This document shows, one piece after another, positions 1 through 64,000 of a stretch of 64,000 nucleotides of DNA. The stretch is from Candidatus Marinacidobacterales bacterium. GTDB lineage: Bacteria > Acidobacteriota > Vicinamibacteria > Marinacidobacterales > DATDRI01. The stretch's first letter is position 1, and the number at the start of each line of letters is the position of its first letter. The position numbers and the translations under genes are program-made. A model generated the notes under the pieces. That model was not told where the DNA came from. It was given only the letters and a program-made list of their open reading frames with translations, and did no database searches. The stretch lies in contig OZ245365.1 in assembly GCA_965226495.1 (NCBI GenBank), positions 4,608,001 through 4,672,000 on the forward strand. The letters are read 5' to 3'.

Positions 1-549
1 CTCTTCATGAACCGGGCTCTCTTCGCCCGCGGAATGGTCGCGTGGAAAGGCGACGACCTTTACTATGACGCGAACTTCACTCTGAGAGGAACCAACGGGC
101 GGGCAAAGTCCTACACGAATAGGCAGGGAGAAAGGGTTCCGCTCTCGACGCGCTTCGAGGGCCTCTTCCGCCTCGCCGAAGAACGGGGCAACGAGGGCGA
201 GTTCGCTTTGCCGAAGGCGCTCGAAGCCTGGAAGGATTCTTTGGGCAACGAAGTGTTCCGCAAACGCTATGCCGACCTTCCCGTCAACTTCGTCACCACC
301 AACGACACCACGGGAGGCAATTCCGGAAGCGCGATCCTCGACTCGCGGCTTCGCATCGTCGGGCTGCTCTTCGACGGGAACGAGGACTCTATGGCGAGCG
401 ATTGGAGCTACAGCGAGACCACCGGCCGCGCCATCGCTACCGACATCCGTTTCGCACTCACCATCGCTCGCGAGGTGCACGGCGCCGGCTGGATCGTCGA
501 CGAGCTCACCAAGGTTCCCAGCCCCACTTACGTCGGCTCACTCCCTTAA
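1..549 (+). CDS. S46 family dipeptidyl-peptidase, C-terminal part (5' end outside the window)
   Basis: TTNDTTGGNSGS catalytic Ser motif followed by GLLFDGN; frame is open from base 1. Confidence 0.85.
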   Translation, partial: LFMNRALFARGMVAWKGDDLYYDANFTLRGTNGRAKSYTNRQGERVPLSTRFEGLFRLAEERGNEGEFALPKALEAWKDSLGNEVFRKRYADLPVNFVTTNDTTGGNSGSAILDSRLRIVGLLFDGNEDSMASDWSYSETTGRAIATDIRFALTIAREVHGAGWIVDELTKVPSPTYVGSLP

Positions 550-588
550 GCAGCTCTTCTATCGTGCAGTCCGCCGAGACGGAGTGAC

Positions 589-1023
589 TTAGGCCAAGGT
601 GTGCTCGTCCGCGTAATCCCAAGCGCGCAGGGTTCCGGGCTCGAGCCGGATCATTTCAAGCTCGACGCCCTTGAACGCTTCGGCGTATTCGTTGCCGCGC
701 GCTTCGCCGAGGTAACGTATGGCCAGGCGCCGAACCGTGTCGAGGGCGTCCGGTGGCTGCGAGAGTTTCGCCTCACCACGTATCTCGATGCCCCGATAAG
801 GAGGCATGCTGTCGGCCACGAGCACCGAGGCCTTGGGATCGCGTTCTAGGTGCCGTGTCTTGACATCATTTGCGAATGTGATCACGGTGAACCCGCCGTC
901 CCCGAACTCTTGCCAGACCGGCGAGAGCAACGTTTGGCCGTTCTTCATGTGTGTAGCGAGCACGGCGACCGTCGCGCCGTCCAGCAGATCGCCGAGATCT
1001 TCAGGTTTGAGGTTCTTCCGCAT
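589..1023 (-). CDS. Pyridoxamine 5'-phosphate oxidase-like (PPOX class) protein
   Basis: AVLAT..NG...LSPVW, K.RHLERDP..SVLV, YRGIEIRG; AGGAGG RBS. Confidence 0.85.
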   Translation of the reverse strand: MRKNLKPEDLGDLLDGATVAVLATHMKNGQTLLSPVWQEFGDGGFTVITFANDVKTRHLERDPKASVLVADSMPPYRGIEIRGEAKLSQPPDALDTVRRLAIRYLGEARGNEYAEAFKGVELEMIRLEPGTLRAWDYADEHTLA

Positions 1024-1125
1024 GTCATTCCTCCTTAGAAAGCGTCGGTGTCGAGTTGCGTTCGGACAGCGAGGAGAGCTATGGCAGGGCAGACGAATCC
1101 TGCCCCGCCAACACGTCAGACGACT

Positions 1126-1342
1126 TCACTGCAACGGCGAGAAGCTCGTCGGAGCGAGGATTCTAGTGTTCAAGACCCGCATGGATTCAAACTTTCCGGT
1201 CTGAAGCCCGACGATGACCGGGTCGCTCATGGCTTTCTGCATGTGCGCTAGGTCTCGGTACGCAGTAAGCAAGATCGCTTCGTTCGAGTTTCCGCCGATT
1301 CCGTTTGTAAACGACCCGATGAGCTCGACACCGTATTTTCAT
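1126..1342 (-). pseudogene. NIPSNAP-family fragment, out of frame with its apparent ATG
   Basis: 1338-1126 reads KYGVELIGSFTNGIGGNSNEAILLTAYRDLAH...LAPTSFSPLQ*; the ATG at 1342 is offset by one extra A; not in the supplied ORF track. Confidence 0.6.
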
Positions 1343-1413
1343 GAGGCTCCCTCCCCTTTTAGAATTCGATGAAGCGCGGTGACTTTGCGTGCGGTGACTT
1401 CCGGAGCGCGACG

Positions 1414-2130
1414 TTACAATGCGCCGAGCCGAGTGTCAATGTCGTGGGCAGGCCAGGAGGTGTATCGGCCGGCCCAGCCCACCAGCATGTCGCCAAAAGC
1501 GTAAAAAACTCCGCAAAGAAGAGGAGGATTGGCCGTCGTCAGGGATGTCCAGGGCACCTCATGCGCCCACGTCCAATTGCCGAGGTGGGTTCCCCAGAGC
1601 TCCATCGCGAGGGCCAGCCACACCATCGTGACGTACAACCTCGGGTCCGGACCCCATTGGACGAAAGCCAGGAAAATCAGGAAGAGCGCTATGCCGGACG
1701 TGTCCGTACCGGTCCACGCGAGACCGACGACCAGCGGTACCATGACAAGGGTCGCGGGCCAAGTCCATCGGGCGGAAAGCCGCAGGGAAATGCGGCGGCC
1801 GAGATAGAGCAGGAACCAGTGGCCGGGCGGCACGAAGAGCGGCATCAATCCCTCGCGGTACTCGTAGAGGCGCCAGGTCTCGCTGGCGAAGAGCTCGAGC
1901 GGGGTGGCGATAGCGAGCACGGCCAGCATCTCGACTCGCTCTCGGCGATCAGTCCGATAGAAGATGTAGGCGAATAGCGCCCAAACTACGGCGTCGACGA
2001 TGTACTCGCCGGGAACGATCCACCCGCGCCCGACCTGATCGATCCACAATCCAACGCAGATAGTGGCGGCCAAGACCCACTGTCGTTGCGTCTGGAGGAA
2101 TCTCAGATTGGTACCGGAGGTGAGTGACAT
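1414..2130 (-). CDS. Hypothetical multi-pass membrane protein
   Basis: Several hydrophobic helices; repeated W-x-Y/W motifs (WRLYEY...FVPPGH; GNWTW...NPP). Confidence 0.7.
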   Translation of the reverse strand: MSLTSGTNLRFLQTQRQWVLAATICVGLWIDQVGRGWIVPGEYIVDAVVWALFAYIFYRTDRRERVEMLAVLAIATPLELFASETWRLYEYREGLMPLFVPPGHWFLLYLGRRISLRLSARWTWPATLVMVPLVVGLAWTGTDTSGIALFLIFLAFVQWGPDPRLYVTMVWLALAMELWGTHLGNWTWAHEVPWTSLTTANPPLLCGVFYAFGDMLVGWAGRYTSWPAHDIDTRLGAL

Positions 2131-2252
2131 GGTCAGCCCTTTGAATACCCTCACTGCGGTCAAAAAGTCAAAACAGGATACACTCGAAGACAAAGGAACA
2201 GGTGGCGGTCGCCCTCGAGCTCGGAGACACTTATTGCGATGAGGAAATCGCG

Positions 2253-3971
2253 ATGAACGAGCTAAGCGGAGCGACCGTCGAGGTGATCCGGTCCTACCTC
2301 GACTCGGCTGCCAAGGAGATGCGGCGAACGCTCATCGCCACCGCCTTCAGCCCCTCAATTTATGATGTACTGGATTTCGGAATCTCGATTTACAACCGTG
2401 GTCTAGACCTCATCGCCGAGGCGCCGGGGTTGGCGTTCTTTATAGGGGCCAACGATTACGCCATTCGGAAAGGTGTCGAGTATCTAGGAGAAGAGAATCT
2501 CGATCCGGGCGACATCGTTGTTTTGAACTACCCGTATTGGAACTCGGTACATGCCTACGACGTGACGCTCTTCGCACCGGTCTTCGGCGAGGATGACGCA
2601 CACCCCTTCGCCTACACCTGCATTCGTGCCCATTGGATGGATCTGGGTGCGAAGGATCCCGGTTACGTCCTCGACTCCACCGATATGCACCAGGAAGGAA
2701 TGATCTTTCCGGGCACCAAGGTGTACAAACGGGGCAAGCCCAACGAGGAAATCTTCGACCTGATCCGCTTCAACTCCCGGATGCCGGAAACGGTGTTAGG
2801 AGATCTCGATGCTCAGGTGGCGGCGTCGCGAACCGGGGAGCGACGGCTGCTACAGATTCTCGAAAAGTTTGGGCGTGAGACCTTGGATGAAGGGATCGCG
2901 CAAATCCTGGACCACGGTGAACGGGTCACGCGGAAAGCGCTTCGGGATCTCCGGCATGGTTCGTGGACCGCCGAAGACTTCCTCGACGGCGATGGCATCA
3001 CCGACGATGTGGTTCCAATGAAGGTCGCCGTAACGCTCGACGAAGAGCGGATCACATTCGATTTCACGGGATCGGCCGAGGCCACTCGGGGTCCGGTCAA
3101 CGTCCCTTTCGGACTCACCGAGACGTTGTGCAAGTTCGCTTTGAAATCGCTGACCTCACCGAAGGCGCCCGGCAACGCGGGACACTTCCGGCCATTGAAA
3201 GTGATTGCCCCTCCGGGAGGCCTGTTTCACGCCGTCTATCCCTCGCCGACGTTCACGCTCTGGCCGGCCTTCATTGCGTTGGAGCTAATTTATAAGGCGC
3301 TAGCGCAAGGAATGGCGGATCACCTGGCCGCGTCGTCGGGCGGCGACGTGCCTTCTTTCGCCATGGTGGGGATCCACCCCGAAACGAAGCGTTTGTACGT
3401 CGTTAGTAACAATGATGGTGTCGGATGGGGCGCGACGTCCTCCCACGACGGCGCCAATGCCGCGAGCCATCTGTCGGGAAGTCTGATGCGCAATACGCCG
3501 ATAGAAGTATTGGAGACCAAGACCGCCATGTTCATGGAGCACCACCAGCTCCGGACGGATAGCGGTGGAGCGGGCAAATATCGAGGCGGCCTTGGCATGC
3601 GGCGGGATATCCGGTACGTCCTGGACGGGGAGTTGATATCGGTGAGGAAAAAGACCAAATCGCCCCCCTGGTCCCTTGCGGGCGGAAGGGAGTCTAAGCC
3701 TCATGCCATGTTCTTTCATCCCGATACGGAGCGGGAGATACGATTCGGGACCTACCGGGCGAGAGTCCAGGCCGGTGACAAAGCGCGGAGTCTCACCGCA
3801 GGCGGCGGTGGCCACGGACCACCTTCAGAACGCGATCCGACCCTCGTACTCGAAGACGTGCTGGATGGCTATGTGTCGCGGGAGGCCGCTCGCGATGTCT
3901 ATAAAGTGGCGGTCATTGGCAACCGTATCGATGTCGCTGAAACTTCCAGACTCCGATCCGGAAACTCGTGA
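2253..3971 (+). CDS. Hydantoinase B / oxoprolinase family protein
   Basis: AHWMDLG, NTPIEVLE, DSGGAGKYRGG and GGGGHGPP motifs. Confidence 0.92.
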   Translation: MNELSGATVEVIRSYLDSAAKEMRRTLIATAFSPSIYDVLDFGISIYNRGLDLIAEAPGLAFFIGANDYAIRKGVEYLGEENLDPGDIVVLNYPYWNSVHAYDVTLFAPVFGEDDAHPFAYTCIRAHWMDLGAKDPGYVLDSTDMHQEGMIFPGTKVYKRGKPNEEIFDLIRFNSRMPETVLGDLDAQVAASRTGERRLLQILEKFGRETLDEGIAQILDHGERVTRKALRDLRHGSWTAEDFLDGDGITDDVVPMKVAVTLDEERITFDFTGSAEATRGPVNVPFGLTETLCKFALKSLTSPKAPGNAGHFRPLKVIAPPGGLFHAVYPSPTFTLWPAFIALELIYKALAQGMADHLAASSGGDVPSFAMVGIHPETKRLYVVSNNDGVGWGATSSHDGANAASHLSGSLMRNTPIEVLETKTAMFMEHHQLRTDSGGAGKYRGGLGMRRDIRYVLDGELISVRKKTKSPPWSLAGGRESKPHAMFFHPDTEREIRFGTYRARVQAGDKARSLTAGGGGHGPPSERDPTLVLEDVLDGYVSREAARDVYKVAVIGNRIDVAETSRLRSGNS

Positions 3972-4351
3972 AACTCGCCCCTCGGATGTCCGTTATCGGG
4001 GCAGTCCCCACGCCACCTTTAGGAGGAACCGTTGGAAACCAGCTCGGAAACGGTGAGGTCCGACCCAACCCGGGAGTTTACGAAAAGTGGTCGGCGAGTC
4101 TTCCGACGGGGATGCTCGAACGGATGGCCGACAAGGTCAGGCGGCTTCGGGGGGTCCGCTTGTCAGTCGGTCGCGATGACGAGTTCAGCAACATTCTCTT
4201 GGGTAGCCGCGTTTTTTCGAAAGCGCTCTCGGCGAAAGGGATTCCTCACGATTTCAAGGAATACGACGGCGACCACTGGAGGATTGACGAACGGTTGATG
4301 ACCGACGTGTTACCTTTCTTCTCCGAGAAGCTGACTCTCAGCCGCGACTAG
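3968..4351 (+). pseudogene. C-terminal fragment of an alpha/beta-hydrolase (esterase)
   Basis: VG.DDEF...GIPHDFKEYDGDH...VLPFFS tail; no GxSxG region present. Confidence 0.55.
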
Positions 4352-4353
4352 CA

Positions 4354-4848
4354 TCACTTCTTCGGGGACAACATGGCCTCGATCTTCTCCTCCGAATAGC
4401 TCAGGAGTCGTCCCATCCCCCTAGCAATGTCGAGACGCGCGTCCCCCTCATACGCCTGGTCGGCTATCAATTTTTCCTTTTTTGCCTTCAGCGCCATGTA
4501 TTCTTCTTTGACCGGGTCCTCGTAGATGAGAAGCACGTGCTTTCCTTCGGTAACGGACGCGGGAAAAAGGTCGGTCACCAAGAAATCGGTCTCGCGGTAG
4601 AGTTTGACACGGTTGCGGTCGGCGATTTTCTTCGCCTCATCCATCAAAGCATCCATCTCTTGAGGCGTCATCGGAGAACTCAACGCCAACTTCTTGACTC
4701 CCGCGCCGACCACCTCGGAAAAAGCTCCAATGCCACCCAATCGGTAGGATCGCTTATCGACTCCATCCGCTTCGCCTTGATGCGGGGCCGCCGTGAGGCT
4801 CGTGAAACCCAACACCAGGAACGGCAATACTAAGGTTTGAATTTTCAT
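4354..4848 (-). CDS. Hypothetical exported protein
   Basis: Signal-peptide-like N-terminus, GGAGG RBS, protein-like composition. Confidence 0.7.
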   Translation of the reverse strand: MKIQTLVLPFLVLGFTSLTAAPHQGEADGVDKRSYRLGGIGAFSEVVGAGVKKLALSSPMTPQEMDALMDEAKKIADRNRVKLYRETDFLVTDLFPASVTEGKHVLLIYEDPVKEEYMALKAKKEKLIADQAYEGDARLDIARGMGRLLSYSEEKIEAMLSPKK

Positions 4849-4984
4849 ACCGCCCTCCGCGTTCGTGGGATCGACTCGGAAAAGCCGATTTCGGGGTCCG
4901 ATGGTAACACGTACGGCGTTCGGCTGGCGCCGGGACTTCGAACAACGTTGGAGAGGGGAGGACTAGGTAATGATGAGGCGTCGG

Positions 4985-5452
4985 CTACCAGACGACCTGG
5001 TTGGGCCTCATTCCCCCGCAGCCGCTTTTCGCGAAGGACCTGCCACACCCGCCCGTATAGCAGGTGTTCCCCCTGAAGCCGTCGGGGTTCACGAAGCTCG
5101 TCCATTTAACAACCGCGGCGCGCACCGCCGGGGCGTCGAAGCCACGCTCAGCAATAAGGTGGTGGGATAAGCCCCAAACTGTCCGAGAAAGGTTGCAGAC
5201 GCAGCAGCAGGTGTACGCCGAGTTGTTCGTGCAGCACGCAGCAGGAAGACTGGAGAGTGCTTCCCTCTTTACGGCTTCTTGCTCGGGGGTGAGCTTGATG
5301 GTCTGGAAGTAGCCCATAAACTCCTTGGTGTGTTTGCGGACGTCGGTGAACTCGACTTCGGCGCCCTCCTCGTTCCCGGCCTGAGAACTGCCGACGGCGA
5401 CTAGCACCAAGAGTGAGCTCGCGAGTAAAAACCGTAGCAACCCAATCCTCAT
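4985..5452 (-). CDS. Cys-rich exported hypothetical protein
   Basis: Signal peptide; 9 Cys (CC..CCCxC..C..C..C). Confidence 0.7.
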   Translation of the reverse strand: MRIGLLRFLLASSLLVLVAVGSSQAGNEEGAEVEFTDVRKHTKEFMGYFQTIKLTPEQEAVKREALSSLPAACCTNNSAYTCCCVCNLSRTVWGLSHHLIAERGFDAPAVRAAVVKWTSFVNPDGFRGNTCYTGGCGRSFAKSGCGGMRPNQVVW

Positions 5453-5628
5453 GGAATTTTTTCCTTTCCTTCAGGGAAGTCATAAATATTGTCGCACGAA
5501 ACAGCGCCGCGGCCCAACTCCTCTTTAATACAGCCCCCGGCTTCCCACCAGATGTTTTTTGGACTAAGATCCTCAACTCGGAATCGCGGACTCAAATACT
5601 ATTACCAGGGAGAAAAACGTTGAAGCTC

Positions 5629-6777
5629 ATGATCAGAAATATTTCCTCGTTCGCTTTAATTACTTTGTTATTCGTCAGTTGCGGAGATGACACTCCCACC
5701 GGCCCCACACCCAACACCTCGTCCGCACCCACGCGTGGCAACGGCGCGTTGTCCGGCCCGATCGGAGACCTTGCGCTGCAACCGCTGACCACCATCGCAG
5801 AGATCATCGAGGACTTTGATAATCTCCGCAAGACGGAAGTCACCATACAGGGACGGGTGACCGAGCAGCTTGCGAACGGCGATTACCTGATTACCGACGG
5901 CACCGGGTCGATCCCAGGGGACTTCAGCGACACACCCCCACCACCCCTGAACACCCAGCTACGTTTCATCGGTGAGGTGATCAATGGAGGTGCCTCGTTT
6001 CCTGCCAAACTCGATGTCTCCTATTGGGATGACCTGAAGAACTTCAACTGCGACATCCTCACCGATGCTCGGCTTCGTTTCACCGATCCCGGCTTCTCGC
6101 TTGGCAACATCGTCGGTGCCTATCTGAAGTATTCAGGCGTGCCGGCGGGAGAAAAGTTCTTGGAGATTATTTGGGACGAGGGGAACCCGAGCGGAGAGGT
6201 CGATAGGGCACCTCTCGGCCAGGGGCAACCGCAGGGTGACGGGACGTTTCTCCTGGAAGGCGTCGCGACTCATGAGTACAAGAACGTCACAAAGACGGAG
6301 ACCAAGAAGGTGCGCGCGACTCTTACCATCGAAGGCGTCAATGGACAGTGCGCTCGCGTGCGGGACGTCACGGTGAGCCCCGGCGACGGGCCAGATTCGG
6401 CAGCGGGTGGCTCTCTGAGAGTCACCGTCGACAACCCGGTGGGCTCCGGAAGCGAGTTCGACGTCCGGGCGACGGTGAAGAACCTCGTGACGGCGCCCAT
6501 CAGCGTCGAGCTGCTCTTCCGAACGCCAAACGGCGCGACGTATAACGCTCAGAAGCTGGCTCCCAGCTGCGAGGGCCGCAGTGGAGACGTCATCGAGTGC
6601 ACGATTGGCGACATTCCACCGGGAGACGGACTCTCGCAAGTCGTGACCTACGAGGCACCTTCGGTATCGAAGGACCAAGAGATCAAGGGCTCGGTAAGTC
6701 TTCTCGTCGGCGAGTTCGCACCCATCGTCAACTACTTCACCATAGTCGAAGTGCCCAAAGTCTCGCCGGCCAACTGA
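5629..6777 (+). CDS. Lipoprotein with OB-fold-like and Ig/DUF11-like domains
   Basis: Lipobox FVSC; VTIQGRV...YLITDGTGSI (YgiW-like OB fold); beta-rich C-terminus (IECTIGDIPPG). Confidence 0.65.
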   Translation: MIRNISSFALITLLFVSCGDDTPTGPTPNTSSAPTRGNGALSGPIGDLALQPLTTIAEIIEDFDNLRKTEVTIQGRVTEQLANGDYLITDGTGSIPGDFSDTPPPPLNTQLRFIGEVINGGASFPAKLDVSYWDDLKNFNCDILTDARLRFTDPGFSLGNIVGAYLKYSGVPAGEKFLEIIWDEGNPSGEVDRAPLGQGQPQGDGTFLLEGVATHEYKNVTKTETKKVRATLTIEGVNGQCARVRDVTVSPGDGPDSAAGGSLRVTVDNPVGSGSEFDVRATVKNLVTAPISVELLFRTPNGATYNAQKLAPSCEGRSGDVIECTIGDIPPGDGLSQVVTYEAPSVSKDQEIKGSVSLLVGEFAPIVNYFTIVEVPKVSPAN

Positions 6778-6967
6778 TTCAAAGATTTGAAGCGGCCATC
6801 ATCGTGAGGGGTGACGTTGTCGCCCCTCGGTGGCACCATCACGTCCCCGTTGGTGGACCTCTCCCCCCGGCCGGATCCTTCAAACCTGAGCTACAGTTGG
6901 CGTTTGGCGGAAGTCTCAAGTTGGCATCGGTGATGCATTGGGGTATCGACCAAAGGGGGTTTTAGCC

Positions 6968-7645
6968 ATGAGATGGATCCTTTCGATCTGTCTGGTTCTC
7001 ACATTCAGCGTCCCAGCCTCGGCGCAACTGTCTTTCAGCAAGGTCGAGGCGCGCACCGGTTACGGCCTGGCCAAGGAGGGTGACAAGGGCAACCTGGTGC
7101 TGGACAACGACACCATCCGCCTCGTCAAGAAGAACGGGATGGAGTACTTCTCTCTTCCCACCGATGCGGTGACCGATATGTTCTATTCGCGCGTCTCGGG
7201 ACGGCGGATCAAGACCGCAATCTTCGTGTCGCCGCTGCTGCTTCTCACCAAGGGTCGGAAACACTACGTGACGATCACGTTCGATGATCCTCGGGCGAGC
7301 GGGGCGGTGGAGCTCAAGCTCGACAAGAAGAACTATATGGGCATCCTCAGAAGTCTGGAACAAGTATCGAGCATGTCCATGCAATACGACCAGGAGGGGA
7401 TCAAAGACACGAAACAAGACGTCGCCGCCCGGAAGAGGGCGGTACTCGACATCTCTTCCAATCCAGAAGGGGCCGACATCGAAATCAACGGCGGCTTCAA
7501 AGGAAACACGCCAGACTTAACGAGCGTTCAAGCGGGCGAGTACACGGTTCGCGTGGTCAAGGTCGGCTACGAACCTTGGGAACGCCAGATCGTCCTCGAC
7601 CCGGGTGAGAAAGTTAATATCCAGGCCGATCTGACGAAGCAATAA
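6968..7645 (+). CDS. PEGA domain-containing exported protein
   Basis: ISSNPEGADIEING.FKGNTP...GEYTVRVVKVGYEPW. Confidence 0.85.
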   Translation: MRWILSICLVLTFSVPASAQLSFSKVEARTGYGLAKEGDKGNLVLDNDTIRLVKKNGMEYFSLPTDAVTDMFYSRVSGRRIKTAIFVSPLLLLTKGRKHYVTITFDDPRASGAVELKLDKKNYMGILRSLEQVSSMSMQYDQEGIKDTKQDVAARKRAVLDISSNPEGADIEINGGFKGNTPDLTSVQAGEYTVRVVKVGYEPWERQIVLDPGEKVNIQADLTKQ

Positions 7646-7694
7646 GCGTGGGGTAAAAGTGCCGGCCGCGGCGAGAGTGCACGGTCGGCACAAC

Positions 7695-8987
7695 CTATTC
7701 CGCTCGGATGTCGTAGCTATGGAGCCGACCTTGCTCGCGCAGGTAGAGGCGGCCACCGCTCACGACGGGGTGAGGCCAGCTGGGATCCTCCACGTCGGGG
7801 ATCTCGAATGAACCGCACTCCCGGTACTCCTCGGGCGTGGCGTCGATCAGAACCACCCAACCGTTCTGGTAGCGGAAATACAATCGGCCGTCGGCATAAG
7901 CAACGGCGGCCGAGTCGTGTCCTTCATTCCTCACCGGACCCCAGGCCACCTCCCCCGTTTCCATGCGGATGCTCAGCGGATAGCCTCGATTGTGGCCGGT
8001 GCCGGTGTAGATGTATCCGTCGAGAAGGATGAGCCCTCCGTGGTGGTTTTGGAAAGTATCGGCGGGAAGGAAATACACTTCTTCAGCGTGGACTCCCTCG
8101 CCATCTCGCGACAGTTTCAAAAGCGCGGCGCCCGTTTGGTAGCCGGTAGACCCGAACACGAGATCACCGGTCACGATGGGAGTGGCGATGTTCGCAACCT
8201 CGTTGGCGATTCTGTTATAGCCCCAGAGAAATTCGCCGTCCTCGGCGCGAATGCCGACGAGGCCGCGTCCCATGAGCTGGACGTATTGCTTCAGGCCACC
8301 CCCGTGGGAGATCACGATCGAGCTGTAGCCGGCGCCATCACTTCCCTGCTCACCGATTTCGGGCATCGATGACCGCCAGATTTCGTCGCCACTTGTCTTG
8401 TCTAGTGCCACCATGACCGCTTTCGGCGCGCCCGGCGTCACGACGACCCGATTGCCGTCAACGAGTGGTGACTCTGCGAATCGCCAATTCACGCCCCGGG
8501 CCACCATCATGAACCCACCGAAATCTTCGCGCACGTTACGCTGCCATACCACTTCGCCGTTATCCGCCTTCAAGCAGGCAAGGGTTCCTTCCGTGCCGTA
8601 GGCGTAAACCCGGTCGCCGTCCACAGTAGGCGTCGAGCGCGAGCCCGGATAGAAACGCGCGTCGGACCAGCTTTCGCCTATCGAAGTCTTCCAGAGGATT
8701 GACCCGTCATCGTCGTTGATGGCAATCACGAATTGCTCATCGTCGAAGTCGCCCATGGTGAACACACGACCGTTGGCAAGCGAGACACTCGAAAAGCCGC
8801 GACCTAGTCCCTCCGCCGTCCATACGGTCGGCGGTCCGCCCTCGGGCCATTCCTTGAGCAAGCCGCTCTCAGCCGATTTTCCATCGCGATTCGGTCCGCG
8901 CCATTGGGGCCACTGTGCAAAGCTGGACTCAGGAAGGAACAGACTAAGGCTGACGAGGAGGATGCCGCTGGGGATCAAACGCTTCAT
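7695..8987 (-). CDS. PQQ-like beta-propeller repeat protein (BamB-like)
   Basis: WPQWRGPNRDG start, STPTVDG, ESPLVDG, WPHPVV. Confidence 0.9.
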   Translation of the reverse strand: MKRLIPSGILLVSLSLFLPESSFAQWPQWRGPNRDGKSAESGLLKEWPEGGPPTVWTAEGLGRGFSSVSLANGRVFTMGDFDDEQFVIAINDDDGSILWKTSIGESWSDARFYPGSRSTPTVDGDRVYAYGTEGTLACLKADNGEVVWQRNVREDFGGFMMVARGVNWRFAESPLVDGNRVVVTPGAPKAVMVALDKTSGDEIWRSSMPEIGEQGSDGAGYSSIVISHGGGLKQYVQLMGRGLVGIRAEDGEFLWGYNRIANEVANIATPIVTGDLVFGSTGYQTGAALLKLSRDGEGVHAEEVYFLPADTFQNHHGGLILLDGYIYTGTGHNRGYPLSIRMETGEVAWGPVRNEGHDSAAVAYADGRLYFRYQNGWVVLIDATPEEYRECGSFEIPDVEDPSWPHPVVSGGRLYLREQGRLHSYDIRAE

Positions 8988-9056
8988 GTCGGGGTCTCCT
9001 TCGTGTTTCCCATCGCGGCAGATGGATGTTAACCCAGCACGGCCAACTTCGAAAGG

Positions 9057-10634
9057 CTAGCCAGCCAAGGTATTGAAGTAAGCAAGGCAGCCGAGGATGG
9101 CGAGAAAATAGGCCGCCAAGAACAGGTACCACGGCAACCAACGGCTGATGTCCAATCCGCTTTCGGACAAGGTATGGCCGGCGACTTTTTCCGGTGGTGC
9201 GGGCACGAAGGTGCTGACGATCGACGAGATGAGGGCCGCGACCACGAATCCGAAAACGTTCCACCACATCCAGAAAATGTGCGAAAACGACACCGCAACG
9301 AGTAGGTTGACACCGACGCCGGCTATGACACCAGTCGTCATCCCCAAACCGCTGGCTCGTTTGGTTAGCACTCCCATGATGAAGGCGGCGAGGATGGGTC
9401 CGTAGAAGAGTGACCCGATCGTGTTGATGCCCTCGATCACCGTGTCCGAGATGGAGCCGACAGCAAACGCGAATGCGGTGATGACGACTCCCCACACGAC
9501 CGTAGTCACCTTGCTCATCACGAAGAGTTGGCGCTCTGAGAGCTCCCTTCCGTGTTCGATGAAATCGCGTACGGTCGCCGCGGAAAGGGAGTTGAGTCCG
9601 GAGTCGATGCTCGACATTGCGGCCGCCAAGATGGCGGCGATGACGACCGCTCGGATCCCTTGCGGGAGGTGCAGGAGAATGAGATTCGGAATGAGGGCGT
9701 CGATCTGGTCGGCGGGGACCGCGGAACGAAGCTCGGGGGATTGGAGGTAAAGGGCACTGGCCGCGATACCAAGAAGCACGTACCCGAGCGTGAGGGGGAA
9801 TCGCGCGATGCCGTTGAACACTAGCGACCGTCGAGTATCGTCGAGCGACTTGGCGGAAAGCTCTCGTTGCACTTGGCTTTGATCGACTCCGTAGTAAGAG
9901 GCGTAGAGAAACAGGCCGCCGATCAAGAATCCCCAAAAGGGTGTGCCGCTGTCTCCGAAGCCGGTGCTCATGTCGAGCGCCCGGAAGCGCTCGGCCGGAA
10001 ACAAGCTGAAGACTTCTCCTAAACCGCCCACTTCCGCGGCGGCGACCCAGACGCAAGCAACAACACCGGCCAGCAAGATCCCCATCTGGATCACGTCGGA
10101 ATAGACAACTGCCGAGATGCCGCCGATGGTGTCGTAAACCATGGTTGCGACTCCGATGAGGAGGATCGTTGCCCAAAGCGGTATCCCCATGCAGATCGAG
10201 AGAACCAACGAGGCGGCATAGACGGCGACCCCGGTTGCCAGACCGCGACTAATAAGGAAGATGCCGCTCAAGAACTGTCGGACCGACCTCCCGTATCTCA
10301 GCTCGAGGAACTCGTAAACGCTGATGAGCTCCAGCTTGCGGAAGAACGGAACCAACAATGCGATGACGACGATCATGGAGAGGGGAACCGCGAGCTCGAA
10401 TTGCAACCAGGTCAGCCCGCCACCTTCTTTGAGAGCCACGAAGGCCGGAATGGAGATGAAGCTGATGGCGCTTGATTGAGTCGCCATAGTGGAAATGCCG
10501 ACCGCCCACCAGGGTAGGTTCCGGCCGCCGACGTAGTAATCCGTTTCGCTGGTTTGGCCCCGTGCGAGATAGACGCTGAGCGCAATCATCCCGGCGAGAT
10601 AAAGGACGATGACCATCCAGTCGAGAGGGGACAT
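9057..10634 (-). CDS. Sodium:solute symporter family protein
   Basis: DYYVGGR, AVVYSDVIQ, DQSQVQR, AAAMSSIDSGLNS. Confidence 0.93.
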   Translation of the reverse strand: MSPLDWMVIVLYLAGMIALSVYLARGQTSETDYYVGGRNLPWWAVGISTMATQSSAISFISIPAFVALKEGGGLTWLQFELAVPLSMIVVIALLVPFFRKLELISVYEFLELRYGRSVRQFLSGIFLISRGLATGVAVYAASLVLSICMGIPLWATILLIGVATMVYDTIGGISAVVYSDVIQMGILLAGVVACVWVAAAEVGGLGEVFSLFPAERFRALDMSTGFGDSGTPFWGFLIGGLFLYASYYGVDQSQVQRELSAKSLDDTRRSLVFNGIARFPLTLGYVLLGIAASALYLQSPELRSAVPADQIDALIPNLILLHLPQGIRAVVIAAILAAAMSSIDSGLNSLSAATVRDFIEHGRELSERQLFVMSKVTTVVWGVVITAFAFAVGSISDTVIEGINTIGSLFYGPILAAFIMGVLTKRASGLGMTTGVIAGVGVNLLVAVSFSHIFWMWWNVFGFVVAALISSIVSTFVPAPPEKVAGHTLSESGLDISRWLPWYLFLAAYFLAILGCLAYFNTLAG

Positions 10635-10760
10635 GCGCGCTCTCCGGGTCGATGAGGGACGGTGTCATTATATTTCGGGACGAGAAGAGAATTCCAGGCT
10701 ACGGCTTGCTTCGTGCGTCTCGGCTATCTACCATGGGGGAAGCTCGCTCTGAGGTGACGT

Positions 10761-11582
10761 ATGGGTGAATGGGACGACGTCGAAATAGAACAGGAGGAGC
10801 TTCCGCGGGGCCACGGGACGCAACGTCCCGGACTTTGGCCCATCGCCGGAGTGGTCGGCTTGCTGGCGTTCTGCCTCGGCTTCTACTTCTTCTTTTGGAA
10901 GAACCGCGCTCCCGAGCCTGCCCCAGTTGCTGAAGCTCCGCCCCCTGCGCCGGTTGAGTTCTTGGAAGAGCCGGAGCCCGAACCCGACATCGAGCTTCCG
11001 CCCCTCGGCGAAAGCGATGATTTCGTCCGGGGGCTGATCGGGAAGTTGTCGTCCCACCCTGAGGTCGCTTCATGGCTTGTCACGAAAGACTTGGTGCGAA
11101 GGTTGACGATGGTCGTGGACAACATCGCCGAAGGCGAAAGCCCTCGAGCCCACCTCCGATTTCTGGACCCAGAAGAGCCGTTTCAAGCAGTGGAGAGGGC
11201 GAATCGGTTCTACATCGACCCGGCGGGCTACGAGCGCTACAACCTCGTCGCCGACATCATCGAATCTCTGGACACCGCGGGGTCCGTCGAGCTCTACCGG
11301 AACATCAAACCCCTCATCGACGAGGCGTATCGGGAGCTCGGCCGGGTCGACGGCAGCTTCGACGAAACCCTTTCATTGGCCATGGAACAGTTGCTGGAGA
11401 CGCCGGTGCCGGAGGATAGAGTCGAGCTCATTGCGCGGTTCCGAAGCTATCACTACGCCGATCCCGACCTGGAATCCCTCTCCCCCGCTCAGAAGCACTT
11501 CTTCCGCATGGGCCCGCGTAATGTGCGGAAGATTCAGAGTAAGCTAAAAGAGTTGGCGCGAGGCTTAGGACTCAGCGTCTAA
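10761..11582 (+). CDS. DUF3014 domain protein
   Basis: TM anchor, LPPL.ESD, VDNIAEG, YADPDLESLSPAQK..RMGP.N. Confidence 0.85.
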   Translation: MGEWDDVEIEQEELPRGHGTQRPGLWPIAGVVGLLAFCLGFYFFFWKNRAPEPAPVAEAPPPAPVEFLEEPEPEPDIELPPLGESDDFVRGLIGKLSSHPEVASWLVTKDLVRRLTMVVDNIAEGESPRAHLRFLDPEEPFQAVERANRFYIDPAGYERYNLVADIIESLDTAGSVELYRNIKPLIDEAYRELGRVDGSFDETLSLAMEQLLETPVPEDRVELIARFRSYHYADPDLESLSPAQKHFFRMGPRNVRKIQSKLKELARGLGLSV

Positions 11583-11587
11583 CGGGT

Positions 11588-11659
11588 GGGGTCTGATCTA
11601 AAAATGTGCACGTGCACATTTTTAGATCAGACCCCTGTGATATTTCTGGATCTGACCCC
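11588..11659. repeat. Perfect 48-bp palindrome plus an extra GATCTGACCCC unit (repeat family A)
   Basis: GGGGTCTGATCTAAAAATGTGCAC|GTGCACATTTTTAGATCAGACCCC at 11588-11635; related copies near 20350-20418 and 42343-42416. Confidence 0.9.
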
Positions 11660-11996
11660 AGCGGCTGTGCACTCTAAATGATGACGCGGCGGGGGAATCG
11701 GGAGTCCCAACCTCGCAGGGCCTCACCAAGAGGCTCCACCTCCCGGCTCTTCCCGCCATGGTTCCTATAGGCAATTCCCGGGCCATGCGGGGCGACCACT
11801 CGATCACTGTAGGAGATAACGACTTACGTGAGCTGTCGAGGCTCGGGGCGGGTCGTTTGCGTAGGGAAAGGTCTACGCCGAATCGGTAAAAGGCAACAGT
11901 CGACTTAATCCTTGATCTTAGAGGTCTTTTTCACGAACATGAGGGCCGGCGAGTTCAGCCCCAACCCTGAACGTGGGGACCGGGAGCAGAACCTGA

Positions 11997-12134
11997 TCGT
12001 CCGCGCCCGGCTCGTCATTCCCGCTTCCTCGTAAAGGTCGCCGAGGCCGGCCAGGCACTCCGCGTCAAAGAATCGGCTTCTTCCATCAGCTTCGATGGTC
12101 TCGTGGTAGTGCATGTCGCGAAAGTGTCGCTGGG
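11997..12134 (-). repeat. Partial, internally deleted duplicate of the 3' end of the neighbouring DUF4388 gene
   Basis: ~11997-12068 matches ~12342-12413; ~12074-12133 matches ~12534-12593 with one extra base. Confidence 0.85.
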
Positions 12135-12273
12135 GCCCCGGTCTCCACCGCCTCTAGCAAACCTCGCCTGCGAGAAATTGCCCTAAGCCGTGGCTACCGA
12201 GATCGCCTTTTGGCTTTTCGGGAACAGGATGACTTTACGCCAGCAGCCCCGTTAGCGTCAAACTGCGTCGGTT

Positions 12274-13794
12274 TCAGTGAACCCGCAGCTTCTGTTTCAG
12301 TTCTTCGCTGCCCGGCTCTAACTCGAGCGCGCGGGCGTACATCGTCCGCGCCCGGCTCGTCATTCCCGCTTCCTCGTAAAGGTCGCCGAGGCCGGCCAGG
12401 CACTCCGCGTCAAACGCGTCGATTTCGAGCGCCGCTTGAAAGTGCTCCTCGGACCTTCTTCTCCACTTAGGATTTTTTGCCAGCGCCTGCGCGAGGAGTT
12501 TGTGGTAAGACGGCTTGCCAGGATCGAAGCGTACGGCTTCTTCCATCAGCTCGATGGTCTCGTGGTAGTGCATGTCGCGAAAGTGTCGCTGGGCCTCCCG
12601 GTAGTAGCGGGCGGCAATATTTTCCACGGAAGACGATGAGACTTTTTCGGGTTTCTTGTTGAGGAAGTCCCTAGGCCTCAGATCCTCCCCACGAACCGCC
12701 TCGGTGCGCAACGAATTGTCGAAACGACGTCGATCGACAGCGTTCGCGAGAACCTTGTGGGCTTCGGTCAACTTCGACAAGATCTCTTCGAGATCCCCCC
12801 GAAGGTAAGAAAGTCGCGTCGAGCGAAGGCGATCCGGATGGTATCTCTTAACCATCGTGAGATAGGCTTTTCGGATATCTTCCTTTTCCGCGCCGCGTTT
12901 CACTTCGAGGCAATCGTAGAATGTTCCCGCGGCGACCGTCGAACGTTTGGTTAGGATGTCGTCGCGAATCCACTCTTCTTCAGGAGAAAGCTTCAGTTCC
13001 CCAGGCTTAGACTTTTTTTTTGCTGGCTTCGATTTGATCCCGGTTTGATGGAACGGATCCTCGCGCTTCGCGGATGGCACCAGCTTGCGACTCTTCCCTC
13101 CGAGCTCCAAGAACCCTCCGGAGACCAGTGCATACAGGCACCGGAGTGTTTCCTCATCGGTCAGAGGCGATATGGACAATATGTCCGCGGTAGTCGACTG
13201 ACCATCTACACGGGATAGAACGAAGCTCTCCTCGGGGGTCAAGGTGAAGTCCAGGGAAACCACCGAAAAGCTCTTCGCGTAGCTCACCATGCTCTTTGGA
13301 TCGCCCAAAGCGCGGCGGACCACTTCGGGGTCGTCCATGTGGCGGACCCCTTCGAGGATCACGGGAATGGTCGGCAACGTAAGTGCTATATCGTCAGCAA
13401 TCGGGCTGGTGTGTTCGCTAAACCGGTACTCCCCACTGGTCCAAGGGAAGACGGAGTAGATGATGGCGAGGACCTGTTCCGCCACCCTTACTTCCACCTC
13501 ACTCTCGGTCATCAGTCCCATGTCGACGAAAGCCTCTCCCAGCCTCCTCCCGGTGTCTTTCACCTTCTGAGAGGCGAGCGCCAGATGCGAGTTGGTCATC
13601 TTCTTGTTCCGGACTAGGAACTCGCCCAATCTGTCGGCGCGGTGGCTCGAGTTGGCGAATATCATCGTCCCCTCGCCGAAGTAGATCCGCTTGCTGATCT
13701 TGTCCCGAGACAAGCTGAGGATCCCGGTGTCCCGAGAGTCGCTGATCGAGTGGATGATCTCGGGAAGGAAATCGTTGTTTAGGCTTCCCCGCAC
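12274..13794 (-). CDS. DUF4388 + DnaJ-domain + TPR protein
   Basis: N-terminal DUF4388 (RLGEFLV, G.Y.F), J-domain YHPD motif, TPR C-terminus; AGGAGG RBS. Confidence 0.85.
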   Translation of the reverse strand: MRGSLNNDFLPEIIHSISDSRDTGILSLSRDKISKRIYFGEGTMIFANSSHRADRLGEFLVRNKKMTNSHLALASQKVKDTGRRLGEAFVDMGLMTESEVEVRVAEQVLAIIYSVFPWTSGEYRFSEHTSPIADDIALTLPTIPVILEGVRHMDDPEVVRRALGDPKSMVSYAKSFSVVSLDFTLTPEESFVLSRVDGQSTTADILSISPLTDEETLRCLYALVSGGFLELGGKSRKLVPSAKREDPFHQTGIKSKPAKKKSKPGELKLSPEEEWIRDDILTKRSTVAAGTFYDCLEVKRGAEKEDIRKAYLTMVKRYHPDRLRSTRLSYLRGDLEEILSKLTEAHKVLANAVDRRRFDNSLRTEAVRGEDLRPRDFLNKKPEKVSSSSVENIAARYYREAQRHFRDMHYHETIELMEEAVRFDPGKPSYHKLLAQALAKNPKWRRRSEEHFQAALEIDAFDAECLAGLGDLYEEAGMTSRARTMYARALELEPGSEELKQKLRVH

Positions 13795-14094
13795 GAAACA
13801 CCTCCTGAATGGCTACAAGCCTTCTTGAACCTGCTCGTGAAGACGAGCCGAAACGATTGCGTTTTCCTGCTGGCGGGATGTGCTTGATTCTGCCGGGGCA
13901 CGACGCAACCTTCGTTATAAAGATTCATAGTTCTCTGGATCCTGCTCTCTGAAGGAAATAGTACGGGAGAGACGTGCGAAGAGGTATGCGCCGAAACACG
14001 GGGATTTTCCGACATCGAATGTGGGGGAAATCCCACGGGTGTGGGAGAGACAACAAAGGGCTCTCCGGCGGTTGCCGAAGAGCCCTAAAGTGGC

Positions 14095-15528
14095 CTAGTG
14101 AACTGGTGTCCCGAACGGTCCCGCGAGTCGCACCGAAGAAATGCCACGCCTCGCGTGGCGGTGCGCCTCGATTTGCCGGAGAGGAGTCTCGAAGAAGAAC
14201 TCCTCCTCATCGAAGGCCGGCTCGAGCTGATCCAGCCAAGTAGCCTCTGGATCGTATCGGGCGAAGAAGGGCCGTCCTACCCAACGCGGATCTCGCGCTT
14301 GGATGAACTTGAGGACTATTACCTTCTCCCCGTGAGCCGTCGCGATGCCGTCCACGATAACCTTGCCCGGAGTCGTGGACATCGATGGTCCTCGAACGGT
14401 GCGCGCGAGCCCGGAAACCTGTCGGTACGCCTCGTTGAAGATCTGAAACGCTTCGACCAGCGGAAGCTCGAAGTATTCCTTGGCGCCGGTATCTCGCTCC
14501 ACGAACATGTAGTACGGAATCGCGCCCAACCGCACCTGTTTGCGCCACATGGTGGCCCAGATGTCGGCGTGGTCATTGACCCGGCGAATCAGCGGTGCTT
14601 GGCAGCGAACCACAGCACCGGCGTTTCGGATCCGGCGCACCGCCTTCTCGGCGATCGGGGTCGAGAGCTCTTTTGGGTGGCTGTAGTGAGCCATCACCGA
14701 CACACTCCGACCACTCTCGCGGATCTCCTCGAAGAGTGTGAGGAGCGCGTCCGCGTCCTGGTTGCCAACGAATCGGTACGGCCAATAGGCGGGTGCCTTG
14801 GTACCGAAGCGAATGCTGACCAGATTCTCGAGCGAGGGATCGAGCAGGGGCTCTACGTACCTCCTCAGGACCTGGGTCTTCATGATCATAGGGTCGCCAC
14901 CGGTAAACAAGACGTTAGTGACCTCAGGATGCGCGTGCAGGTAGCGCACCAATGAGTCGGCCTGCCGGGCCGCGAACTTGAGCTCGTCGATCCCGACGAA
15001 CTGTGCCCAACGAAAACAGTACGTGCAGTAGGCATGGCACGTTTGGCCCGCGGCTGGAAAGAAAAGTACGGTTTCGCCGTACTTGTGCTGGAGCCCGGAG
15101 ACAGGCTCGCCATCGACGCGCGGAACGTTGAGCTCCATTTGGCCGGCCGGATGCGGATTCAACGTTTGCTGGATCTCGCGGGCTGCGGACTGGATCTCTT
15201 GTTCCGTTGCCCCACCCCGCACCAGGGCGAACATTCTTTCGAAGTCCTCCCTCCTCAGCATGTCCGTCTGAGGAAAGGTCATCTGATAAATAGGATCATC
15301 GGGGATGTTCGACCAGTCGATGAGGTCGTCCAGGACATAGTTATTGACTCGGAACGGAAGGACCGCAGAGACGGCCTTCATTGAGGTGACTTGGGTTGGA
15401 GAAAGGCTCTCTAGCTGTGGGATCTCGTCGATATGCCTGCGTGTGAACACGCGGAACTGGCGATCCTCCAGGGCCGTAGCATTCGGGTGGGCTGAGTTGT
15501 TCGTGTTTTCTTTTTTCTTCGTGTTGAT
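14095..15528 (-). CDS. KamA-family radical SAM protein (lysine 2,3-aminomutase-like); start uncertain
   Basis: CHAYCTYC motif, LFTGGDP, QAPL...VND, PYYMF. Confidence 0.88.
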   Translation of the reverse strand: MNTKKKENTNNSAHPNATALEDRQFRVFTRRHIDEIPQLESLSPTQVTSMKAVSAVLPFRVNNYVLDDLIDWSNIPDDPIYQMTFPQTDMLRREDFERMFALVRGGATEQEIQSAAREIQQTLNPHPAGQMELNVPRVDGEPVSGLQHKYGETVLFFPAAGQTCHAYCTYCFRWAQFVGIDELKFAARQADSLVRYLHAHPEVTNVLFTGGDPMIMKTQVLRRYVEPLLDPSLENLVSIRFGTKAPAYWPYRFVGNQDADALLTLFEEIRESGRSVSVMAHYSHPKELSTPIAEKAVRRIRNAGAVVRCQAPLIRRVNDHADIWATMWRKQVRLGAIPYYMFVERDTGAKEYFELPLVEAFQIFNEAYRQVSGLARTVRGPSMSTTPGKVIVDGIATAHGEKVIVLKFIQARDPRWVGRPFFARYDPEATWLDQLEPAFDEEEFFFETPLRQIEAHRHARRGISSVRLAGPFGTPVH

Positions 15529-15711
15529 AACGCCCTCCTTTCTATATTCTCGAACCCGACAAACGTGTAGCGACGCACTTTTAGCGCATGCCATTGATGC
15601 GGACATACTGGAAGGGAATCCTCCAGTTTTCAGAGTCCAAACGCCTGGCGCTCACGAGGAGCGGAGGGGCCGGCGGTTGGCACTGGAAACCCTTCCCAGT
15701 CGGGGAACTAC

Positions 15712-15740
15712 ATTATACCAAAATCGCCGTAACTGTTCAA
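15712..15740 (-). promoter_or_regulatory. Sigma70-type promoter for the KamA-like gene
   Basis: TTGAAC-17 nt-TATAAT on the minus strand. Confidence 0.7.
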
Positions 15741-15842
15741 GTACAAGAACTTGGAGCGTGGCACCCGCCCCATCCACGACTGTGTTATTCTCCTCAACCC
15801 AGTGGCAGCCTTTTCGGCGCTCACCGCTCTTGGAGATAACGC

Positions 15843-18800
15843 GTGCACCGTATCATATTTTTGGTTTTCCTGCTCCCTATCACCCTGGCCGCCCATTCGC
15901 CTGCCGTTGCCTCGACTCAGTCTGGAACCAGCCAGCTGAAGGCGGAAACCTTCAAGGGGCTGGCCCTCCGGGGCATCGGTCCCGCTTTGATGTCGGGCCG
16001 CATTGCCGACATTGCCGTCCATCCTCGGGATCGCAGCACCTGGTACGTGGCCGTCGGTTCCGGTGGGGTCTGGAAGACCACCAATGGGGGGACCACGTGG
16101 ACGCCCATTTTCGACGGCGAATCCTCGTATTCGGTCGGATGCGTCGCGATCGACCCCCAAAATCCCGAAGTGGTCTGGGTGGGGAGCGGCGAAAACGTGA
16201 GCGGTCGCCACGTGGGCTACGGGGACGGTGTCTATCGGAGCCGAGACGGCGGAAAGACCTGGAGCAACGTGGGGCTCGAGGCATCGGAGCACATTGGCAA
16301 GATCCTCATCGACCCCCGCGACTCGGACGTCGTCTACGTGGCCGCGGAGGGCCCACTGTGGGCGGCAGGCGGCGACCGGGGTGTCTACAAGACCCAGGAC
16401 GGAGGTGAGACCTGGAACCACGTCCTCGAGATCAGCGAGAACACCGGAGTGACCGACCTGGAGCTCGATCCGCGGAATCCCGATGTCTTGTACGCTGCCG
16501 CGTACCAGCGCCGGCGACACATTTGGTCGCTGCTGGCGGGCGGCGAGGAATCGGGAATCTACAAGACAACGAATGCAGGGGCCGACTGGAGGGAACTCGA
16601 CAACGGTCTACCTTCGGGAGACATGGGCCGAATCGGCTTGGCGGTTTCCCCCATCGAGCCAGACATCGTCTATGCGACGATCGAGGCGGGCGAGGACGAC
16701 AAGGGGTTTTACCGCTCCGCCAACGCCGGCGAGAGCTGGGAGAAGAGGAGCGACTACATTAGTAATGGAACCGGTCCTCATTATTATCAGGAGATCTACG
16801 CCTCGCCTCACAAGCTGGACCGGATCTACCAAATGGACGTCTGGATCCGCGTGAGCGAAGACGGAGGGAAGACCTTCGAGAAACTGGGTGCGCCCGATAA
16901 ACACTCCGACAACCATGCGCTAGCCTTCGACCCCGGAGACCCTGATTACTTGCTGGCGGGTTGTGATGGAGGTCTGTACCAGAGCTGGGATCACGCTGAG
17001 AGCTGGAGTTTCGTCGCCAACCTTCCGGTAACCCAGTTCTACAAGATGGCCATCGACAATGACTACCCGTTCTACAACGTTGTGGGCGGCACTCAGGATA
17101 ACAACACCCAGGTCGGACCGTCGCAAACAGGCAACCAGAACGGAATCCAAAACAGCGATTGGTACGTCACGGTCGGCGGTGACGGGTACGCCTGCCAGAT
17201 CGACCCGAGCGATCCGAACATCATCTATTCGGAGTCGCAGTACGGGGGTTTGATGCGCTACGACCGGAGGAACGGCGAGCTTCTTGATATCAAGCCTCAG
17301 CCGGCCAAGGGCGATCCACCCGAGCGATGGAACTGGGACTCCCCAATCTTTATTAGTCCGCACTCCCACACGCGGCTCTATTTCGGCTCGCAGCGCCTGT
17401 GGCGAAGTGAGGACCGCGGTGATAGTTGGACACCGGTAAGCGGCGACCTCTCAAGGGATCGCAATCGATACGAGCTCGAGATGATGGGACGCGTGTGGAG
17501 CGTCGACGCCCTCTACGACAACGGCGCCATGTCCTGGTACGGGAACACGACGGCGATTTCGGAATCTCCGCTCGAAGAAGGTCTCATCTACGTCGGGACC
17601 GATGACGGCATCATCCAAGTAACGGAAGATGGCGGCGGAAGCTGGAGGCGTATCGACACGTTTCCGGGCGTTCCCGAGCTAGCGTTCGTGAGTGAGATCA
17701 AGGCGTCGGTCCACGACGCCAACACCGTCTTCGTGGTTTTGGACAACCACAAGGTGGGAGACTTCAAGCCATACATCTTGAAGAGCAGCGACCGAGGAGC
17801 GACTTGGAGGTCCATCTCCGGTGATATGCCGGCGCGGCACATCGTCTGGTCGATTGTTCAAGACCACGTCGACGCGAGTCTATTGTTTGCGGGCACGGAG
17901 TTCGGTATCTTTTTCACCGTCGACGGGGGTGCGCATTGGGTTCGACTGGAAGGCGGACTGCCGACGATTCCGTTTCGGGACCTCGAGATCCAGCGCCGGG
18001 AGAGCGACTTGGTGGGCGCGTCGTTCGGACGCGGTTTCTACATCTTGGACGACTACTCACCGCTCCGACGGCTGAGCGCCGCCACTTTGACCGCGGACGC
18101 CCATCTCTTTCCGGTCAAAAACGCGCTGCTTTATGTCCCCTCCATCCCACTCGGTTTGAGGGGCAAGGCGAGTCTGGGGGGCAGCCATTTCATGGCTCCC
18201 AACCCACCCTTCGGGGCGGTTTTCACTTACTATTTGAAGGACTCACCGAAATCCAGCAAGGAGCTTCGAAGGGATGGAGAAAAGGAAATTCGAGAGAAGG
18301 GTGGCGACGTCCCGTTTCCCGGATGGGAAACGCTCGAACGGGAAGACCGCGAGGAGGAGCCGTCGATCATTCTTACCGTGAAGGATAACGACGGAAACGT
18401 AGTGCGACGCATCTCGGGACCTTCGGGCAAGGGTTTTCACCGAGTTGCCTGGAACCTGCGCTATCCGGCACCGAACCCGACCGACGTCGATCCACCCGCG
18501 GTGACCTCGCCGTGGCAACGTCAACCCCAGGGCCCGCTGGCTATGTCTGGGCAGTACTCGGTGGAATTGAGCAAATTGGTGAACGGGAAACTCGAGTGCG
18601 TGGCGGAGAGTCAGTCCTTTCAGGTCGTTCCCTTGGAGAACTCGACCCTTCCTCCACAGAATCGCGAGGCGGTGCGCGCTTTCGAGAAAAAGACCGCCGA
18701 TCTCGCTCGAAAAGCGTTGGGTGCGGTCGATGCTACCGAGGAAGCGCTCAACCGGATCGAGCACTTGAAACAAGCCATCCTCGATACGCCGGGTGCATCG

Positions 18801-19130
18801 CCTGAGCTTCTGTCGCGGGCTGAGGACATTGAGCTGCGACTCAAAGACGTCCAGAAGAAGCTGGAAGGCGATCCGGTCGTCCGGCGGCTGCGAGAACCGC
18901 AGACGCCCTCGATCGTCGGGCGCATCTCCCAGATCACCTACGGTTCGTGGAAGTCGACTTACGGGCCCACCGAAACCCATCGCCAGAGCTTGGAACTTGC
19001 CGCCGAAGAGTTCGCGGAGGCGAGCGCGGAACTCCGGCGACTCACCGAGACGGATATCAAACAACTGGAGTCAGTATTGGAACAGGCCGGCGCGCCTTGG
19101 ACACCTGGTCGGGCCGCTCCGCAGGATTAG
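15843..19130 (+). CDS. VPS10/BNR-repeat glycosyl hydrolase-like exported protein
   Basis: IGPALMSGRI, many SxDGGxTW Asp-box repeats, GGTQDN. Confidence 0.9.
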   Translation: MHRIIFLVFLLPITLAAHSPAVASTQSGTSQLKAETFKGLALRGIGPALMSGRIADIAVHPRDRSTWYVAVGSGGVWKTTNGGTTWTPIFDGESSYSVGCVAIDPQNPEVVWVGSGENVSGRHVGYGDGVYRSRDGGKTWSNVGLEASEHIGKILIDPRDSDVVYVAAEGPLWAAGGDRGVYKTQDGGETWNHVLEISENTGVTDLELDPRNPDVLYAAAYQRRRHIWSLLAGGEESGIYKTTNAGADWRELDNGLPSGDMGRIGLAVSPIEPDIVYATIEAGEDDKGFYRSANAGESWEKRSDYISNGTGPHYYQEIYASPHKLDRIYQMDVWIRVSEDGGKTFEKLGAPDKHSDNHALAFDPGDPDYLLAGCDGGLYQSWDHAESWSFVANLPVTQFYKMAIDNDYPFYNVVGGTQDNNTQVGPSQTGNQNGIQNSDWYVTVGGDGYACQIDPSDPNIIYSESQYGGLMRYDRRNGELLDIKPQPAKGDPPERWNWDSPIFISPHSHTRLYFGSQRLWRSEDRGDSWTPVSGDLSRDRNRYELEMMGRVWSVDALYDNGAMSWYGNTTAISESPLEEGLIYVGTDDGIIQVTEDGGGSWRRIDTFPGVPELAFVSEIKASVHDANTVFVVLDNHKVGDFKPYILKSSDRGATWRSISGDMPARHIVWSIVQDHVDASLLFAGTEFGIFFTVDGGAHWVRLEGGLPTIPFRDLEIQRRESDLVGASFGRGFYILDDYSPLRRLSAATLTADAHLFPVKNALLYVPSIPLGLRGKASLGGSHFMAPNPPFGAVFTYYLKDSPKSSKELRRDGEKEIREKGGDVPFPGWETLEREDREEEPSIILTVKDNDGNVVRRISGPSGKGFHRVAWNLRYPAPNPTDVDPPAVTSPWQRQPQGPLAMSGQYSVELSKLVNGKLECVAESQSFQVVPLENSTLPPQNREAVRAFEKKTADLARKALGAVDATEEALNRIEHLKQAILDTPGASPELLSRAEDIELRLKDVQKKLEGDPVVRRLREPQTPSIVGRISQITYGSWKSTYGPTETHRQSLELAAEEFAEASAELRRLTETDIKQLESVLEQAGAPWTPGRAAPQD

Positions 19131-19329
19131 TAGTAACGATGGAATCGATAATCGACGTTATCGCCGCATTCCACGAGCCCCCTCACCGACGCCTGGCCGC
19201 GTTGGCTCTTTGCAACCCGCCGCTTCGGCGTCCCCTCTCGGCGGACGACCTCTCCCCCACGGTTGGGGGAGAGGTAATAGAGGTGGTACCAGCTTCGTTG
19301 GTACAGCCTACTACGAGGTCTATTCTTAG

Positions 19330-19995
19330 ATGGATACTCTGAAGAACCTTCTCCTCACCTGGGGCATTCCGGGTCTGTTTTTTATCGCGCTCTTGGACTC
19401 CGCTGGAGTGCCCCTTCCGGGTGGCCCCGATGCGGTGGTGATGCTGCTCAGCTGGCAGCGCCCCAACTTGATACTTTTCATCGCGCTTGCCGCCGCCGTC
19501 GGCTCCACGGTGGGGAACTGGCTCCTCTACCAAGTTGGGAGAAAGGGTGGCGGAGCCGCGCTCTCTCGCTTCGACGCCAAGAAGAGAGAGTGGGTGGCGG
19601 ACAAGCTCAAGCGGAACGACTTCTTGGCGATCCTGATCGCGATGCTCGGCCCGCCGCCGTTCCCCACCAAGATCTTCATCCTCATGGCCGGCGCTTTCGA
19701 GATGCGCATGGGACGTTTCCTGCTCGCGGTCTTCGGGGGACGTTTCGTGCGCTTCCTCGGTGAAGCCTATCTGGGAGCGCGATTCGGTGACGAGGCGGCC
19801 GAGATCCTGGCGAACCACTACGGGACGATCGCTCTCGTTTTGGTTGGAGTGGTCGTGGGTTGCCTGCTAGTACGGTACCTTTGGTCTAGCGGGGTGCTCA
19901 AGAATTCACTGCACCCCGCGCGAGGAGCCATCAGCGGTCCCGAAGCCGCCCGCCGGCGAAGGGACGACGGTGGGGGTGGGGCCCCACCACACTGA
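19330..19995 (+). CDS. DedA/VTT (YqaA-like) membrane protein
   Basis: LDSAGVPLPGGPD, PPPFPTKIFILMAG, GRFVRF; 3' tail runs into a repeat. Confidence 0.85.
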   Translation: MDTLKNLLLTWGIPGLFFIALLDSAGVPLPGGPDAVVMLLSWQRPNLILFIALAAAVGSTVGNWLLYQVGRKGGGAALSRFDAKKREWVADKLKRNDFLAILIAMLGPPPFPTKIFILMAGAFEMRMGRFLLAVFGGRFVRFLGEAYLGARFGDEAAEILANHYGTIALVLVGVVVGCLLVRYLWSSGVLKNSLHPARGAISGPEAARRRRDDGGGGAPPH

Positions 19996-20130
19996 TAAAG
20001 GAGCGAGCCCGGCCCGAACGGACCGACGACAGTTAGCCGAGCAGAGCCGTCAGCCGTCCCGAAGCCGCCTAGTCGGCGAAGGGACGAGCCGTGGGGGTGG
20101 GGCCCCGCGGCCGTGATTGAGGAGCGAGGC
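19931..20130 (+). repeat. Two ~80-bp imperfect direct repeats (family B)
   Basis: TCCCGAAGCCGCC...CGGCGAAGGGACGA..GTGGGGGTGGGGCCCC...AGGAGCGAG at ~19931 and ~20050; inverted core copy near 49926. Confidence 0.8.
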
Positions 20131-20169
20131 GCCAAGCGCGCGAACGAAGAGTGAGCGCGCATTGAGGCG

Positions 20170-21714
20170 CTAGATTTCAAGAGCCTGCGCCAACGCCTTG
20201 ACACCCTTCTTGATGTCCTTCTCATCCAAGCAGGCGTAGCCCATCACCAAGCCCGACCTCTTACGAGGGCCGAGGTAATAACGGGATAGGGGTGCGACGT
20301 CTACGCCCAGCTCGGCCGCCTTCTCCGCAACCGTCACATCCCTGGTAGCTGACCCCGGTTTGCACAAAATTGGATCTGACCCCTGTAATAAAACTGGATC
20401 TGACCCCGGTTTGTGCAGCTCTGCAATAAGGTGCATTCCGGCTTCGGCCGGCTCGACGGACAGGCGACCAGCCAGCTGGCGCCGCACTTCCTTCACCAAC
20501 GCGGCTTGTCGCTCGCGGTAGAGCCGACGCATGCGGCGGATGTGGGAACCGAAATGACCGCCATCAATAAAATCGGTGACCACCGCCTGGGTCAGCGTGG
20601 TGCTGTGGCGATCCACGAAACTGCGGGCGGCGATGAGCGGTTCCACGAGATCCGGTGGTGCGACAAGATAGCCAAGCCTCAGCGAAGGGAACAGCACTTT
20701 CGTAAAGGTACCGACGTAGATCACACGCGCCGTGTTGTCGAGACCTTGTAGCGAGGCAAGCGGCCGCCCCTTGTATCGGTACTCGCTATCGTAGTCGTCC
20801 TCGATGATCCAAGCACCCGCGGAGCGTGCCCAATCGAGAAGCGCGAAGCGGCGGGCGAGACTCAGAGTAGAGCCGAGCGGATATTGACGCGATGGGGTGA
20901 CGTAGGCCAATCGCGCATCCGGAGCCAACTCGATTCCGGTTTCGACTTGTAGCCCCTCGTCGTCGACGGGTACCGGCACTAACGAAAGCCCCGCCGCGGT
21001 GAAGGCGCCCCGCGCCCCGAGATAACCAGGCTCCTCGAGCCAGATGGCGTCTCCCGGATCGGTGAGGACTCTGACCGCGATGTCGAGGGCTTGCTGCGAG
21101 CTCGTATTGATGATGATCTGGTCCGGCTCACACTGAACCCCGCGAGCCCCGGCCAAGTACGTGGCGATGGCTTCGCGAAGCGGTCGGTAGCCCGCCGGAT
21201 CGCCGTAACAAAGATTCTCGCGACTCACGCGACGACTGCGTCGAGACAACAGCCGATGCCATAGATCGACGGGAAACTGATCGACGGCGGGGACACCGGT
21301 AGCAAACGGTCGTGGGTTCATCGCATCTCGGCCGATGGGTGTCCGGCTGATGGCTTTCCCCCGAGCTGAGATCGATCGTCCTTTCACCGATCGGGCAGGC
21401 TTGGGTTTGGTGTCGCGCCGGGCGATGGTACCGACGTCCTCGGCGATGGAGGACGCCACGTAGGTACCGTCCCCGAGACGGCTCTCGACATATCCCTCTG
21501 CGACGAGCTGATCTATCGCCACGAGAATCGTGTTGCGCGAAAGGCTCAAGTCATCGGCTAGAGTTCGGCTGGACGGAAGTCGCGCTCCTCGGGGAAGCTT
21601 GCCCTCGAGAATCAGCTCGCGGATCCGTTGATAGACCTGCTGGTACAGGGGCTGGGGGGAGCTCGGATCCACGATGGGTGCCGCAAGTAATGCTCCCATT
21701 GGCCTCTTTGCCAT
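20170..21714 (-). CDS. MocR/PdxR-like GntR regulator with PLP-dependent aminotransferase domain
   Basis: RLPSSRTLA..L..SRNT HTH, WIIEDDYDSEY, GTFTKVLFPSLRLGY. Confidence 0.93.
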   Translation of the reverse strand: MAKRPMGALLAAPIVDPSSPQPLYQQVYQRIRELILEGKLPRGARLPSSRTLADDLSLSRNTILVAIDQLVAEGYVESRLGDGTYVASSIAEDVGTIARRDTKPKPARSVKGRSISARGKAISRTPIGRDAMNPRPFATGVPAVDQFPVDLWHRLLSRRSRRVSRENLCYGDPAGYRPLREAIATYLAGARGVQCEPDQIIINTSSQQALDIAVRVLTDPGDAIWLEEPGYLGARGAFTAAGLSLVPVPVDDEGLQVETGIELAPDARLAYVTPSRQYPLGSTLSLARRFALLDWARSAGAWIIEDDYDSEYRYKGRPLASLQGLDNTARVIYVGTFTKVLFPSLRLGYLVAPPDLVEPLIAARSFVDRHSTTLTQAVVTDFIDGGHFGSHIRRMRRLYRERQAALVKEVRRQLAGRLSVEPAEAGMHLIAELHKPGSDPVLLQGSDPILCKPGSATRDVTVAEKAAELGVDVAPLSRYYLGPRKRSGLVMGYACLDEKDIKKGVKALAQALEI

Positions 21715-21828
21715 CCCGACCCTCCGGATCGCGGCGCTAAAATTGGCACCGTCGCTCCCATAATAGCGGATCTTTCGAAGGTACCACTGGCGGCTTATCC
21801 TCTAGGCTGGAGAAACCTGGGATGTCGA

Positions 21829-21861
21829 CCCTCACCCCGGCCCTCTCCCGGAGGGAGAGGG
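21829..21861. repeat. REP-like hairpin repeat (family C)
   Basis: CCCTCACCCCGGCCCTCTCCCGGAGGGAGAGGG. Confidence 0.85.
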
Positions 21862-21880
21862 AGTAGCGGACGAAGAGACC

Positions 21881-22804
21881 ATGGTTACGATCGCCTTTGT
21901 TACGAGCCGGGATTGGGCAGAGCTCACACCCGACGATCGGTCGGCCGCCAACTACCTACGCGAGCAAGGAACCGAAGTCTCCCCGGTCCGTTGGGATGAC
22001 GACGATGTCAATTGGGGGTCGTTCGATGTCATCGTGCTCCGCTCGGTCTGGGACTACCATCTTCGGCTCACAGAGTTCCGGGACTGGCTCGCGCGAATGG
22101 ACGTTCTGGGGTGCCCTCTCTTCAATCCATCGCGTTTGGTCAGGTGGAACCTCGACAAGAAATACCTAGTCCAGCTACAGAAGCAAGGTGTTCCCATCCC
22201 CCGAACTCTCTTCTTGAGCAAAGGTGAAACGACGCACCTGTCGGCTCTCTTCGATCGCCTGGACTGCACCGAGCTGGTCATTAAACCGACCGTCTCGGCA
22301 TCGGCCTACCGTCTCGCCCGAGTCTCGCGACAGAATGCTTCCGATGACCAAGTCCGCTTAGATGAGATGCTGAAAGAGCACGACGTCATGGCGCAGCCCT
22401 TCATGACCGAGCTCGCGGAGCACGGGGAATGGTCGCTCGTGTTTTTCAACAAGGAGTTTAGTCACGCGGTGGTCAAGCGCTCGGGGGACGGCGACTTTCG
22501 CGTACAGACAGAGCTCGGGGGGCGAACCGAACGCCAAGAACCTTCTTCGAACCTCCTTGCCCAAGCGGATCGCGTGCTGCAGCAAGTCGACGGCCACCCC
22601 CTCTACGCACGAGTCGATCTGGTGGAAGTCGAAGGCCGCGCGCTGCTGATGGAGCTCGAGCTCATCGAGCCCGAGCTATTCTTCACCTCCGACCCTGAGA
22701 GCCTCGAGCGATTCCGCAGGGCCCTCCGCTCCGTGCTACCGACATGCTATCCTGACGGGTGCTATCGAAGCACCGACCCGCCTTCGCCTTCTTCATTCTC
22801 CTAG
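21881..22804 (+). CDS. ATP-grasp (RimK/glutathione synthetase-like) protein
   Basis: RSVWDY, WNLDKKYL, KPTVSASA, DFRVQ, YARVD, MELELIEP. Confidence 0.88.
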   Translation: MVTIAFVTSRDWAELTPDDRSAANYLREQGTEVSPVRWDDDDVNWGSFDVIVLRSVWDYHLRLTEFRDWLARMDVLGCPLFNPSRLVRWNLDKKYLVQLQKQGVPIPRTLFLSKGETTHLSALFDRLDCTELVIKPTVSASAYRLARVSRQNASDDQVRLDEMLKEHDVMAQPFMTELAEHGEWSLVFFNKEFSHAVVKRSGDGDFRVQTELGGRTERQEPSSNLLAQADRVLQQVDGHPLYARVDLVEVEGRALLMELELIEPELFFTSDPESLERFRRALRSVLPTCYPDGCYRSTDPPSPSSFS

Positions 22805-23523
22805 TCGGCTTCCTCGAGACAGCGAGTGCGCAGGTCCAGCTCTCCACTCCCCGTGATCGCTCGGTTCACGATTTCGCCGGCGTCATATCACCTCAAGATG
22901 CTGCAACGATGGAGAGACTTCACAAGAGGCTCTTCGACCAGACGGGCGTCGCGATCGTCGTCGTCACCGTTCCGCAACTCGAGGGTGAGCCCATCGCAGA
23001 CTTCGCCGTTCGGGTCGGCCAAGACTGGGGTGTGGGACGGACAGGCGAGGATCGCGGCATCGTCGTCGCCCTCGCAACCGAAGACCGGAAAGTGTTCATC
23101 GCCACGGGCTATGGCGTCGAGGGTTACCTCCCTGATGGTCGCGTCGGAAGGATCCTGGATCAATTCGCCATTCCCTCTCTGAGACAAAACGATTGGTCCA
23201 ATGCGATGCTCCAAACCAGCGCAGCGCTCGTTCAAGCAAGCGCGACCGAGTACGGGGGCACCATCGAGGGAACCCCGGAGCTCGCGCCACAACGACGGAA
23301 CCGCCGGGATCGACCGGGGCCGTTTGGTACGGTGCTTGGGCTTTTGTTCATGCTCTTTATGGCGTACTTGTTCATCCGCCATCCGACCCTCTTCATTTTG
23401 CTTCTCCTCTCCGGTCGCGGAGGTGGTAGAGGAGGATTCGGAGGTGGCGGATTCGGCGGCGGTGGCTTCGGAGGTTTCGGCGGAGGAGGCTTCGGCGGCG
23501 GCGGGGCCGGACGAAGTTTCTAG
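22759..23523 (+). CDS. TPM domain protein (YgcG-like)
   Basis: V.DFAGVI, IATGYGVEG.LPD, Gly-rich tail GGGGAGRSF. Confidence 0.9.
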   Translation: MLSKHRPAFAFFILLVGFLETASAQVQLSTPRDRSVHDFAGVISPQDAATMERLHKRLFDQTGVAIVVVTVPQLEGEPIADFAVRVGQDWGVGRTGEDRGIVVALATEDRKVFIATGYGVEGYLPDGRVGRILDQFAIPSLRQNDWSNAMLQTSAALVQASATEYGGTIEGTPELAPQRRNRRDRPGPFGTVLGLLFMLFMAYLFIRHPTLFILLLLSGRGGGRGGFGGGGFGGGGFGGFGGGGFGGGGAGRSF

Positions 23524-23541
23524 CGCGCAGGAGGGATTAGA

Positions 23542-24258
23542 ATGGGTTCGGAATTGAAAGACCATCCCACACTAAAGAAGATGCTCACCGATCTCGCGGA
23601 GTCTCTGGGTGACCAACTCCACAGCGTGGTGCTGTACGGATCGACGGCGCGCGGCGACTACGAGAAAGCCACCAGCGACCTGAACTTGATCGTCGTGCTC
23701 GACAATCTAGATCCGTCGACGCTCGAAGCGCTGGAGCCTGCGTTCACTCGCTGGCGCAAGGCGAATCAACCCGTTCCCCGCATCTTCTCCCCTACACTCA
23801 TTGCCGATTCGGCCGACGTGTTCCCGATCGAGTTCTTCGACATCAGCCGGCGACGGATCGTCCTTTACGGGAAGGACCCCTTCGACGAGCTGGAGATCCA
23901 CGTAGACCACCTACGTCACCAGTGCGAAAGGGAGCTTCGCGAAAAGATGATGCGCCTCAGAGAAGCCTTCATCGAGACCCGAGGCAAATCGAAGGCCCTG
24001 AAGCTCCTAATGACAGACTCCTACCCCTCGTTCGTCGCCCTCTTCCGGGGCTGCCTCCATCTTCTGGACGAGGAAGTACCGATCCACAATGAGGAAGTCG
24101 TCGCGACCTTTGGAAGGCTGGCCGCCCTCGACCCGGCTCCCTTTCTCGAAATCGAGCGTCTGCGGGGCGGCGAAACAACCGATTCCGATCCCCGGGCCCT
24201 CTTCGATCGCTACTACCAGGAGCTCACAAAGGCCGTCCACCGCGTGGATCGCTTCTAG
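23542..24258 (+). CDS. Nucleotidyltransferase domain protein
   Basis: SVVLYGSTARGD...SDLN, DVFPIEF. Confidence 0.8.
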   Translation: MGSELKDHPTLKKMLTDLAESLGDQLHSVVLYGSTARGDYEKATSDLNLIVVLDNLDPSTLEALEPAFTRWRKANQPVPRIFSPTLIADSADVFPIEFFDISRRRIVLYGKDPFDELEIHVDHLRHQCERELREKMMRLREAFIETRGKSKALKLLMTDSYPSFVALFRGCLHLLDEEVPIHNEEVVATFGRLAALDPAPFLEIERLRGGETTDSDPRALFDRYYQELTKAVHRVDRF

Positions 24259-24268
24259 CTCCCTCCCC

Positions 24269-24314
24269 TTGACAATCTACAGAGCTCGGTCTATTCTCCT
24301 GTAGACCGTCTAGG
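24269..24314 (+). promoter_or_regulatory. Sigma70 promoter and probable PadR operator
   Basis: TTGACA-17 nt-TATTCT, followed by imperfect inverted repeat CTCCTGTAGAC-C-GTCTAGGAG overlapping the RBS. Confidence 0.65.
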
Positions 24315-24322
24315 AGAAGAAC

Positions 24323-24655
24323 GTGGCCGAATCTAAAAGCGACCTCTTGCAAGGCACCCTCGATATGCTCATTTTGAAGACCCTGAGTCCGGCCCCGATG
24401 CACGGCTGGGGCATCTCCCAGCGTATCCAGCAGATCTCCAAGGACGTGCTACAGGTGAATCAAGGCTCGCTCTATCCCTCGTTGCATCGACTGGAACGAC
24501 AGGGCTGGATCACCTCGGAGTGGGGAACCTCGGAGAACAACCGCCGGGCCAAGTTCTATCGCGTGACGAGGGCAGGACGTAAACAGCTCACCGAGGAAAC
24601 GGAGAACTGGGAACGACTGTCGGCCGCCATCGCCCGTATCATGCAGACCGTTTAG
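24323..24655 (+). CDS. PadR-family transcriptional regulator (acidobacterial type)
   Basis: [32 protein letters not shown]. Confidence 0.93.
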
Positions 24656-24661
24656 CGTAGG

Positions 24662-27319
24662 GTGGAGTCGTGTTTCGAAAGATCGGCATCGCGTTTCGTA
24701 GCCTTTTCCAAGAAAAACCGAGTCGAAAAGGATCTAGATGAAGAGCTTCGCTTCCACCTCGAGATGCAAACTCGAAAGAATATCGAACGCGGTTTGGATC
24801 CCGAGGAAGCTCACTACGCGGCCCGTCGCACCTTCGGAGGGTTCGAGCAAGTGAAAGAAGACTGCCGAGACCTACGGGGCACCGGATTCATTGAGACTTT
24901 CTGGCAAGACACCCGGTTCGCGGTCCGAACGTTGATGAAGCGGCCGGGCTTCACCGCCATCGTCGTGTTGACGCTCACGCTCGGCATCGGCGCAAACACC
25001 GCCATCTTTAGCGTCATCAACGGCGTCCTCTTGCGTCCGCTCCCCTACGAAGATGGCGAACAGCTGGTCGTCCTACGCCAGCAAGCTCCCTTGGCCGATG
25101 TCGACAACATGCCGTTCTCGGTCAAAGAGATCTTCGACTACCGCGAGCAAAACCAAACGTTGGAAGCGATCGTTGAATACCACACCATGCCATTCATCCT
25201 GCTCGGGCGTGGGGAGCCGGAGCGCGTTCAAACCGGGGTCGTCTCCGCGGAATTTTTCGACGTCTTGAGAGTCCAACCCTACCTCGGCCGGACGTTCCTA
25301 CGTGGAGAGGACGAGATCGGTGCCGATCCGGTCCTCGTGCTGAGCTACGAATTTTGGCAGAGGAACGGTGGCGATCCTGACATCGTGGGCCAGACGTTCG
25401 AGATGAACGATAGAGTGCACACCATCATCGGCGTTCTTCCGCCGGTACCTCAGTTCCCCGACGAAAACGATATCTATATGGCGGTTTCATCTTGCCCGTT
25501 CCGCTCCTCGGATGCTCTGCGCGAGAATCGGAACGGCCGCATGATGCGTGTCTTTGGAAAACTCAAACCCGGATTTTCGCTGGATGAAGCCCAAGCCGAT
25601 CTCTCGACGATCGCCCATCGGCTGGAGGGCGATTACCCGGAGTCCTACCCGAAGGCCCGGGGCTACGCGGTTGCCGCAAACTCCCTACAGGAAGAGCTCA
25701 CGCAGCAAGCTCGGCCAACGCTGCTCGTCCTTCTGGGTACGGTTGCTCTGGTTCTCTTGATCGCCTGCGCCAACGTAGCCAACCTCACGCTGTCTCGCCT
25801 TCTCCGTCGCGAACGCGAGCTTGCCGTCCGTTCGGCCATGGGCGCGAGCCGCGGTCGGTTGCTTCGACAACTGCTCACCGAGAGTACACTGCTAGCCATC
25901 GTGGGCGGTGCCTTCGGTCTGCTCCTTGCCGCCGGCGCGCTCGATGTACTGGCCGCCTTTACCGCCCGGTTCACAGCCCGTGCCGGTGAGATCACGATCG
26001 ACGGGCCGGTTTTACTCTTCACGGTCCTGGTGTCAATTGCAACGGGCGTCGTCTTCGGGTCGATTCCGGCGTTTACCGCGAAGCAAAACCTCGTGACCGC
26101 ACTCAACGAGGGAGGCGGGCGGACCACGAGTGGCTCCGGCAGCCATCGCGTTCGCAGCGTGCTCGTCGTGTCGCAGATCGCGATTTCTCTGATCCTGTTG
26201 ACCGGTGCCGGACTCATGATGCGTAGCTTCATCAAACTGCAGCAAGTGGACGGAGGATTCCAGACGGAGCGAGTTCTAACCCTGCTGCTCGATCTCAACT
26301 GGTCCAAATACGACAACGCAGACAGGCAGAGAGATTTTCACCGTTCTCTCCTTACGAAAGTGCAATCCCTTCCCGGCGTGACTTCGGCCGCAATTACTCG
26401 GACCTTTCCACTGAACGAGATCGGCCCGTTCACTCGGAGGCTCCAAATCGAGGGTCGCCTCGTAGAAGAAGGGCAATTGTTACCGCAAGTCGACATCCAC
26501 ACCGCGAGCCCGGACTACTTCCAGGCGATCAACATACCGTTGGTTACCGGGCGAACGTTCACATCACTTGACCATGCGGAAGCCCCGAGGGTCGCCATGA
26601 TCAACCAATCGCTGGCTGGCCATTATTGGGAACGACAAGACCCGGTCGGCCAGCGTTTGTCGCTCGACGGCGGGGAAACTTGGACGACGATCGTTGGGAT
26701 TCTAGGCGACGTCAGACAGTACGGCCTAGACACCGACGTGGAAGACGTCATCTATCTACCACTCGAACAGTTCCCCAATCGCGTCACGAGCCTGGTCGTA
26801 CGCACCGCCGCCAGCCCGCTCACGATGGGACGTCAGTTGACCAAAGCCGTCTATGAGGTCGACCCCAACCAGCCGGTGGCAAGAGTGCGGACGTTGGAGC
26901 AAGTGCGAAGCGATTCGATCGCGGCGCCTCGCCTGACGACCCTATTGCTTGGTCTCTTCGCGGGGTTGGCGCTCCTCATCACCGCGGCGGGCATCAGTGG
27001 AGTCTTGGCGCTTTCGGTTACCGAAAGGACGCAGGAGATCGGCATCCGCATGGCCTTCGGTGCCACGCGAGCGGATATGCTGAAGATGGTCCTGAAACAG
27101 GGAGCCGTTCTCGTGCTAATCGGACTGGCGTTCGGGATCGCGGGCGCTGTCGCCTTGGCTCAGCTCATGTCCGGCCTGCTCTTCGAAATCGAGCCCACCG
27201 ACCCCATCACATTCCTAGCCGTGTCACTCGTGTTGGCGTTGGTGGCGATCATTGCTTCGGTCCTGCCCGCGCGGCGTGCTACCGGGATCGATCCGATGAG
27301 CGCCCTAAGAAGTAACTAA
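24662..27319 (+). CDS. ADOP-type duplicated ABC permease (MacB/FtsX repeats); probable 1-bp frameshift near the 5' end
   Basis: LDEELRFHLE, LGIGANTAIFS, LLIACANVANL, EIGIRMAFGA; native-looking N-terminus MFRKIGIAFRSLF (GTG 24670) is in another frame. Confidence 0.9.
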   Translation: MESCFERSASRFVAFSKKNRVEKDLDEELRFHLEMQTRKNIERGLDPEEAHYAARRTFGGFEQVKEDCRDLRGTGFIETFWQDTRFAVRTLMKRPGFTAIVVLTLTLGIGANTAIFSVINGVLLRPLPYEDGEQLVVLRQQAPLADVDNMPFSVKEIFDYREQNQTLEAIVEYHTMPFILLGRGEPERVQTGVVSAEFFDVLRVQPYLGRTFLRGEDEIGADPVLVLSYEFWQRNGGDPDIVGQTFEMNDRVHTIIGVLPPVPQFPDENDIYMAVSSCPFRSSDALRENRNGRMMRVFGKLKPGFSLDEAQADLSTIAHRLEGDYPESYPKARGYAVAANSLQEELTQQARPTLLVLLGTVALVLLIACANVANLTLSRLLRRERELAVRSAMGASRGRLLRQLLTESTLLAIVGGAFGLLLAAGALDVLAAFTARFTARAGEITIDGPVLLFTVLVSIATGVVFGSIPAFTAKQNLVTALNEGGGRTTSGSGSHRVRSVLVVSQIAISLILLTGAGLMMRSFIKLQQVDGGFQTERVLTLLLDLNWSKYDNADRQRDFHRSLLTKVQSLPGVTSAAITRTFPLNEIGPFTRRLQIEGRLVEEGQLLPQVDIHTASPDYFQAINIPLVTGRTFTSLDHAEAPRVAMINQSLAGHYWERQDPVGQRLSLDGGETWTTIVGILGDVRQYGLDTDVEDVIYLPLEQFPNRVTSLVVRTAASPLTMGRQLTKAVYEVDPNQPVARVRTLEQVRSDSIAAPRLTTLLLGLFAGLALLITAAGISGVLALSVTERTQEIGIRMAFGATRADMLKMVLKQGAVLVLIGLAFGIAGAVALAQLMSGLLFEIEPTDPITFLAVSLVLALVAIIASVLPARRATGIDPMSALRSN

Positions 27320-27409
27320 TATTCCCCCTCTCAGTCTGGGAGACTACGGCGTCAAACATGGCGTGCCGCGGTCAAGTTAGCCAGACGCCGGGTGAGGGAT
27401 AGCGATGAT

Positions 27410-27458
27410 GGCTTCCATCCGTTATTCCCTCTCCCTCTGGGAGAGGGTAGGGTGAGGG
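27410..27458. repeat. REP-like hairpin repeat (family C, inverted)
   Basis: CCCTCTCCCTCTGGGAGAGGGTAGGGTGAGGG with a TGGCTTCC flank. Confidence 0.8.
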
Positions 27459-27460
27459 CT

Positions 27461-28204
27461 CTAATACCACTCCCGCAACCGCACCTCGATCTCCGGCCGC
27501 TCCTTCAAGGACGCGGTGAACTCGCTTAGATCTGACCCCCGGTAGTGGTACGGGTAGACGATCTTGGGAGCGAACGCCTTCACGCAATCGGCCGCCTCAT
27601 TGGGTGGCATGGTGTAAGGAAGGTTCATCGTCATGAAAGCGACGTCGATGTTCTCGAGCGCGCGGATCTCCGGTACGCATTCGGTGTCGCCTGAGAAATA
27701 GATTCGCTTCCCTCCGAGCGTGAGGATGTAGCCGTTGCCCCTGCCCTTGTCGTGGAAGAGCTTACCCTCCTCGGGCCCGCGGACCAGGTTGTACATCGGA
27801 ACACCTTCTATGGCGACGCCAGCGACCGTCTTGCTCTCACCGTTCGCTAGGACCGTCGGATTTTCGATCTTGGGAGCCGCCGCGGACGGCGCGACGACTG
27901 GCGCCCCCGACTTTCTCAGCTTGTCGATCATCTCCGGATCGAGGTGATCCCCGTGAATGTCGGTCACCAAGATGAGATCTCCTTGTGGTGCGCCCGAGTA
28001 GTCGCCATCGCTCCAGGGATCAACGTAGATGATCTTTCCGCCGTACTCGATCTGGACGCTGCCGTGGGTGATGGGAGTAATCTTGATGTCTCCCCCGCTA
28101 GCAGGAATGGTGTCGGAATCCCCGGCTATTGCCACGATGGCTTGGCCGAGGACGATTGGAAAGACGGTCGCGAATAACGCCATCCCTATCTTCTTAGTCA
28201 TCAT
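27461..28204 (-). CDS. MBL-fold metallo-hydrolase, exported
   Basis: TDIHGDHLD, YFSGDT, YPYHY. Confidence 0.88.
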   Translation of the reverse strand: MMTKKIGMALFATVFPIVLGQAIVAIAGDSDTIPASGGDIKITPITHGSVQIEYGGKIIYVDPWSDGDYSGAPQGDLILVTDIHGDHLDPEMIDKLRKSGAPVVAPSAAAPKIENPTVLANGESKTVAGVAIEGVPMYNLVRGPEEGKLFHDKGRGNGYILTLGGKRIYFSGDTECVPEIRALENIDVAFMTMNLPYTMPPNEAADCVKAFAPKIVYPYHYRGSDLSEFTASLKERPEIEVRLREWY

Positions 28205-28297
28205 TTAGTCCTCCTTCAGGCGATTGCTCGCCATTGTACTGTTCCCTTCTCTTTGCCATCGCATTGCGCTACTTCGGCCCACAGCCTATAATCGGTG

Positions 28298-28327
28298 CCC
28301 CTTGAGTCCCCTTGAGTCCCCTTGAGT
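28298..28327 (+). repeat. 3 x 10-bp tandem repeat CCCCTTGAGT
   Basis: Read directly; lies between a TATAAT (28287) and the start codon. Confidence 0.85.
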
Positions 28328-28337
28328 CAATGACCCG

Positions 28338-28838
28338 ATGACAGTTGCCTTACTTACCCTAAACGTGATCTCGCTCGCCACCATCGCGGCGACGGTCTTC
28401 TATGGCAACATCATTCCGCAAGGAGGCGGAGCACTCGGGCGCCATTTGACCCTGGGACTCATCGCCATCCTTCTCGCTTTGTTTGCCCATACCATGACGT
28501 TTTTCTACTTCATCGGCGTCAGTACGTCCATTCGCAATGCGGTCCAAGACGCCGGGGTCGGTGACGACCAACTCCGGCAGATCCGCCTCCTGAGAAGGCA
28601 GGTATTTCCATGGGCGGGCGGAGCGATGTTGACGCTCATGATCGCCTTCATCCTGGGCGGTGGCGCACACACCATGACGCTGCCGAGCTGGATCCATGGC
28701 GGATTCGGGTATCTGGCGTTCATGAGCGGGCTGGTTGCTTTCATCGTGGAAGCACTCTACCTCATGCGCCAGAACCGGGTCGTGCGCGACTTGGAGGAAG
28801 AGCTTCGATCCAAGACGTCTCACCCCGAGCCGACATAG
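28338..28838 (+). CDS. Hypothetical 4-TM membrane protein
   Basis: Four hydrophobic helices containing His residues. Confidence 0.7.
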   Translation: MTVALLTLNVISLATIAATVFYGNIIPQGGGALGRHLTLGLIAILLALFAHTMTFFYFIGVSTSIRNAVQDAGVGDDQLRQIRLLRRQVFPWAGGAMLTLMIAFILGGGAHTMTLPSWIHGGFGYLAFMSGLVAFIVEALYLMRQNRVVRDLEEELRSKTSHPEPT

Positions 28839-29081
28839 CTTTCCTCACCAGTCTGCCCTCTTGGTTAGGTCCCGTCAGTTTGGTTTGACGGGACCGGGAG
28901 GCAATTCTTGATGACATCCTCGAGGAAACGTCTGACATCTTAGGTTGGGATGCCCGACTCTCCGAAGTAGGATACTCTCACAACGACGACGGAATATTCT
29001 GCAAGTACACAGACTACCTCGCGCGTCGAGTCGATTTGAGCTTGTTTACCGAGCTTCACTTTGCAGAGCGGAAATAGCTAG

Positions 29082-29724
29082 ATGAGAAGGAAGCGCTACC
29101 TCCTGCTGTCACTATCGTTGCTGGTCTCGTCCAGCGCCAGCCCGGCCGTTCTGCCGGAGGCCGATCCAGGGGAAGCCATCTACGACCTGTACTTTCGCGG
29201 CATCCGGACGGTCGAGTTGATCGTAGGTCCTGTCGAGGATGAATCGATAACTTTCAGCATTCGACGCAAGAATTGGCGTACGGACCAATGGGGCACTTCG
29301 GCGTCGACGACGGACGACAAAATTGCGGACGACGAGAGGTTCGAGCTTCCCGGGGCTCTCGAAAAACTCCCCGCCCGCCTACCTGCGATCGGGCAGATCG
29401 ATTGGAAACGCCCACGAGGTGGTAGCTTGGCCCGATAGAACGTCGTTCTACCTGCGAAACCGAGTCATCGAGTCCGAGATCAAGGGCGAAACCGTGAAGG
29501 CGACGCATTGGGCGATGCAGGATGCATCCCGACCCATTGACCTCTTCAAGAAGGGGCACCGCATCCGAATTGCCGTCATGAACGCTCTCGACAACTACTA
29601 CTTCCCTAACTCCAATACCGGGGGTGACGAAGGCACTGCCAGGCACACGGTGATCGGTACTATGCGGATACACCATAGCGCCGACTATCCAAGCCATGTG
29701 TCGCTGCCCGTTCTGTCGCACTAA
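29082..29724 (+). pseudogene. Remnant of a CocE/NonD-type hydrolase (signal peptide plus C-terminal tail, frameshifted)
   Basis: FKKGHRIRIAV...PNSNTG...IHHSADYPSHVSLPV tail; catalytic domain absent. Confidence 0.65.
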
Positions 29725-29772
29725 AGGCCGGCGCGCAAGAGAACCACCTAATCATCTGACACGGAGCAAACG

Positions 29773-30204
29773 ATGGCCGATATTTTTCACGACTTTCCAA
29801 TCAAAGCCTCACCAGAAAAAGTCTTCCAGGCGGTGACCAGTCCCCCGGGGCTCGATGAGTGGTGGACCAAGCGCTCGGCCGGCGAGCCATCCGACGGCGC
29901 AGAGTACGAGCTCTGGTTCGGGCCAAAACATGATTGGCGCGCCCGGGTGACTCGATATGTCCCGAACTCCGAATTCGAGCTCGAAATGGTGCGTGCGGAC
30001 GACGACTGGACCGGCACACGAGTCGGCTTCCTCCTAGAAGAACGAGATGGCCGAACCTGGGTTCAGTTTTGGCACAAGGGTTGGCCGAGCGGGAACGACC
30101 ATTACCGAACCACCAATTGTTGCTGGGCTATGTACCTGCGGATACTGCGGCGATACCTCGAGCACGGTGAGACCGTTCCCTATGAAGATCGCCTAAATGT
30201 GTAG
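29773..30204 (+). CDS. SRPBCC/AHSA1 domain protein
   Basis: IKASPEKVFQAVT..GLDEWWT, WTGTRVGF, W..YL..L..YLE.G. Confidence 0.88.
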   Translation: MADIFHDFPIKASPEKVFQAVTSPPGLDEWWTKRSAGEPSDGAEYELWFGPKHDWRARVTRYVPNSEFELEMVRADDDWTGTRVGFLLEERDGRTWVQFWHKGWPSGNDHYRTTNCCWAMYLRILRRYLEHGETVPYEDRLNV

Positions 30205-30215
30205 TGCACGAGGAA

Positions 30216-30728
30216 ATGAACGTGAATAGCGAGGTCTGCGAACTCGTTGCGTCTGTCGAAAAGGCACGCGCTTCTGTACTGGAATCCGTAGCCGATCTGA
30301 CAGGAGCCCAAGGGGCTTTCAAACCGTCGGAGAACGAATGGTCTATCGCCGAAGTCATGGAACACCTCTACCTCGCGGAACTAGCGGGCATCACCAAGGT
30401 TTGGTCTGCACTCGAGAACCTACGAGCAGGCAGGCACTGGACCCATGAGCTCCCGAATCGGGGCAAGACGATCGACGAAGTGGTTGCCGAAACTTGGAAG
30501 CCGAAAGAAGTAGCACCACAGATAGCGACGCCGTTTATGGGTGGGCCACTCCGTCCCTGGTGCTCGGCGCTAGGCTCGCTCACGAAGGTGCTGGCAGATC
30601 TCGCAGTTGAGCTTGAGGCAAGAAAACTGGACGAGATCATCTTTCCCCACGTGCTTTCCGGTCCCTTGGACGCTCGACAACGGCTGGACTTTCTGCGATT
30701 TCATCAGAACACACAACAAGGAGGATGA
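30216..30728 (+). CDS. DinB family protein, C-terminus truncated
   Basis: WSIAEVMEHL, PH..SGPLD..QRL.FLRFH, then interrupted by a duplicated segment. Confidence 0.75.
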   Translation: MNVNSEVCELVASVEKARASVLESVADLTGAQGAFKPSENEWSIAEVMEHLYLAELAGITKVWSALENLRAGRHWTHELPNRGKTIDEVVAETWKPKEVAPQIATPFMGGPLRPWCSALGSLTKVLADLAVELEARKLDEIIFPHVLSGPLDARQRLDFLRFHQNTQQGG

Positions 30729-30963
30729 TATGCATGTATTGGGTGATGTCTTAAGATTCCTGTCAAAGAAAAACGATGTATGGAACGTCTGGTATTTGGG
30801 GAGATGAATCTCTCGGAGATCGTCCGGTCGGGAGCGAGGCAATGACTATCGAGAACGATCAGGCCAGATCGAGCGTATCCGGATGGAACCTAGTTTTCCC
30901 AATGAGTAGGCATGTGCTAAAACACTAGTTGCTTCACTCAGAACACACAACAAGGAGGATGAT

Positions 30964-31269
30964 ATGCATGTATTGCTGCACATCAAGATCCCGCATGAGC
31001 CGTTCAACACAATGGTTCGAAACGGGACTGCCGGAGACAAGATCAAGCAGATTCTCGAGGATCTGAGGCCAGAGTCCGTCTACTTCGGCGAGTTCAACGG
31101 CCAGCGCGGATCGATCATGGCCGTCGACCTGAAGGACTCATCGGAAATCCCGAAGTACGCGGAACCTTGGTTTCTCACATTCAATGCCGACGTCGAGTTT
31201 CATCCCGCAATGACCCCCGAGGAACTAGGGAAGGCAGGACTGGACGAGCTGGGCAAGAAGTGGGCCTAG
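30964..31269 (+). CDS. Small conserved protein (DUF3303-like)
   Basis: PESVYFGE..GQRG, AEPWFLTFNADVEFHPAMTPEEL; AAGGAGG RBS. Confidence 0.7.
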   Translation: MHVLLHIKIPHEPFNTMVRNGTAGDKIKQILEDLRPESVYFGEFNGQRGSIMAVDLKDSSEIPKYAEPWFLTFNADVEFHPAMTPEELGKAGLDELGKKWA

Positions 31270-31529
31270 GCCCACCTTGTAGGCTGAAGAAGCGGGAGGC
31301 GAGTGCGGTGCCGTCACGCCCACTTGCCTCCCACTTCAAGCTTTGCATCGTCGCTATACCGCTCTTCCCCATAATCGGCAACGGTTCTTCCGCGGCCGCC
31401 CAAACCGAGAGAGGGGCGTCGCCACCCCTACCCAGACCACAGAAATACCGGTGAAGTAGTACGCGGTTCGCTCGCGGACCTCTCAAAACAATGATCAGGC
31501 GGGTCATCGGCCAGCTTTAGGAGAAGAAT

Positions 31530-32054
31530 TTGAGCTATTTCATGCTGGATATCGAAGCCGATGGGCCCATTCCGGGCGATTATTCGATGATTTGCTTCGG
31601 GGCGGTCATCGTGGAACCCGGTCTGGAACGAACATTCTACGGCCGCCTCAAACCGACGACCGACTTGTGGATTCCAGAGGCGCTCAAAGTGAGCGGTTTT
31701 GCACGCGAAGAGACGCTGTCATTCGATGACCCGAAAACTGTGATGCGTGAGTTCGGGGATTGGGTGAAAAAGGAGACCAAGGGACGCTCGATGTTCATCT
31801 CGGACAACAACGGCTTCGACTGGCAGTTCATCAATTGGTACTTCCATCACTTCCTTGGAGAGAACCCCTTCGGACATAGCTCCACCAACTTAGGCTCGCT
31901 GTACAAGGGATGCGAGCGGGACATGTTCAAGAACTTCAAACATCTCCGGCAGACGGAGCACACGCACGATCCGTTGGACGATGCCAAGGGCAACGCCGAG
32001 GCCTTGCTCGCAATTAGAGATCGGTATGGTCTGCGGATCAGCCTGGAGCGTTAA
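31530..32054 (+). CDS. DEDD 3'-5' exoribonuclease-like protein
   Basis: DIEADGP, SDNNGFDW, HTHDPLDDAKGNA. Confidence 0.85.
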   Translation: MSYFMLDIEADGPIPGDYSMICFGAVIVEPGLERTFYGRLKPTTDLWIPEALKVSGFAREETLSFDDPKTVMREFGDWVKKETKGRSMFISDNNGFDWQFINWYFHHFLGENPFGHSSTNLGSLYKGCERDMFKNFKHLRQTEHTHDPLDDAKGNAEALLAIRDRYGLRISLER

Positions 32055-33451
32055 GGCTGGCCTGATACGGTTGCCGGCGAGTCGAGGAGCCCCGGCTCAG
32101 CGATGACCCTCTCGATGTCCTCTGCCTCCATCGGCAGAATCTTCGACAGCAGCTCGTATCCATCCGGCGTAACGAGGATCATATCCTCGAGGGTGACGCG
32201 GAAGTTGTTGAGGTCCGGAAGCCGCATCACGGGCTCGATGACGAACACCTGTCCCGGCACTAGGGGCTTCGAGCGATCGCCCGCTCCGCCAACGAAGTAG
32301 TCGACGTAGTGACCCAGCGGTCTTCCCGTCCCGTGACGGGCAACATAGTCCTCTGCTCCTCGACGTAAGTAGTCCTCTTTGAGATCTGGCAGCTGTTTTT
32401 TCATAGCTTCGACCGAAGCCATCGCGATGTCCTTCTGCGTGACGCCGGGCTTGATGGCGGCCAGAGCGGCACGGTAAGCAACCAGATAGATATCGTAGAG
32501 GGCGCGTTGCTGCGCGGTGAATTTCCCTGAGACAGGCGCGGTGCGGGCGATATCCGTTTTGTAGTAGTTGTATTCGCAAGACACATCCACCAGCATGACT
32601 TCACCGGTTTCCATAACCCGGTCTAGCTTGTTGTAGTAGTTGAATATCTCTATGAAGCTCTTCATGAAGTTGGGTCCCGATTGAAGATCTTCCGAGTAAG
32701 CGAGTCGCTGCGCGCCTTCCTTGCGAAAGACGAGGCGGGACACCCCGGCGAGTTGACTCTCTCGGATGCCCGGCCGAACCGAGCGGAGGGTCTCCAGCAA
32801 CCCCAGGCTCGAAATCTCCACCGCACGACGAATCGATTCGATCTCATCAGCATCCTTCACGGCGCGAAGCTCAGTGATCACGGGGTCGAGGTTTTGGAAC
32901 TCCATCCACCCGAAGCGGCGAGAAAGACTGGTTCGCAGATCTTGCTGGCGATCGGTCGGTTCATCCAGCCCTTCGGGGAAAATTTTCTTTGATCCAAACG
33001 GGATCTCCCCGGGTTGACGCCCTAGCAAGAGATAGATCACGGGACGACGCTCGGCCAAAGCGTCCAAGTCCCCGAACAACGAAGTCATCGGAGCAATGCG
33101 AGCGACGCCAGCCGCCGCAGGCACCGAGTCCTTCTCCTTGGCCTCGTCTCGGAGATAGAGCGTGGTTTTCCGCTCCTTGGCGTCGAGCAAGAGAATGGCA
33201 CTCTTCACCTCGAGACCCGTGAGGTAGTAAAAGTGGACTTCCTGCTTGAACTCCTGCGGTGTATAGGTGGGGTCGTAGCGATGAGCCTGCCAACTGGTAC
33301 TGTAATCGGGCTCAGCCAACAAAAGGGCGACGCCGCCATCGAGCTTGTCGTAGAGAGCAGCGCGGCGTCTGGTGGGTTGGGCGTCGGCCAGAGCGGTGAA
33401 TGTCAGAATGACAAGGACTACGATGAAAGCAACGTGCTTTGTAGTCGGCAT
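32051..33451 (-). CDS. Xaa-Pro aminopeptidase (M24), exported
   Basis: FYYLTG, R.VKD..EI, DIART, GH, IEP, EDMILVT. Confidence 0.85.
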   Translation of the reverse strand: MPTTKHVAFIVVLVILTFTALADAQPTRRRAALYDKLDGGVALLLAEPDYSTSWQAHRYDPTYTPQEFKQEVHFYYLTGLEVKSAILLLDAKERKTTLYLRDEAKEKDSVPAAAGVARIAPMTSLFGDLDALAERRPVIYLLLGRQPGEIPFGSKKIFPEGLDEPTDRQQDLRTSLSRRFGWMEFQNLDPVITELRAVKDADEIESIRRAVEISSLGLLETLRSVRPGIRESQLAGVSRLVFRKEGAQRLAYSEDLQSGPNFMKSFIEIFNYYNKLDRVMETGEVMLVDVSCEYNYYKTDIARTAPVSGKFTAQQRALYDIYLVAYRAALAAIKPGVTQKDIAMASVEAMKKQLPDLKEDYLRRGAEDYVARHGTGRPLGHYVDYFVGGAGDRSKPLVPGQVFVIEPVMRLPDLNNFRVTLEDMILVTPDGYELLSKILPMEAEDIERVIAEPGLLDSPATVSGQP

Positions 33452-33462
33452 TTTAGTAACCA

Positions 33463-33557
33463 CCCTCACCCCGGCCCTCTCCCTGAGGGAGAGGGAGTAA
33501 AGGAAGGAAGCCATCCGTGGCACCCTCACCCCAGCCCTCTCCCCAGAGGGGAGAGGG
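33463..33557. repeat. Doublet of REP-like hairpins (family C)
   Basis: Two CCCTCACC..CCCTCTCCC..GGGAGAGGG units with an AAGGAAGGAAGCCA spacer. Confidence 0.88.
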
Positions 33558-33563
33558 AGAATT

Positions 33564-34692
33564 CTAGCCGTCGACCTCGACTTCCATGGATTGGAGCTCA
33601 CGCAAAATCGTCTCCACCTTTTCGGCGGGCAGGCTATGTCGCTCCGCCACTTTCTCGATCTGCTCCATCTTGATGCGTCGAGGAGAAAAAGGCGCTGTCG
33701 GTTCGAAGTCTTTGTCCCGTATCTGAAGCGAGACCACATCCCACCGACTGTAATGTCCCATGCAATCGAAGACGTTCTTGGCCACGATACGATCGGCCAG
33801 ATCCAGCTCGGCGACCACCATCTCTTCGCGATGGAAAACCGGTTCCGCAGCATAGGCACCGAACGGGTTCACGATCGCGCTGCCACCCATAGCCCACTTC
33901 CAGCTCGCGGTCTTCTTATAGGGGAAGTCGTCAGGCACCGAGTCCTCCGGCAGGTAGAGGCTCGCACTGACCACGAAGGTCTGGGTCTCGAAGGCGTATT
34001 CCCGTATCGCGCAGTCCTGATCGGAAGAGTGGAGCGGTCCCTCGGAGCCCGTCATGTCACGCACCGAATTGCCCTCTCCGCCATAGCTCCACCAGCCCGG
34101 CCAAACCGCAGCGTGTATCTCCTCCCCCTTGATGGCCATCGCAGCCTTCAAGAGAGTCATGTGGTTCTCGAAACAAATGAGCCCACCTAGTCGACCAAAG
34201 CTGGTATCGAAAACTCGAAGGTCGGATGCGTCACCTCGCCCCCAAAAGAAGCGCTCTTGATGCGTGGGCATCAACTTGCGATGGCGGCCCAGAATCTCAC
34301 CATTGGAGCCGATGAAGAGGAGGGTGTTGTACAACGTCGCCGAGCCTTCACGATCGTCTTGTTCGTTGAGCCCGATGACCGCGACAACGCCGGCGCTCGC
34401 CGCCGCCCGACAGAGAATGTCGGTCTCTGGGCTAGGAATGCGGACCGACTGCTTCGTAGAACTCGACCACCGTGTCCTTCCAAAGAACAGCCGATTCCGG
34501 CGACGTATAGCCGAAGTTGTTTCGCCAGTACGGATAGGTCGGGATACCGGTCTCGGGCGTTACCAACAGCTTCACGCCCTGTCGTCCTGCCTCAACGATG
34601 GTCTCGGCGTACTTCTCGACCGACTCTCGCTTTTTCATGAAGACGGGCGAGATTTGTGCTGCTGCGACGCGTAGAGGTTTTTTGTTGGGCAT
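33564..34692 (-). pseudogene. Nitrilase (carbon-nitrogen hydrolase) with a 1-bp frameshift near 34457
   Basis: VAAAQ, TPE, HRKLMPT, LICFEN triad split over two frames; removing one A restores FYEQSVRIP. Confidence 0.85.
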
Positions 34693-34702
34693 AAGAACGT
34701 GC

Positions 34703-37633
<2,931 letters not shown>

Positions 37634-37653
37634 CTAAACCCGCTCCGCCAATC

Positions 37654-38043
37654 TCAATCCGCCCCCTCCTTCTCTATGAGCTCCTGGTACTGCGAAGCAG
37701 TGAGCAATTTCCCGAGCTCCGCCGCGTCGTCAACTTTAACGATCATGAGCCAGGAGTTCCCGTGAGGATCTTTATTCACCATCTCTGGTGAGTCCACGGC
37801 ACTCTGGTTAACTTCCACGACTTCTCCTGCCACAGGGCTGAAGAGCTCCGAGACCGCTTTCACCGACTCGATGGTGCCGAAGACCTCGTTGGCGGTCAAC
37901 TTGGCACCGACGTCGGGAAGCTCCACGTAGACCACATCACCGAGTTGCTTCTGGGCATAGTCGGTGATACCGACGGTGCCACGGTCACCCTCCATCTTGA
38001 TCCACTCGTGCTCTTTCGAATATTGCCGATCGTCAGGGTACAT
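37654..38043 (-). CDS. gcvH: Glycine cleavage system H protein
   Basis: HEW, GITDYAQ..LGDVVYV, ESVKA lipoyl site. Confidence 0.97.
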   Translation of the reverse strand: MYPDDRQYSKEHEWIKMEGDRGTVGITDYAQKQLGDVVYVELPDVGAKLTANEVFGTIESVKAVSELFSPVAGEVVEVNQSAVDSPEMVNKDPHGNSWLMIVKVDDAAELGKLLTASQYQELIEKEGAD

Positions 38044-38091
38044 ATTTGTCTCTCCTAGCCCTCGTCATAAACATCCGCGCTTCAATCTATT

Positions 38092-39219
38092 CTAGTTTTC
38101 GCTTCCCGTGCCAGCGGACACCTTCTTCCGCCTGTAGAAAGGGGTAGGAACCACCCGCGCTCGGGCACGGCGGCCCCGGATCTCCACCTCGAGATCCGTT
38201 CCATCGGCCCATGCCGAAGCCGGGAGATAGCAGAGCCCGATGGACTTCTTTAGATAGGGAGCGAAACTACCACTGGTTACCGCCCCCACGGCATCACCGT
38301 CGACGAAAACGGGATGGCCGCTTCGCGCGATCCCTCGGTCCACCATCTCGAAACCGACGAGCTTGCGCAAGACACCTTCTTCTTTTTGCCTTGCGAGGAC
38401 CTCGCGGCCAAGGAAATCGCCTTTGTCGAACTTGATCATCCAACCCAAGTCCGCTTCGAGTACGGTGTGCTTTTCGTCGATGTCGTTTCCAAAGAGCGCC
38501 ATTTTTGCTTCGAGCCGCAGCGTGTCGCGTGCGCCCAGGCCAGCAGGCTTTAGCCCCGATGATTGCCCCGCCTCCATCACTTTTTGCCACAACGCCTCTG
38601 CGTGCTCGGCTGGCACCAAGAACTCGAACCCGTCCTCGCCCGTGTAGCCGGTGCGAAAGATGGTGACGTTATGTCCGGCCACTTCGCCCCTGACGAAGTG
38701 GTAATACTTCAGCTCATCGAGCTTTTCGGTAGTCAACATGGAGAGAATGTCCCGAGCACGCGGCCCCTGGAGGGCAACCAACGCGTAATCGTCACTCACG
38801 TTCTTCACTTCGCCTTCTCCGCGGCGATGGGATTCGATCCAATCGAAGTCCTTTTGGATATTCGAGGCATTGACGATGGCCAGGTAGCTCGAATCGCTCA
38901 TACGCGAGATGATCAGATCGTCGATGAAACATCCTTCGGGCGTCGTGAGGGCCGAGTAATGCGCTTTTCCCACCGTGAGGCGCGACACGTCGTTGGGTGT
39001 TAGGCGCTGCAGGAGCTCGAGAGCGCCCGATCCTTCAAAAAGGAGCTCACCCATGTGGCTCACATCGAACAACCCGGCGGCGTTGCGAACCGCGAGATGT
39101 TCAGCGACGACGGCGCCATAGTCCACCGGCATTTCCCAGCCGGCAAAATCCACCAGCCGTGCATTGAGTTTTCGATGTACGGAATAAAGTGGCGTTCTCT
39201 GAACCGGAGAGCTAGACAT
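38092..39219 (-). CDS. gcvT: Glycine cleavage aminomethyltransferase T
   Basis: FAGWEMP, FDVSHMG, RTGYTGEDGFE, GLGARDTLRLE. Confidence 0.97.
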   Translation of the reverse strand: MSSSPVQRTPLYSVHRKLNARLVDFAGWEMPVDYGAVVAEHLAVRNAAGLFDVSHMGELLFEGSGALELLQRLTPNDVSRLTVGKAHYSALTTPEGCFIDDLIISRMSDSSYLAIVNASNIQKDFDWIESHRRGEGEVKNVSDDYALVALQGPRARDILSMLTTEKLDELKYYHFVRGEVAGHNVTIFRTGYTGEDGFEFLVPAEHAEALWQKVMEAGQSSGLKPAGLGARDTLRLEAKMALFGNDIDEKHTVLEADLGWMIKFDKGDFLGREVLARQKEEGVLRKLVGFEMVDRGIARSGHPVFVDGDAVGAVTSGSFAPYLKKSIGLCYLPASAWADGTDLEVEIRGRRARARVVPTPFYRRKKVSAGTGSEN

Positions 39220-39319
39220 TCATCCGTAGGGGCAGTAAAAAGAAATCGTCGGCCCGGTTGACCTCGCTGACGGACGGCTACGCTATCACAGGGCTCTTAA
39301 CAGTGTCAAGAAACCGCGC

Positions 39320-39348
39320 TTGCCGGCGGGGGCAGAGCTTCTTATAAT
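39320..39348 (+). promoter_or_regulatory. Sigma70-type promoter
   Basis: TTGCCG-17 nt-TATAAT upstream of the GspE-like gene. Confidence 0.6.
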
Positions 39349-39394
39349 AGAGGAGGTTAGGGCATCTCCCTATAGTCAGTACTTCGATGGCAAA

Positions 39395-40999
39395 ATGGTC
39401 AAAGCCAGCCAAGCATACGTCGTTCGCTGCTGGAACTGTCTGAACGACTTCGAGGCAATCGAGGCCGTTTGGTGCAATTGCGATCCCCGCAAACCAACCA
39501 AGCTGTGCCCGTTCTGCCTCCAGTGCTTCTGCCCCGCTGACGATAGCTACAAATCCAACTTCTGGGACCTGGCCCCCGACTCGCTCAACGAAGAGGTCGC
39601 GCTCCTCGAACGGAGCCAGGATCGCTTGGGTGAGATCCTCGTCCGTAACCAGAAGCTCACAACCCCTGAGCTGCTCCGAGCCCTGGTGGAGCAGAAGCGG
39701 ACCGGGGACCTGCTGGGCAAGATCCTGGTCCAGAAAGGGTGGGTGAGCCAAAGCGATATCGAAGAGGGGCTCCGCTACCAGGGCTACAAGCCGCTCGTCG
39801 ATAAGGACGGCGGAGAGGTTCATGCGACACCGATCGCGGACCAATCGATTCCCCAGGAAACGCTGGACTACCTTCTGACGCTTGGCGCAAAAAAGGGTGC
39901 TTCCGACATACATATCGAGCCCTCCGACAACGAGCTGGGGGTCAAGTTCAGAATCGATGGGTACTTCTATAAGCTGAAGCCCCTTCCGAGAGCCGCCCTG
40001 GAGCCGTTGTCGGCAAAGATCGGCTCGCTGTTTCGTCTCGATCCGACCCGCGAGGGTGTGCCCCAGAAGGGTCGGGCAGTGACGCAGCTCATGGAGCGCG
40101 AGTACGACCTTCTCGCTCAGACCCTTCCGACCCAAAAAGGGACCAGCACGACGATAAAGCTCGTCGATCGCCGTTTCTTCCTGAAGAACTTCACCGCACT
40201 GGGACTGACCCCGGCGAACCAACTCTTCTTGGTCCGGGCGATGGACGCTCCCTCCGGCCTGATACTCGTCTCTTCGCCTCCCTTCAACGGCGCCATGACG
40301 ACGTGTTACTCGCTCATGGACCACCTGGCCAAATCGGAGCGCAAGGTCGTGAGTCTCGAACCGTCCATTCAGTGGCAGGTTCCTTATGTGAACCAGATAG
40401 AAGTAAACGAAGAGCGAGGATTCGGTCTCCAGGAGGCGATGCGCTCCCTAACGACCGTGAAGCCGGACGTACTTTTCGCACTGGACTTGTCGGATCGGCC
40501 AACTGCCACACAGGTCTGCCAGCTCGCCACTTCGGTACTCGTGATCGCAACACTACCTGCTTTCAACGCGGTCGAGGCCCTCTGGCGACTCTACGAGTAC
40601 GGCGTACCGCCTTCTCTCATCTCCCGGTCGCTGGCTTTGGTCTTGAACCAACGACTGGTTCGACGCATTTGTAGGAACTGCCGCGAGGGAGGCAACCTGG
40701 CCGACCCGCGGAAGCTCGCTCCCCATGGCGTCAGCGAAGAGGAAGCCGCCGGGGTGAGGCTTTATCGCGGCAAAGGCTGTGCGGCCTGTAACCGCATCGG
40801 CTATCGACGTCGCAAGGGCATCTTCGAAGTCATGATTGTCGACGATGAGATGAGGCAACTCCTCGCCAAGCGCCCTGAGCTACCCGAGATCGAGGCAGCA
40901 GCAAAGCAATCCGGAATGGAGACTCTACGCGAACGGGCCCTCCACGATGTGTCCGACGGCATTACCTCCATCGACGAGTTCATCCGTTGGAGACTATGA
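39395..40999 (+). CDS. GspE/PilB-like protein with Cys-rich N-terminus and degenerate ATPase motifs
   Basis: ASDIHIEP, FRIDG, QRLVRRIC..C, GKGC..C..GY; Walker A position reads SPPFNGAMTT. Confidence 0.85.
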   Translation: MVKASQAYVVRCWNCLNDFEAIEAVWCNCDPRKPTKLCPFCLQCFCPADDSYKSNFWDLAPDSLNEEVALLERSQDRLGEILVRNQKLTTPELLRALVEQKRTGDLLGKILVQKGWVSQSDIEEGLRYQGYKPLVDKDGGEVHATPIADQSIPQETLDYLLTLGAKKGASDIHIEPSDNELGVKFRIDGYFYKLKPLPRAALEPLSAKIGSLFRLDPTREGVPQKGRAVTQLMEREYDLLAQTLPTQKGTSTTIKLVDRRFFLKNFTALGLTPANQLFLVRAMDAPSGLILVSSPPFNGAMTTCYSLMDHLAKSERKVVSLEPSIQWQVPYVNQIEVNEERGFGLQEAMRSLTTVKPDVLFALDLSDRPTATQVCQLATSVLVIATLPAFNAVEALWRLYEYGVPPSLISRSLALVLNQRLVRRICRNCREGGNLADPRKLAPHGVSEEEAAGVRLYRGKGCAACNRIGYRRRKGIFEVMIVDDEMRQLLAKRPELPEIEAAAKQSGMETLRERALHDVSDGITSIDEFIRWRL

Positions 41000-41003
41000 A
41001 GCG

Positions 41004-41600
41004 GTGAAGATAGCTTTCATCGGCACGCACGGAGTCGGAAAAACCACCCTCTGCTACCACCTGGCGGGGATCCTCAAGAAGAAGCTTCCCAGCGTCGATA
41101 TCGTCAAGGAGGTCGCGCGCGGCTGTCCCTTACCGATCAATCGTGACACGAACTTGGCGGCTCAGTCTTGGATTCTTCACTCGCAGATTGCGATGGAGAT
41201 TGCGGCACAAGATCAACACCACACGGTGATCTGCGACCGAAGCGTTCTCGACAACTATGCCTACCTCGTGCACGCGGAGGGGGCGCATGCGGTGCTCGAT
41301 CAGCTCGTCACCTACTGGATGGAGACCTACGATTACCTCTTCAAAGTCCCGGTGGGTTTCGTACTGCAACAAGACGGTGTGCGCGACACCGACACGGAGT
41401 TTCAACTCGAGATCGACCGGCTGGTCGGCGACATACTCAACGAGCGGGGGCTACGCTATTACAACCTCTCAGGCAGTAACCGAGAAATATGGATCGCCTT
41501 TGTCGTCGGCGTCGTCGAACGAAGCGATTCTTCCCCCAAGTCCACCACCGCACTGCCCGCGCCGCGCCAGATGCCCCTGCCCATGAAAAATGACGGGTGA
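41004..41600 (+). CDS. AAA_28/NadR-like P-loop protein
   Basis: GTHGVGKTT, EVAR, ICDRSVLD. Confidence 0.85.
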   Translation: MKIAFIGTHGVGKTTLCYHLAGILKKKLPSVDIVKEVARGCPLPINRDTNLAAQSWILHSQIAMEIAAQDQHHTVICDRSVLDNYAYLVHAEGAHAVLDQLVTYWMETYDYLFKVPVGFVLQQDGVRDTDTEFQLEIDRLVGDILNERGLRYYNLSGSNREIWIAFVVGVVERSDSSPKSTTALPAPRQMPLPMKNDG

Positions 41601-41762
41601 GTCGGACCGATCCGACACCGGCGCCTGGCTTCATTGAAGGTGGCAACCCGACATTTTGGCGCCAAACACGAATTCGAGGCGCTCAGCCGCGCTTTACAAA
41701 ACTTTACGTTGCCGACAAACTCCTGAAAACACGAGTGGCTAGTTTGGGGTGTGAGGATCGCA

Positions 41763-42335
41763 ATGGAGCGAGACCTCACGAACAAAAGGAGCCACAAAAT
41801 GAATTCCGAGAATAATCATGAGGTTGAGCGCAAACACCGCTCGAAAGGATTCTGGGCTTTCGTCCTCATCGCCGGACTCGTCGTCGCGGTCCTGACAGGA
41901 GGGGCACTCGTTTCAACGCAGGCCTCCGGCTTTTTCGGCCATTCCGGGCATTCTGGGCATGGGCATCGGGGACACTTCAGCAAAAATCCGGAAATGGCGC
42001 GCGAGCACGCCGAGTTCGCCGCTTCTTGGGTGCTGGGTCGCATCGATGCTACCGACGACCAGAAAGAACAAGTGCAGGCGATCATCGGGAATGGAGTGGA
42101 GAACCTCGTCGGCCTGGCGCAACAGCATCGTGAGAACCACGAGGCCTGGCGGGTCGAGCTCTCCAAATCCACTATCGATCGTGTCGCGCTCGAAGAGCTT
42201 CGGAAAAGCGGGATCGAGCTTGCGGATACCGCCTCGACACGGCTGATAGAAGCCCTCGCCGATGCGGCCGAAGTCTTGACGCCAGAGCAACGGGCCGAGC
42301 TCATGGAAATGGCCGACCGCTTTCACGAGCGTTAG
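41763..42335 (+). CDS. Spy/CpxP-family periplasmic protein
   Basis: TM/signal segment, His-rich linker, TDDQK and VLTPEQR motifs. Confidence 0.85.
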   Translation: MERDLTNKRSHKMNSENNHEVERKHRSKGFWAFVLIAGLVVAVLTGGALVSTQASGFFGHSGHSGHGHRGHFSKNPEMAREHAEFAASWVLGRIDATDDQKEQVQAIIGNGVENLVGLAQQHRENHEAWRVELSKSTIDRVALEELRKSGIELADTASTRLIEALADAAEVLTPEQRAELMEMADRFHER

Positions 42336-42342
42336 GCCGAAA

Positions 42343-42416
42343 CGGGGGTCAGATCCAGTTTTGTGCACATTTGGGCCATACTGACTGGCGAATGCACAAT
42401 ATTGGATCTGACCCCT
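42343..42416. repeat. Inverted repeat element (family A)
   Basis: GGGGTCAGATCCA...TGGATCTGACCCC. Confidence 0.85.
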
Positions 42417-42456
42417 GTAACATTCCTTTACGGGGGTCTGAAGCCGGGAGTGTGCG

Positions 42457-43167
42457 GTGGTTGAACGCGTCTTGATGATCGAGGACGACGAGACCCTATC
42501 GGGGATGGTGGGCGAGTATCTCGGCGCGCGGGGGATCGAAGTCACCACCAGGCCGGAAGCGGAGTCGGGGCTAAAGCTTCTCAAGCAAAACGAATTTGAT
42601 GCGCTCATCCTCGACATCATGCTCCCCGACCTCGACGGGTTCGAAGTCTGTCGGAGGGTGAGATCGGATTCCGACATTCCTATCCTGATGCTCACCGCGA
42701 GAGGGGAGGATACCGATCGCATCGTCGGGCTGGAGCTGGGCGCCGATGACTACCTGCCCAAACCCTTCAACCCCCGAGAGCTGCTCGCCCGCCTGCGCGC
42801 CATTTTGCGCCGGCGAGGTGCGCCATCGAAAGGAGCACAACCGAGTCTCCGTTTCGGCCGGCTAGAGATCGATCGAAACGCTCGGCTGGTTCACGTGGAA
42901 GGTCAGGCCAGAACTATGACAAACCATCAGTTCGAGCTCTTGTGCATCCTCGCCGAGAATGCCGGGCGGGTGATGTCTCGCGAGAGCTTGATGAATCGCC
43001 TGAGAGGCCACGGTCTCGAGGCGTTCGATCGCAGCATCGATGTTCACATCTCTCGCATTCGCGCCGCCATCGAGGCGGACCCCAAGCATCCCCGCCGGGT
43101 GATCACGATCCGGGGAGCGGGATACGTCTTCGCCCAGAAGCAGGACGACGACTCGGGGGCCCGCTAA
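42457..43167 (+). CDS. OmpR-family response regulator
   Basis: LDIMLP, GADDYLPKPF, DRSIDVHISRIR. Confidence 0.95.
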   Translation: MVERVLMIEDDETLSGMVGEYLGARGIEVTTRPEAESGLKLLKQNEFDALILDIMLPDLDGFEVCRRVRSDSDIPILMLTARGEDTDRIVGLELGADDYLPKPFNPRELLARLRAILRRRGAPSKGAQPSLRFGRLEIDRNARLVHVEGQARTMTNHQFELLCILAENAGRVMSRESLMNRLRGHGLEAFDRSIDVHISRIRAAIEADPKHPRRVITIRGAGYVFAQKQDDDSGAR

Positions 43168-43190
43168 GCCCGATAAGCCAGATAAGCCTG

Positions 43191-44465
43191 ATGCGTCGCC
43201 TCTATCTGCAAATCTACCTTGCCTTCGTCGGGATTCTGATCCTCTTCGGCGTCCTGATAATGCTCGCCTGGTTCCTCATCCCGCCACGGGGTCAAGACCT
43301 CATGTTGTTCGAGGGAGTGGCGGCCTTGGCGGGCGAGCTACTTCCAGCGTCCGATGAGCCCATTGAGAAGCTCCAAGGCACGATCGAGAGAATCGGGAGC
43401 AAGTTCCCCGCTGATATCGCAGTACACGACGCCGACGGGAAACTCCTCGCCTCACTCGGAGACCGGCTGCCGCCTCCGAACCCCAACCACAAGCGGAGCG
43501 GTTGGATCCATGGTCACCGAACGGGACCCGCAGCCGCTTTTCTTCTGCCGGACGGCCGGTGGATGGTGGTTCGCCATGCGGGTCGATCCCGCGGGCACGT
43601 CCTCTGGGTGCTTGCCTTGTTGGCTGGCGCTATCGCAGTGGGCGCCTATCCCATCACGCGACGCATCACGCGACGCGTGGAGCGACTGCAAACTCGCGTT
43701 GACGAGCTGGGGGCGGGAGATCTCTCGGCGCGCGTGGAGGTGGAGGGAAACGATGAAGTGGCAAGCCTCGCGCGAAGTTTCAACGTGGCCGCCGATCGGG
43801 TCGAGCGCCTCGTCAACACGCAGCGTCATACACTAATTAGTGCGTCTCACGAGCTTCGTTCACCGCTGGCGCGTATGCGAATCGCCGTAGAGCTATTGGG
43901 CGACGATCACCGCCCCGATGTCCGCGCTCGGATCACGAAAGATATCGCCGAACTGGATGGGTTCATCGAGGAACTGCTACTGGCAAGCCGCCTGGACGCC
44001 CTGGATCACCTCGAGCAAACGGAAGACGTCGATCTCTTGGCGCTTCTGGCCGAGGAGGGGGCCCGCGTGGAAGCAATGGTCACCGGTGAACCGGTTTGCA
44101 TCCTGGGGGACGCGCGTATGTTGCGGCGCCTCATTCGTAATCTCCTCGAGAACGCGTACCGCTATGCCGACGGTTCTCCTGTCGAAGCTTCGGTCGCCCC
44201 ATTGGAAAGGGGGGGCAGCGGCGCCCGTTTACGGGTAGAAGATCGAGGTCCCGGTGTTCCGGTCGAGGAACGAGAAAACATCTTCAAACCGTTCTATCGA
44301 CCACCCGGCATGCGAGAGACCGCCGACGGTGGCGTAGGGCTCGGGCTCGCACTGGTTCGGCAAATCGCCCATCGCCACGAAGGAGAAGCACGCTGCCTCC
44401 CACGAAAGGGCGGCGGCACGTGCTTCGAAGTGACCCTTCGGGCGACAGTCCCTCCCGCCCCTTAG
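43191..44465 (+). CDS. HAMP sensor histidine kinase
   Basis: SHELRSPLAR, NLLENA, DRGPG, GLGLAL. Confidence 0.95.
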   Translation: MRRLYLQIYLAFVGILILFGVLIMLAWFLIPPRGQDLMLFEGVAALAGELLPASDEPIEKLQGTIERIGSKFPADIAVHDADGKLLASLGDRLPPPNPNHKRSGWIHGHRTGPAAAFLLPDGRWMVVRHAGRSRGHVLWVLALLAGAIAVGAYPITRRITRRVERLQTRVDELGAGDLSARVEVEGNDEVASLARSFNVAADRVERLVNTQRHTLISASHELRSPLARMRIAVELLGDDHRPDVRARITKDIAELDGFIEELLLASRLDALDHLEQTEDVDLLALLAEEGARVEAMVTGEPVCILGDARMLRRLIRNLLENAYRYADGSPVEASVAPLERGGSGARLRVEDRGPGVPVEERENIFKPFYRPPGMRETADGGVGLGLALVRQIAHRHEGEARCLPRKGGGTCFEVTLRATVPPAP

Positions 44466-44815
44466 AAAGGTGGCACCAATGGGTCTTCCGACGAGATCGG
44501 CGACGGGACCGGGTCCCCTGGCTTCTTGTCGTTAGAATTCGCCCCCGCGAGCTCCCCCTCTTTCCACCGCTTGTAGCTCTCGAGAAGCTCGGCGAGCAAG
44601 CGATCGCCGAGCTCTGGGCTCTCGAACCCGACCTGTTTCCAGTATTTCTGCTCGCCGTTGACCATCACTGGCTTCGAAGGAACGGCAGCGAACATGCCGT
44701 TCACGCCATCGATGACTCGGAATCCGCGGACGATAATTCCTTCACCAATCGTCACGTCGGCAAACGCCAGAATCTTGGTATCTCTCCCCTTGGGAGAACT
44801 AAATTCAGCCTTCAT
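44462..44815 (-). CDS. spoVG: SpoVG family nucleic-acid-binding protein
   Basis: LAFADVTI...IVRGFRVIDGVNGMFAAVPS. Confidence 0.8.
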   Translation of the reverse strand: MKAEFSSPKGRDTKILAFADVTIGEGIIVRGFRVIDGVNGMFAAVPSKPVMVNGEQKYWKQVGFESPELGDRLLAELLESYKRWKEGELAGANSNDKKPGDPVPSPISSEDPLVPPF

Positions 44816-44853
44816 GTCATTCCTCCATTTCTTTTTCTTGAATCACAAACCCT

Positions 44854-45435
44854 CTAAAGCAGAGGCTCCCACCGGCCGGCCCGGTATCGGGCCAAGCGGA
44901 CTCGTCCCGATGATCCGAGGACGATCACCGCATAGATGAATCCCTGCCCGTTACTGAGAAAAAGCGTTCCGCTCGTCGAAGTCCCGATCGGTGAGAACGA
45001 CAGCATTCGACCTCGGCCGAACCGAAGCGGCGGAAAGTTGGGCTGCTTTCCAGCAGCAGTAACAGCGTTACGGGGCGGAGTCCCGTACCGAACCCCGGAG
45101 AAGTAGTCGCTGAGCCTCCAGTACTCCCGGATCCTTTGGTCCACCCCAGAGCGCATATCGGCGCGACGCACCCCGTTGCCGTTTCCATCAATGTAGAGGG
45201 AGAGCACCGGCTCCCCTTCGACTTCATCGAATACGATTGCGGTGTAGCGCCCCTTTGCCGCGGCTTCGGATCGGACCTGTCGGAAGAGCCCCCTGAAGTA
45301 GTGCGCCGCCCCACGGAGGCGGTACTCCTTCGCCAAATCCCATCCTCGTGGTATCGACAGCCCGGCGACAATCACCATGAGCAGGACCACCATCATCAAC
45401 TCCACTAGACTGTAGGCTTTCTCATTCGAACGCAT
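44854..45435 (-). CDS. FimT/GspH-like pseudopilin
   Basis: AYSLVELM prepilin motif, D.NGNG, FSPIG...SGTL, GRVR. Confidence 0.85.
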   Translation of the reverse strand: MRSNEKAYSLVELMMVVLLMVIVAGLSIPRGWDLAKEYRLRGAAHYFRGLFRQVRSEAAAKGRYTAIVFDEVEGEPVLSLYIDGNGNGVRRADMRSGVDQRIREYWRLSDYFSGVRYGTPPRNAVTAAGKQPNFPPLRFGRGRMLSFSPIGTSTSGTLFLSNGQGFIYAVIVLGSSGRVRLARYRAGRWEPLL

Positions 45436-45485
45436 GGTTCATTTGCTCCCGAAATAAATGGCCGGCCCCGAAGTGTGAGACAGGG

Positions 45486-45530
45486 CCTTCCTTTGCTCCC
45501 TCTCCCTCAGGGAGAGGGCCGGGGTGAGGG
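45486..45530. repeat. REP-like hairpin repeat (family C, inverted)
   Basis: CCTTCCTT..CCCTCTCCCTCAGGGAGAGGGCCGGGGTGAGGG. Confidence 0.85.
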
Positions 45531-45566
45531 TGATTCATCCCCGGCCCCCTGGCTCCCTGCTATCCT

Positions 45567-45923
45567 TTACTTAGTGCCCTTCCCACTCGCCTCGACCAAC
45601 AGATAGGGTCGTAGACGCAGGAACGTCTTCTCCCCGATCCCCTTGACGTTCATGAGCTCCTCGACCTTGGTAAAGCTCCCGTTTTTCTTGCGGTAGGCCA
45701 CTATCCGGGCCGCTACCGTATCGCCGATCCTCGGAAGCTCGGTGAGCTCCTCGCTCGTCGCTGTGTTCAAGTTGACCTGGAGTTCTGCGGCGAACGCGGA
45801 TTTCTTGGACGTCTCGTCTGTGGCAGGTCTGACAGGTGTGGCCGGCCCGGCAAGCGCCGGAGTCGGGGCGCCTGCGACGCCTAGGAAAACCATAGAGACG
45901 ACTACCAACATTGCATGTTTCAT
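45567..45923 (-). CDS. comEA: ComEA-family helix-hairpin-helix DNA receptor
   Basis: VNLNTA..EEL..LPRIG...A.RIVAYR...VKGIGEK. Confidence 0.9.
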   Translation of the reverse strand: MKHAMLVVVSMVFLGVAGAPTPALAGPATPVRPATDETSKKSAFAAELQVNLNTATSEELTELPRIGDTVAARIVAYRKKNGSFTKVEELMNVKGIGEKTFLRLRPYLLVEASGKGTK

Positions 45924-46228
45924 CCTTCCCTCCTTTTAGATATCCGTGGACGGCTGAGATTTGGAGTGCCGTTTGTCCTTTAGAAATCGTTGGTGCCCGG
46001 CACGGCGCCCTCGTCGACCGCCCATCAGCGACGAGGACATGAAGAAGAGACGAAAAACGGGAGGCGAACCCTCCCTGGCTTGTGCAAAAAACAGAATCGT
46101 TGACCAGATGCTGAGCGTCGAGTGCTCAGATCGGATTAAGGTAGCTAGAAAGAAGGGTTTATGGTAAACTCTAAAGTGGTGTGTTAACTTCCGCGGGCTA
46201 TGATCTGCCCAAGGGGCTCACCTGATCA

Positions 46229-48043
46229 ATGGATGTACAAGACTCCGGAAATCTAGATCAGAAGGCATTCCTGGCGTTGCTCATTGAGCTGCACCAGAAG
46301 AGCGGTACCGGTTCGCTGAAACTCGAACGGGCGCCCCTGCAAAAGGCGGTCTATTTCCGCGACGGCCAGATCCTCTTTGCGGCCTCCAACGATCCGCAGG
46401 ATCAACTCGCGTCCATTCTGGTCGAGGAGGGGAAGCTCTCCAAGGACCAAATGCAGGTGGCACAAGCACGCGTATCGGCTGGAAACCCGCTGGCCAAGGT
46501 TCTTACGGAGCTCGGTTACATCTCGCAGAGGGAGCTGGCGGACGCAGCACGACTGAAGGTCGAGAAGATCCTCACCGATCTCTACGGGTGGAAAGAGGGC
46601 ACCTACCAGTTCGTGGAACGATCACTGCCCAAGGGTGCGATCGACTTGGAGCTTTCCACGCCGCGCCTGATCTTCAACAGCGTGCGACGCATCGACGACC
46701 GAGAGTGGATCTTGAAACAACTGGGCTCTTTGGATTCGGTTCTCGCCGCGACCCCTTCGTTCGATAATTTTTTGACCAAGACGACCCCCGAGCCGAGTGC
46801 GAGCGACGTGCTTCGCTTGGTTGATGGTGTGCAATCCATCAAACAAATCGGGGCGCTCTCCACTTTGGGCGAGTTCGAAGTCTGTAAAATCTTGGCGTCC
46901 GCTCTACTGACCGGAGCGCTGGAAAAATCTTCGGCGGGTACTCCCTTCGCCGGAGAAGCCGCTTCTCCGCCCGGGCCGCCACCAAGCGAGGCCTCCTTCC
47001 CTTTTCCGGGCGATGCCGCGGTAGAAACGACGGCGCTCAATATTGGAGAAAGCGGCTCGGATTCCGCGGAGGCCGGGTACACAGACCCACAGCCGGTTCC
47101 GCTATCAGAGATCGAGCGGTCAGCGGCCCTTCCCGCAAGCCAGCCGTCTGGAGATTTCGTCTTCGACGAACCCCCTAGCGCCGCTTCGAGCGAGCAAAAA
47201 AGAGTGCCTCCGCGCCCTCGAAAGATGAGTCGAGGCGGCGGAAGCAAGAAAGCACTCATGGCCGCGGCCGCTCTCGTGGCGATCGGAGGGATAGCCGGAG
47301 CCGCGTACTACTTCTTCTGGGGACCAGAAGAATCGTCGGCAGGAGCCACCGGGACTCCAGCAGGCACTCCGCCGGTGACCACGCAGGCGGGCCAAACTCC
47401 GAAGCCACCGCCGACCACCACCAGGACGCCACCACCCTCCACAACGGCTCCGCCAACGTCGACGCCCCCTCCCACCGGTCCGACTCCGACAAGCCCATCG
47501 ACGACCAGACCGCCGAGGCCGTCCACCAGCCCGTCTAGCGGGGCGAAGACTCCACCGAAGGCCGCTTCGTCGAAACCCCCATCGACCAAAACGACGCCTT
47601 CGCCGCCCCCGAGGACTACGACCACCACCGCTCCCCCGCGAACATCTCCTCCGTCGAGCCCGACACCAACGTCAACTGGTAGCCGGCCCAGCACTCCTTC
47701 CGGACAACCCATGGCCCAAGGACAACAACAGCTCAAGAGTGGGAACTATCCTCAAGCGGCAGCTACGTTTCTCGGCCATCTTAGACGCGTGGGTACTGAC
47801 AAGTTCACGATTGCGGTGGGTGTTTTCTGCGATGCGAGCAACGTGAGCCGCGTCGTCCAAAGCTCGGGGGGCTCCGAGCAGCTACTCGTCCTTTCCTTCG
47901 ATAACAAGGGGCGCTCGTGCTACCGGGTGTTCTGGGGAATCTTCGACTCGCGGGCGGAAGCCCAGCGGGCGATTGCATCTGTCCCGACCGACATACGGGC
48001 ACGTGACTCGGCACCGGTCCCGATAGCTCGCCTCATTTCCTAG
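46229..48043 (+). CDS. DUF4388 membrane protein with Pro/Thr linker and SPOR-like C-terminus
   Basis: DUF4388 N-terminus, TM helix, PT-rich linker, CYRVFWGIFDSRAEA. Confidence 0.75.
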   Translation: MDVQDSGNLDQKAFLALLIELHQKSGTGSLKLERAPLQKAVYFRDGQILFAASNDPQDQLASILVEEGKLSKDQMQVAQARVSAGNPLAKVLTELGYISQRELADAARLKVEKILTDLYGWKEGTYQFVERSLPKGAIDLELSTPRLIFNSVRRIDDREWILKQLGSLDSVLAATPSFDNFLTKTTPEPSASDVLRLVDGVQSIKQIGALSTLGEFEVCKILASALLTGALEKSSAGTPFAGEAASPPGPPPSEASFPFPGDAAVETTALNIGESGSDSAEAGYTDPQPVPLSEIERSAALPASQPSGDFVFDEPPSAASSEQKRVPPRPRKMSRGGGSKKALMAAAALVAIGGIAGAAYYFFWGPEESSAGATGTPAGTPPVTTQAGQTPKPPPTTTRTPPPSTTAPPTSTPPPTGPTPTSPSTTRPPRPSTSPSSGAKTPPKAASSKPPSTKTTPSPPPRTTTTTAPPRTSPPSSPTPTSTGSRPSTPSGQPMAQGQQQLKSGNYPQAAATFLGHLRRVGTDKFTIAVGVFCDASNVSRVVQSSGGSEQLLVLSFDNKGRSCYRVFWGIFDSRAEAQRAIASVPTDIRARDSAPVPIARLIS

Positions 48044-48104
48044 CTCGGTTCTCCGTATGGTGCCGGCTCTTTTCCCCCGACACACGCTTCGCCACCTTCG
48101 CGGA

Positions 48105-49403
48105 ATGAAACTGGCGTCGCCGACAGTTCTTCTCATCACCCTACTCGCGCCTCCCCTCAGCGCGGAGACACTCCATTTGACGAACGGCCGGCAAATCCAG
48201 GTGGAGCGTTATTGGGAAGAAGGCAAGCAGATCTATTACGAAAGAAACGGCAGCATCTTCGGATTTCCTAGCTCGCTCCTCGAGCGAGTGGATCGCGGCG
48301 ACGCGCGTCCCGCCACCAAGAAAACGTCGGAAGCGGTGGAAGAGGCCGAGCCCGGATTTAGGAACGAGCCCCATGCGAAGGCGGTCGAGCAAGCACGGGC
48401 CTCGGCCGAAGAAGGGGATCTCGAGAAAGCCTCTCATTACTACCGTCAAGCCTTGCACGCCGCCCCCGAATCGGTAGTCACCCGTGTCGAGCTGGGGGAG
48501 CTTTACCTGGAGCGCGGTGATCTCTCGGCGGCGCAGATCCAGCTGGAGCTAGCCAAACGCAGTGCCCCGGAAGACCCGACGATTCGAGAGCTCTTGGGAG
48601 ACACCTACTACCAGCGAGGTCGCACCGCGCTCGCAATCCGAGAGTGGCAAAAGGCCCTCGAGCTCGCCCCGGGAGCCGGCGTCCTGGACAAGCTGAAGCA
48701 GGCGCTGCGGGAGAACGATCAAGACATCGACTTCGACGAGCTACGCCGCCCCCACTTTCTCATTCGCTATGACGGCGCCATCAACCAATCCCTCGGGCGA
48801 GAAGTGGCCATGGCTCTCGAGTCGGAGTACGAAGAGCTGATCCAGGAGTTACACTTCACTCCACAAGCTCCGGTGAAATTAACCCTTTACACGAACCGCG
48901 AGTTCAGCGAAGTCACGCACGCCCCGTCCTGGGTCTCGGCGCTCAATGATGGAGAGATACGGATCCCCGTCGAAGGGCTCAACCAATTGACTCCCCAGGT
49001 GCGCCGGCTCTTACGGCACGAGCTGACCCATACTTTCATCAACGCACGCACCGGAAACAACTGCCCGACTTGGTTTCACGAAGGCTACGCGCAGTTGCGA
49101 GCGAACCAAGTGCCGGACGGAATGTACGAGGCTCTCAAGGAGGCGAAGGAAGCGGGAGGGCTGCTGCCGCTTTGGAGCTTGGAGGGCCCACTCCTCAGCT
49201 ACTCCACGGAACAGGCGAGATTGGCGTACTACGAATCGCTGGCGGCAACGCAGTACCTGGTGAAGCGGAAAGGAAGAGATTCATTGATCCGGATCATGGA
49301 TCTGTTGGCGCGGCGCTACACGATGAATGATGCGCTGAACAAAGTCATTGGCCTCGACTATCAAGAGCTTCAGACCGCTTGGGAAGCGGATCTCGGCCGT
49401 TAA
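48105..49403 (+). CDS. TPR + peptidase MA-like protein
   Basis: TPR repeats, HELTH...WFHEG.A gluzincin motif. Confidence 0.85.
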   Translation: MKLASPTVLLITLLAPPLSAETLHLTNGRQIQVERYWEEGKQIYYERNGSIFGFPSSLLERVDRGDARPATKKTSEAVEEAEPGFRNEPHAKAVEQARASAEEGDLEKASHYYRQALHAAPESVVTRVELGELYLERGDLSAAQIQLELAKRSAPEDPTIRELLGDTYYQRGRTALAIREWQKALELAPGAGVLDKLKQALRENDQDIDFDELRRPHFLIRYDGAINQSLGREVAMALESEYEELIQELHFTPQAPVKLTLYTNREFSEVTHAPSWVSALNDGEIRIPVEGLNQLTPQVRRLLRHELTHTFINARTGNNCPTWFHEGYAQLRANQVPDGMYEALKEAKEAGGLLPLWSLEGPLLSYSTEQARLAYYESLAATQYLVKRKGRDSLIRIMDLLARRYTMNDALNKVIGLDYQELQTAWEADLGR

Positions 49404-49454
49404 CGTCCCGCGATGCAGTAAGTGTCGGGGTCGCGGGAGTCTGCAACCTCACCG

Positions 49455-49901
49455 TCAAACTGATGCGCTAGATTTCGAGAGACGAAACCGCGGATAGAGA
49501 AGCCCGTTGGCAACCGCGACGATCGTGAAAACAATCAGCGCGTCCAGAACGTTGAAAAAATAGAAGTCTTTGGTGTGGCTATAGTGATTCATGTAGACAC
49601 CGCTCAGCGCGGCAAAGAAGAGCCAGGCGACGCCGTAGAGCTTCAGGCTGCGCACCACGTAATGCCCTTTCAGGCTGGCTTCGGCGAGAAAGAACATCCA
49701 GGTGATGCTGAGCCACATCAGAAAGTTGTAGAAGAACGAAGTCACCCAATCGAAGGTCGTGAAGTTCGTATTGAAGCACGGGCTCCCTTCCATCGCCCCG
49801 AATAGCCCTTCGAAAATCAACCACATCTCGAATGGAGCGGCCGCTACGTATCGAACGGTATTGAGGACCACGACCAGCGCCAATAACTTCACGACCGTCA
49901 T
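49455..49901 (-). CDS. Hypothetical membrane protein
   Basis: Four hydrophobic segments; GGAGG RBS. Confidence 0.65.
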   Translation of the reverse strand: MTVVKLLALVVVLNTVRYVAAAPFEMWLIFEGLFGAMEGSPCFNTNFTTFDWVTSFFYNFLMWLSITWMFFLAEASLKGHYVVRSLKLYGVAWLFFAALSGVYMNHYSHTKDFYFFNVLDALIVFTIVAVANGLLYPRFRLSKSSASV

Positions 49902-49918
49902 GTTCAACCTCCATTAAT

Positions 49919-49960
49919 GCCGCAGGGCCCCACCCCCACGGCTCGTCCCTACGCCGGCCA
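49919..49960 (-). repeat. Family B repeat core, inverted copy
   Basis: GGGCCCCACCCCCACGGCTCGTCCCTACGCCG matches the reverse complement of 20074-20105 with one mismatch. Confidence 0.8.
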
Positions 49961-50121
49961 CCGATCAGCTGCGGCCTCACTCCTCGTTCGGCCGCTGGCC
50001 TCCGCTCCTCGACAGGCTCGCTGCGGCCGGCGGCGGCTGCGGGACAGCTGAGGGCTCTCCCCGGGCTTCCATCGCGGCCCATGCGTGCGGTGCGGCATAA
50101 TACTATCGGAGGTGGGAGGAA

Positions 50122-50577
50122 ATGCAGAAATGGTTGAAGATTTGCCGCGTCGGCGTTGCCGCGCTAACGCTAGCAGGAACCGGCTTTTTTTCTGTCCATG
50201 TCCTGGCCCAGTCGATGGGTAAGGACGCGACCTACGTCAGCCCCACCAGCGGGACCAAGCTTCGAATCCTCCTCGACGAAAGCAACCTAGGTGGCTCCGA
50301 AGTCGAGGTCGCGGAGATCGAGTTTCCTCCGGGAGTCGATTCCGGGGCTCACGTGCATGGGACGGTGGAGATCTTCTATGTCCTCGAAGGCGAGCTCGAG
50401 CACATCGTGAATGGAAAGAAATACGTGCTCGGACCGGGCATGATCGGTCACGTCCGTCCGCCTGACGAAGTGATCCACCGCGTCAAAGCGAACGGTCCTC
50501 CTTGTAAAGCGTTGGTTATCTGGGCTCCCGGCGGAGAGGGGACCCGTATCGCCGAGCAATGGGAGGCCGGGAACTGA
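50122..50577 (+). CDS. Cupin domain exported protein
   Basis: HVH...EIFYVLEGE...H. Confidence 0.88.
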   Translation: MQKWLKICRVGVAALTLAGTGFFSVHVLAQSMGKDATYVSPTSGTKLRILLDESNLGGSEVEVAEIEFPPGVDSGAHVHGTVEIFYVLEGELEHIVNGKKYVLGPGMIGHVRPPDEVIHRVKANGPPCKALVIWAPGGEGTRIAEQWEAGN

Positions 50578-50591
50578 GAGGTTACAGTCCA

Positions 50592-50930
50592 CTACTTCGT
50601 TGGCGCGAGCTGTTTCAGCTCTTCGAACCACCCCTTCACGACGTTTAACTGGGACTGCTGCGACGACTCGGTCGACAAGGCGACCAGGAATTTCTGACTG
50701 TCCGGAGAGACGCCGATGTGGGGATGATTGAGCGAAGCGAGGAGTTGTGCCTTACGCCGAAATCGCGCCAGGCGCTCGGGCTCCTCGGCTACTTCTGAGG
50801 GCAAAGCCTTGATGGCAACATCGCGCCCCAGCTTGGTATCCCGCGCTCGGTAGACCTCTCCCATTCCACCGGCACCGATGGGGGCGAGGATCTCGTAAGG
50901 ACCCAACTTAGTGCCGGGCGTGAGGGACAT
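50592..50930 (-). pseudogene. Ser/Thr kinase remnant (N-lobe fused in-frame to the extreme C-terminus)
   Basis: IGAGGMGEVY..VAIK..LNHPHI joined to SPD..WFEELKQLAPTK; compare the intact paralog at 59237-62095. Confidence 0.9.
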
Positions 50931-51922
50931 TCGCGTGAAAATATCCCCGCACAGGTTGAAAAGTCAATGAGTAGACAGGCCCCGGCTCGCGCGCGAGGCT
51001 GCTTGAGCGGCGAAATCGTTCCATCACATCCTTCCCGTACTCGCACTCCGCCAGATACTGGTTGTGCGCGGGGCACATCAGTTGGATGTTCTCAGGGCTG
51101 TGGTCGCCGCCGAGGGCAAAAGGCTGGCGGTGGTGGAACTGCAGTCCATGGCGTTCGCTACAACGCCTACCCCGCCCGTCCACGAAGGTGCATTGATTTC
51201 CGTCCCGCTCGCTCACCGCGCGCCTCACCGGGGCCGGGATGTAACGCGAGGAGGGTGACGTGTCGGTTTCTTTGAGATCGCGTCTGGGCGCCCGCGTCTT
51301 ACCGTAGCGCCTCGACTCCAACTTCTCCAGCTTTTCGGTCACGGCTTCGTCGATGATGACAGCTAGATCGCTGTCCGGCATGAGCGCGCGTAGGCGTTCG
51401 ATCTTGTCTTTGAGCTCGGCGCTGGCTGTGAACTGGATTTTGTAGCGGGTGGGGGCGAGGGGCTTAACCACGCCGGCGTTGGCCGGGAAGCTTGCGGATC
51501 TTGGGCGCAACATCAGGCTGCGGCGCAACCTCCGCCACAAGCTCTTCGATCTTTGCCTTGGACTTGTGCGCCGCTCGCGGCAAAACGGTGTCCCGATTCG
51601 CTTCGGTGAGGTATGGCGAAAGCTTGGCGGCGCCGGTCAGATGAATACGGCCGTCCTCCAGCATCGTCAGAAGCTCCGGGTGCCTTCGCGATGCGCGCGC
51701 GACTCGAATTCGGAGATAGGCTTCGGCCTCGGACATATGTAATACCTCGGAGCAATAGGTGAACATCGACGCGCAAGCTTCGCGTGCTTAGAGACGCCGC
51801 TCGTCTACCTCAGCAATGTGCGCGACCAACTCCGACTCGACGCGTCGTGATTGCTGCACCAGCCCCGACAAGCGGTGGAGTAACTCATCGTCCGAAGTCG
51901 ATTTCAATAAGTTCTTAAACAT
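50908..51922 (-). pseudogene. DUF222-like/HNH endonuclease gene, disrupted
   Basis: LVAHIAEVDERRL*, in-frame TAA at 51788-51790, frameshift near 51475; RD..QC..C..HH..GG...N...C..HN. Confidence 0.85.
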
Positions 51923-52182
51923 GTGTCGTCCCCCTCGACACTAATATAACAACGCACTTTTTTTGGCCTTGAGACGACGTGAGTCGGGAGGAACGTGCTT
52001 CGACGAAAATTTCGTCTCGAAGCTTCTGGGCGTTGACTAGAGCGTCAACGTACGTTTTAGAGATGGCAGTACGAAGGCATTAGAAAAGTTTCAAAACTTG
52101 TTGCGGAATCTTGTCAAGAGAAGATTCATTTTTTTCTTAGGAACGTATGTTTCAACTCCTCTAGTGGCTTACTTCGCTGCTG

Positions 52183-52206
52183 AGAATCTTGCCCGGGCAA
52201 GATTCT
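52183..52206. repeat. Perfect 24-bp palindrome AGAATCTTGCCCGGGCAAGATTCT
   Basis: Same core at 58258-58279; variant at 62283. Confidence 0.9.
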
Positions 52207-52214
52207 TGACGCTA

Positions 52215-53543
52215 CTAACGTCCGCCCGATTCGCTGGGCGTCGGGGGCCTCACTCGGTGCGCCGCGCGGCGGGTAGCGCTCGATGGCGCCATTCGATCCG
52301 CCAACTCTCTCACCCTCTCGAGATACACGTCCATATACTCGGCCGCGATCGGTGGACCGGGAGGGTAAATTTGCTTGAGCGGATTCACCGGCTTCCCGTG
52401 ACGAACGAGGCGGAAATCCAAATGGGCACCGGTCGCCAAGCCGGTGGATCCGACGTAGCCGATCACTTCTTTCTGGTTTACGCGTTTGCCGGTGCGGAGT
52501 CCCTTGGCGAAGCGGGACAAGTGTAGGTACTTGGACTGGTAACCCATCGCATGGCGAAGAGTCACCATGCGGCCGGAACCTCCTTTGGTGGAGATCCCGG
52601 TCACCGTCCCGGCCGCGACCGAATGCACGGGCGTCCCTTGCGGAGCCGCATAGTCGACGCCGAGGTGAGGCATCCGGCGTCCATGCACCGGATGAAGCCG
52701 ACTATAGGAGAACCGCGAGCTGATTCGCTGAAACTCGAGCGGTGCTCTGAGGAAGGCCTTACGCATCGACTTGCCGTTGGGATCGTAGTAACCCTTCTTC
52801 ATGCCGTTCGGGTCCACGAAAAGAAAGGCGAAGAGTTCCGTCTCCCCGGAAACGTAGCTGGCCGCGAGAAGGTCTCCGTAACCGGCAAACTGGTCGTCGC
52901 GGTATAGCTTCTCTACAAGGAGTGAAAACCGATCCCCGGGCCTACTCTGCGTGTAGAAATCGAAGTCCCAAGCGAAGACTTCAGCGAAGGCGACCACCAG
53001 GGGAGCCGACTCTCCTAAAGACTCCAGGCTCGCGAAGAGACTCCCTTGGACCGAACCCCGGTGCGCTACCTCTCTATGCTCGATGACGATGGAGAGCTGG
53101 TCCCCCACCCAACCACCGTTCTCCCGGCGAGCCTCATAAGTCTCTAGGGCTCCGCGATGGATCCAAATCGCGTCCACATTCCCACCGCTGGTGTAACGGA
53201 TCTCTACTTCGTCGCCGGGTCGTAGGTGGCGCAGATTGAGATGAGGCGTCAAGGCGGTGGCCATCTCGTGCACCGCGAGGGGAGTAAACCCGTTGCGCTG
53301 GAGTAAACTGGCCAGCGTGTCTCCTCGACGAACCCGATCCGGTACGACCAACCACGGCTCTTGATCGGTGAAGCTGACTTCTGCGGGCCGGGGGGCCTCG
53401 GGAGGCTCGAATAGGGGAAGGTCGAGAGGTGCCAAGCGTTGCCATGCCGCCAACCCGACGACGCTCATCCCATAGAGCCCCACGGAGGCCAGCGAAAAAC
53501 GACGCACTAGGCGAAGCCCTTTTCTCGAACGTGACTTCTTCAC
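52215..53543 (-). CDS. M23 family peptidoglycan DD-metalloendopeptidase
   Basis: HLGVDYAA, YLHLS, STGLATGAHLDF. Confidence 0.92.
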   Translation of the reverse strand: MKKSRSRKGLRLVRRFSLASVGLYGMSVVGLAAWQRLAPLDLPLFEPPEAPRPAEVSFTDQEPWLVVPDRVRRGDTLASLLQRNGFTPLAVHEMATALTPHLNLRHLRPGDEVEIRYTSGGNVDAIWIHRGALETYEARRENGGWVGDQLSIVIEHREVAHRGSVQGSLFASLESLGESAPLVVAFAEVFAWDFDFYTQSRPGDRFSLLVEKLYRDDQFAGYGDLLAASYVSGETELFAFLFVDPNGMKKGYYDPNGKSMRKAFLRAPLEFQRISSRFSYSRLHPVHGRRMPHLGVDYAAPQGTPVHSVAAGTVTGISTKGGSGRMVTLRHAMGYQSKYLHLSRFAKGLRTGKRVNQKEVIGYVGSTGLATGAHLDFRLVRHGKPVNPLKQIYPPGPPIAAEYMDVYLERVRELADRMAPSSATRRAAHRVRPPTPSESGGR

Positions 53544-54490
53544 GCTTGCGCCCCGGGAGCGGGGACCCCGTAGAAGTCCAGGCTTCTCTCGAGACCTTGG
53601 GAGAGAGAAAAGCGCGGCTTGTAATCGAGCTCCTCGGCAAGACGAGAGATATCGGCTTGCGAGTGGGCTACGTCGCCGGCGCGGGGAGACTCGTAAACGG
53701 GTTTCACCTTGCTTCCAACCAGTGCCGCCATCGTCTTCCAAAGGTCGTTCAAAGAGATGCGATCTCCACAACCGACGTTGTATACCCGCCCCGCGGCTCG
53801 CGGGGAGTGGCAAGCGGTCAGATTCACGTCCGCCACGTTGTCCACGTAGGTGAAGTCGCGGGTCTGCTCACCGTCGCCATAGACAGTGGGTGGCTTGCCC
53901 AATACGATGGAGTCGATGAAGCGACTGATGACCCCCGAGTACGCGGAGCCGGGATCTTGGCGCGGGCCGAACACGTTGAAGTACCGCAACGCCACCGTTT
54001 CCAAACCGTACAGTCGGTGGTACACCATGCAGTACTGCTCGCCCGTCAGCTTCGAGACCGCATAGGGCGAGAGGGGCTCGGGCCGAACACTTTCTCTTTT
54101 GGGAAGCTCCTTGCTAGCTCCGTACACCGAAGAAGAAGACGCGTAGACGACGCGGCGGACCTTGGCTTGGCTGGCGGCGTGGAGCAGCACCAGCGTACCG
54201 GTCGCATTGGCAGCATGTGACTCGAGGGGTCGCTCCACCGAGCGAGGGACCGAGGGGATGGCCCCTTGATGGAAGACATAGTCCACACCGGTGACGGCCT
54301 TCTGCACGTCCTCCGGGTCGCAGAGATCGCCCCGCTTGAGCTCGATCTCGCCTTCGACGCCTTCTAGGTTCGCCTCTCTACCGGTGGAGAAGTTGTCCAA
54401 GACACGAACCTTCTCCCCGTCGTCGAGGAGTCGGCGCACTAGGCTCGAGCCGATGAACCCTGCACCGCCGGTCACCAGATAGAGCCCCAC
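53540..54490 (-). CDS. NAD-dependent NDP-sugar epimerase/dehydratase
   Basis: TGGAGFIGS, ASSSSVYG, YAVSK, RYFNVFGP. Confidence 0.93.
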   Translation of the reverse strand: MGLYLVTGGAGFIGSSLVRRLLDDGEKVRVLDNFSTGREANLEGVEGEIELKRGDLCDPEDVQKAVTGVDYVFHQGAIPSVPRSVERPLESHAANATGTLVLLHAASQAKVRRVVYASSSSVYGASKELPKRESVRPEPLSPYAVSKLTGEQYCMVYHRLYGLETVALRYFNVFGPRQDPGSAYSGVISRFIDSIVLGKPPTVYGDGEQTRDFTYVDNVADVNLTACHSPRAAGRVYNVGCGDRISLNDLWKTMAALVGSKVKPVYESPRAGDVAHSQADISRLAEELDYKPRFSLSQGLERSLDFYGVPAPGAQA

Positions 54491-54670
54491 TCGCCTCCTC
54501 GAAAATTCATCGCTAGCTCAAATTGACTAACTATCAGTGTAGGGGAGCCGCATGTGCTTCGTCAACCATAACTTACGCGGTCGGGCCGGGGGGCGCCTTT
54601 TTCGAATACGCCCACCCTATGTTAAGATAGTGTTGGGAAATACCTTCGCCTACGGATCCAGGAGCTATTT

Positions 54671-56311
54671 GTGCAGGGAGACCTTAGCCAGGATACCCTC
54701 GCTGGCGTAATCCGCGGCCTGTACCTCGACCGCAAGAGTGGCATCTTGCACCTCGAACGGGAGGGGATCAAGAAGCGGATTTACTTCAAGAAGGGGTCCA
54801 TGATCTTCGCCAATTCGGACGTCGATGACGACCGGATCGGGGAGTTCCTGATCCGCAACAACGCCATCGATCGAGCCGCCTTCGAGATGGCGGCTAAAGT
54901 CGCCAAGGATACTAAGAAGCGGTTCGGCAAGACCGTCGTCGAGATGGGTCACATGTCCGCCGACGAGATGGAGACCCACGTCACCGGCCAAATCCAAGCT
55001 ATTATTTTCTCCCTGTTTCTGTGGGAGGCGGGTGACTGGAACCTAGAGCCGCACGAAGATCCGGTCGATGCAGATATCGTGCTGAATCTCTCCACCGCGG
55101 ACATCATCCTGGAAGGCATCCGGCGAATGACTGACCTGGAAGGGATCCGCCGTGGCCTAGGAGATGAGCAGGGAATGTTGCGACATTCCGAGAATCCCCT
55201 TCTGCTTTACCAAAAGATCAGCTTGACGCCCTCGGAAGGATTCGTGCTGTCACGTGTCGACGGCGTATCCACGGTTGCCGACATTGCGGCCATTTCACCA
55301 CTAGGCGAGGAAGAAACAATTCGTTGTATCTATGGGTTAGTTTCGGCAGGAGTTCTCGATGTCGCGAACACTGGCGCGCAGGCTGCCGCGGCTCCGGCAA
55401 CGGAGGACAAGGTCGATATCCCGAGGCCCGAGGCCGAAACCTTAGAACGCGATGAGGATAAGGCGGCTGCTCCACCGGCACCATCGGGACCTACGCCCGA
55501 AGAGCAGGAGATCCGAGACGACATCATGGCCCGGCACGCTTCGCTAGAGACCGCCAACCTCTACGATCTCCTAGGACTCAACCTGAACGCGGGCGGCCCC
55601 GAAATAAAAAAGGCCTACTACAAGATGGCGAAGAAATACCATCCGGATCGCCATCACTCACCGCATCTTCACGACGTGCACGGCCAGCTGGAGGAGCTCT
55701 TCGTGAAGATCACCAAGGCGTATCAGAAGCTCTCCGACCCCCTGGCTCGCCGGCGCTATGACTCATCTCTGCGCACCGAGGCTCCCCCAGGCGAAGGCGC
55801 AGGCGGTGGGTCGTCGGCAACCCCGTTGCACGACGCTGGGACGCCATCCATGCCGGAGGGGCCGACTCCACAAGAAAAAATGGCGGCCATGCAATTCCAG
55901 GAGGGCCGGCGACACTTCATAGAGCTGCATTACTTCGATGCCATCCAATGTTTACGTGAGGCGGTCCGGCTCGCTCCGCACAAAGGTCCGTACCACAAGC
56001 TACTCGGGCAAGCCTTGGTCAAGAATCCCCACTGGCGGAAGGAGGCCGAGGAGCACTTCCACATAGCGCTCAAAACGAGTCAGTTCGATCCGGAGTGTTT
56101 CATCGGATTGGGTGAGATCTACGAAGGCGAAGGCATGACCAGCCGGGCCCTGAAGATGTACCAGCAGGCGCTCAACTACGATCCCAGCAACGAGTTCGCG
56201 CAGGAAAAACTCGATGCTCACAAGCCCAAAGGGGCCATGGAAGGGCTCAAAGGCATGCTCCGTCGAAAGAAGGACAAGGGGGAAAAGGAGGAAAAGGTTT
56301 CGGAGGAATAG
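54671..56311 (+). CDS. DUF4388 + DnaJ-domain + TPR protein (paralog of 12274-13794)
   Basis: Same architecture; YHPD motif; shared DSSLRTEA/DNSLRTEA. Confidence 0.87.
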   Translation: MQGDLSQDTLAGVIRGLYLDRKSGILHLEREGIKKRIYFKKGSMIFANSDVDDDRIGEFLIRNNAIDRAAFEMAAKVAKDTKKRFGKTVVEMGHMSADEMETHVTGQIQAIIFSLFLWEAGDWNLEPHEDPVDADIVLNLSTADIILEGIRRMTDLEGIRRGLGDEQGMLRHSENPLLLYQKISLTPSEGFVLSRVDGVSTVADIAAISPLGEEETIRCIYGLVSAGVLDVANTGAQAAAAPATEDKVDIPRPEAETLERDEDKAAAPPAPSGPTPEEQEIRDDIMARHASLETANLYDLLGLNLNAGGPEIKKAYYKMAKKYHPDRHHSPHLHDVHGQLEELFVKITKAYQKLSDPLARRRYDSSLRTEAPPGEGAGGGSSATPLHDAGTPSMPEGPTPQEKMAAMQFQEGRRHFIELHYFDAIQCLREAVRLAPHKGPYHKLLGQALVKNPHWRKEAEEHFHIALKTSQFDPECFIGLGEIYEGEGMTSRALKMYQQALNYDPSNEFAQEKLDAHKPKGAMEGLKGMLRRKKDKGEKEEKVSEE

Positions 56312-56329
56312 CGCTCACATTACTCCGCT

Positions 56330-57712
56330 TTACTCTAGTTTTCCCGCCTCCCTTTTGATCCTCTCGTTGAGTTCTAGAACGTCTCGCCGGATCTTGTCTA
56401 CGTCCACGGTTCCTACTACGCGACTTTCCATAATGACCCGCCCGTGAACGATGGTGGTCGTCACGTTGGCGGCTGTCGCCGCGTAAACCAACGCCGAGTA
56501 GACGTCGTACATCGGGATCATATTGACCGCGTCCTTATCGACGATGATGACGTCGGCCAGCTTCCCAACCTCGAGTGAACCAATCCGGTCCCCCATGTTG
56601 AGCGCTTTCGCACCTCCGATAGTTGCCATTTCGACCACATCAACGGGCGGCATAACGCTCCGGTCTTCGTTGACCAGCTTGTGTATCTTGGCCACGTAGC
56701 CCATCTGGATCATGATATCGAGCGTGTTGCCGCTCATGGCACCGTCACTGCCCAAACCGACGTCGACTCCGCGCTCGAGCATGGTCAGAACCGGCGCCAC
56801 GCCCTTCCCGGCCTTCACGTTGGAAACCATATTGTGAGCGACGCCTACTCCACGTTGCTTCATCAGGTCGATGTCCGACTCGGTAACGAAGATACAGTGG
56901 GCCGCCACCAGTCGAGAGCTCAGTAAACCGACTGAATCTAGATACTCGACCGGCGTCTTGCCGAAATCGCGGCGGATTTGCTCGATCTCGGCTTTCGTCT
57001 CCGAGAGGTGGATCAGGACGGGCACGTCGAGCTTCTCGGCCCACTCCGCCACCAAGGCCAACTGCTCCTCCTCGACGGAGTAAGGCGCGTGCGGAGCCAG
57101 GGCGGGAGTGATTAGCTCGTCACCACGAAACTCTTCGATAAATTTCAACGCGTACTCGAGGCCGCCGTAAGGCTCTTTCGCGTCCGGGGCGGGATACTTG
57201 ATCACCGTCTCCCCGGCGATGGCGCGCATCCCCACCTCGCTGGCGGCGCGCGCAACCTGATCTTCGAAGTAGTACATGTCGGCAAACGTCGTCACCCCGC
57301 CCTGCACCATCTCCACCGCGGCGAGGAGCGTTCCGCGATAGACGTTCTCCGGGTCGACGACCGTTCTCTCCAATGGGAAGATGAAACGCTGCAGGCGATC
57401 GGGAACCTCGTCGGCGAGACCGCGGAAAATGGTCATCGGGGCGTGAGTGTGGGTGTTCACCATACCCGGCATCACGATGTCGCCACCGGCGTCGATGACC
57501 TTGGCTGCCGAGTATTGGGCCGCGAGCTCGGGTCCACCCAACGCGACGATCTCGGAACCACGGATGACGAGCGTGCCTTCCGGGATCACCGCCTTCTCCT
57601 CGTTCATCGTCACGAGGTGGGCGTTCTTTATTAGGATGTCGGCGCGCTGTGGCTCCTGCCACAAACCGACACCCGCTGCCGCAATCATGAATGCGACGGT
57701 CCAGCTAAACAT
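56330..57712 (-). CDS. Amidohydrolase (MtaD/AtzA-like)
   Basis: NTHTH, PHAPY, IHLSET, AAHC, GSDG. Confidence 0.9.
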   Translation of the reverse strand: MFSWTVAFMIAAAGVGLWQEPQRADILIKNAHLVTMNEEKAVIPEGTLVIRGSEIVALGGPELAAQYSAAKVIDAGGDIVMPGMVNTHTHAPMTIFRGLADEVPDRLQRFIFPLERTVVDPENVYRGTLLAAVEMVQGGVTTFADMYYFEDQVARAASEVGMRAIAGETVIKYPAPDAKEPYGGLEYALKFIEEFRGDELITPALAPHAPYSVEEEQLALVAEWAEKLDVPVLIHLSETKAEIEQIRRDFGKTPVEYLDSVGLLSSRLVAAHCIFVTESDIDLMKQRGVGVAHNMVSNVKAGKGVAPVLTMLERGVDVGLGSDGAMSGNTLDIMIQMGYVAKIHKLVNEDRSVMPPVDVVEMATIGGAKALNMGDRIGSLEVGKLADVIIVDKDAVNMIPMYDVYSALVYAATAANVTTTIVHGRVIMESRVVGTVDVDKIRRDVLELNERIKREAGKLE

Positions 57713-57714
57713 GC

Positions 57715-57950
57715 TCACATCTTCCCCTCCCTCTCCTTCAAGTAGTCGTCGATGGCCGGCCGCCACGACTCGATGTAATCCCGATAGTGGGCCTCGTTGA
57801 ATTCGGCCAAGTAGGTGTTGCCCTCTTCTGACAGCGCGGTGAAAGTATAGGACACTTGAGCCCGCGTCGCTCCCCCGTCTGCTTCTTCACAACGTACTTC
57901 TACGACTGCCACGCGGGAGCCGGGAGTTACTCTCGCATACTTGGTAACAA
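57715..57950 (-). pseudogene. 5'-truncated gene fragment (SRPBCC-like C-terminus)
   Basis: YARVTPGSRVAVVEVRC...VSYTFTALSEEGN...W..AI..YL; upstream is the HNH gene. Confidence 0.55.
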
Positions 57951-57976
57951 ACTGGATTCAGGTTGTCCAGCTCGGT

Positions 57977-59020
57977 TCAGTTCCGGGAGGACTCCTTCCG
58001 CGCGGCATCGATCTTCCCTTGAATGAACCCGGCGCCAAATGTACGCTCCGCGGTCAACAGATTGTGAGGCCCGCAGTGAAGGCGCAGATTCCTCTCGCCG
58101 TGACTGCCATCTAGAGCAAAGGCCCGCAGGTGCTCGATTTCGAGCCCTGTTCGTTGGCGACACCGAGTCCCATCCCGACCCCGAAATTCACACTGGTAGC
58201 CGGCGCGATCTTGGACGCGCTCGCGGACCTCCGAGGGGATGTAGCGGGACTTGCCAGAAATCTTGCCCGGGCAAGATTTTCTGTTACCTTTCGACACCTT
58301 CTGTAGTCGCCGTTCACGCTTTCTCTTCACGTCCTTCTTGTCGAGAGCGATGTCCATCGCCTGTTCCATGATCTCGGCCATCCGTTGCTGGGAGTTTTCG
58401 ACACCGAGCACCTCCGCCAGGCGCTCGAACTTCTCCTTGAACTCGCGGTCGGCGGAGAAGCGGAAATTGAACACCTCCGGTTGCGCCGGCTCGAGGATGG
58501 TCGGTGACACCCGGGGAGTCGGGCGTGCCGTCAGGACTGGCGGCGGCTCGGCGGGCGCCTTGGTTGGTATCTTTCGAATCGAGGACGCGAAAACGGGCTT
58601 TGGCCGGAGCGCGACAACGTACTCTTCGACCTCGCGCCTGGTCATTCCGGCGCAATCCCCAAAAAGCTTCTCGACGTTGCTCTCAGTGAGAACGGGCGCA
58701 AGGAGACCCGCCACGGTGAGACTCACTTGGTTCTCGGCCAGTGCCACGAGTATCTGAGGGAAACGTCGCGCTACGTTGGCCACCTGAATCCGGCGAGCGA
58801 CCGAACCCTCGCTTAGGTTCAAGCGCCTGGTGCAGTAATCGAACAGATTCTTGTACCCGCGCTCGAGATGGCCCTTTCTTCTAGACATCTCTGCGATGTG
58901 GGCGATGACGAGCGCCACGTTTCGTTTCTCAGCGCGGACCAGCTTCTCGGTTGAGCGGTCGAGCTCTTCGGTGGAGAGCCCTTCGAGTGTAGCGAAGTAC
59001 GTCTTAACTTTTTCGATCAT
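57977..59020 (-). CDS. DUF222-like/HNH endonuclease
   Basis: VIAHIAEM..R...GY..LFDYC...L.LSEG N-domain; SRYIP..VR..V..R..QC..C..H...N...C..HN. Confidence 0.88.
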   Translation of the reverse strand: MIEKVKTYFATLEGLSTEELDRSTEKLVRAEKRNVALVIAHIAEMSRRKGHLERGYKNLFDYCTRRLNLSEGSVARRIQVANVARRFPQILVALAENQVSLTVAGLLAPVLTESNVEKLFGDCAGMTRREVEEYVVALRPKPVFASSIRKIPTKAPAEPPPVLTARPTPRVSPTILEPAQPEVFNFRFSADREFKEKFERLAEVLGVENSQQRMAEIMEQAMDIALDKKDVKRKRERRLQKVSKGNRKSCPGKISGKSRYIPSEVRERVQDRAGYQCEFRGRDGTRCRQRTGLEIEHLRAFALDGSHGERNLRLHCGPHNLLTAERTFGAGFIQGKIDAARKESSRN

Positions 59021-59236
59021 GAGCGTTGCCCCCTCTCCTAAATATAGCAACGTACTTTTTCGTACACTCAGAGGGCGTGAGCGCGAAACAAACGAGCTCG
59101 GTTGAAGAAAAGGCTCAATTTAGTAGAGAAGGATGCGAGAAGGCTTGCGTGCAATTCCTAAAGGTATCCGTGTTAATGGCTCGTCACGTCGTGATTTTGC
59201 CCCGCGAAACTTGTCAAGTGATTCTCGATCTTTTTT

Positions 59237-62095
59237 TCACTTTGTCGGAACCAGACGTTCGAGCTCCTCGAACCAGTTGAGAATGATGACGAGCTCGGTG
59301 CGTTCCGACTGGCGTCCACCAACCGGCTTCGCCATGACAAACCGGCCGTCGGGTCCCACATCGTAGGTCGGAGCAGCGGCGCCGTCTGGTGAATACGGCA
59401 GCTCGAACAACGTTTCGGGCGGCTCGAACCGGAAATCCGGATCGGTGGTAACCCGGACTGCCATCATCGTGTGATCCTCTATGTAATAGAGCTCCCGATC
59501 TCCCGGCCCCCAAACCGGCTCCACTCCACCGTTGGTCGAAACCCGCATCGGTGCACCTGAGCCGGGATACGGCCGCACTAGAACCTCGAAACGCCCCGTC
59601 AAGTCCGATATAGACGCATGCCAACGACCGTCTGACGAAAGCGCGCTCATCCCCTCAAGATCCTCTGTTTGAACCACGACACGAGGTTCCCGATCGCCCT
59701 TGAGCGAAATCGCCATAATATCGTTTTGCTCTTCGAAGAGGAGCTCCTCGGTCCGGTGGGACCATGCTCGAAGAAACTTTGGGTGTGGACTCTTGAGGAG
59801 TAGCTCCGGCTCGGAGCTGCTCCCGTCAGAGGGGATAGAGAAAAGGTCCAAGCCGCCGGCTCGCGTTGAAGCAAACGCGATGCTGCTGCCACCCTGCACC
59901 CAAACGGGAAGGAGGTCACGTCCACCGGTTGTCAGACGCGTCGGAGGACGATTATCCAGATAGTAGACCCAGAGGTCTCCAAACCCCGGGTTGAATCCAG
60001 TCATCAAAGCCAACCGGCGCCCATCGGGTGATAGTCGGATGTTCCTCGGATTCTCGAGCGGTCCTTCAACCAACGGCTGGTGCTCTCTTCCGTGACGATC
60101 GACCCACAGCAAGGTCGCGAGGCTGGTGCTTCTAGGGAGATACGCCAGCGAGCCGTCGCGCGACAGACTGACGCTCCCGAGACCCCACCGGGGATTGGCC
60201 CTTATCCCCTCCAGCACCGGAGCGGAAGGGCCTGTCGTTTCTAGGTCTTCAAGATCGAACGGCGCCGCCATGAGAACTCCCTGCTGCATATAGAGCAAGT
60301 GACCGGACGGCGCGTAGCGGGGGAAGTAACCACCTTCGAGCACGGTGTGGTATTCGCCAGACTTCAGTGAAAGGGCCGCGATACGGCTTGGTACGAGCGA
60401 CGACGTGCCCTGTATCGAGAAAAGGACGGCCTTGCCGTGGGGGAGCACATCTGGCCACCAGTGGCCCCCCTCCTCATTCGCAGCGTCGGGTGTTGTAAGA
60501 ACCTCGGGCGTACCGCCGCTTTCGGGCACACGGAAAAGACCAATCTGATTCTCTTCGTTAAGGGCAGCAAAGATAATGGTATTGTCGGTGCTCCAGGATG
60601 CCCCCCAAAGGCGTCGTTTCTGGCACAAGGTCGTCACCGGGCCACCGCGGACAGAGACCGTCTTCAGTGCGTTTTTCTGTGGGCCTAGATTTTCGAAAAA
60701 CCCAATCCACTCGCCGTCGGGCGAGAAGAACGGGTCAACAGCGTTCTCCGTTCCTGGCAGCGGCGTGACATCGAGTTCGTCGAGCGAGCGAACGTAGAGC
60801 AACCGTTCATCGGCACTCCCCCCAGCGTACGCGAGCCGCGATCCATCCGGAGAGAACGCGAGAGTTCCGGGGTTGCCCAGCATACCGGCAAACGGTGCTT
60901 CGGCAGGCAAGGTGATCGACAATCGACGAGTTGGCTCGGACGGACCCGGCCCCACTAGCGCCCAAACGGCGAGTCCTGCTAGCAATGTGCCGATGATTCC
61001 AATCGCAATCCATTGCCCGGGCCTCGAGTGTGCTTTTGCAGCCGGCAGCTCAGTCGCGCCTTGCCCGGCGATCCATTTCAACTCCTGCATGACATCGGAC
61101 GCAGCTTGCCAGCGTTGGTCCGGTTCCTTGGCCAAGCACCGTCGGATCACGTGATCCAGCAGGGGCGGTGCAGTAGGTATGGAAGGAGGCTCGTCTTTGA
61201 GAATCGCTCCAATCAGACTCGCCTGACTCTCTCCTTCGAAGGCTCGTCGCCCAGTCACCATTTCGTAGAGCACCGCACCGAAGGCGAAGATGTCGGTCCG
61301 CGCGTCGGCTTTCTTGCCCTCGACCTGTTCGGGAGCCATGTACTGCAACGTGCCGACAATCGCCCCTTCTCGTGTCATTTTCGTCGCAGTGGCCGCGTCA
61401 GGATCGAGCTTCGAAGGTTCAGGCATCAGCTTCGCCAAACCAAAATCCAGAAGCTTCGCACCCGACTTCGTCAGCATGATGTTGCCGGGCTTGAGGTCAC
61501 GATGCACGACGCCGTGACGGTGCGCCTTGTCGAGCGCGTCCGCGATCTCGATTCCATGTTGCATAGCCTGATCGAGTGGTAGCGCTCCCTTCTCTAATCG
61601 CGCGGCCAACGTCTCCCCTTCGATGTACTCCATCACTAAGAAATCGACACCGTTTTCTTGGCCAACGTCGAAGAGCGTGCAAATGTGGGGGTGGTTCAGT
61701 TGAGAGATCGTGCGGGCCTCGCGCTCGAAACGTTCTCGGGCCTGACGGTTTCCGGCAACATGAGCCGGGAGAACTTTGATGGCAACGGTGCGATCGAGTC
61801 GCGTATCGGTGGCTTGGTAGACCTCACCCATCCCGCCCGCACCAATCAGGCGAACGAGCTTGTAATGACCAAGCTCCGTTCCGGGCGCTAGCTCCATGCT
61901 ATTTACCGCCGGTCCGCGGCCGAGAAAACCGTTCGCTTCTGCTTCGTCATGATTGGCCAGTAGCTCTTCGACCCGCTTGCGCAGCGCATCTTGTCCTGAG
62001 CACGCTTCGTCCAAAAATGCCGGTCGCTCGTTGGGGGCGAGCCTGAGCGCGGCTTCGAAGAGCTCTGCGACGCGCTCCCAAGAGTCCGGCTTCAA
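59237..62095 (-). CDS. Ser/Thr protein kinase with TolB-like beta-propeller
   Basis: GAGGMG, HRDLKPGN, DFG, APE; repeated FSPDG. Confidence 0.95.
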   Translation of the reverse strand: MKPDSWERVAELFEAALRLAPNERPAFLDEACSGQDALRKRVEELLANHDEAEANGFLGRGPAVNSMELAPGTELGHYKLVRLIGAGGMGEVYQATDTRLDRTVAIKVLPAHVAGNRQARERFEREARTISQLNHPHICTLFDVGQENGVDFLVMEYIEGETLAARLEKGALPLDQAMQHGIEIADALDKAHRHGVVHRDLKPGNIMLTKSGAKLLDFGLAKLMPEPSKLDPDAATATKMTREGAIVGTLQYMAPEQVEGKKADARTDIFAFGAVLYEMVTGRRAFEGESQASLIGAILKDEPPSIPTAPPLLDHVIRRCLAKEPDQRWQAASDVMQELKWIAGQGATELPAAKAHSRPGQWIAIGIIGTLLAGLAVWALVGPGPSEPTRRLSITLPAEAPFAGMLGNPGTLAFSPDGSRLAYAGGSADERLLYVRSLDELDVTPLPGTENAVDPFFSPDGEWIGFFENLGPQKNALKTVSVRGGPVTTLCQKRRLWGASWSTDNTIIFAALNEENQIGLFRVPESGGTPEVLTTPDAANEEGGHWWPDVLPHGKAVLFSIQGTSSLVPSRIAALSLKSGEYHTVLEGGYFPRYAPSGHLLYMQQGVLMAAPFDLEDLETTGPSAPVLEGIRANPRWGLGSVSLSRDGSLAYLPRSTSLATLLWVDRHGREHQPLVEGPLENPRNIRLSPDGRRLALMTGFNPGFGDLWVYYLDNRPPTRLTTGGRDLLPVWVQGGSSIAFASTRAGGLDLFSIPSDGSSSEPELLLKSPHPKFLRAWSHRTEELLFEEQNDIMAISLKGDREPRVVVQTEDLEGMSALSSDGRWHASISDLTGRFEVLVRPYPGSGAPMRVSTNGGVEPVWGPGDRELYYIEDHTMMAVRVTTDPDFRFEPPETLFELPYSPDGAAAPTYDVGPDGRFVMAKPVGGRQSERTELVIILNWFEELERLVPTK

Positions 62096-62110
62096 GTGGC
62101 TCGCCCTTGG

Positions 62111-62220
62111 CCCTCACCCTACCCTCTCCCAAAGGGAGAGGGTATAAAGGAAGGAAGCCAACGTGCCCCCTCACCCTACCCTCTCCCCAGAGGGGAGAGG
62201 GTTTCAAGGAAGGAAGCCAA
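62111..62220. repeat. Doublet of REP-like hairpins (family C)
   Basis: Two units, each followed by AAGGAAGGAAGCCA. Confidence 0.88.
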
Positions 62221-62325
62221 CCAACTTGTGGTGAAAATAGCTGTATACCAGGCGAAAAGTCAATGGAGGGCAGTAAGGAGGAAAACCTTGTCCGGACGAG
62301 ATTTTTTGTTACCTTTCGATACGCT

Positions 62326-63999
62326 TTACTCTTCCGACGCCAAGGCCAGAAGCCGTGCCCTGGTTTCGGCAGACCAGCCCGAGTGGGCTTCCAGAACGCG
62401 ACCCTCCTCGTCGACGAGAAGAGTCAAAGGCACGGTGAGCTGCGGCGAAGCGTAGATCTTCTCGATGTCCTTCTCATCGAGTAGGACGTTCTTATAGCGG
62501 ATCGAGCGCTCTTCGAGGTAGGAGAGAGCGGCATCCCGCTGCCCGAAATCCAAGCTGATACCGATTAGATCGACGCCGGCGGCGGCGAGTTTGTCTTGAA
62601 GCCGCGACAGCTCGGGCATTTCGACGGAGCACGGGACACACCAAGTCGCCCAAAAGTTAACGACGGTCTTTCGCCCCGGCTTCAAGAGCGAACCCAGCGT
62701 GCCCGAGGACCCCGAGGACGAGGACGGTAACGTTACCACCGACAGATCCGGGAGCGGCTCGCCCTTTCGAAAGGCGAGACTGTGGAATAGTTGTTCCGAC
62801 GCCGGCTCGGGGTCGGGCAAGCTTCGGAGGCGCTCGGAAACCATCTCGACCGTCCCGGCGCCTTCCACCAGCCGTAGGCTTTGACCGGCACGGACATCGG
62901 GGTACGTCTCCACCAAACCGGAAGGCCACGTCACCGTCAGCTCGTAGCTTTCATGCTGGCCCGAGCGGGGGCCGAGCCCGAAGACGAGCCGGGGGTCGCC
63001 TGCAGAAACGAATCCGCTACCCCCGGACTTGATCTTGGTTTGAGTTCCTAGTGGCGTCCGCAGGCGGACCACGGTCCCGAAAGCATCTCGAGCCGACTGC
63101 GTCCCCTCGAGACTCACTCGTATAAAGCCGTTTTCTTGGCCCACGTTGTTCCGATAAAGACGCCGGCCCTCGTTTTGAACCGGCACCACCACCACATCCA
63201 GATCCCCGTCGTTATCGAGATCGGCGAACGAGCAGCCGCGACCATCCCCAATGGAGTCCAGGCCCGAAACACCGGAGATCTCGAGATAGGTCCCGTCCCC
63301 TCGGCTCAAGTACAAACCGTCGCGCTCGAAGCCGCTGAATGACAGACCTTTTTCGAAGATCTCGGTCATGTGGTGGTTCTGGTAATCGGTATTCCCCGGC
63401 TGCTCGACTTTAGCCGCGGACGCCACCACGTGGCGCCAAAAGAGGCTTCAGGTGTCTTTCATGGTCTTGCCAGACACGAAGCCGTTGACGGAGAAGACGT
63501 CTTCCCAGCCATCGTTGTCCAAATCGAAAAAGCCGCCGCCATATGCCCAACCGGCGCCGAAGCCTCCGGCACGCTGCGCGACGTTCTTGAACGTACCGTC
63601 ACCCTGGTTCTCGAAAAGAGAGTTGCCGGCGGCGAGTTTCTTGAGAACCACTCCATCTGGGGTGGCGTCGGGCATGAGCCTTTTCAGAATCCGATTGCCC
63701 GCCGTCGAGGACATGTTCGTTACGTGGAGGTCCAAATCTCCATCGTTGTCATAGTCCCCGAAGGAGACACCCATGCCGTTTCCCGGATCGACGACACCCC
63801 TTTGCACCGCCTCGTCGCGGAAGTGGTCACCGTAGTTCACGAAGAGCGCGTTTTCGCCGAAGTCATTGCTCACGTACAAATCCTGGCGACCGTCCGCGCT
63901 CACGTCGGCGAATGCCGCGGCGTAGCCCCAACGCGAATCATCGACCCCCCATTTCGTTCCCTCTTCCCGGAAACGGCCGTTTCCCTGATTGATAAAGAG
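62326..63999 (-). CDS. CRTAC1/FG-GAP + ASPIC-UnbV + TlpA-like thioredoxin protein with an in-frame TGA (candidate Sec); 5' end outside the window
   Basis: DxDNDGDLD repeats on both sides of TGA 63450-63448 in one frame; FGLG and V.WPSG; NFWATWCVPC. Confidence 0.85.
63412..63447 (-). promoter_or_regulatory. Candidate bacterial SECIS element
   Basis: UGA-AGCC-UCUUUU-GGCGCCAC-GUG-GUGGCGUC-CGC-GGCU; apical loop starts with GU, 18 nt after the UGA. Confidence 0.65.
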
Positions 64000-64000
64000 A

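Follow-up and report, generated by a model that had tools for sequence, protein, structure and literature searches.

Two promoter-like boxes held 171 nucleotides apart in the leaders of a multicopy HNH cassette family of Acidobacteriota

The window, that is, the whole 64,000-nucleotide stretch of Candidatus Marinacidobacterales DNA analysed here, contains two stretches that are the 5' leaders of members of one gene family (Table 1). The genome, which is of the Vicinamibacteria type and 6.34 Mb in size, harbors about 35 such members, each of them a compact cassette made up of a ~230-nt leader and a single ORF of the DUF222 type, in which a ParB-type DNA-binding domain is fused to an HNH nuclease. 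The initial annotation listed two DUF222-like HNH genes. The second copy is intact, and its protein comprises a ParB/Spo0J/Noc-type DNA-binding domain (residues 13-142), a low-confidence linker and the HNH nuclease (residues 255-333), but the first copy is a pseudogene. The family label, too, stands only in part: both window proteins fall below the Pfam cut-off for DUF222 (for copy 2, E 0.03 and 14.1 bits versus a cut-off of 24.4), but a paralog in the same genome with an identical leader architecture is a true DUF222+HNH protein (PF02720).

Table 1. Positions, within the window, of the two cassettes and of the features around them
Feature	Position	Strand	Remarks
Copy 1 leader (member B33)	51923..52135	-	
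Copy 1 A-tract	52129-52135	-	T-run on the plus strand
Copy 1 far box CTTGACAAG	52110-52118	-	
Copy 1 palindrome CGTTGAC-TAGAGC-GTCAACG	52031..52050	.	mid-leader
Copy 1 extended -10 TGTTATATT	51943-51951	-	
Copy 1 Shine-Dalgarno (SD)	51930-51936	-	
Copy 1 HNH pseudogene	50969..51922	-	in-frame TAA 51788-51790; frameshift near 51480
Kinase-family promoter-like motif TTGACT-N18-TATTTT	50935..50967	-	directly after copy 1 end
Block absent from same-genus genome G002	50581..52183	.	
Copy 2 leader (member A34)	59021..59236	-	from distal A-tract (adjoins kinase TGA stop, 59237-59239) to base before ATG
Copy 2 far box CTTGACAAG	59210..59218	-	consensus -35 TTGACA at 59217..59212
Copy 2 near box, extended -10 TGCTATATT	59041..59049	-	
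Copy 2 Shine-Dalgarno region GGAGAGGGGG	59029..59038	-	
Copy 2 ORF	57977..59020	-	intact, 347 aa
Palindrome AAAATCTTGCCCGGGCAAGATTTC, 12-bp arms	58257..58280	.	inside copy 2 ORF; encodes ..SCPGKIS..
Ser/Thr protein kinase / PD40 gene	59237..62095	-	C-terminal end ..WFEELERLVPTK*
40-nt A-type HNH gene remnant	62283..62322	-	palindrome region, 85% identical to 58258-58297

The copy 2 cassette begins at the stop codon of a Ser/Thr kinase / PD40 gene, and the palindrome inside its ORF has equivalents, with covarying arms, in most family members. Copy 1 lies in a block that is missing from a genome of the same genus and that also contains a kinase 3'-end remnant and a kinase gene with an internal deletion (ORF 50592-50930); the block adjoins a palindrome (52182-52207) that is found in the empty site as well. 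The similarity of copy 1 to the family stops at GTCTACTC (50976..50969). The promoter-like motif that follows is that of the Ser/Thr kinase family and has 21 genomic occurrences, 6 of which directly follow HNH ORFs; a further copy (62231-62265) is joined to the 40-nt HNH remnant.

In the leader of copy 2, read on the coding strand, two A-tracts (59220-59236) precede the far box, which has no -10 hexamer 16-18 nt downstream, while the near box follows an A5 tract (59056-59060) at 7 nt and has no -35 partner. The start of TTGACA is separated from the start of TATATT by 171 nt, as compared to 169 nt in copy 1. On the plus strand, AATATA is found at 51943-51948 and 59041-59046, CTTGTCAAG at 52110-52118 and 59210-59218, and the T-run of copy 2 at 59231-59237, so that these positions, and the distances of 167 and 169 nt from AATATA to CTTGTCAAG, are exactly those given initially. 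The mid-leader of copy 2 carries a C/T-rich segment (59135-59144, GCCTTCTCGC in the sense direction) complementary to the Shine-Dalgarno region. The hairpin noted in copy 1 is indeed there but is a property of one subfamily: it is kept in most B-subfamily leaders, mostly as sequence, without clear compensatory change.

An A/T tract and CTTGACA upstream of a (TGn)TATAnT box are present in all 33 complete leaders of the genome, with 169-172 nt between TTGACA and TATA; the only departure among the 34 members examined is A15, where both leader and ORF are truncated. The 6.34 Mb contain 27 instances of the composite TTGACA-N159-170-TGnTATA, always at HNH loci, and an nhmmer search with the leader profile yielded 36 copies, each upstream of an HNH gene. 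Since the hits of both genome-wide searches are confined to HNH loci, the shared motifs and spacing are not a matter of chance, and the arrangement is specific with respect to unrelated genes. Even the simpler pattern AAAAA-N2-4-CTTGACA has 24 of its 27 genomic occurrences at HNH loci, the remaining ones belonging to canonical promoters that have TATCCT 17 nt further on. Relatives of the PF02720 paralog from other Acidobacteriota families show a spacing of 171-174 nt in 18 of 22 rows, with 3 further rows fitting by eye, and under a strict pattern the split architecture was recovered at 46 of 80 related loci of other species; in one full-length relative, L078, the far box is gone along with most of the spacer. 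The spacing is maintained in other genera, families and classes, which makes the observation much broader than the two window copies.

When unique leaders from several species were pooled (n = 79), the spacing was 167 nt in 1, 169 in 2, 170 in 13, 171 in 34, 172 in 23, 173 in 5 and 174 in 1, i.e. 170-172 nt in 70 of them. The distance between the boxes is therefore 171 ± 1-2 nt, about 148 bp more than the canonical 23. In the same leaders, the distance from the -10 to the ATG ranges from 6 to 42 nt, and segments adjacent to the spacer carry indels of up to 30 nt; hence, indels do happen where they are allowed. The spacer of subfamily A has drifted in a near-neutral manner with almost no gain or loss of bases, its identity being 0.56 versus 0.54 at four-fold degenerate sites, with only 0.9 gap columns per pair. 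The spacer of subfamily B is more conserved (0.72 versus 0.51). For all 15 pairs of subfamilies, the AT-profiles along the spacer are correlated (r 0.28-0.68), which favors a positional constraint but may reflect residual homology rather than structure.

The two boxes look like the separated halves of one promoter. Scored with a matrix that was not tool-derived, the best -10 candidate 16-18 nt downstream of the far TTGACA is at background in the 79 leaders (mean -2.9 versus -3.2) and in every subfamily, whereas the near hexamer attains 7.8 bits, is preceded by TGn in 52 of the 79, and in 77 of them has no upstream -35 match better than 3/6. The early description of a far TTGACA without a -10 and a near -10 without a -35 applies to the pooled leaders in general. 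The far box, which is identical across subfamilies and matches the host's strong -35/UP sequences base for base, is an A/T-rich UP-like tract joined to the host's consensus -35 (CTTGACA), with no -10 of its own. In subfamily C and many relatives the arrangement is leaderless, with TATAAA followed after 5-6 nt by the ATG; in others the near box is followed by a GAGGGGG ribosome-binding site. Because the ATG comes so soon after it in several subfamilies, the near (TGn)TATAnT box is predicted to serve, by design, as an extended -10 promoter belonging to the gene itself. The far box, for its part, marks the 5' terminus of an insertion. Two empty-site comparisons delimit an inserted unit of 1.3 kb, whose start lies at most 13 nt ahead of the distal A-tract and whose end falls within about 25 nt past the ORF; neither a transposase nor inverted ends were seen in it. 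This supports the initial suggestion that the shared stretch is the end of a mobile unit.

The reading that we favor, with a probability of roughly 40%, is that the leader is a length-constrained bipartite promoter region, acting at the level of DNA and not as a structured RNA, of a selfish gene cassette of about 1.3 kb. At the far box, either RNA polymerase (by way of sigma region 4 and of its alpha C-terminal domains) or another bound factor would cooperate with the near -10, the intervening stretch of about 148 bp being looped, or wrapped by protein, at a fixed length. The promoter would then travel with the cassette, independent of context and probably regulated. In the SD-bearing subfamilies, anti-SD segments of the C-rich spacer might also mask the ribosome-binding site in transcripts entering from the upstream gene. 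As a quantitative description, the initial idea of a promoter split by a fixed-length insert is borne out; it is the cooperation of the halves, and the manner in which the spacing is set, that we infer. Pure looping predicts that lengths removed by full turns of the helix, about 160 or 182 nt, should be found too, and there are none among the 79 leaders, so that a fixed-size wrap or some other cause would be needed. A search for the 10-11-bp AA/TT periodicity that marks intrinsically curved DNA was negative, and no site for a bending protein was identified in the leaders.

A rather unlikely alternative is that the boxes form a left-end nucleoprotein site, bound at fixed spacing by the ParB-type domain of the cassette protein or by host proteins for copying or insertion, as with the spaced sites in Mu and Tn7 ends; the likeness to promoter halves would then be secondary, or would serve expression only. 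In its favor, about 35 nt at most separate the far box from the 5' boundary of the insertion, the family is multicopy, with occupancy varying between genera, its protein has a sequence-specific DNA-binding fold, and length kept without sequence conservation suits a spacer between protein sites. However, one would expect a site specific to the element to change along with its protein, and the far box, a host -35/UP sequence, is identical across subfamilies whose proteins share only ~30% identity. Furthermore, there was no sign of inverted terminal repeats or of a motif matching the boxes at the cassette 3' end, and the family-specific palindromes lie elsewhere, within the ORFs.

It appears quite unlikely that the leader is a long 5' UTR or riboregulator, with a weak or alternative-sigma far promoter, or read-through, yielding a ~170-nt leader RNA that masks the ribosome-binding site. 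An excess of C (0.30-0.32) over G (0.19-0.25) is limited to the SD-bearing subfamilies, as are the anti-SD-like C/T-rich segments, whereas in the leaderless ones G is at or above C; in subfamily A, an inverted repeat, CGTTGC..GCAACG, flanks the -10 and the SD; and subfamily B has conserved local hairpins (z -6.4, sense). Together with the more conserved spacer, these hairpins show that subfamily B has some sequence-specific role, RNA or protein-binding, in its leader, which counts against the favored reading. Against such a regulator, the far box has no -10 in any subfamily, and the leaderless subfamilies retain the 171-nt spacing despite having no ribosome-binding site to mask. No fold is shared: in four of the five leader subfamilies, no consensus fold beyond shuffled controls was found on either strand, the RNAalifold z values versus column shuffles (sense / antisense) being 0.1 / 0.2 in A, -0.4 / 0.5 in C, -0.8 / -2.8 in A7-like and -1.9 / -1.0 in B10-like leaders. 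An RNA switch would also leave unexplained a length fixed to ±1 nt while the sequence is free.

A guide-type RNA of the omega RNA (HEARO) kind, programming the HNH nuclease as in IscB, is highly improbable and was already disfavored. A conserved non-coding element of ~200 nt, co-oriented with the HNH gene and directly upstream of it where a mobile unit ends, would fit, as would the weak match of 21 of 28 members to the NCBIfam IscB model (best E 4.1e-6), but this match, with 18.9 bits versus a cut-off of 175, does not extend beyond the HNH motif (residues 263-325), and the N-terminal domain has a ParB-type HTH fold. Transcription from the gene's predicted -10 would begin only after the element, leaving it outside the main transcript of the gene. 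The Rfam search of the leaders gave no match, HEARO included, and no stacked covarying column pairs were found in the 79 leaders; the HNH-associated ncRNA proposed at the outset is not supported, whether as a structured or as a guide RNA. Nor are the leaders coding, any given frame being open in at most 6 of 33. It is barely conceivable, and already contradicted, that motifs and spacing have no function and were merely inherited through recent cassette duplication, because, although the copies are related as paralogs, some of them closely (88% amino-acid identity), the spacing holds at ~30% protein identity, at neutral divergence of the spacer, across genera, families and classes, and next to segments with large indels.

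Among known systems, IscB/IshB with their omega RNA (HEARO, RF02033; IS200/IS605) also have an HNH gene after a conserved, same-strand, non-coding left-end element of ~200 nt; the cassettes differ in showing no RuvC or PLMP part, no Rfam match or conserved RNA fold and no IS200/605 ends or signs of TnpA, and in an upstream element that resembles promoter DNA. In IS10 and IS50, fold-back inhibition shields the transposase genes from outside transcription. The inverted repeat around the cassette's own promoter and ribosome-binding site, at the edge of the element, is reminiscent of this, and, given that bracketing, masking of the site would be confined to read-through transcripts; the parallel covers the last ~60 nt only, leaving aside the far box and the fixed 148-bp spacer, and the repeat is missing from the leaderless subfamilies.

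DUF222-HNH genes (PF02720 + PF01844), which, to judge by terms that co-occur in the literature, include the REP13E12 repeats of Mycobacterium tuberculosis, are likewise multicopy single ORFs with an N-terminal helical domain, a C-terminal HNH and a zinc-type Cys/His pattern, and, like the cassettes, have no transposase and no known mobility mechanism; the two window proteins score below the DUF222 cut-off. To our knowledge, no conserved leader has been described for the actinobacterial genes, and none of the titles and abstract openings covered deals with one. The N-terminal domain superposes on the HTH DNA-binding domain of ParB/Spo0J, Noc and KorB (Z 8.0-10.2, rmsd 2.4-3.6 A over 99-119 residues) at 13-16% sequence identity and weak Foldseek E-values (about 0.2). 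The parS and Noc-binding sites are palindromic, as are the family-associated sites, some of them within the gene; unlike ParB, the cassette protein has no N-terminal CTPase domain and is fused to a nuclease, and its palindromes are candidate binding sites only. The leader itself is like sigma-70 promoters with their UP element, -35 and extended -10, to which the UP-like tract with CTTGACA and the TGnTATAnT box correspond. The hexamer starts are 171 bp apart instead of 23, a split design for which we know of no promoter class, but the tolerance of this distance (±1-2 bp) is similar to that of the normal sigma-70 spacer, 17 ± 1.

The two HNH genes, copy 1 and copy 2, are preceded on the coding strand by the same succession of elements: an A-tract, CTTGACAAG, ~160 nt, an A5-7 tract, 7-9 nt, TGnTATATT, GAGGGGG and the ATG. 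In the initial annotation, AATATA and CTTGTCAAG were noted at a nearly constant distance, and they lie exactly where they were placed, 167 nt apart in copy 1 and 169 nt apart in copy 2. The coordinates of these and the other features are collected in the table.

Leader motifs, genes and repeats (window coordinates unless a genome is named)
Feature	Position	Strand	Remarks
AATATA, copy 1	51943-51948	+ (reading)	
AATATA, copy 2	59041-59046	+ (reading)	
CTTGTCAAG, copy 1	52110-52118	+ (reading)	
CTTGTCAAG, copy 2	59210-59218	+ (reading)	
T-run, copy 1	52129-52135	+ (reading)	
T-run, copy 2	59231-59237	+ (reading)	
Copy 1 gene	ATG 51922	minus	pseudogene: in-frame TAA 51788-51790, frameshift near 51480
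Copy 2 ORF	ATG 59020, stop 57977-57979	minus	intact, 347 aa
Segment complementary to ribosome-binding site, copy 1	51983-51993		
Segment complementary to ribosome-binding site, copy 2	59135-59144		
Block absent from G002	50581-52183		kinase remnant, copy 1, kinase fragment
Ser/Thr kinase gene with internal deletion	50592-50930	minus	112-aa ORF; ~70 N-terminal residues joined to family C-terminal ..WFEELKQLAPTK*; Pfam Pkinase E 5.2e-8, residues 12-72
Intergenic palindrome AAGAATCTTGCCCGGGCAAGATTCTC	52182-52207		just after M23 peptidase gene
ORF palindrome	58257-58280		
Remnant of A-type HNH gene	62231-62322		40 nt (palindrome region), fused to kinase promoter motif
REP-like repeat, ~45-50 nt	21828-21870, 27407-27459, 33458-33564, 45486-45535, 62109-62221	both	hairpin CCCTCTCCC-N3-4-GGGAGAGGG, flanked by GGTGAGGGT / GGAAGGAAGCC
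Second repeat family, on TGCACA..GGATCTGACCCC	11588-11659, 20350-20412, 42340-42439		partly perfect 24-nt inverted repeats
Local direct duplications	11996-12069 / 12341-12414, 12092-12139 / 12551-12598, 30704-30741 / 30938-30975		38-74 nt, perfect or near-perfect, 234-459 nt apart; may be tandemly duplicated genes or gene starts
D1, very divergent paralog	G000 5193975-5195267		DUF222 + HNH protein; PF02720 79.6 bits, E 3.4e-22

The host sequence is a single contig of 6.34 Mb with 59% G+C (G000). A tblastn search of it with copy 2 matched 39 loci, namely, 17 of subfamily A (copy-2-like, 55-89% amino-acid identity), 17 of subfamily B (copy-1-like, ~30-35% identical to A and including the leaderless subgroup C) and five fragments; ORFs of at least 342 aa are intact in 28 of 33 cases. 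Among the 34 members of A and B, all 33 with a complete leader (that of A15 is truncated) show a TTGACA-to-TATA distance of 169-172 nt, and the similarity between copies ends sharply just 5' of the A-tract. The composite TTGACA-N159-170-TGnTATA has 27 matches genome-wide, all 27 at HNH loci, so that the spacing proposed from two copies is both conserved in the family and confined to it. A leader profile (nhmmer) retrieved 36 copies, of which 35 are tblastn loci and the last lies upstream of D1. The upstream gene is on the same strand in 21 cases, on the opposite strand in 12 and lacking in one, an ORF-based count too crude for a GC-rich genome.

The protein family was found in 24 of 41 related genomes (a tally that includes the unpublished G007), with up to 45 matches per genome; it is present in 7 of 7 genomes of family f1, 16 of 17 of f2 and none of 16 of f3, a family of small genomes. 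The named relatives are MAGs of Vicinamibacteria / 'Marinacidobacterales', with a few from Gemmatimonadota, Armatimonadota and Eisenbacteria. Under a strict pattern, the leader architecture was recognized at 46 of 80 related loci, one of them from Gemmatimonadota, and was not found at the loci from Armatimonadota and Eisenbacteria; several of the misses are truncated copies or variant hexamers. Of 151 Acidobacteriota genomes sampled (a tally that includes the unpublished G089), 8 contain relatives of D1, and at their loci a -10-like hexamer follows 171-174 nt downstream of 18 of 22 CTTGACA sites, with three more recognized by eye. Pooling yielded 92 leaders, 79 of them unique, in which the TTGACA-to-TATA distance is 167 nt (1 leader), 169 (2), 170 (13), 171 (34), 172 (23), 173 (5) or 174 (1). 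The same-genus genome G002 harbors a natural deletion mutant: in L078 (G002 C1), which is related to copy 2 over its full length (81% identity), an internal deletion of ~140 nt has removed the far TTGACA together with most of the spacer and spared the A-tracts and the near box.

What, then, is maintained between the two boxes? In subfamily A, spacer identity equals that of four-fold degenerate ORF sites (0.56 and 0.54, respectively), and over 142 nt a pair of spacers differs by just 0.9 gap columns. The spacer of subfamily B is conserved beyond four-fold sites (0.72 vs 0.51). Across the same leaders, the segment from the -10 to the ATG ranges from 6 to 42 nt. The profile of AT-richness along the spacer is correlated in 15 of 15 pairs of six subfamilies (r 0.28-0.68), each correlation exceeding nearly all circular shifts; therefore, spacer positions are not interchangeable. 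A coding sequence is ruled out by stops in all six frames, with no frame open in more than 6 of 33 leaders. As for RNA, RNAalifold consensus folds, judged against column shuffles, gave z-scores (sense, antisense) of 0.1 and 0.2 in A (n=20), -0.4 and 0.5 in C (n=12), -0.8 and -2.8 in the A7-like (n=11), -1.9 and -1.0 in the B10-like (n=7), and -6.4 and -4.0 in B (n=14) leaders, that is, no fold beyond shuffles in four of five subfamilies. Subfamily B stands out alone because of two local palindromes, including the copy 1 hairpin that had been pointed out initially; both are conserved rather than compensated. Mutual information revealed no stacked covarying pairs in the 79 leaders, and no Rfam match was found in them at E up to 1; the HNH-associated ncRNA once suggested for this region is thus not upheld. 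Taken together, the data show that the spacing has been under strong selection over deep divergence, for which neither coding nor a conserved RNA fold provides an explanation.

Several other candidates were considered and rejected. Intrinsically curved DNA should give AA/TT power at 10-11 bp, of which the leaders showed none, and the peaks at other periods reflect shared ancestry. As for an intrinsic terminator on the other strand at the far box, copy 1 alone has a good hairpin with a T-run (GAATCTT..AAGATTC followed by T7), and subfamily A does not share it in general. Nor did inspection by eye reveal repeats or self-complementarity suited to a cruciform or to the excision of a 148-bp insert flanked by direct repeats.

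Both hexamers are close to the sigma-70 consensus, and their starts are 167-174 nt apart instead of being separated by the 16-18-bp spacer of such promoters. With an approximate scoring matrix, the best -10 at a 16-18-nt spacer after the far TTGACA scores -2.9, vs -3.2 in control windows, and the near hexamer averages 7.8 bits. In 52 of 79 leaders, TGn stands directly before it, and its best -35 partner has at most 3 of 6 matches in 77 of 79. The half-promoters without partners, which the initial annotation described in two copies, are a property of the leaders at large. The far motif AAAAA-N2-4-CTTGACA occurs 27 times in the genome, 24 times at HNH loci; elsewhere it belongs to canonical promoters, with TATCCT 17 nt downstream. 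The near box has the makeup of an extended -10, with TGn, a TATAAT-like hexamer and a plausible placement of the start site. Only 5-6 nt separate the hexamer from the ATG in subgroup C, B10-like leaders, most relatives of D1 and many other leaders; this is the layout of leaderless mRNAs and argues that the near box is the real promoter of the gene. For window 57000-61000, the sequencing runs that contain the DNA number six, all of unspecified kind, and none is recorded as RNA. As predicted from sequence, the HNH gene would by design be placed under an extended -10 located 171 +/- 1-2 nt downstream of a UP/-35-like 5' terminus.

The reading that we favor, with a probability of about 0.4, is that the two promoter halves work together as DNA, through a looped or wrapped segment of fixed size, which would take up 148 bp beyond the normal spacing, or ~14 helical turns. 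A variation of +/- 1-2 bp is similar to what an ordinary promoter spacer tolerates. Among the leaders, no spacings shorter or longer by one helical turn were seen, which would favor a wrap of set size over a free loop. That the leader represents a new promoter class, with a perfect UP/-35 half and an extended -10 half joined by a single fixed-size wrap or loop round RNA polymerase or a bound protein, and serving as the portable switch of a selfish ParB-HTH/HNH cassette across Acidobacteriota, is a more far-reaching proposal that we deem rather unlikely.

Empty sites define the ends of the unit. The genes flanking member A27 are contiguous in G003 (5 nt apart) and G004 (36 nt apart), where 1311 nt are missing; in the filled site, the insertion starts at most 13 nt before the distal A-tract and ends at most 20 nt after the ORF stop. 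In the case of B21, ~1320 nt are absent from G003; here the final codons of the gene upstream have given way to the A-tract, which provides the stop of that gene (..LSKKKN*), and on the 3' side the unit ends immediately ahead of the -35 in the promoter of the following gene. In contrast to an insertion sequence with its transposase gene, the inserted 1311-1320 nt comprise the leader and the HNH ORF alone; no terminal inverted repeats were seen at these two insertions, and a possible 6-nt flanking repeat, ATAGAA, at one of them is not interpretable. The earlier surmise that the leader is the end of a mobile unit, with no transposase at hand, is borne out: the cassette is a transposase-free 1.3-kb unit whose 5' terminus is the UP/-35-like box. 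Copy 2 occupies the same site in G002, and it begins where a Ser/Thr kinase gene has its stop codon. A free-standing homing endonuclease gene, which cuts alleles that lack it, would be expected at a single conserved target. Of the 34 kinase genes ending WFEEL..*, four have a cassette at the stop codon, starting 18-20 nt before its TTGACA, and six cassettes abut the -35 of a kinase promoter motif; there are hints here of a preference for gene ends and promoter edges, the remaining copies being found in unrelated contexts too.

The Ser/Thr kinase / PD40 family itself is expanded in this genome (34 genes ending W[FL][ED][ED]L..*, many in head-to-tail arrays with 2-4-nt spacers), and HNH cassettes seem to be located preferentially at the borders of its genes. 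The kinase promoter-like motif, TTGACTTTTC-N-TATTTTC, is not part of the cassette, as most of its 21 genome copies lie away from HNH genes. A circle-junction promoter of the IS911/IS110 type was also rejected, the -35 at the left end reading inward. Copies of the REP-like repeat often follow the kinase promoter motif; the sole Rfam match of the region, mir-3718 on this repeat, is noise (26.7 bits vs 78).

Turning to the protein, the description of these genes as DUF222-like HNH genes was correct with respect to the C-terminal HNH motif, which has its catalytic His and Asn as well as zinc ligands: C277, C287, H297, C316, H319 and N320 are invariant in 28 sequences, and PF01844 matches 16 of 28 members as well as the C-terminal part of copy 1 (E 7.8e-5). 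The match of copy 2 to DUF222, however, stays below the Pfam cut-off (E 0.03, 14.1 bits vs 24.4), and only weak matches occur in 9 of 28 intact paralogs (best E 2.3e-4); therefore, the window genes are distant relatives of DUF222-HNH genes and not members by the Pfam rule. At 0.75, amino-acid identity greatly exceeds the 0.51-0.54 of four-fold sites, which indicates purifying selection. In an AlphaFold2 model built from 28 paralogs (mean pLDDT 75), a helical domain predicted with confidence at the N-terminus is followed by a disordered Pro-rich linker, a helical middle and the HNH domain, residues 255-333 of the model superposing on HNH nucleases with Z 5-7.4. VIA-align places residues 13-142 on the DNA-binding domains of ParB/Spo0J, Noc and KorB, with a dozen ParB/Spo0J/Noc chains at Z 8.0-10.2 (rmsd 2.4-3.6 A over 99-119 residues; e.g. 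6y93_B, 114/116 residues, 2.9 A), although helical domains can reach such Z by chance; Foldseek matches are weak (E ~0.2, with none in the PDB at E <=0.001), and Pfam gave no sequence match for a ParB-type domain. Judging by the model, the N-terminal domain is likely a DNA-binding fold.

Nearly every family member carries a palindrome inside the ORF, with arms of 9-14 bp and CCGG or CCAG at the centre: in subfamily A at nt ~740-820 (..CPGKIS..) and in subfamily B at nt ~441-477 (..QLGPDRV / QLRPDAV / QLCPDTV..); in subgroup C, palindromes lie upstream (-255 to -271) and at the 3' end (+1067 to +1087). The types include that at 58257-58280 and AACTCGGTCCGGACCGAGTT. The arms differ between copies, yet stay complementary, which implies selection on a DNA or RNA hairpin, with the linker peptide following. 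Given the modeled ParB/Noc-like fold, these palindromes may be candidate binding sites of the N-terminal domain. The core of the intergenic palindrome AAGAATCTTGCCCGGGCAAGATTCTC is identical over 20 nt to the one within the copy 2 ORF; a diverged version of the intergenic one stands at the empty G002 site, and the 1.6-kb copy 1 block was inserted beside it. A genome-wide count gave 67 CCGG-centred palindromes with arms of at least 10; 20 lie at HNH loci, and ~15 of the remaining 47 were judged on reading to belong to the HNH type. Short remnants round the palindrome, similar to that at 62231-62322, exist elsewhere (e.g. at G000 4593022 and 4514629), which suggests that deletions end at palindromes.

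The position of the far box at the very 5' terminus and the likely DNA-binding fold would both suit a left-end nucleoprotein site for the cassette's own putative DNA-binding domain, an alternative that we consider improbable. A long 5' UTR acting as a riboregulator is a doubtful option. The leader may have a partial role at the RNA level. The subfamilies bearing a Shine-Dalgarno sequence (GAGGGGG) show an excess of C over G in the sense strand of the spacer (0.30-0.32 vs 0.19-0.25), a skew not seen in the leaderless ones; segments of both leaders are complementary to the ribosome-binding site, and in subfamily A an inverted repeat, CGTTGC...GCAACG, surrounds the -10 and the ribosome-binding site. 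By analogy with IS10 and IS50, where this device operates, skew and complementary segments would fit masking of the ribosome-binding site in transcripts reading in from upstream. Such masking, however, does not account for the far box or the fixed length, both of which are common to the leaderless subfamilies. A guide RNA is very unlikely, as neither an IscB protein nor an omega RNA was recognized: the IscB model NF040563 matches nothing but residues 263-325, the HNH motif, with 18.9 bits where the cut-off is 175. Mere inheritance of motifs and spacing is scarcely credible for a distance that has outlasted the drift of the sequence within it.

The fixed far-box-to-near-box spacing is, thus, an unexplained feature that is very accessible to experiment. 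Conserved over deep divergence despite sequence drift, the leader geometry offers a clean case of selection on DNA length; the precise insertion boundaries define a minimal 1.3-kb unit, and the likely DNA-binding fold, together with the covarying palindromes, gives a handle on candidate binding sites. If the halves truly cooperate over 148 extra bp, they would represent a new build of bacterial promoter and a natural model of how DNA is wrapped during initiation; otherwise, the far box would mark the recognition end of a mobile gene of a new kind, one that lacks a transposase. To our knowledge, DUF222-type HNH genes are among the commonest unexplained multicopy bacterial genes, and we know of no explanation of their expression and spread.

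We know of no described promoter with this geometry, which is not a claim of its absence from print; the accessible part of the literature on DUF222+HNH, REP13E12, multicopy HNH genes of Acidobacteria and IshB yielded no such leader. The leader shares its parts with sigma-70 promoters, but not their defining 16-18-bp spacing. The likeness to IscB with its omega RNA (HEARO) is one of layout only: IscB-type proteins carry PLMP, RuvC and a bridge helix, at the minimum PLMP with HNH, whereas the N-terminal domain of the cassette protein is predicted to adopt a ParB-type HTH fold. The REP13E12-like DUF222-HNH genes, finally, are a known kind, of which the cassette family is a distant branch.

What the first reader, a model, noticed from the sequence alone, without database searches (positions are those of the whole stretch)
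62326..63999. Candidate selenoprotein: CRTAC1/ASPIC-UnbV-thioredoxin fusion with in-frame UGA and SECIS-like hairpin
Seen: the two ORFs (63448-63903 and 62326-63429) share one frame, separated only by TGA (…GKTMKDT*SLFWRHVVAS…), and FG-GAP repeats continue on both sides. Directly 3' of the UGA is a two-tier hairpin: lower stem AGCC/GGCU, upper stem GGCGCCAC/GUGGCGUC, loop GUG, 18 nt from the UGA. Known: bacterial SECIS elements sit just downstream of the UGA with a G early in the apical loop. Inference: Sec sits in a loop of a beta-propeller protein that also has a C-terminal WCVPC redoxin domain, suggesting an intramolecular redox relay. This is not one of the classical selenoprotein families that I know.
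Basis: partly seen in the sequence, partly recalled or inferred. Interest (0 to 1): 0.85.

Follow-up and report, generated by a model that had tools for sequence, protein, structure and literature searches.

The report
New selenoprotein: CRTAC1-like propeller with thioredoxin tail
The in-frame TGA is almost certainly a real selenocysteine codon in a secreted beta-propeller protein whose family, widespread in soil and water bacteria, is missing from the current selenoprotein catalogue and is routinely mis-annotated as two truncated genes.

Summary
One minus-strand gene (window 62326 to beyond 64000; 941 codons) is interrupted only by TGA at 63448-63450, followed by a hairpin at 63419-63437.

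Evidence that the TGA encodes selenocysteine:
- All 90 homologous loci flagged with an in-frame stop carry TGA at the same aligned column, at 31-100% identity.
- 90 of 91 distinct downstream sequences keep a hairpin there, against 16 of 27 non-Sec homologues.
- The hairpin meets all four published bacterial SECIS criteria.
- The genome has tRNA-Sec, selA, selB and selD.

The protein is a CRTAC1-family FG-GAP propeller with an UnbV_ASPIC domain and a TlpA/ResA-like thioredoxin domain (WCVPC). An AlphaFold model (pLDDT 91) puts Sec at the first residue of a helix.

Every Sec form examined has either an intact C-terminal CxxC domain or a local U-x-C. Most non-Sec homologues carry ordinary helix-cap residues and a degenerate or absent CxxC.

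Cys homologues exist but are a minority.

A 2026 catalogue of 119 prokaryotic selenoprotein families does not list this one. Verdict: a real feature and a new selenoprotein family. Its chemistry is untested.

The parts
62326..64000 (-). Selenoprotein gene. This is the 3' 1675 nt of a 2826-nt CDS (941 codons, Sec568). The CDS continues 1151 nt beyond the window's end to an ATG, and the stop TAA is at 62326-62328. The N-terminus looks like a signal peptide (by inspection).
63448..63450 (-). In-frame TGA read as selenocysteine (residue 568 of the full protein; 531 of the model).
   Evidence: All 90 stop-flagged homologous loci have TGA at this aligned column. The letters are unchanged in contigs of 4 runs from 4 studies.
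63419..63437 (-). bSECIS-type hairpin: 8-bp stem GGCGCCAC/GUGGCGUC (one G.U) with loop GUG at 63427-63429. It overlaps the codons for W-R-H-V-V-A-S.
   Evidence: The four criteria are quoted from PMC13188914, Fig. 2 legend.
63085..64000 (-). C-terminal blades of the FG-GAP beta-propeller, including the helical insert that begins with Sec (SLFWRHVVASAA).
   Evidence: Pfam; AlphaFold model; murine CRTAC1 9ETN as closest solved structure.
62875..63084 (-). UnbV_ASPIC domain (PF07593, 48.6 bits, cut-off 23.4).
62377..62766 (-). TlpA/ResA-like thioredoxin-fold domain (Redoxin 49.5 bits, AhpC-TSA 46.1 bits).
62629..62640 (-). CVPC active-site motif of the thioredoxin-fold domain, at the N-terminus of model helix 802-820.
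   Evidence: It is conserved as CxxC in 41 of 41 group-A orthologues.

Best explanation
**What it is.** The gene encodes one secreted protein of 941 residues. From the N-terminus it has a signal peptide, an alpha/beta N-domain, a CRTAC1-type FG-GAP beta-propeller, an UnbV_ASPIC domain and a TlpA/ResA-like thioredoxin-fold domain.

**How the UGA is read.** SelB with Sec-tRNA(Sec) reads UGA568 as selenocysteine. It is recruited by a hairpin whose apical loop lies 18 nt downstream, inside the codons for W-R-H-V-V-A. This step is shown by comparative evidence.

**How it likely works (inferred).** Sec sits at the N-terminal end of a helix inserted in the propeller. That is the position used by nucleophilic Cys/Sec in many redox enzymes. 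The selenol would react with an oxidant or a substrate bound on the propeller. The C-terminal WCVPC domain would then re-reduce it, through a selenenylsulfide. That domain would in turn be kept reduced by a CcdA/DsbD-type membrane electron carrier. Subfamilies without the thioredoxin domain carry U-x-C instead, which suggests a local resolving Cys.

**Odds.** About 0.85-0.9 that this is a true selenoprotein. About 0.5 that the thioredoxin domain is the direct redox partner.
For: **Sec coding**
- Sec machinery is present in the genome. aragorn finds a tRNA-Sec with an 8/5 fold and a UCA anticodon. selA scores 570 bits, selB 378 bits and selD 333 bits, each over its cut-off.
- The TGA is conserved. 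13 of 41 related genomes hold an orthologue at 73-100% identity, and all 13 carry one TGA. In the phylum sample, at least 61 of 401 genomes hold a TGA form. All 90 fetched stop-flagged loci have TGA at query column 184. 17 of 80 loci from the all-species scan have it too, across several phyla by record title.
- 56 of the 60 other TGA-form genomes have selA. The remaining 4 have selB over cut-off.

**The hairpin**
- All four bSECIS criteria are met: a 3-nt loop, an 8-bp stem, G then U at the start of the loop, an 18-nt spacing, and -12.8 kcal/mol.
- Different subfamilies keep a hairpin with different letters. Examples are GCGUCA/UGACGC, GCGGCA/UGCCGC, GCGUGC/GCACGC, GCGCAC/GUGCGC, GGGCUGU/ACAGCCC and CAGUGUG/CACACUG.
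- Pair 18-28 of the alignment shows CG 46, GU 9, UA 5, GC 3, AU 2.
- A natural control exists. The Sec form L240 keeps GCGCAC-GGUC-GUGCGC. Its Glu-form relatives fare worse: L241 and L245 have no hairpin of 5 bp or more, and L242 keeps only a 5-bp one.

**Public annotation**
- 86 of the 120 best database clusters are fragments that end exactly at ...DT, that is, at the TGA.

**The relay**
- 41 of 41 group-A orthologues have a C-terminal CxxC.
- Of 16 Sec-subfamily representatives, 13 have a thioredoxin fold with CxxC. The other 3 (L168, L170, L180) have U-x-C and no thioredoxin domain.
- Of 26 non-Sec genome representatives, only 4 keep CxxC in the aligned thioredoxin domain (one more, L198, has an N-terminal CIAC outside it). 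The others read TSLLC, WAPPS, SASC or SPAC, or have no such domain.
- The model has pLDDT 91.2 and pTM 0.89. Sec is the first residue of helix 531-542, and CxxC sits at the start of helix 802-820.
- A DsbD_TM/CcdA homologue is present in the genome.
Against: - No direct evidence of selenium in the protein.
- Most non-Sec homologues do not have Cys at the site. None of the first 20 genome homologues has it. Six Cys forms were seen in all. This is unusual for a catalytic Sec.
- Formal covariation in the main helix is modest, because it overlaps a conserved peptide. Paired cells are 76.8% against 71.9% in shuffles. Only 3 pairs change on both sides, and 146 of 500 shuffles reach that number. Sliding the 3' partners by -3 still pairs 71.0% of cells.
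- Related sequences are not independent, so the p-value overstates the difference.
- Some non-Sec forms keep an intact thioredoxin CxxC: P0003 (V), P0004 (L), P0005 (S), L190, L194, L205 and L206. The link between Sec and CxxC is therefore not strict in both directions.
- No coordinates were available, so the distance between Sec and CxxC is unknown.
- No Rfam family matches.
- Neighbouring genes give no functional clue.
Confidence: 0.82

Rival explanations
1. It is a true selenoprotein, but the selenol does not work with the thioredoxin domain. It might bind a metal or metalloid, or act as a nucleophile recycled by an outside reductant, with the TlpA-like domain doing a separate job.
For: Some non-Sec homologues keep an intact CxxC (P0003-P0005, L190, L194, L205, L206), so the thioredoxin domain can function without Sec. 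Three Sec subfamilies lack the domain altogether. Non-Sec forms have many different residues at the site.
Against: All 13 Sec-subfamily representatives without a local U-x-C have an intact CxxC, as do 41 of 41 group-A orthologues. Most non-Sec forms have lost it.
Confidence: 0.3
2. The UGA is decoded, but by something other than Sec-tRNA. Candidates are a Cys-, Ser- or Trp-inserting opal suppressor, such as the allo-tRNAs or selC* tRNA(Cys) described in PMC5389517.
For: Such tRNAs are reported in Acidobacteria and other phyla (passages of PMC5389517). Ser is a common residue at this site in non-Sec homologues.
Against: aragorn finds no UCA-anticodon tRNA other than the tRNA-Sec and a 3'-half copy of it. 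selA, selB and selD are all present. The hairpin fits the SelB-type SECIS model. Every TGA-form genome checked has selA or selB.
Confidence: 0.04
3. The TGA is a genuine stop. The locus then makes a truncated propeller, with or without a separately started C-terminal protein (the GTG at 63427-63429 is the listed start of the second ORF).
For: Gene callers split it this way in 86 of the 120 best database clusters. GTG codons follow 18 nt downstream.
Against: - The stop would cut a propeller blade that is continuous in full-length homologues.
- The stop is always TGA, never TAA or TAG, in 90 of 90 loci.
- The frame is always kept.
- The GTG lies in the hairpin loop.
- The whole read-through sequence folds as one confident model with pTM 0.89.
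Confidence: 0.04
4. Sequencing or assembly error, or a recent pseudogene.
For: None beyond the presence of a stop codon.
Against: One contig in each of 4 runs from 4 studies covers 63250-63650 with 0 other letters. The TGA is conserved down to 31% identity.
Confidence: 0.01

Closest known systems
CRTAC1 (cartilage acidic protein 1; murine crystal structure 9ETN) and bacterial 'CRTAC1 family' / ASPIC-UnbV proteins
   Same: An FG-GAP beta-propeller followed by an UnbV_ASPIC domain. The profile E-value is 6.3e-50. Foldseek gives E 5.5e-28 and a target-normalised TM-score of 0.74 over 607 columns.
   Different: CRTAC1 has no Sec and no thioredoxin domain. The region around the Sec helix aligns poorly (3.1 bits). 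The window protein also has an extra N-terminal domain.
Thioredoxin-fold selenoproteins with Sec inside the redox motif (e.g. [quoted passage not shown]
   Same: Exported TlpA/ResA-like redox domains in Sec-using bacteria, decoded through a bSECIS.
   Different: Here the thioredoxin motif is an ordinary WCVPC. Sec lies about 258 residues upstream, in the propeller. NF041054 (WAxxUGC_long) scores 36.5 bits against a cut-off of 300.
TlpA / ResA / CcmG periplasmic thiol:disulfide reductases
   Same: The C-terminal domain matches them by sequence (1JFU at E 1.1e-12) and by fold (ResA and related reductases at a target-normalised TM-score of 0.8). It carries CxxC at a helix N-terminus.
   Different: The domain is fused to a large propeller. 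The NCBIfam TlpA equivalog scores 61.6 bits against a cut-off of 230, so it is TlpA-like and not a TlpA orthologue.
Glutathione peroxidase / peroxiredoxin type chemistry (recalled, not tested)
   Same: A nucleophilic Sec/Cys at the N-terminal end of a helix, re-reduced by a thioredoxin-fold CxxC partner. This is what the protein may work like.
   Different: The fold is unrelated and no substrate is known. The partner is fused in cis.

Membership tests
Bacterial selenoprotein (SelB/bSECIS-decoded UGA) | In-frame UGA conserved among homologues | tested here: met
   90 of 90 stop-flagged loci have TGA at the same column. 17 of 80 loci in the all-species scan have it as well.
Bacterial selenoprotein (SelB/bSECIS-decoded UGA) | bSECIS: loop of 3-9 nt, stem of 4-16 bp, G in the first two loop positions, 16-37 nt from the UGA, MFE <= -7.5 kcal/mol (PMC13188914, Fig. 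2 legend) | tested here: met
   Loop GUG, 8-bp stem, 18-nt spacing, -12.8 kcal/mol. 90 of 91 distinct Sec forms keep a hairpin.
Bacterial selenoprotein (SelB/bSECIS-decoded UGA) | Genome encodes tRNA-Sec, SelA, SelB and SelD | tested here: met
Bacterial selenoprotein (SelB/bSECIS-decoded UGA) | Cys-containing homologues at the Sec position | tested here: inconclusive
   Cys is present in P0007, P0015, P0017, P0032, L198 and L201. Most non-Sec homologues have S/N/E/D/G/A/Q and similar residues.
Bacterial selenoprotein (SelB/bSECIS-decoded UGA) | Selenium actually incorporated | not testable with these tools
   Needs 75Se labelling or mass spectrometry.
CRTAC1 family (FG-GAP propeller + UnbV_ASPIC) | Pfam FG-GAP/FG-GAP_3 and UnbV_ASPIC over their gathering scores | tested here: met
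   131.3, 58.5 and 48.6 bits
CRTAC1 family (FG-GAP propeller + UnbV_ASPIC) | Fold matches solved CRTAC1 | tested here: met
   9ETN is the top hit, with a target-normalised TM-score of 0.74.
TlpA/ResA-like thioredoxin-fold reductase (domain) | Redoxin/AhpC-TSA domain with CxxC | tested here: met
TlpA equivalog (NF047696) | Score over the curated cut-off | tested here: not met
   61.6 bits against 230
Catalogued Trx-fold selenoprotein families (UxxC / UGC / WAxxUGC) | Sec lies inside the thioredoxin redox motif | tested here: not met
   The motif is WCVPC and Sec is in the propeller.

The most novel reading that the evidence does not exclude
This is the founding member of an uncatalogued, multi-phylum family of exported selenoenzymes. 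A selenocysteine was recruited to a helix N-cap position of a CRTAC1-type beta-propeller and co-evolves with its own fused thioredoxin-fold reductase, or with a U-x-C pair where that domain is absent. The result would be a self-recycling extracytoplasmic redox catalyst with a substrate class not yet known. Three paralogues coexist in this one genome.
Probability: 0.45. Interest if true: 0.78.

Novelty: new member of a known kind. Interest (0 to 1): 0.68.

Why it matters
- **A gap in the catalogue.** The family appears to be missing from the most recent list of prokaryotic selenoproteins. It is nevertheless common: at least 61 of the 401 sampled genomes of the phylum hold a TGA form, and it occurs in other phyla too.
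- **A systematic annotation error.** 86 of the 120 best database clusters are fragments cut at the UGA. Proteome, domain-architecture and selenoproteome counts for these bacteria are therefore biased.
- **An unusual setting for Sec.** Selenocysteine sits outside a thioredoxin-like fold, in a large exported propeller that has its own fused reductase domain. This gives the functionally obscure bacterial CRTAC1/ASPIC-UnbV family its first concrete and testable biochemical handle.
- **A natural experiment.** The set of Sec, Cys and N-cap variants, with matching loss or retention of the CxxC, bears on why Sec is recruited at all.

Tried and rejected
- **Rfam.** At E <= 10, window 63300-63500 gave only a chance match to a lentiviral frameshift element (11.4 bits).
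Rejected as a conserved element.
- **Batch Pfam scan.** The scan of 39 full-length homologues failed because too much recoded text had to be printed. I replaced it with a local phmmer search using the window's redoxin domain. That search is less sensitive. Several 'no Trx-domain hit' rows (e.g. L184, L188, L189) appear by eye to hold degenerate Trx-like segments.
- **Model coordinates.** They are not exposed, so no distances could be measured.
- **RNA evidence.** No RNA holder is listed among the sequencing runs.
- **Neighbouring genes.** They are an MFS transporter, a DAO oxidoreductase, PP2C, an esterase, a sulfatase, a sigma-54 activator, a Ser/Thr kinase and an amidohydrolase. None gives a functional clue.
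- **Literature.** Searches for selenoprotein or selenocysteine with FG-GAP, ASPIC, CRTAC1, VCBS, UnbV or Acidobacteria found nothing relevant. The main texts of PMC13188914, PMC12013277 and PMC13326102 contain none of the terms FG-GAP, ASPIC, CRTAC, propeller or UnbV. Supplements are closed, so a mention in supplementary tables of large-scale predictions cannot be excluded.
Full report
**1. Observation**

On the minus strand, ORFs 63448-63999 (open at the window's end) and 62326-63429 share one frame. They are separated only by TGA at 63448-63450. Reading it through gives ...NGFVSGKTMKDT-U-SLFWRHVVASAAK....

The window is G000:C1:4608001-4672000 of a single-contig genome of 6.34 Mb. The gene starts at an ATG 1151 nt beyond the window, so the CDS is G000:C1:4670326-4673151. 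It has 941 codons, one in-frame TGA, and Sec at residue 568.

The N-terminus reads MSLNVSWVGWGRTHLPTALALVLLVSTLPDEALAQE. By inspection it looks like a signal peptide; no predictor was available.

Pfam on the read-through protein gives these hits, all over their cut-offs:
- FG-GAP_3, 6 stretches, 131 bits
- FG-GAP
- UnbV_ASPIC, 48.6 bits
- Redoxin, 49.5 bits
- AhpC-TSA
- Thioredoxin_8

NCBIfam finds only sub-threshold TlpA/ResA/DsbE-type hits. It has no model for the whole protein.

**2. Sec machinery**

- aragorn finds a tRNA-Sec (UCA anticodon, 8-bp acceptor stem, 5-bp T stem, long variable arm) at 173953-174050. A second 'tRNA-SeC' at 176351-176447 is only a copy of its 3' half.
- selA scores 570 bits, selB 378 bits and selD 333 bits, all over cut-off. 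selB lies 34 kb from the window. selD itself has one in-frame TGA.

**3. Conservation of the TGA**

- In the genome itself, two paralogues at 38-40% identity also carry one TGA.
- Among 41 related genomes, 13 hold an orthologue at 73-100% identity, and all 13 have one TGA.
- In an even sample of 401 genomes of the phylum, 117 match at E <= 1e-25. In the 150 listed rows (23 further matches were not listed), 61 genomes including G000 hold at least one match with '1 TGA'.
- I fetched 90 such loci. tblastn puts the stop at query column 184 in 90 of 90, and it is TGA in 90 of 90, at 31-100% identity.
- These loci were chosen because the table flagged a stop. What the count shows is therefore the common column and the absence of TAA or TAG.
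- The sequences fall into at least ten subfamilies with different contexts: DT-U-SLFWRHVVA, DL-U-SFFWRQVVS, DS-U-STFWRAVAR, DT-U-VLFWNSVV, DT-U-PTLWRSVV, DY-U-TFFWRQVVAD, DG-U-RCVWQVAV and others.
- A scan of one genome per species with the window's own upstream ORF returned 80 loci. 17 have the TGA at the site. By their record titles these include Acidobacteriota, Vicinamibacteria, Candidatus Latescibacterota (L212, L214), Planctomycetota (L230), Myxococcales (L239) and Akkermansiaceae (L240).
- Sequencing error is excluded. One contig in each of 4 runs from 4 studies covers 63250-63650 with no differing letter. These near-identical holders may include the window's own source.
- In the same runs, short pieces of other contigs (33-59 nt, 2-5 differing letters) pile up only on 63414-63472. 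This suggests that the TGA-plus-hairpin stretch is the part of the gene best conserved at nucleotide level among relatives in those samples.

**4. The hairpin**

After the UGA come 10 nt, then GGCGCCAC-GUG-GUGGCGUC (window 63419-63437).

The consensus bSECIS model is quoted in PMC13188914 (section 'Prokaryotic SECIS elements' and Fig. 2 legend, read). It asks for a 3-9 nt loop, a 4-16 bp stem, G in the first two loop positions, 16-37 nt from the UGA to the loop, and MFE <= -7.5 kcal/mol. This element has a 3-nt loop, an 8-bp stem, a G-U start to the loop, an 18-nt spacing and -12.8 kcal/mol.

Counts across homologues:

| Measure | Sec forms | Non-Sec homologues |
|---|---|---|
| Hairpin of at least 5 consecutive bp, loop starting at +18..+30 | 90 of 91 distinct sequences | 16 of 27 |
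| Hairpin of at least 6 bp | 78 of 91 | 8 of 27 |
| G in the first two loop positions | 88 of 90 hairpins | not counted |

Mean folding energy of +10..+45 is -13.05 for 80 Sec sequences and -10.53 for 20 non-Sec sequences. The Mann-Whitney p is 3.5e-4, which relatedness inflates.

On a gapless alignment of 78 distinct sequences, the 8-bp helix pairs in 76.8% of cells. Shuffles give 71.9%, and 0 of 500 reach the observed value. Pair 18-28 shows CG 46, GU 9, UA 5, GC 3, AU 2. Only 3 pairs change on both sides, a number that 146 of 500 shuffles also reach. Sliding the partner by -3 still pairs 71%. Formal covariation is therefore modest, as expected for a stem laid over the conserved peptide WR(H/Q)VV.

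Stronger evidence is that divergent subfamilies keep a hairpin at the same place with other letters and registers. Examples are GCGUGC-GGUC-GCACGC, GGGCUGU-CGUGAC-ACAGCCC, CAGUGUG-GUGC-CACACUG and GCGCAC-GGUC-GUGCGC.

A natural control also exists. The Sec form L240 keeps a perfect stem. Among its Glu-form relatives, L241 and L245 keep no hairpin of 5 bp or more, and L242 keeps only a 5-bp one.

Rfam has no match.

**5. Co-occurrence with the machinery**

selA is found in 300 of 401 genomes of the phylum sample. Of the 60 TGA-form genomes other than G000, 56 have it. The other four (G270, G358, G295, G121; completeness 95, 96, 69 and 99%) have selB over cut-off.

In G061, selA starts right after the orthologue. 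In G215 it lies about 4.5 kb away.

**6. What stands at the site in non-Sec homologues**

In the large protein database, 86 of the 120 best clusters are N-terminal fragments that end exactly at ...DT. Where a source names them, the names are 'FG-GAP-like repeat-containing', 'VCBS repeat-containing' or 'hypothetical'.

Residues at the Sec column in full-length homologues:
- Protein database: S (7), C (P0007, P0015, P0017, P0032), R, V, L, A and D.
- First 20 genome homologues: S, E, L, Q, A, G, N and D, with no Cys.
- Later loci: also W, Y and two Cys (L198, L201).

The AlphaFold model explains why. It is 904 residues long, built from a 32-row alignment, with mean pLDDT 91.2 and pTM 0.89. Sec (model residue 531) is the first residue of helix 531-542. 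S, N, D, G and T are the usual helix N-cap residues; this is recalled general knowledge. The flanking S-x-F-W-R helix is kept in all forms. Sec thus looks like a gain at a structurally tolerant cap position. That is also the position where helix dipoles favour a reactive thiolate or selenolate (recalled).

**7. Link to the thioredoxin domain**

- All three paralogues of this genome end in a thioredoxin fold with WCVPC, WCAPC or WCTAC.
- All 41 group-A orthologues examined have a C-terminal CxxC.
- Of 16 Sec-subfamily representatives, 13 have the domain with CxxC. The three without it (L168, L170, L180) have Cys two residues after Sec, as U-R-C, U-S-C and U-T-C.
- Of 26 non-Sec genome representatives, 4 keep CxxC in the aligned thioredoxin domain (L190, L194, L205, L206). 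L198 also has a CIAC, but near its N-terminus and outside such a domain. 4 show degenerate motifs (TSLLC, WAPPS, SASC, SPAC). The rest gave no hit with the less sensitive local search.
- Exceptions in the other direction are P0003 (V), P0004 (L) and P0005 (S), which keep CxxC. The Cys forms P0007 and P0032 keep it too.
- The domain resembles TlpA/ResA by sequence and by fold. A CcdA/DsbD_TM homologue exists in the genome.
- Physical proximity of Sec and CxxC could not be tested.

**8. Comparison with what is known**

The closest solved structure is murine CRTAC1, 9ETN. It has neither Sec nor a thioredoxin domain.

Table 1 of PMC13188914 is a 2026 review that lists 119 prokaryotic selenoprotein families and subfamilies. 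I read parts 1 and 2 of its section 7. It has no FG-GAP, ASPIC, UnbV or CRTAC1 entry. The terms are also absent from its main text and from the main texts of the deep-Sep and BSepDB papers. Four literature searches found nothing.

**9. Claims that touch unpublished genomes**

- G089 supplies 1 of the 90 TGA loci (L132) and 1 of the 60 TGA-form genomes.
- G192 supplies one non-Sec representative with CxxC (L206).
- G007 and G064 appear only in hit tables.
- No conclusion depends on any of them.

**10. Verdict**

This is a real selenocysteine codon with a SECIS hairpin, in a new and widespread family: a CRTAC1-like propeller joined to a TlpA-like domain. Odds are about 0.85-0.9. The intramolecular redox relay is the best-supported mechanism, at about 0.5, but it rests on co-occurrence and on the modelled position of Sec. 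The substrate is unknown.

Noticed in passing
G000:C1:2542561-2543565 and 3214451-3215446 (outside the window): Two paralogues in the same genome (1266- and 1061-residue read-through frames) carry a TGA at the same column. Each has its own hairpin and a C-terminal WCAPC (plus TPR repeats) or WCTAC domain. The genome therefore encodes three such selenoproteins.
   Followed up: yes
G000:C1:173953-174050 and 176351-176447 (outside the window): The tRNA-Sec gene is followed 2.3 kb later by an exact copy of its 3' half, as at an old integration site. The insert encodes an HTH/TPR protein and a SnoaL-like protein. No integrase was found.
   Followed up: partly
G000:C1:5697778-5698710 (outside the window): selD itself has one in-frame TGA, so it is probably a selenoprotein form of SelD.
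   Followed up: no
window 62124-62162 and 62183-62221: Two copies (85% alike, 59 nt apart) of a 39-nt element, each with an internal palindrome (GGGAGAGGG / CCCTCTCCC), lie in the 230-nt spacer between the selenoprotein gene and the kinase gene. It looks REP- or terminator-like.
   Followed up: partly
window 59237-62095 (-): The downstream gene encodes a 952-residue Ser/Thr protein kinase with a C-terminal PD40/TolB-like beta-propeller. No link to the selenoprotein was found.
   Followed up: partly
G061:C1:1154808-1158321; G215:C9:31938-38751: In two other genomes, selA lies directly after (G061) or about 4.5 kb after (G215) the orthologue of this gene.
   Followed up: no
L168, L170, L180 (genomes G433, G055, G094): A shorter Sec subfamily (795-847 residues) lacks the thioredoxin domain and has U-x-C (URC, USC, UTC). 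G433 holds at least three such genes.
   Followed up: partly
L185, L186, L191, L192: Non-Sec homologues of about 1300 residues keep a thioredoxin-like domain plus TPR repeats. The active site is degenerate (TSLLC, WAPPS, SASC, SPAC): the first Cys is lost and the second is often kept.
   Followed up: partly
window 63414-63472: In Logan contigs of 4 metagenome runs, summed word depth rises from 3-9 to 170-380 over just this stretch (the TGA plus hairpin). Short pieces of many other contigs match only here.
   Followed up: partly
G000:C1:408773-409255 (outside the window): aragorn calls a second, odd tmRNA with a 24-residue Cys-rich tag, besides a conventional one at 5341135-5341482 (tag ADHKLALAA). 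It is probably a false call.
   Followed up: no
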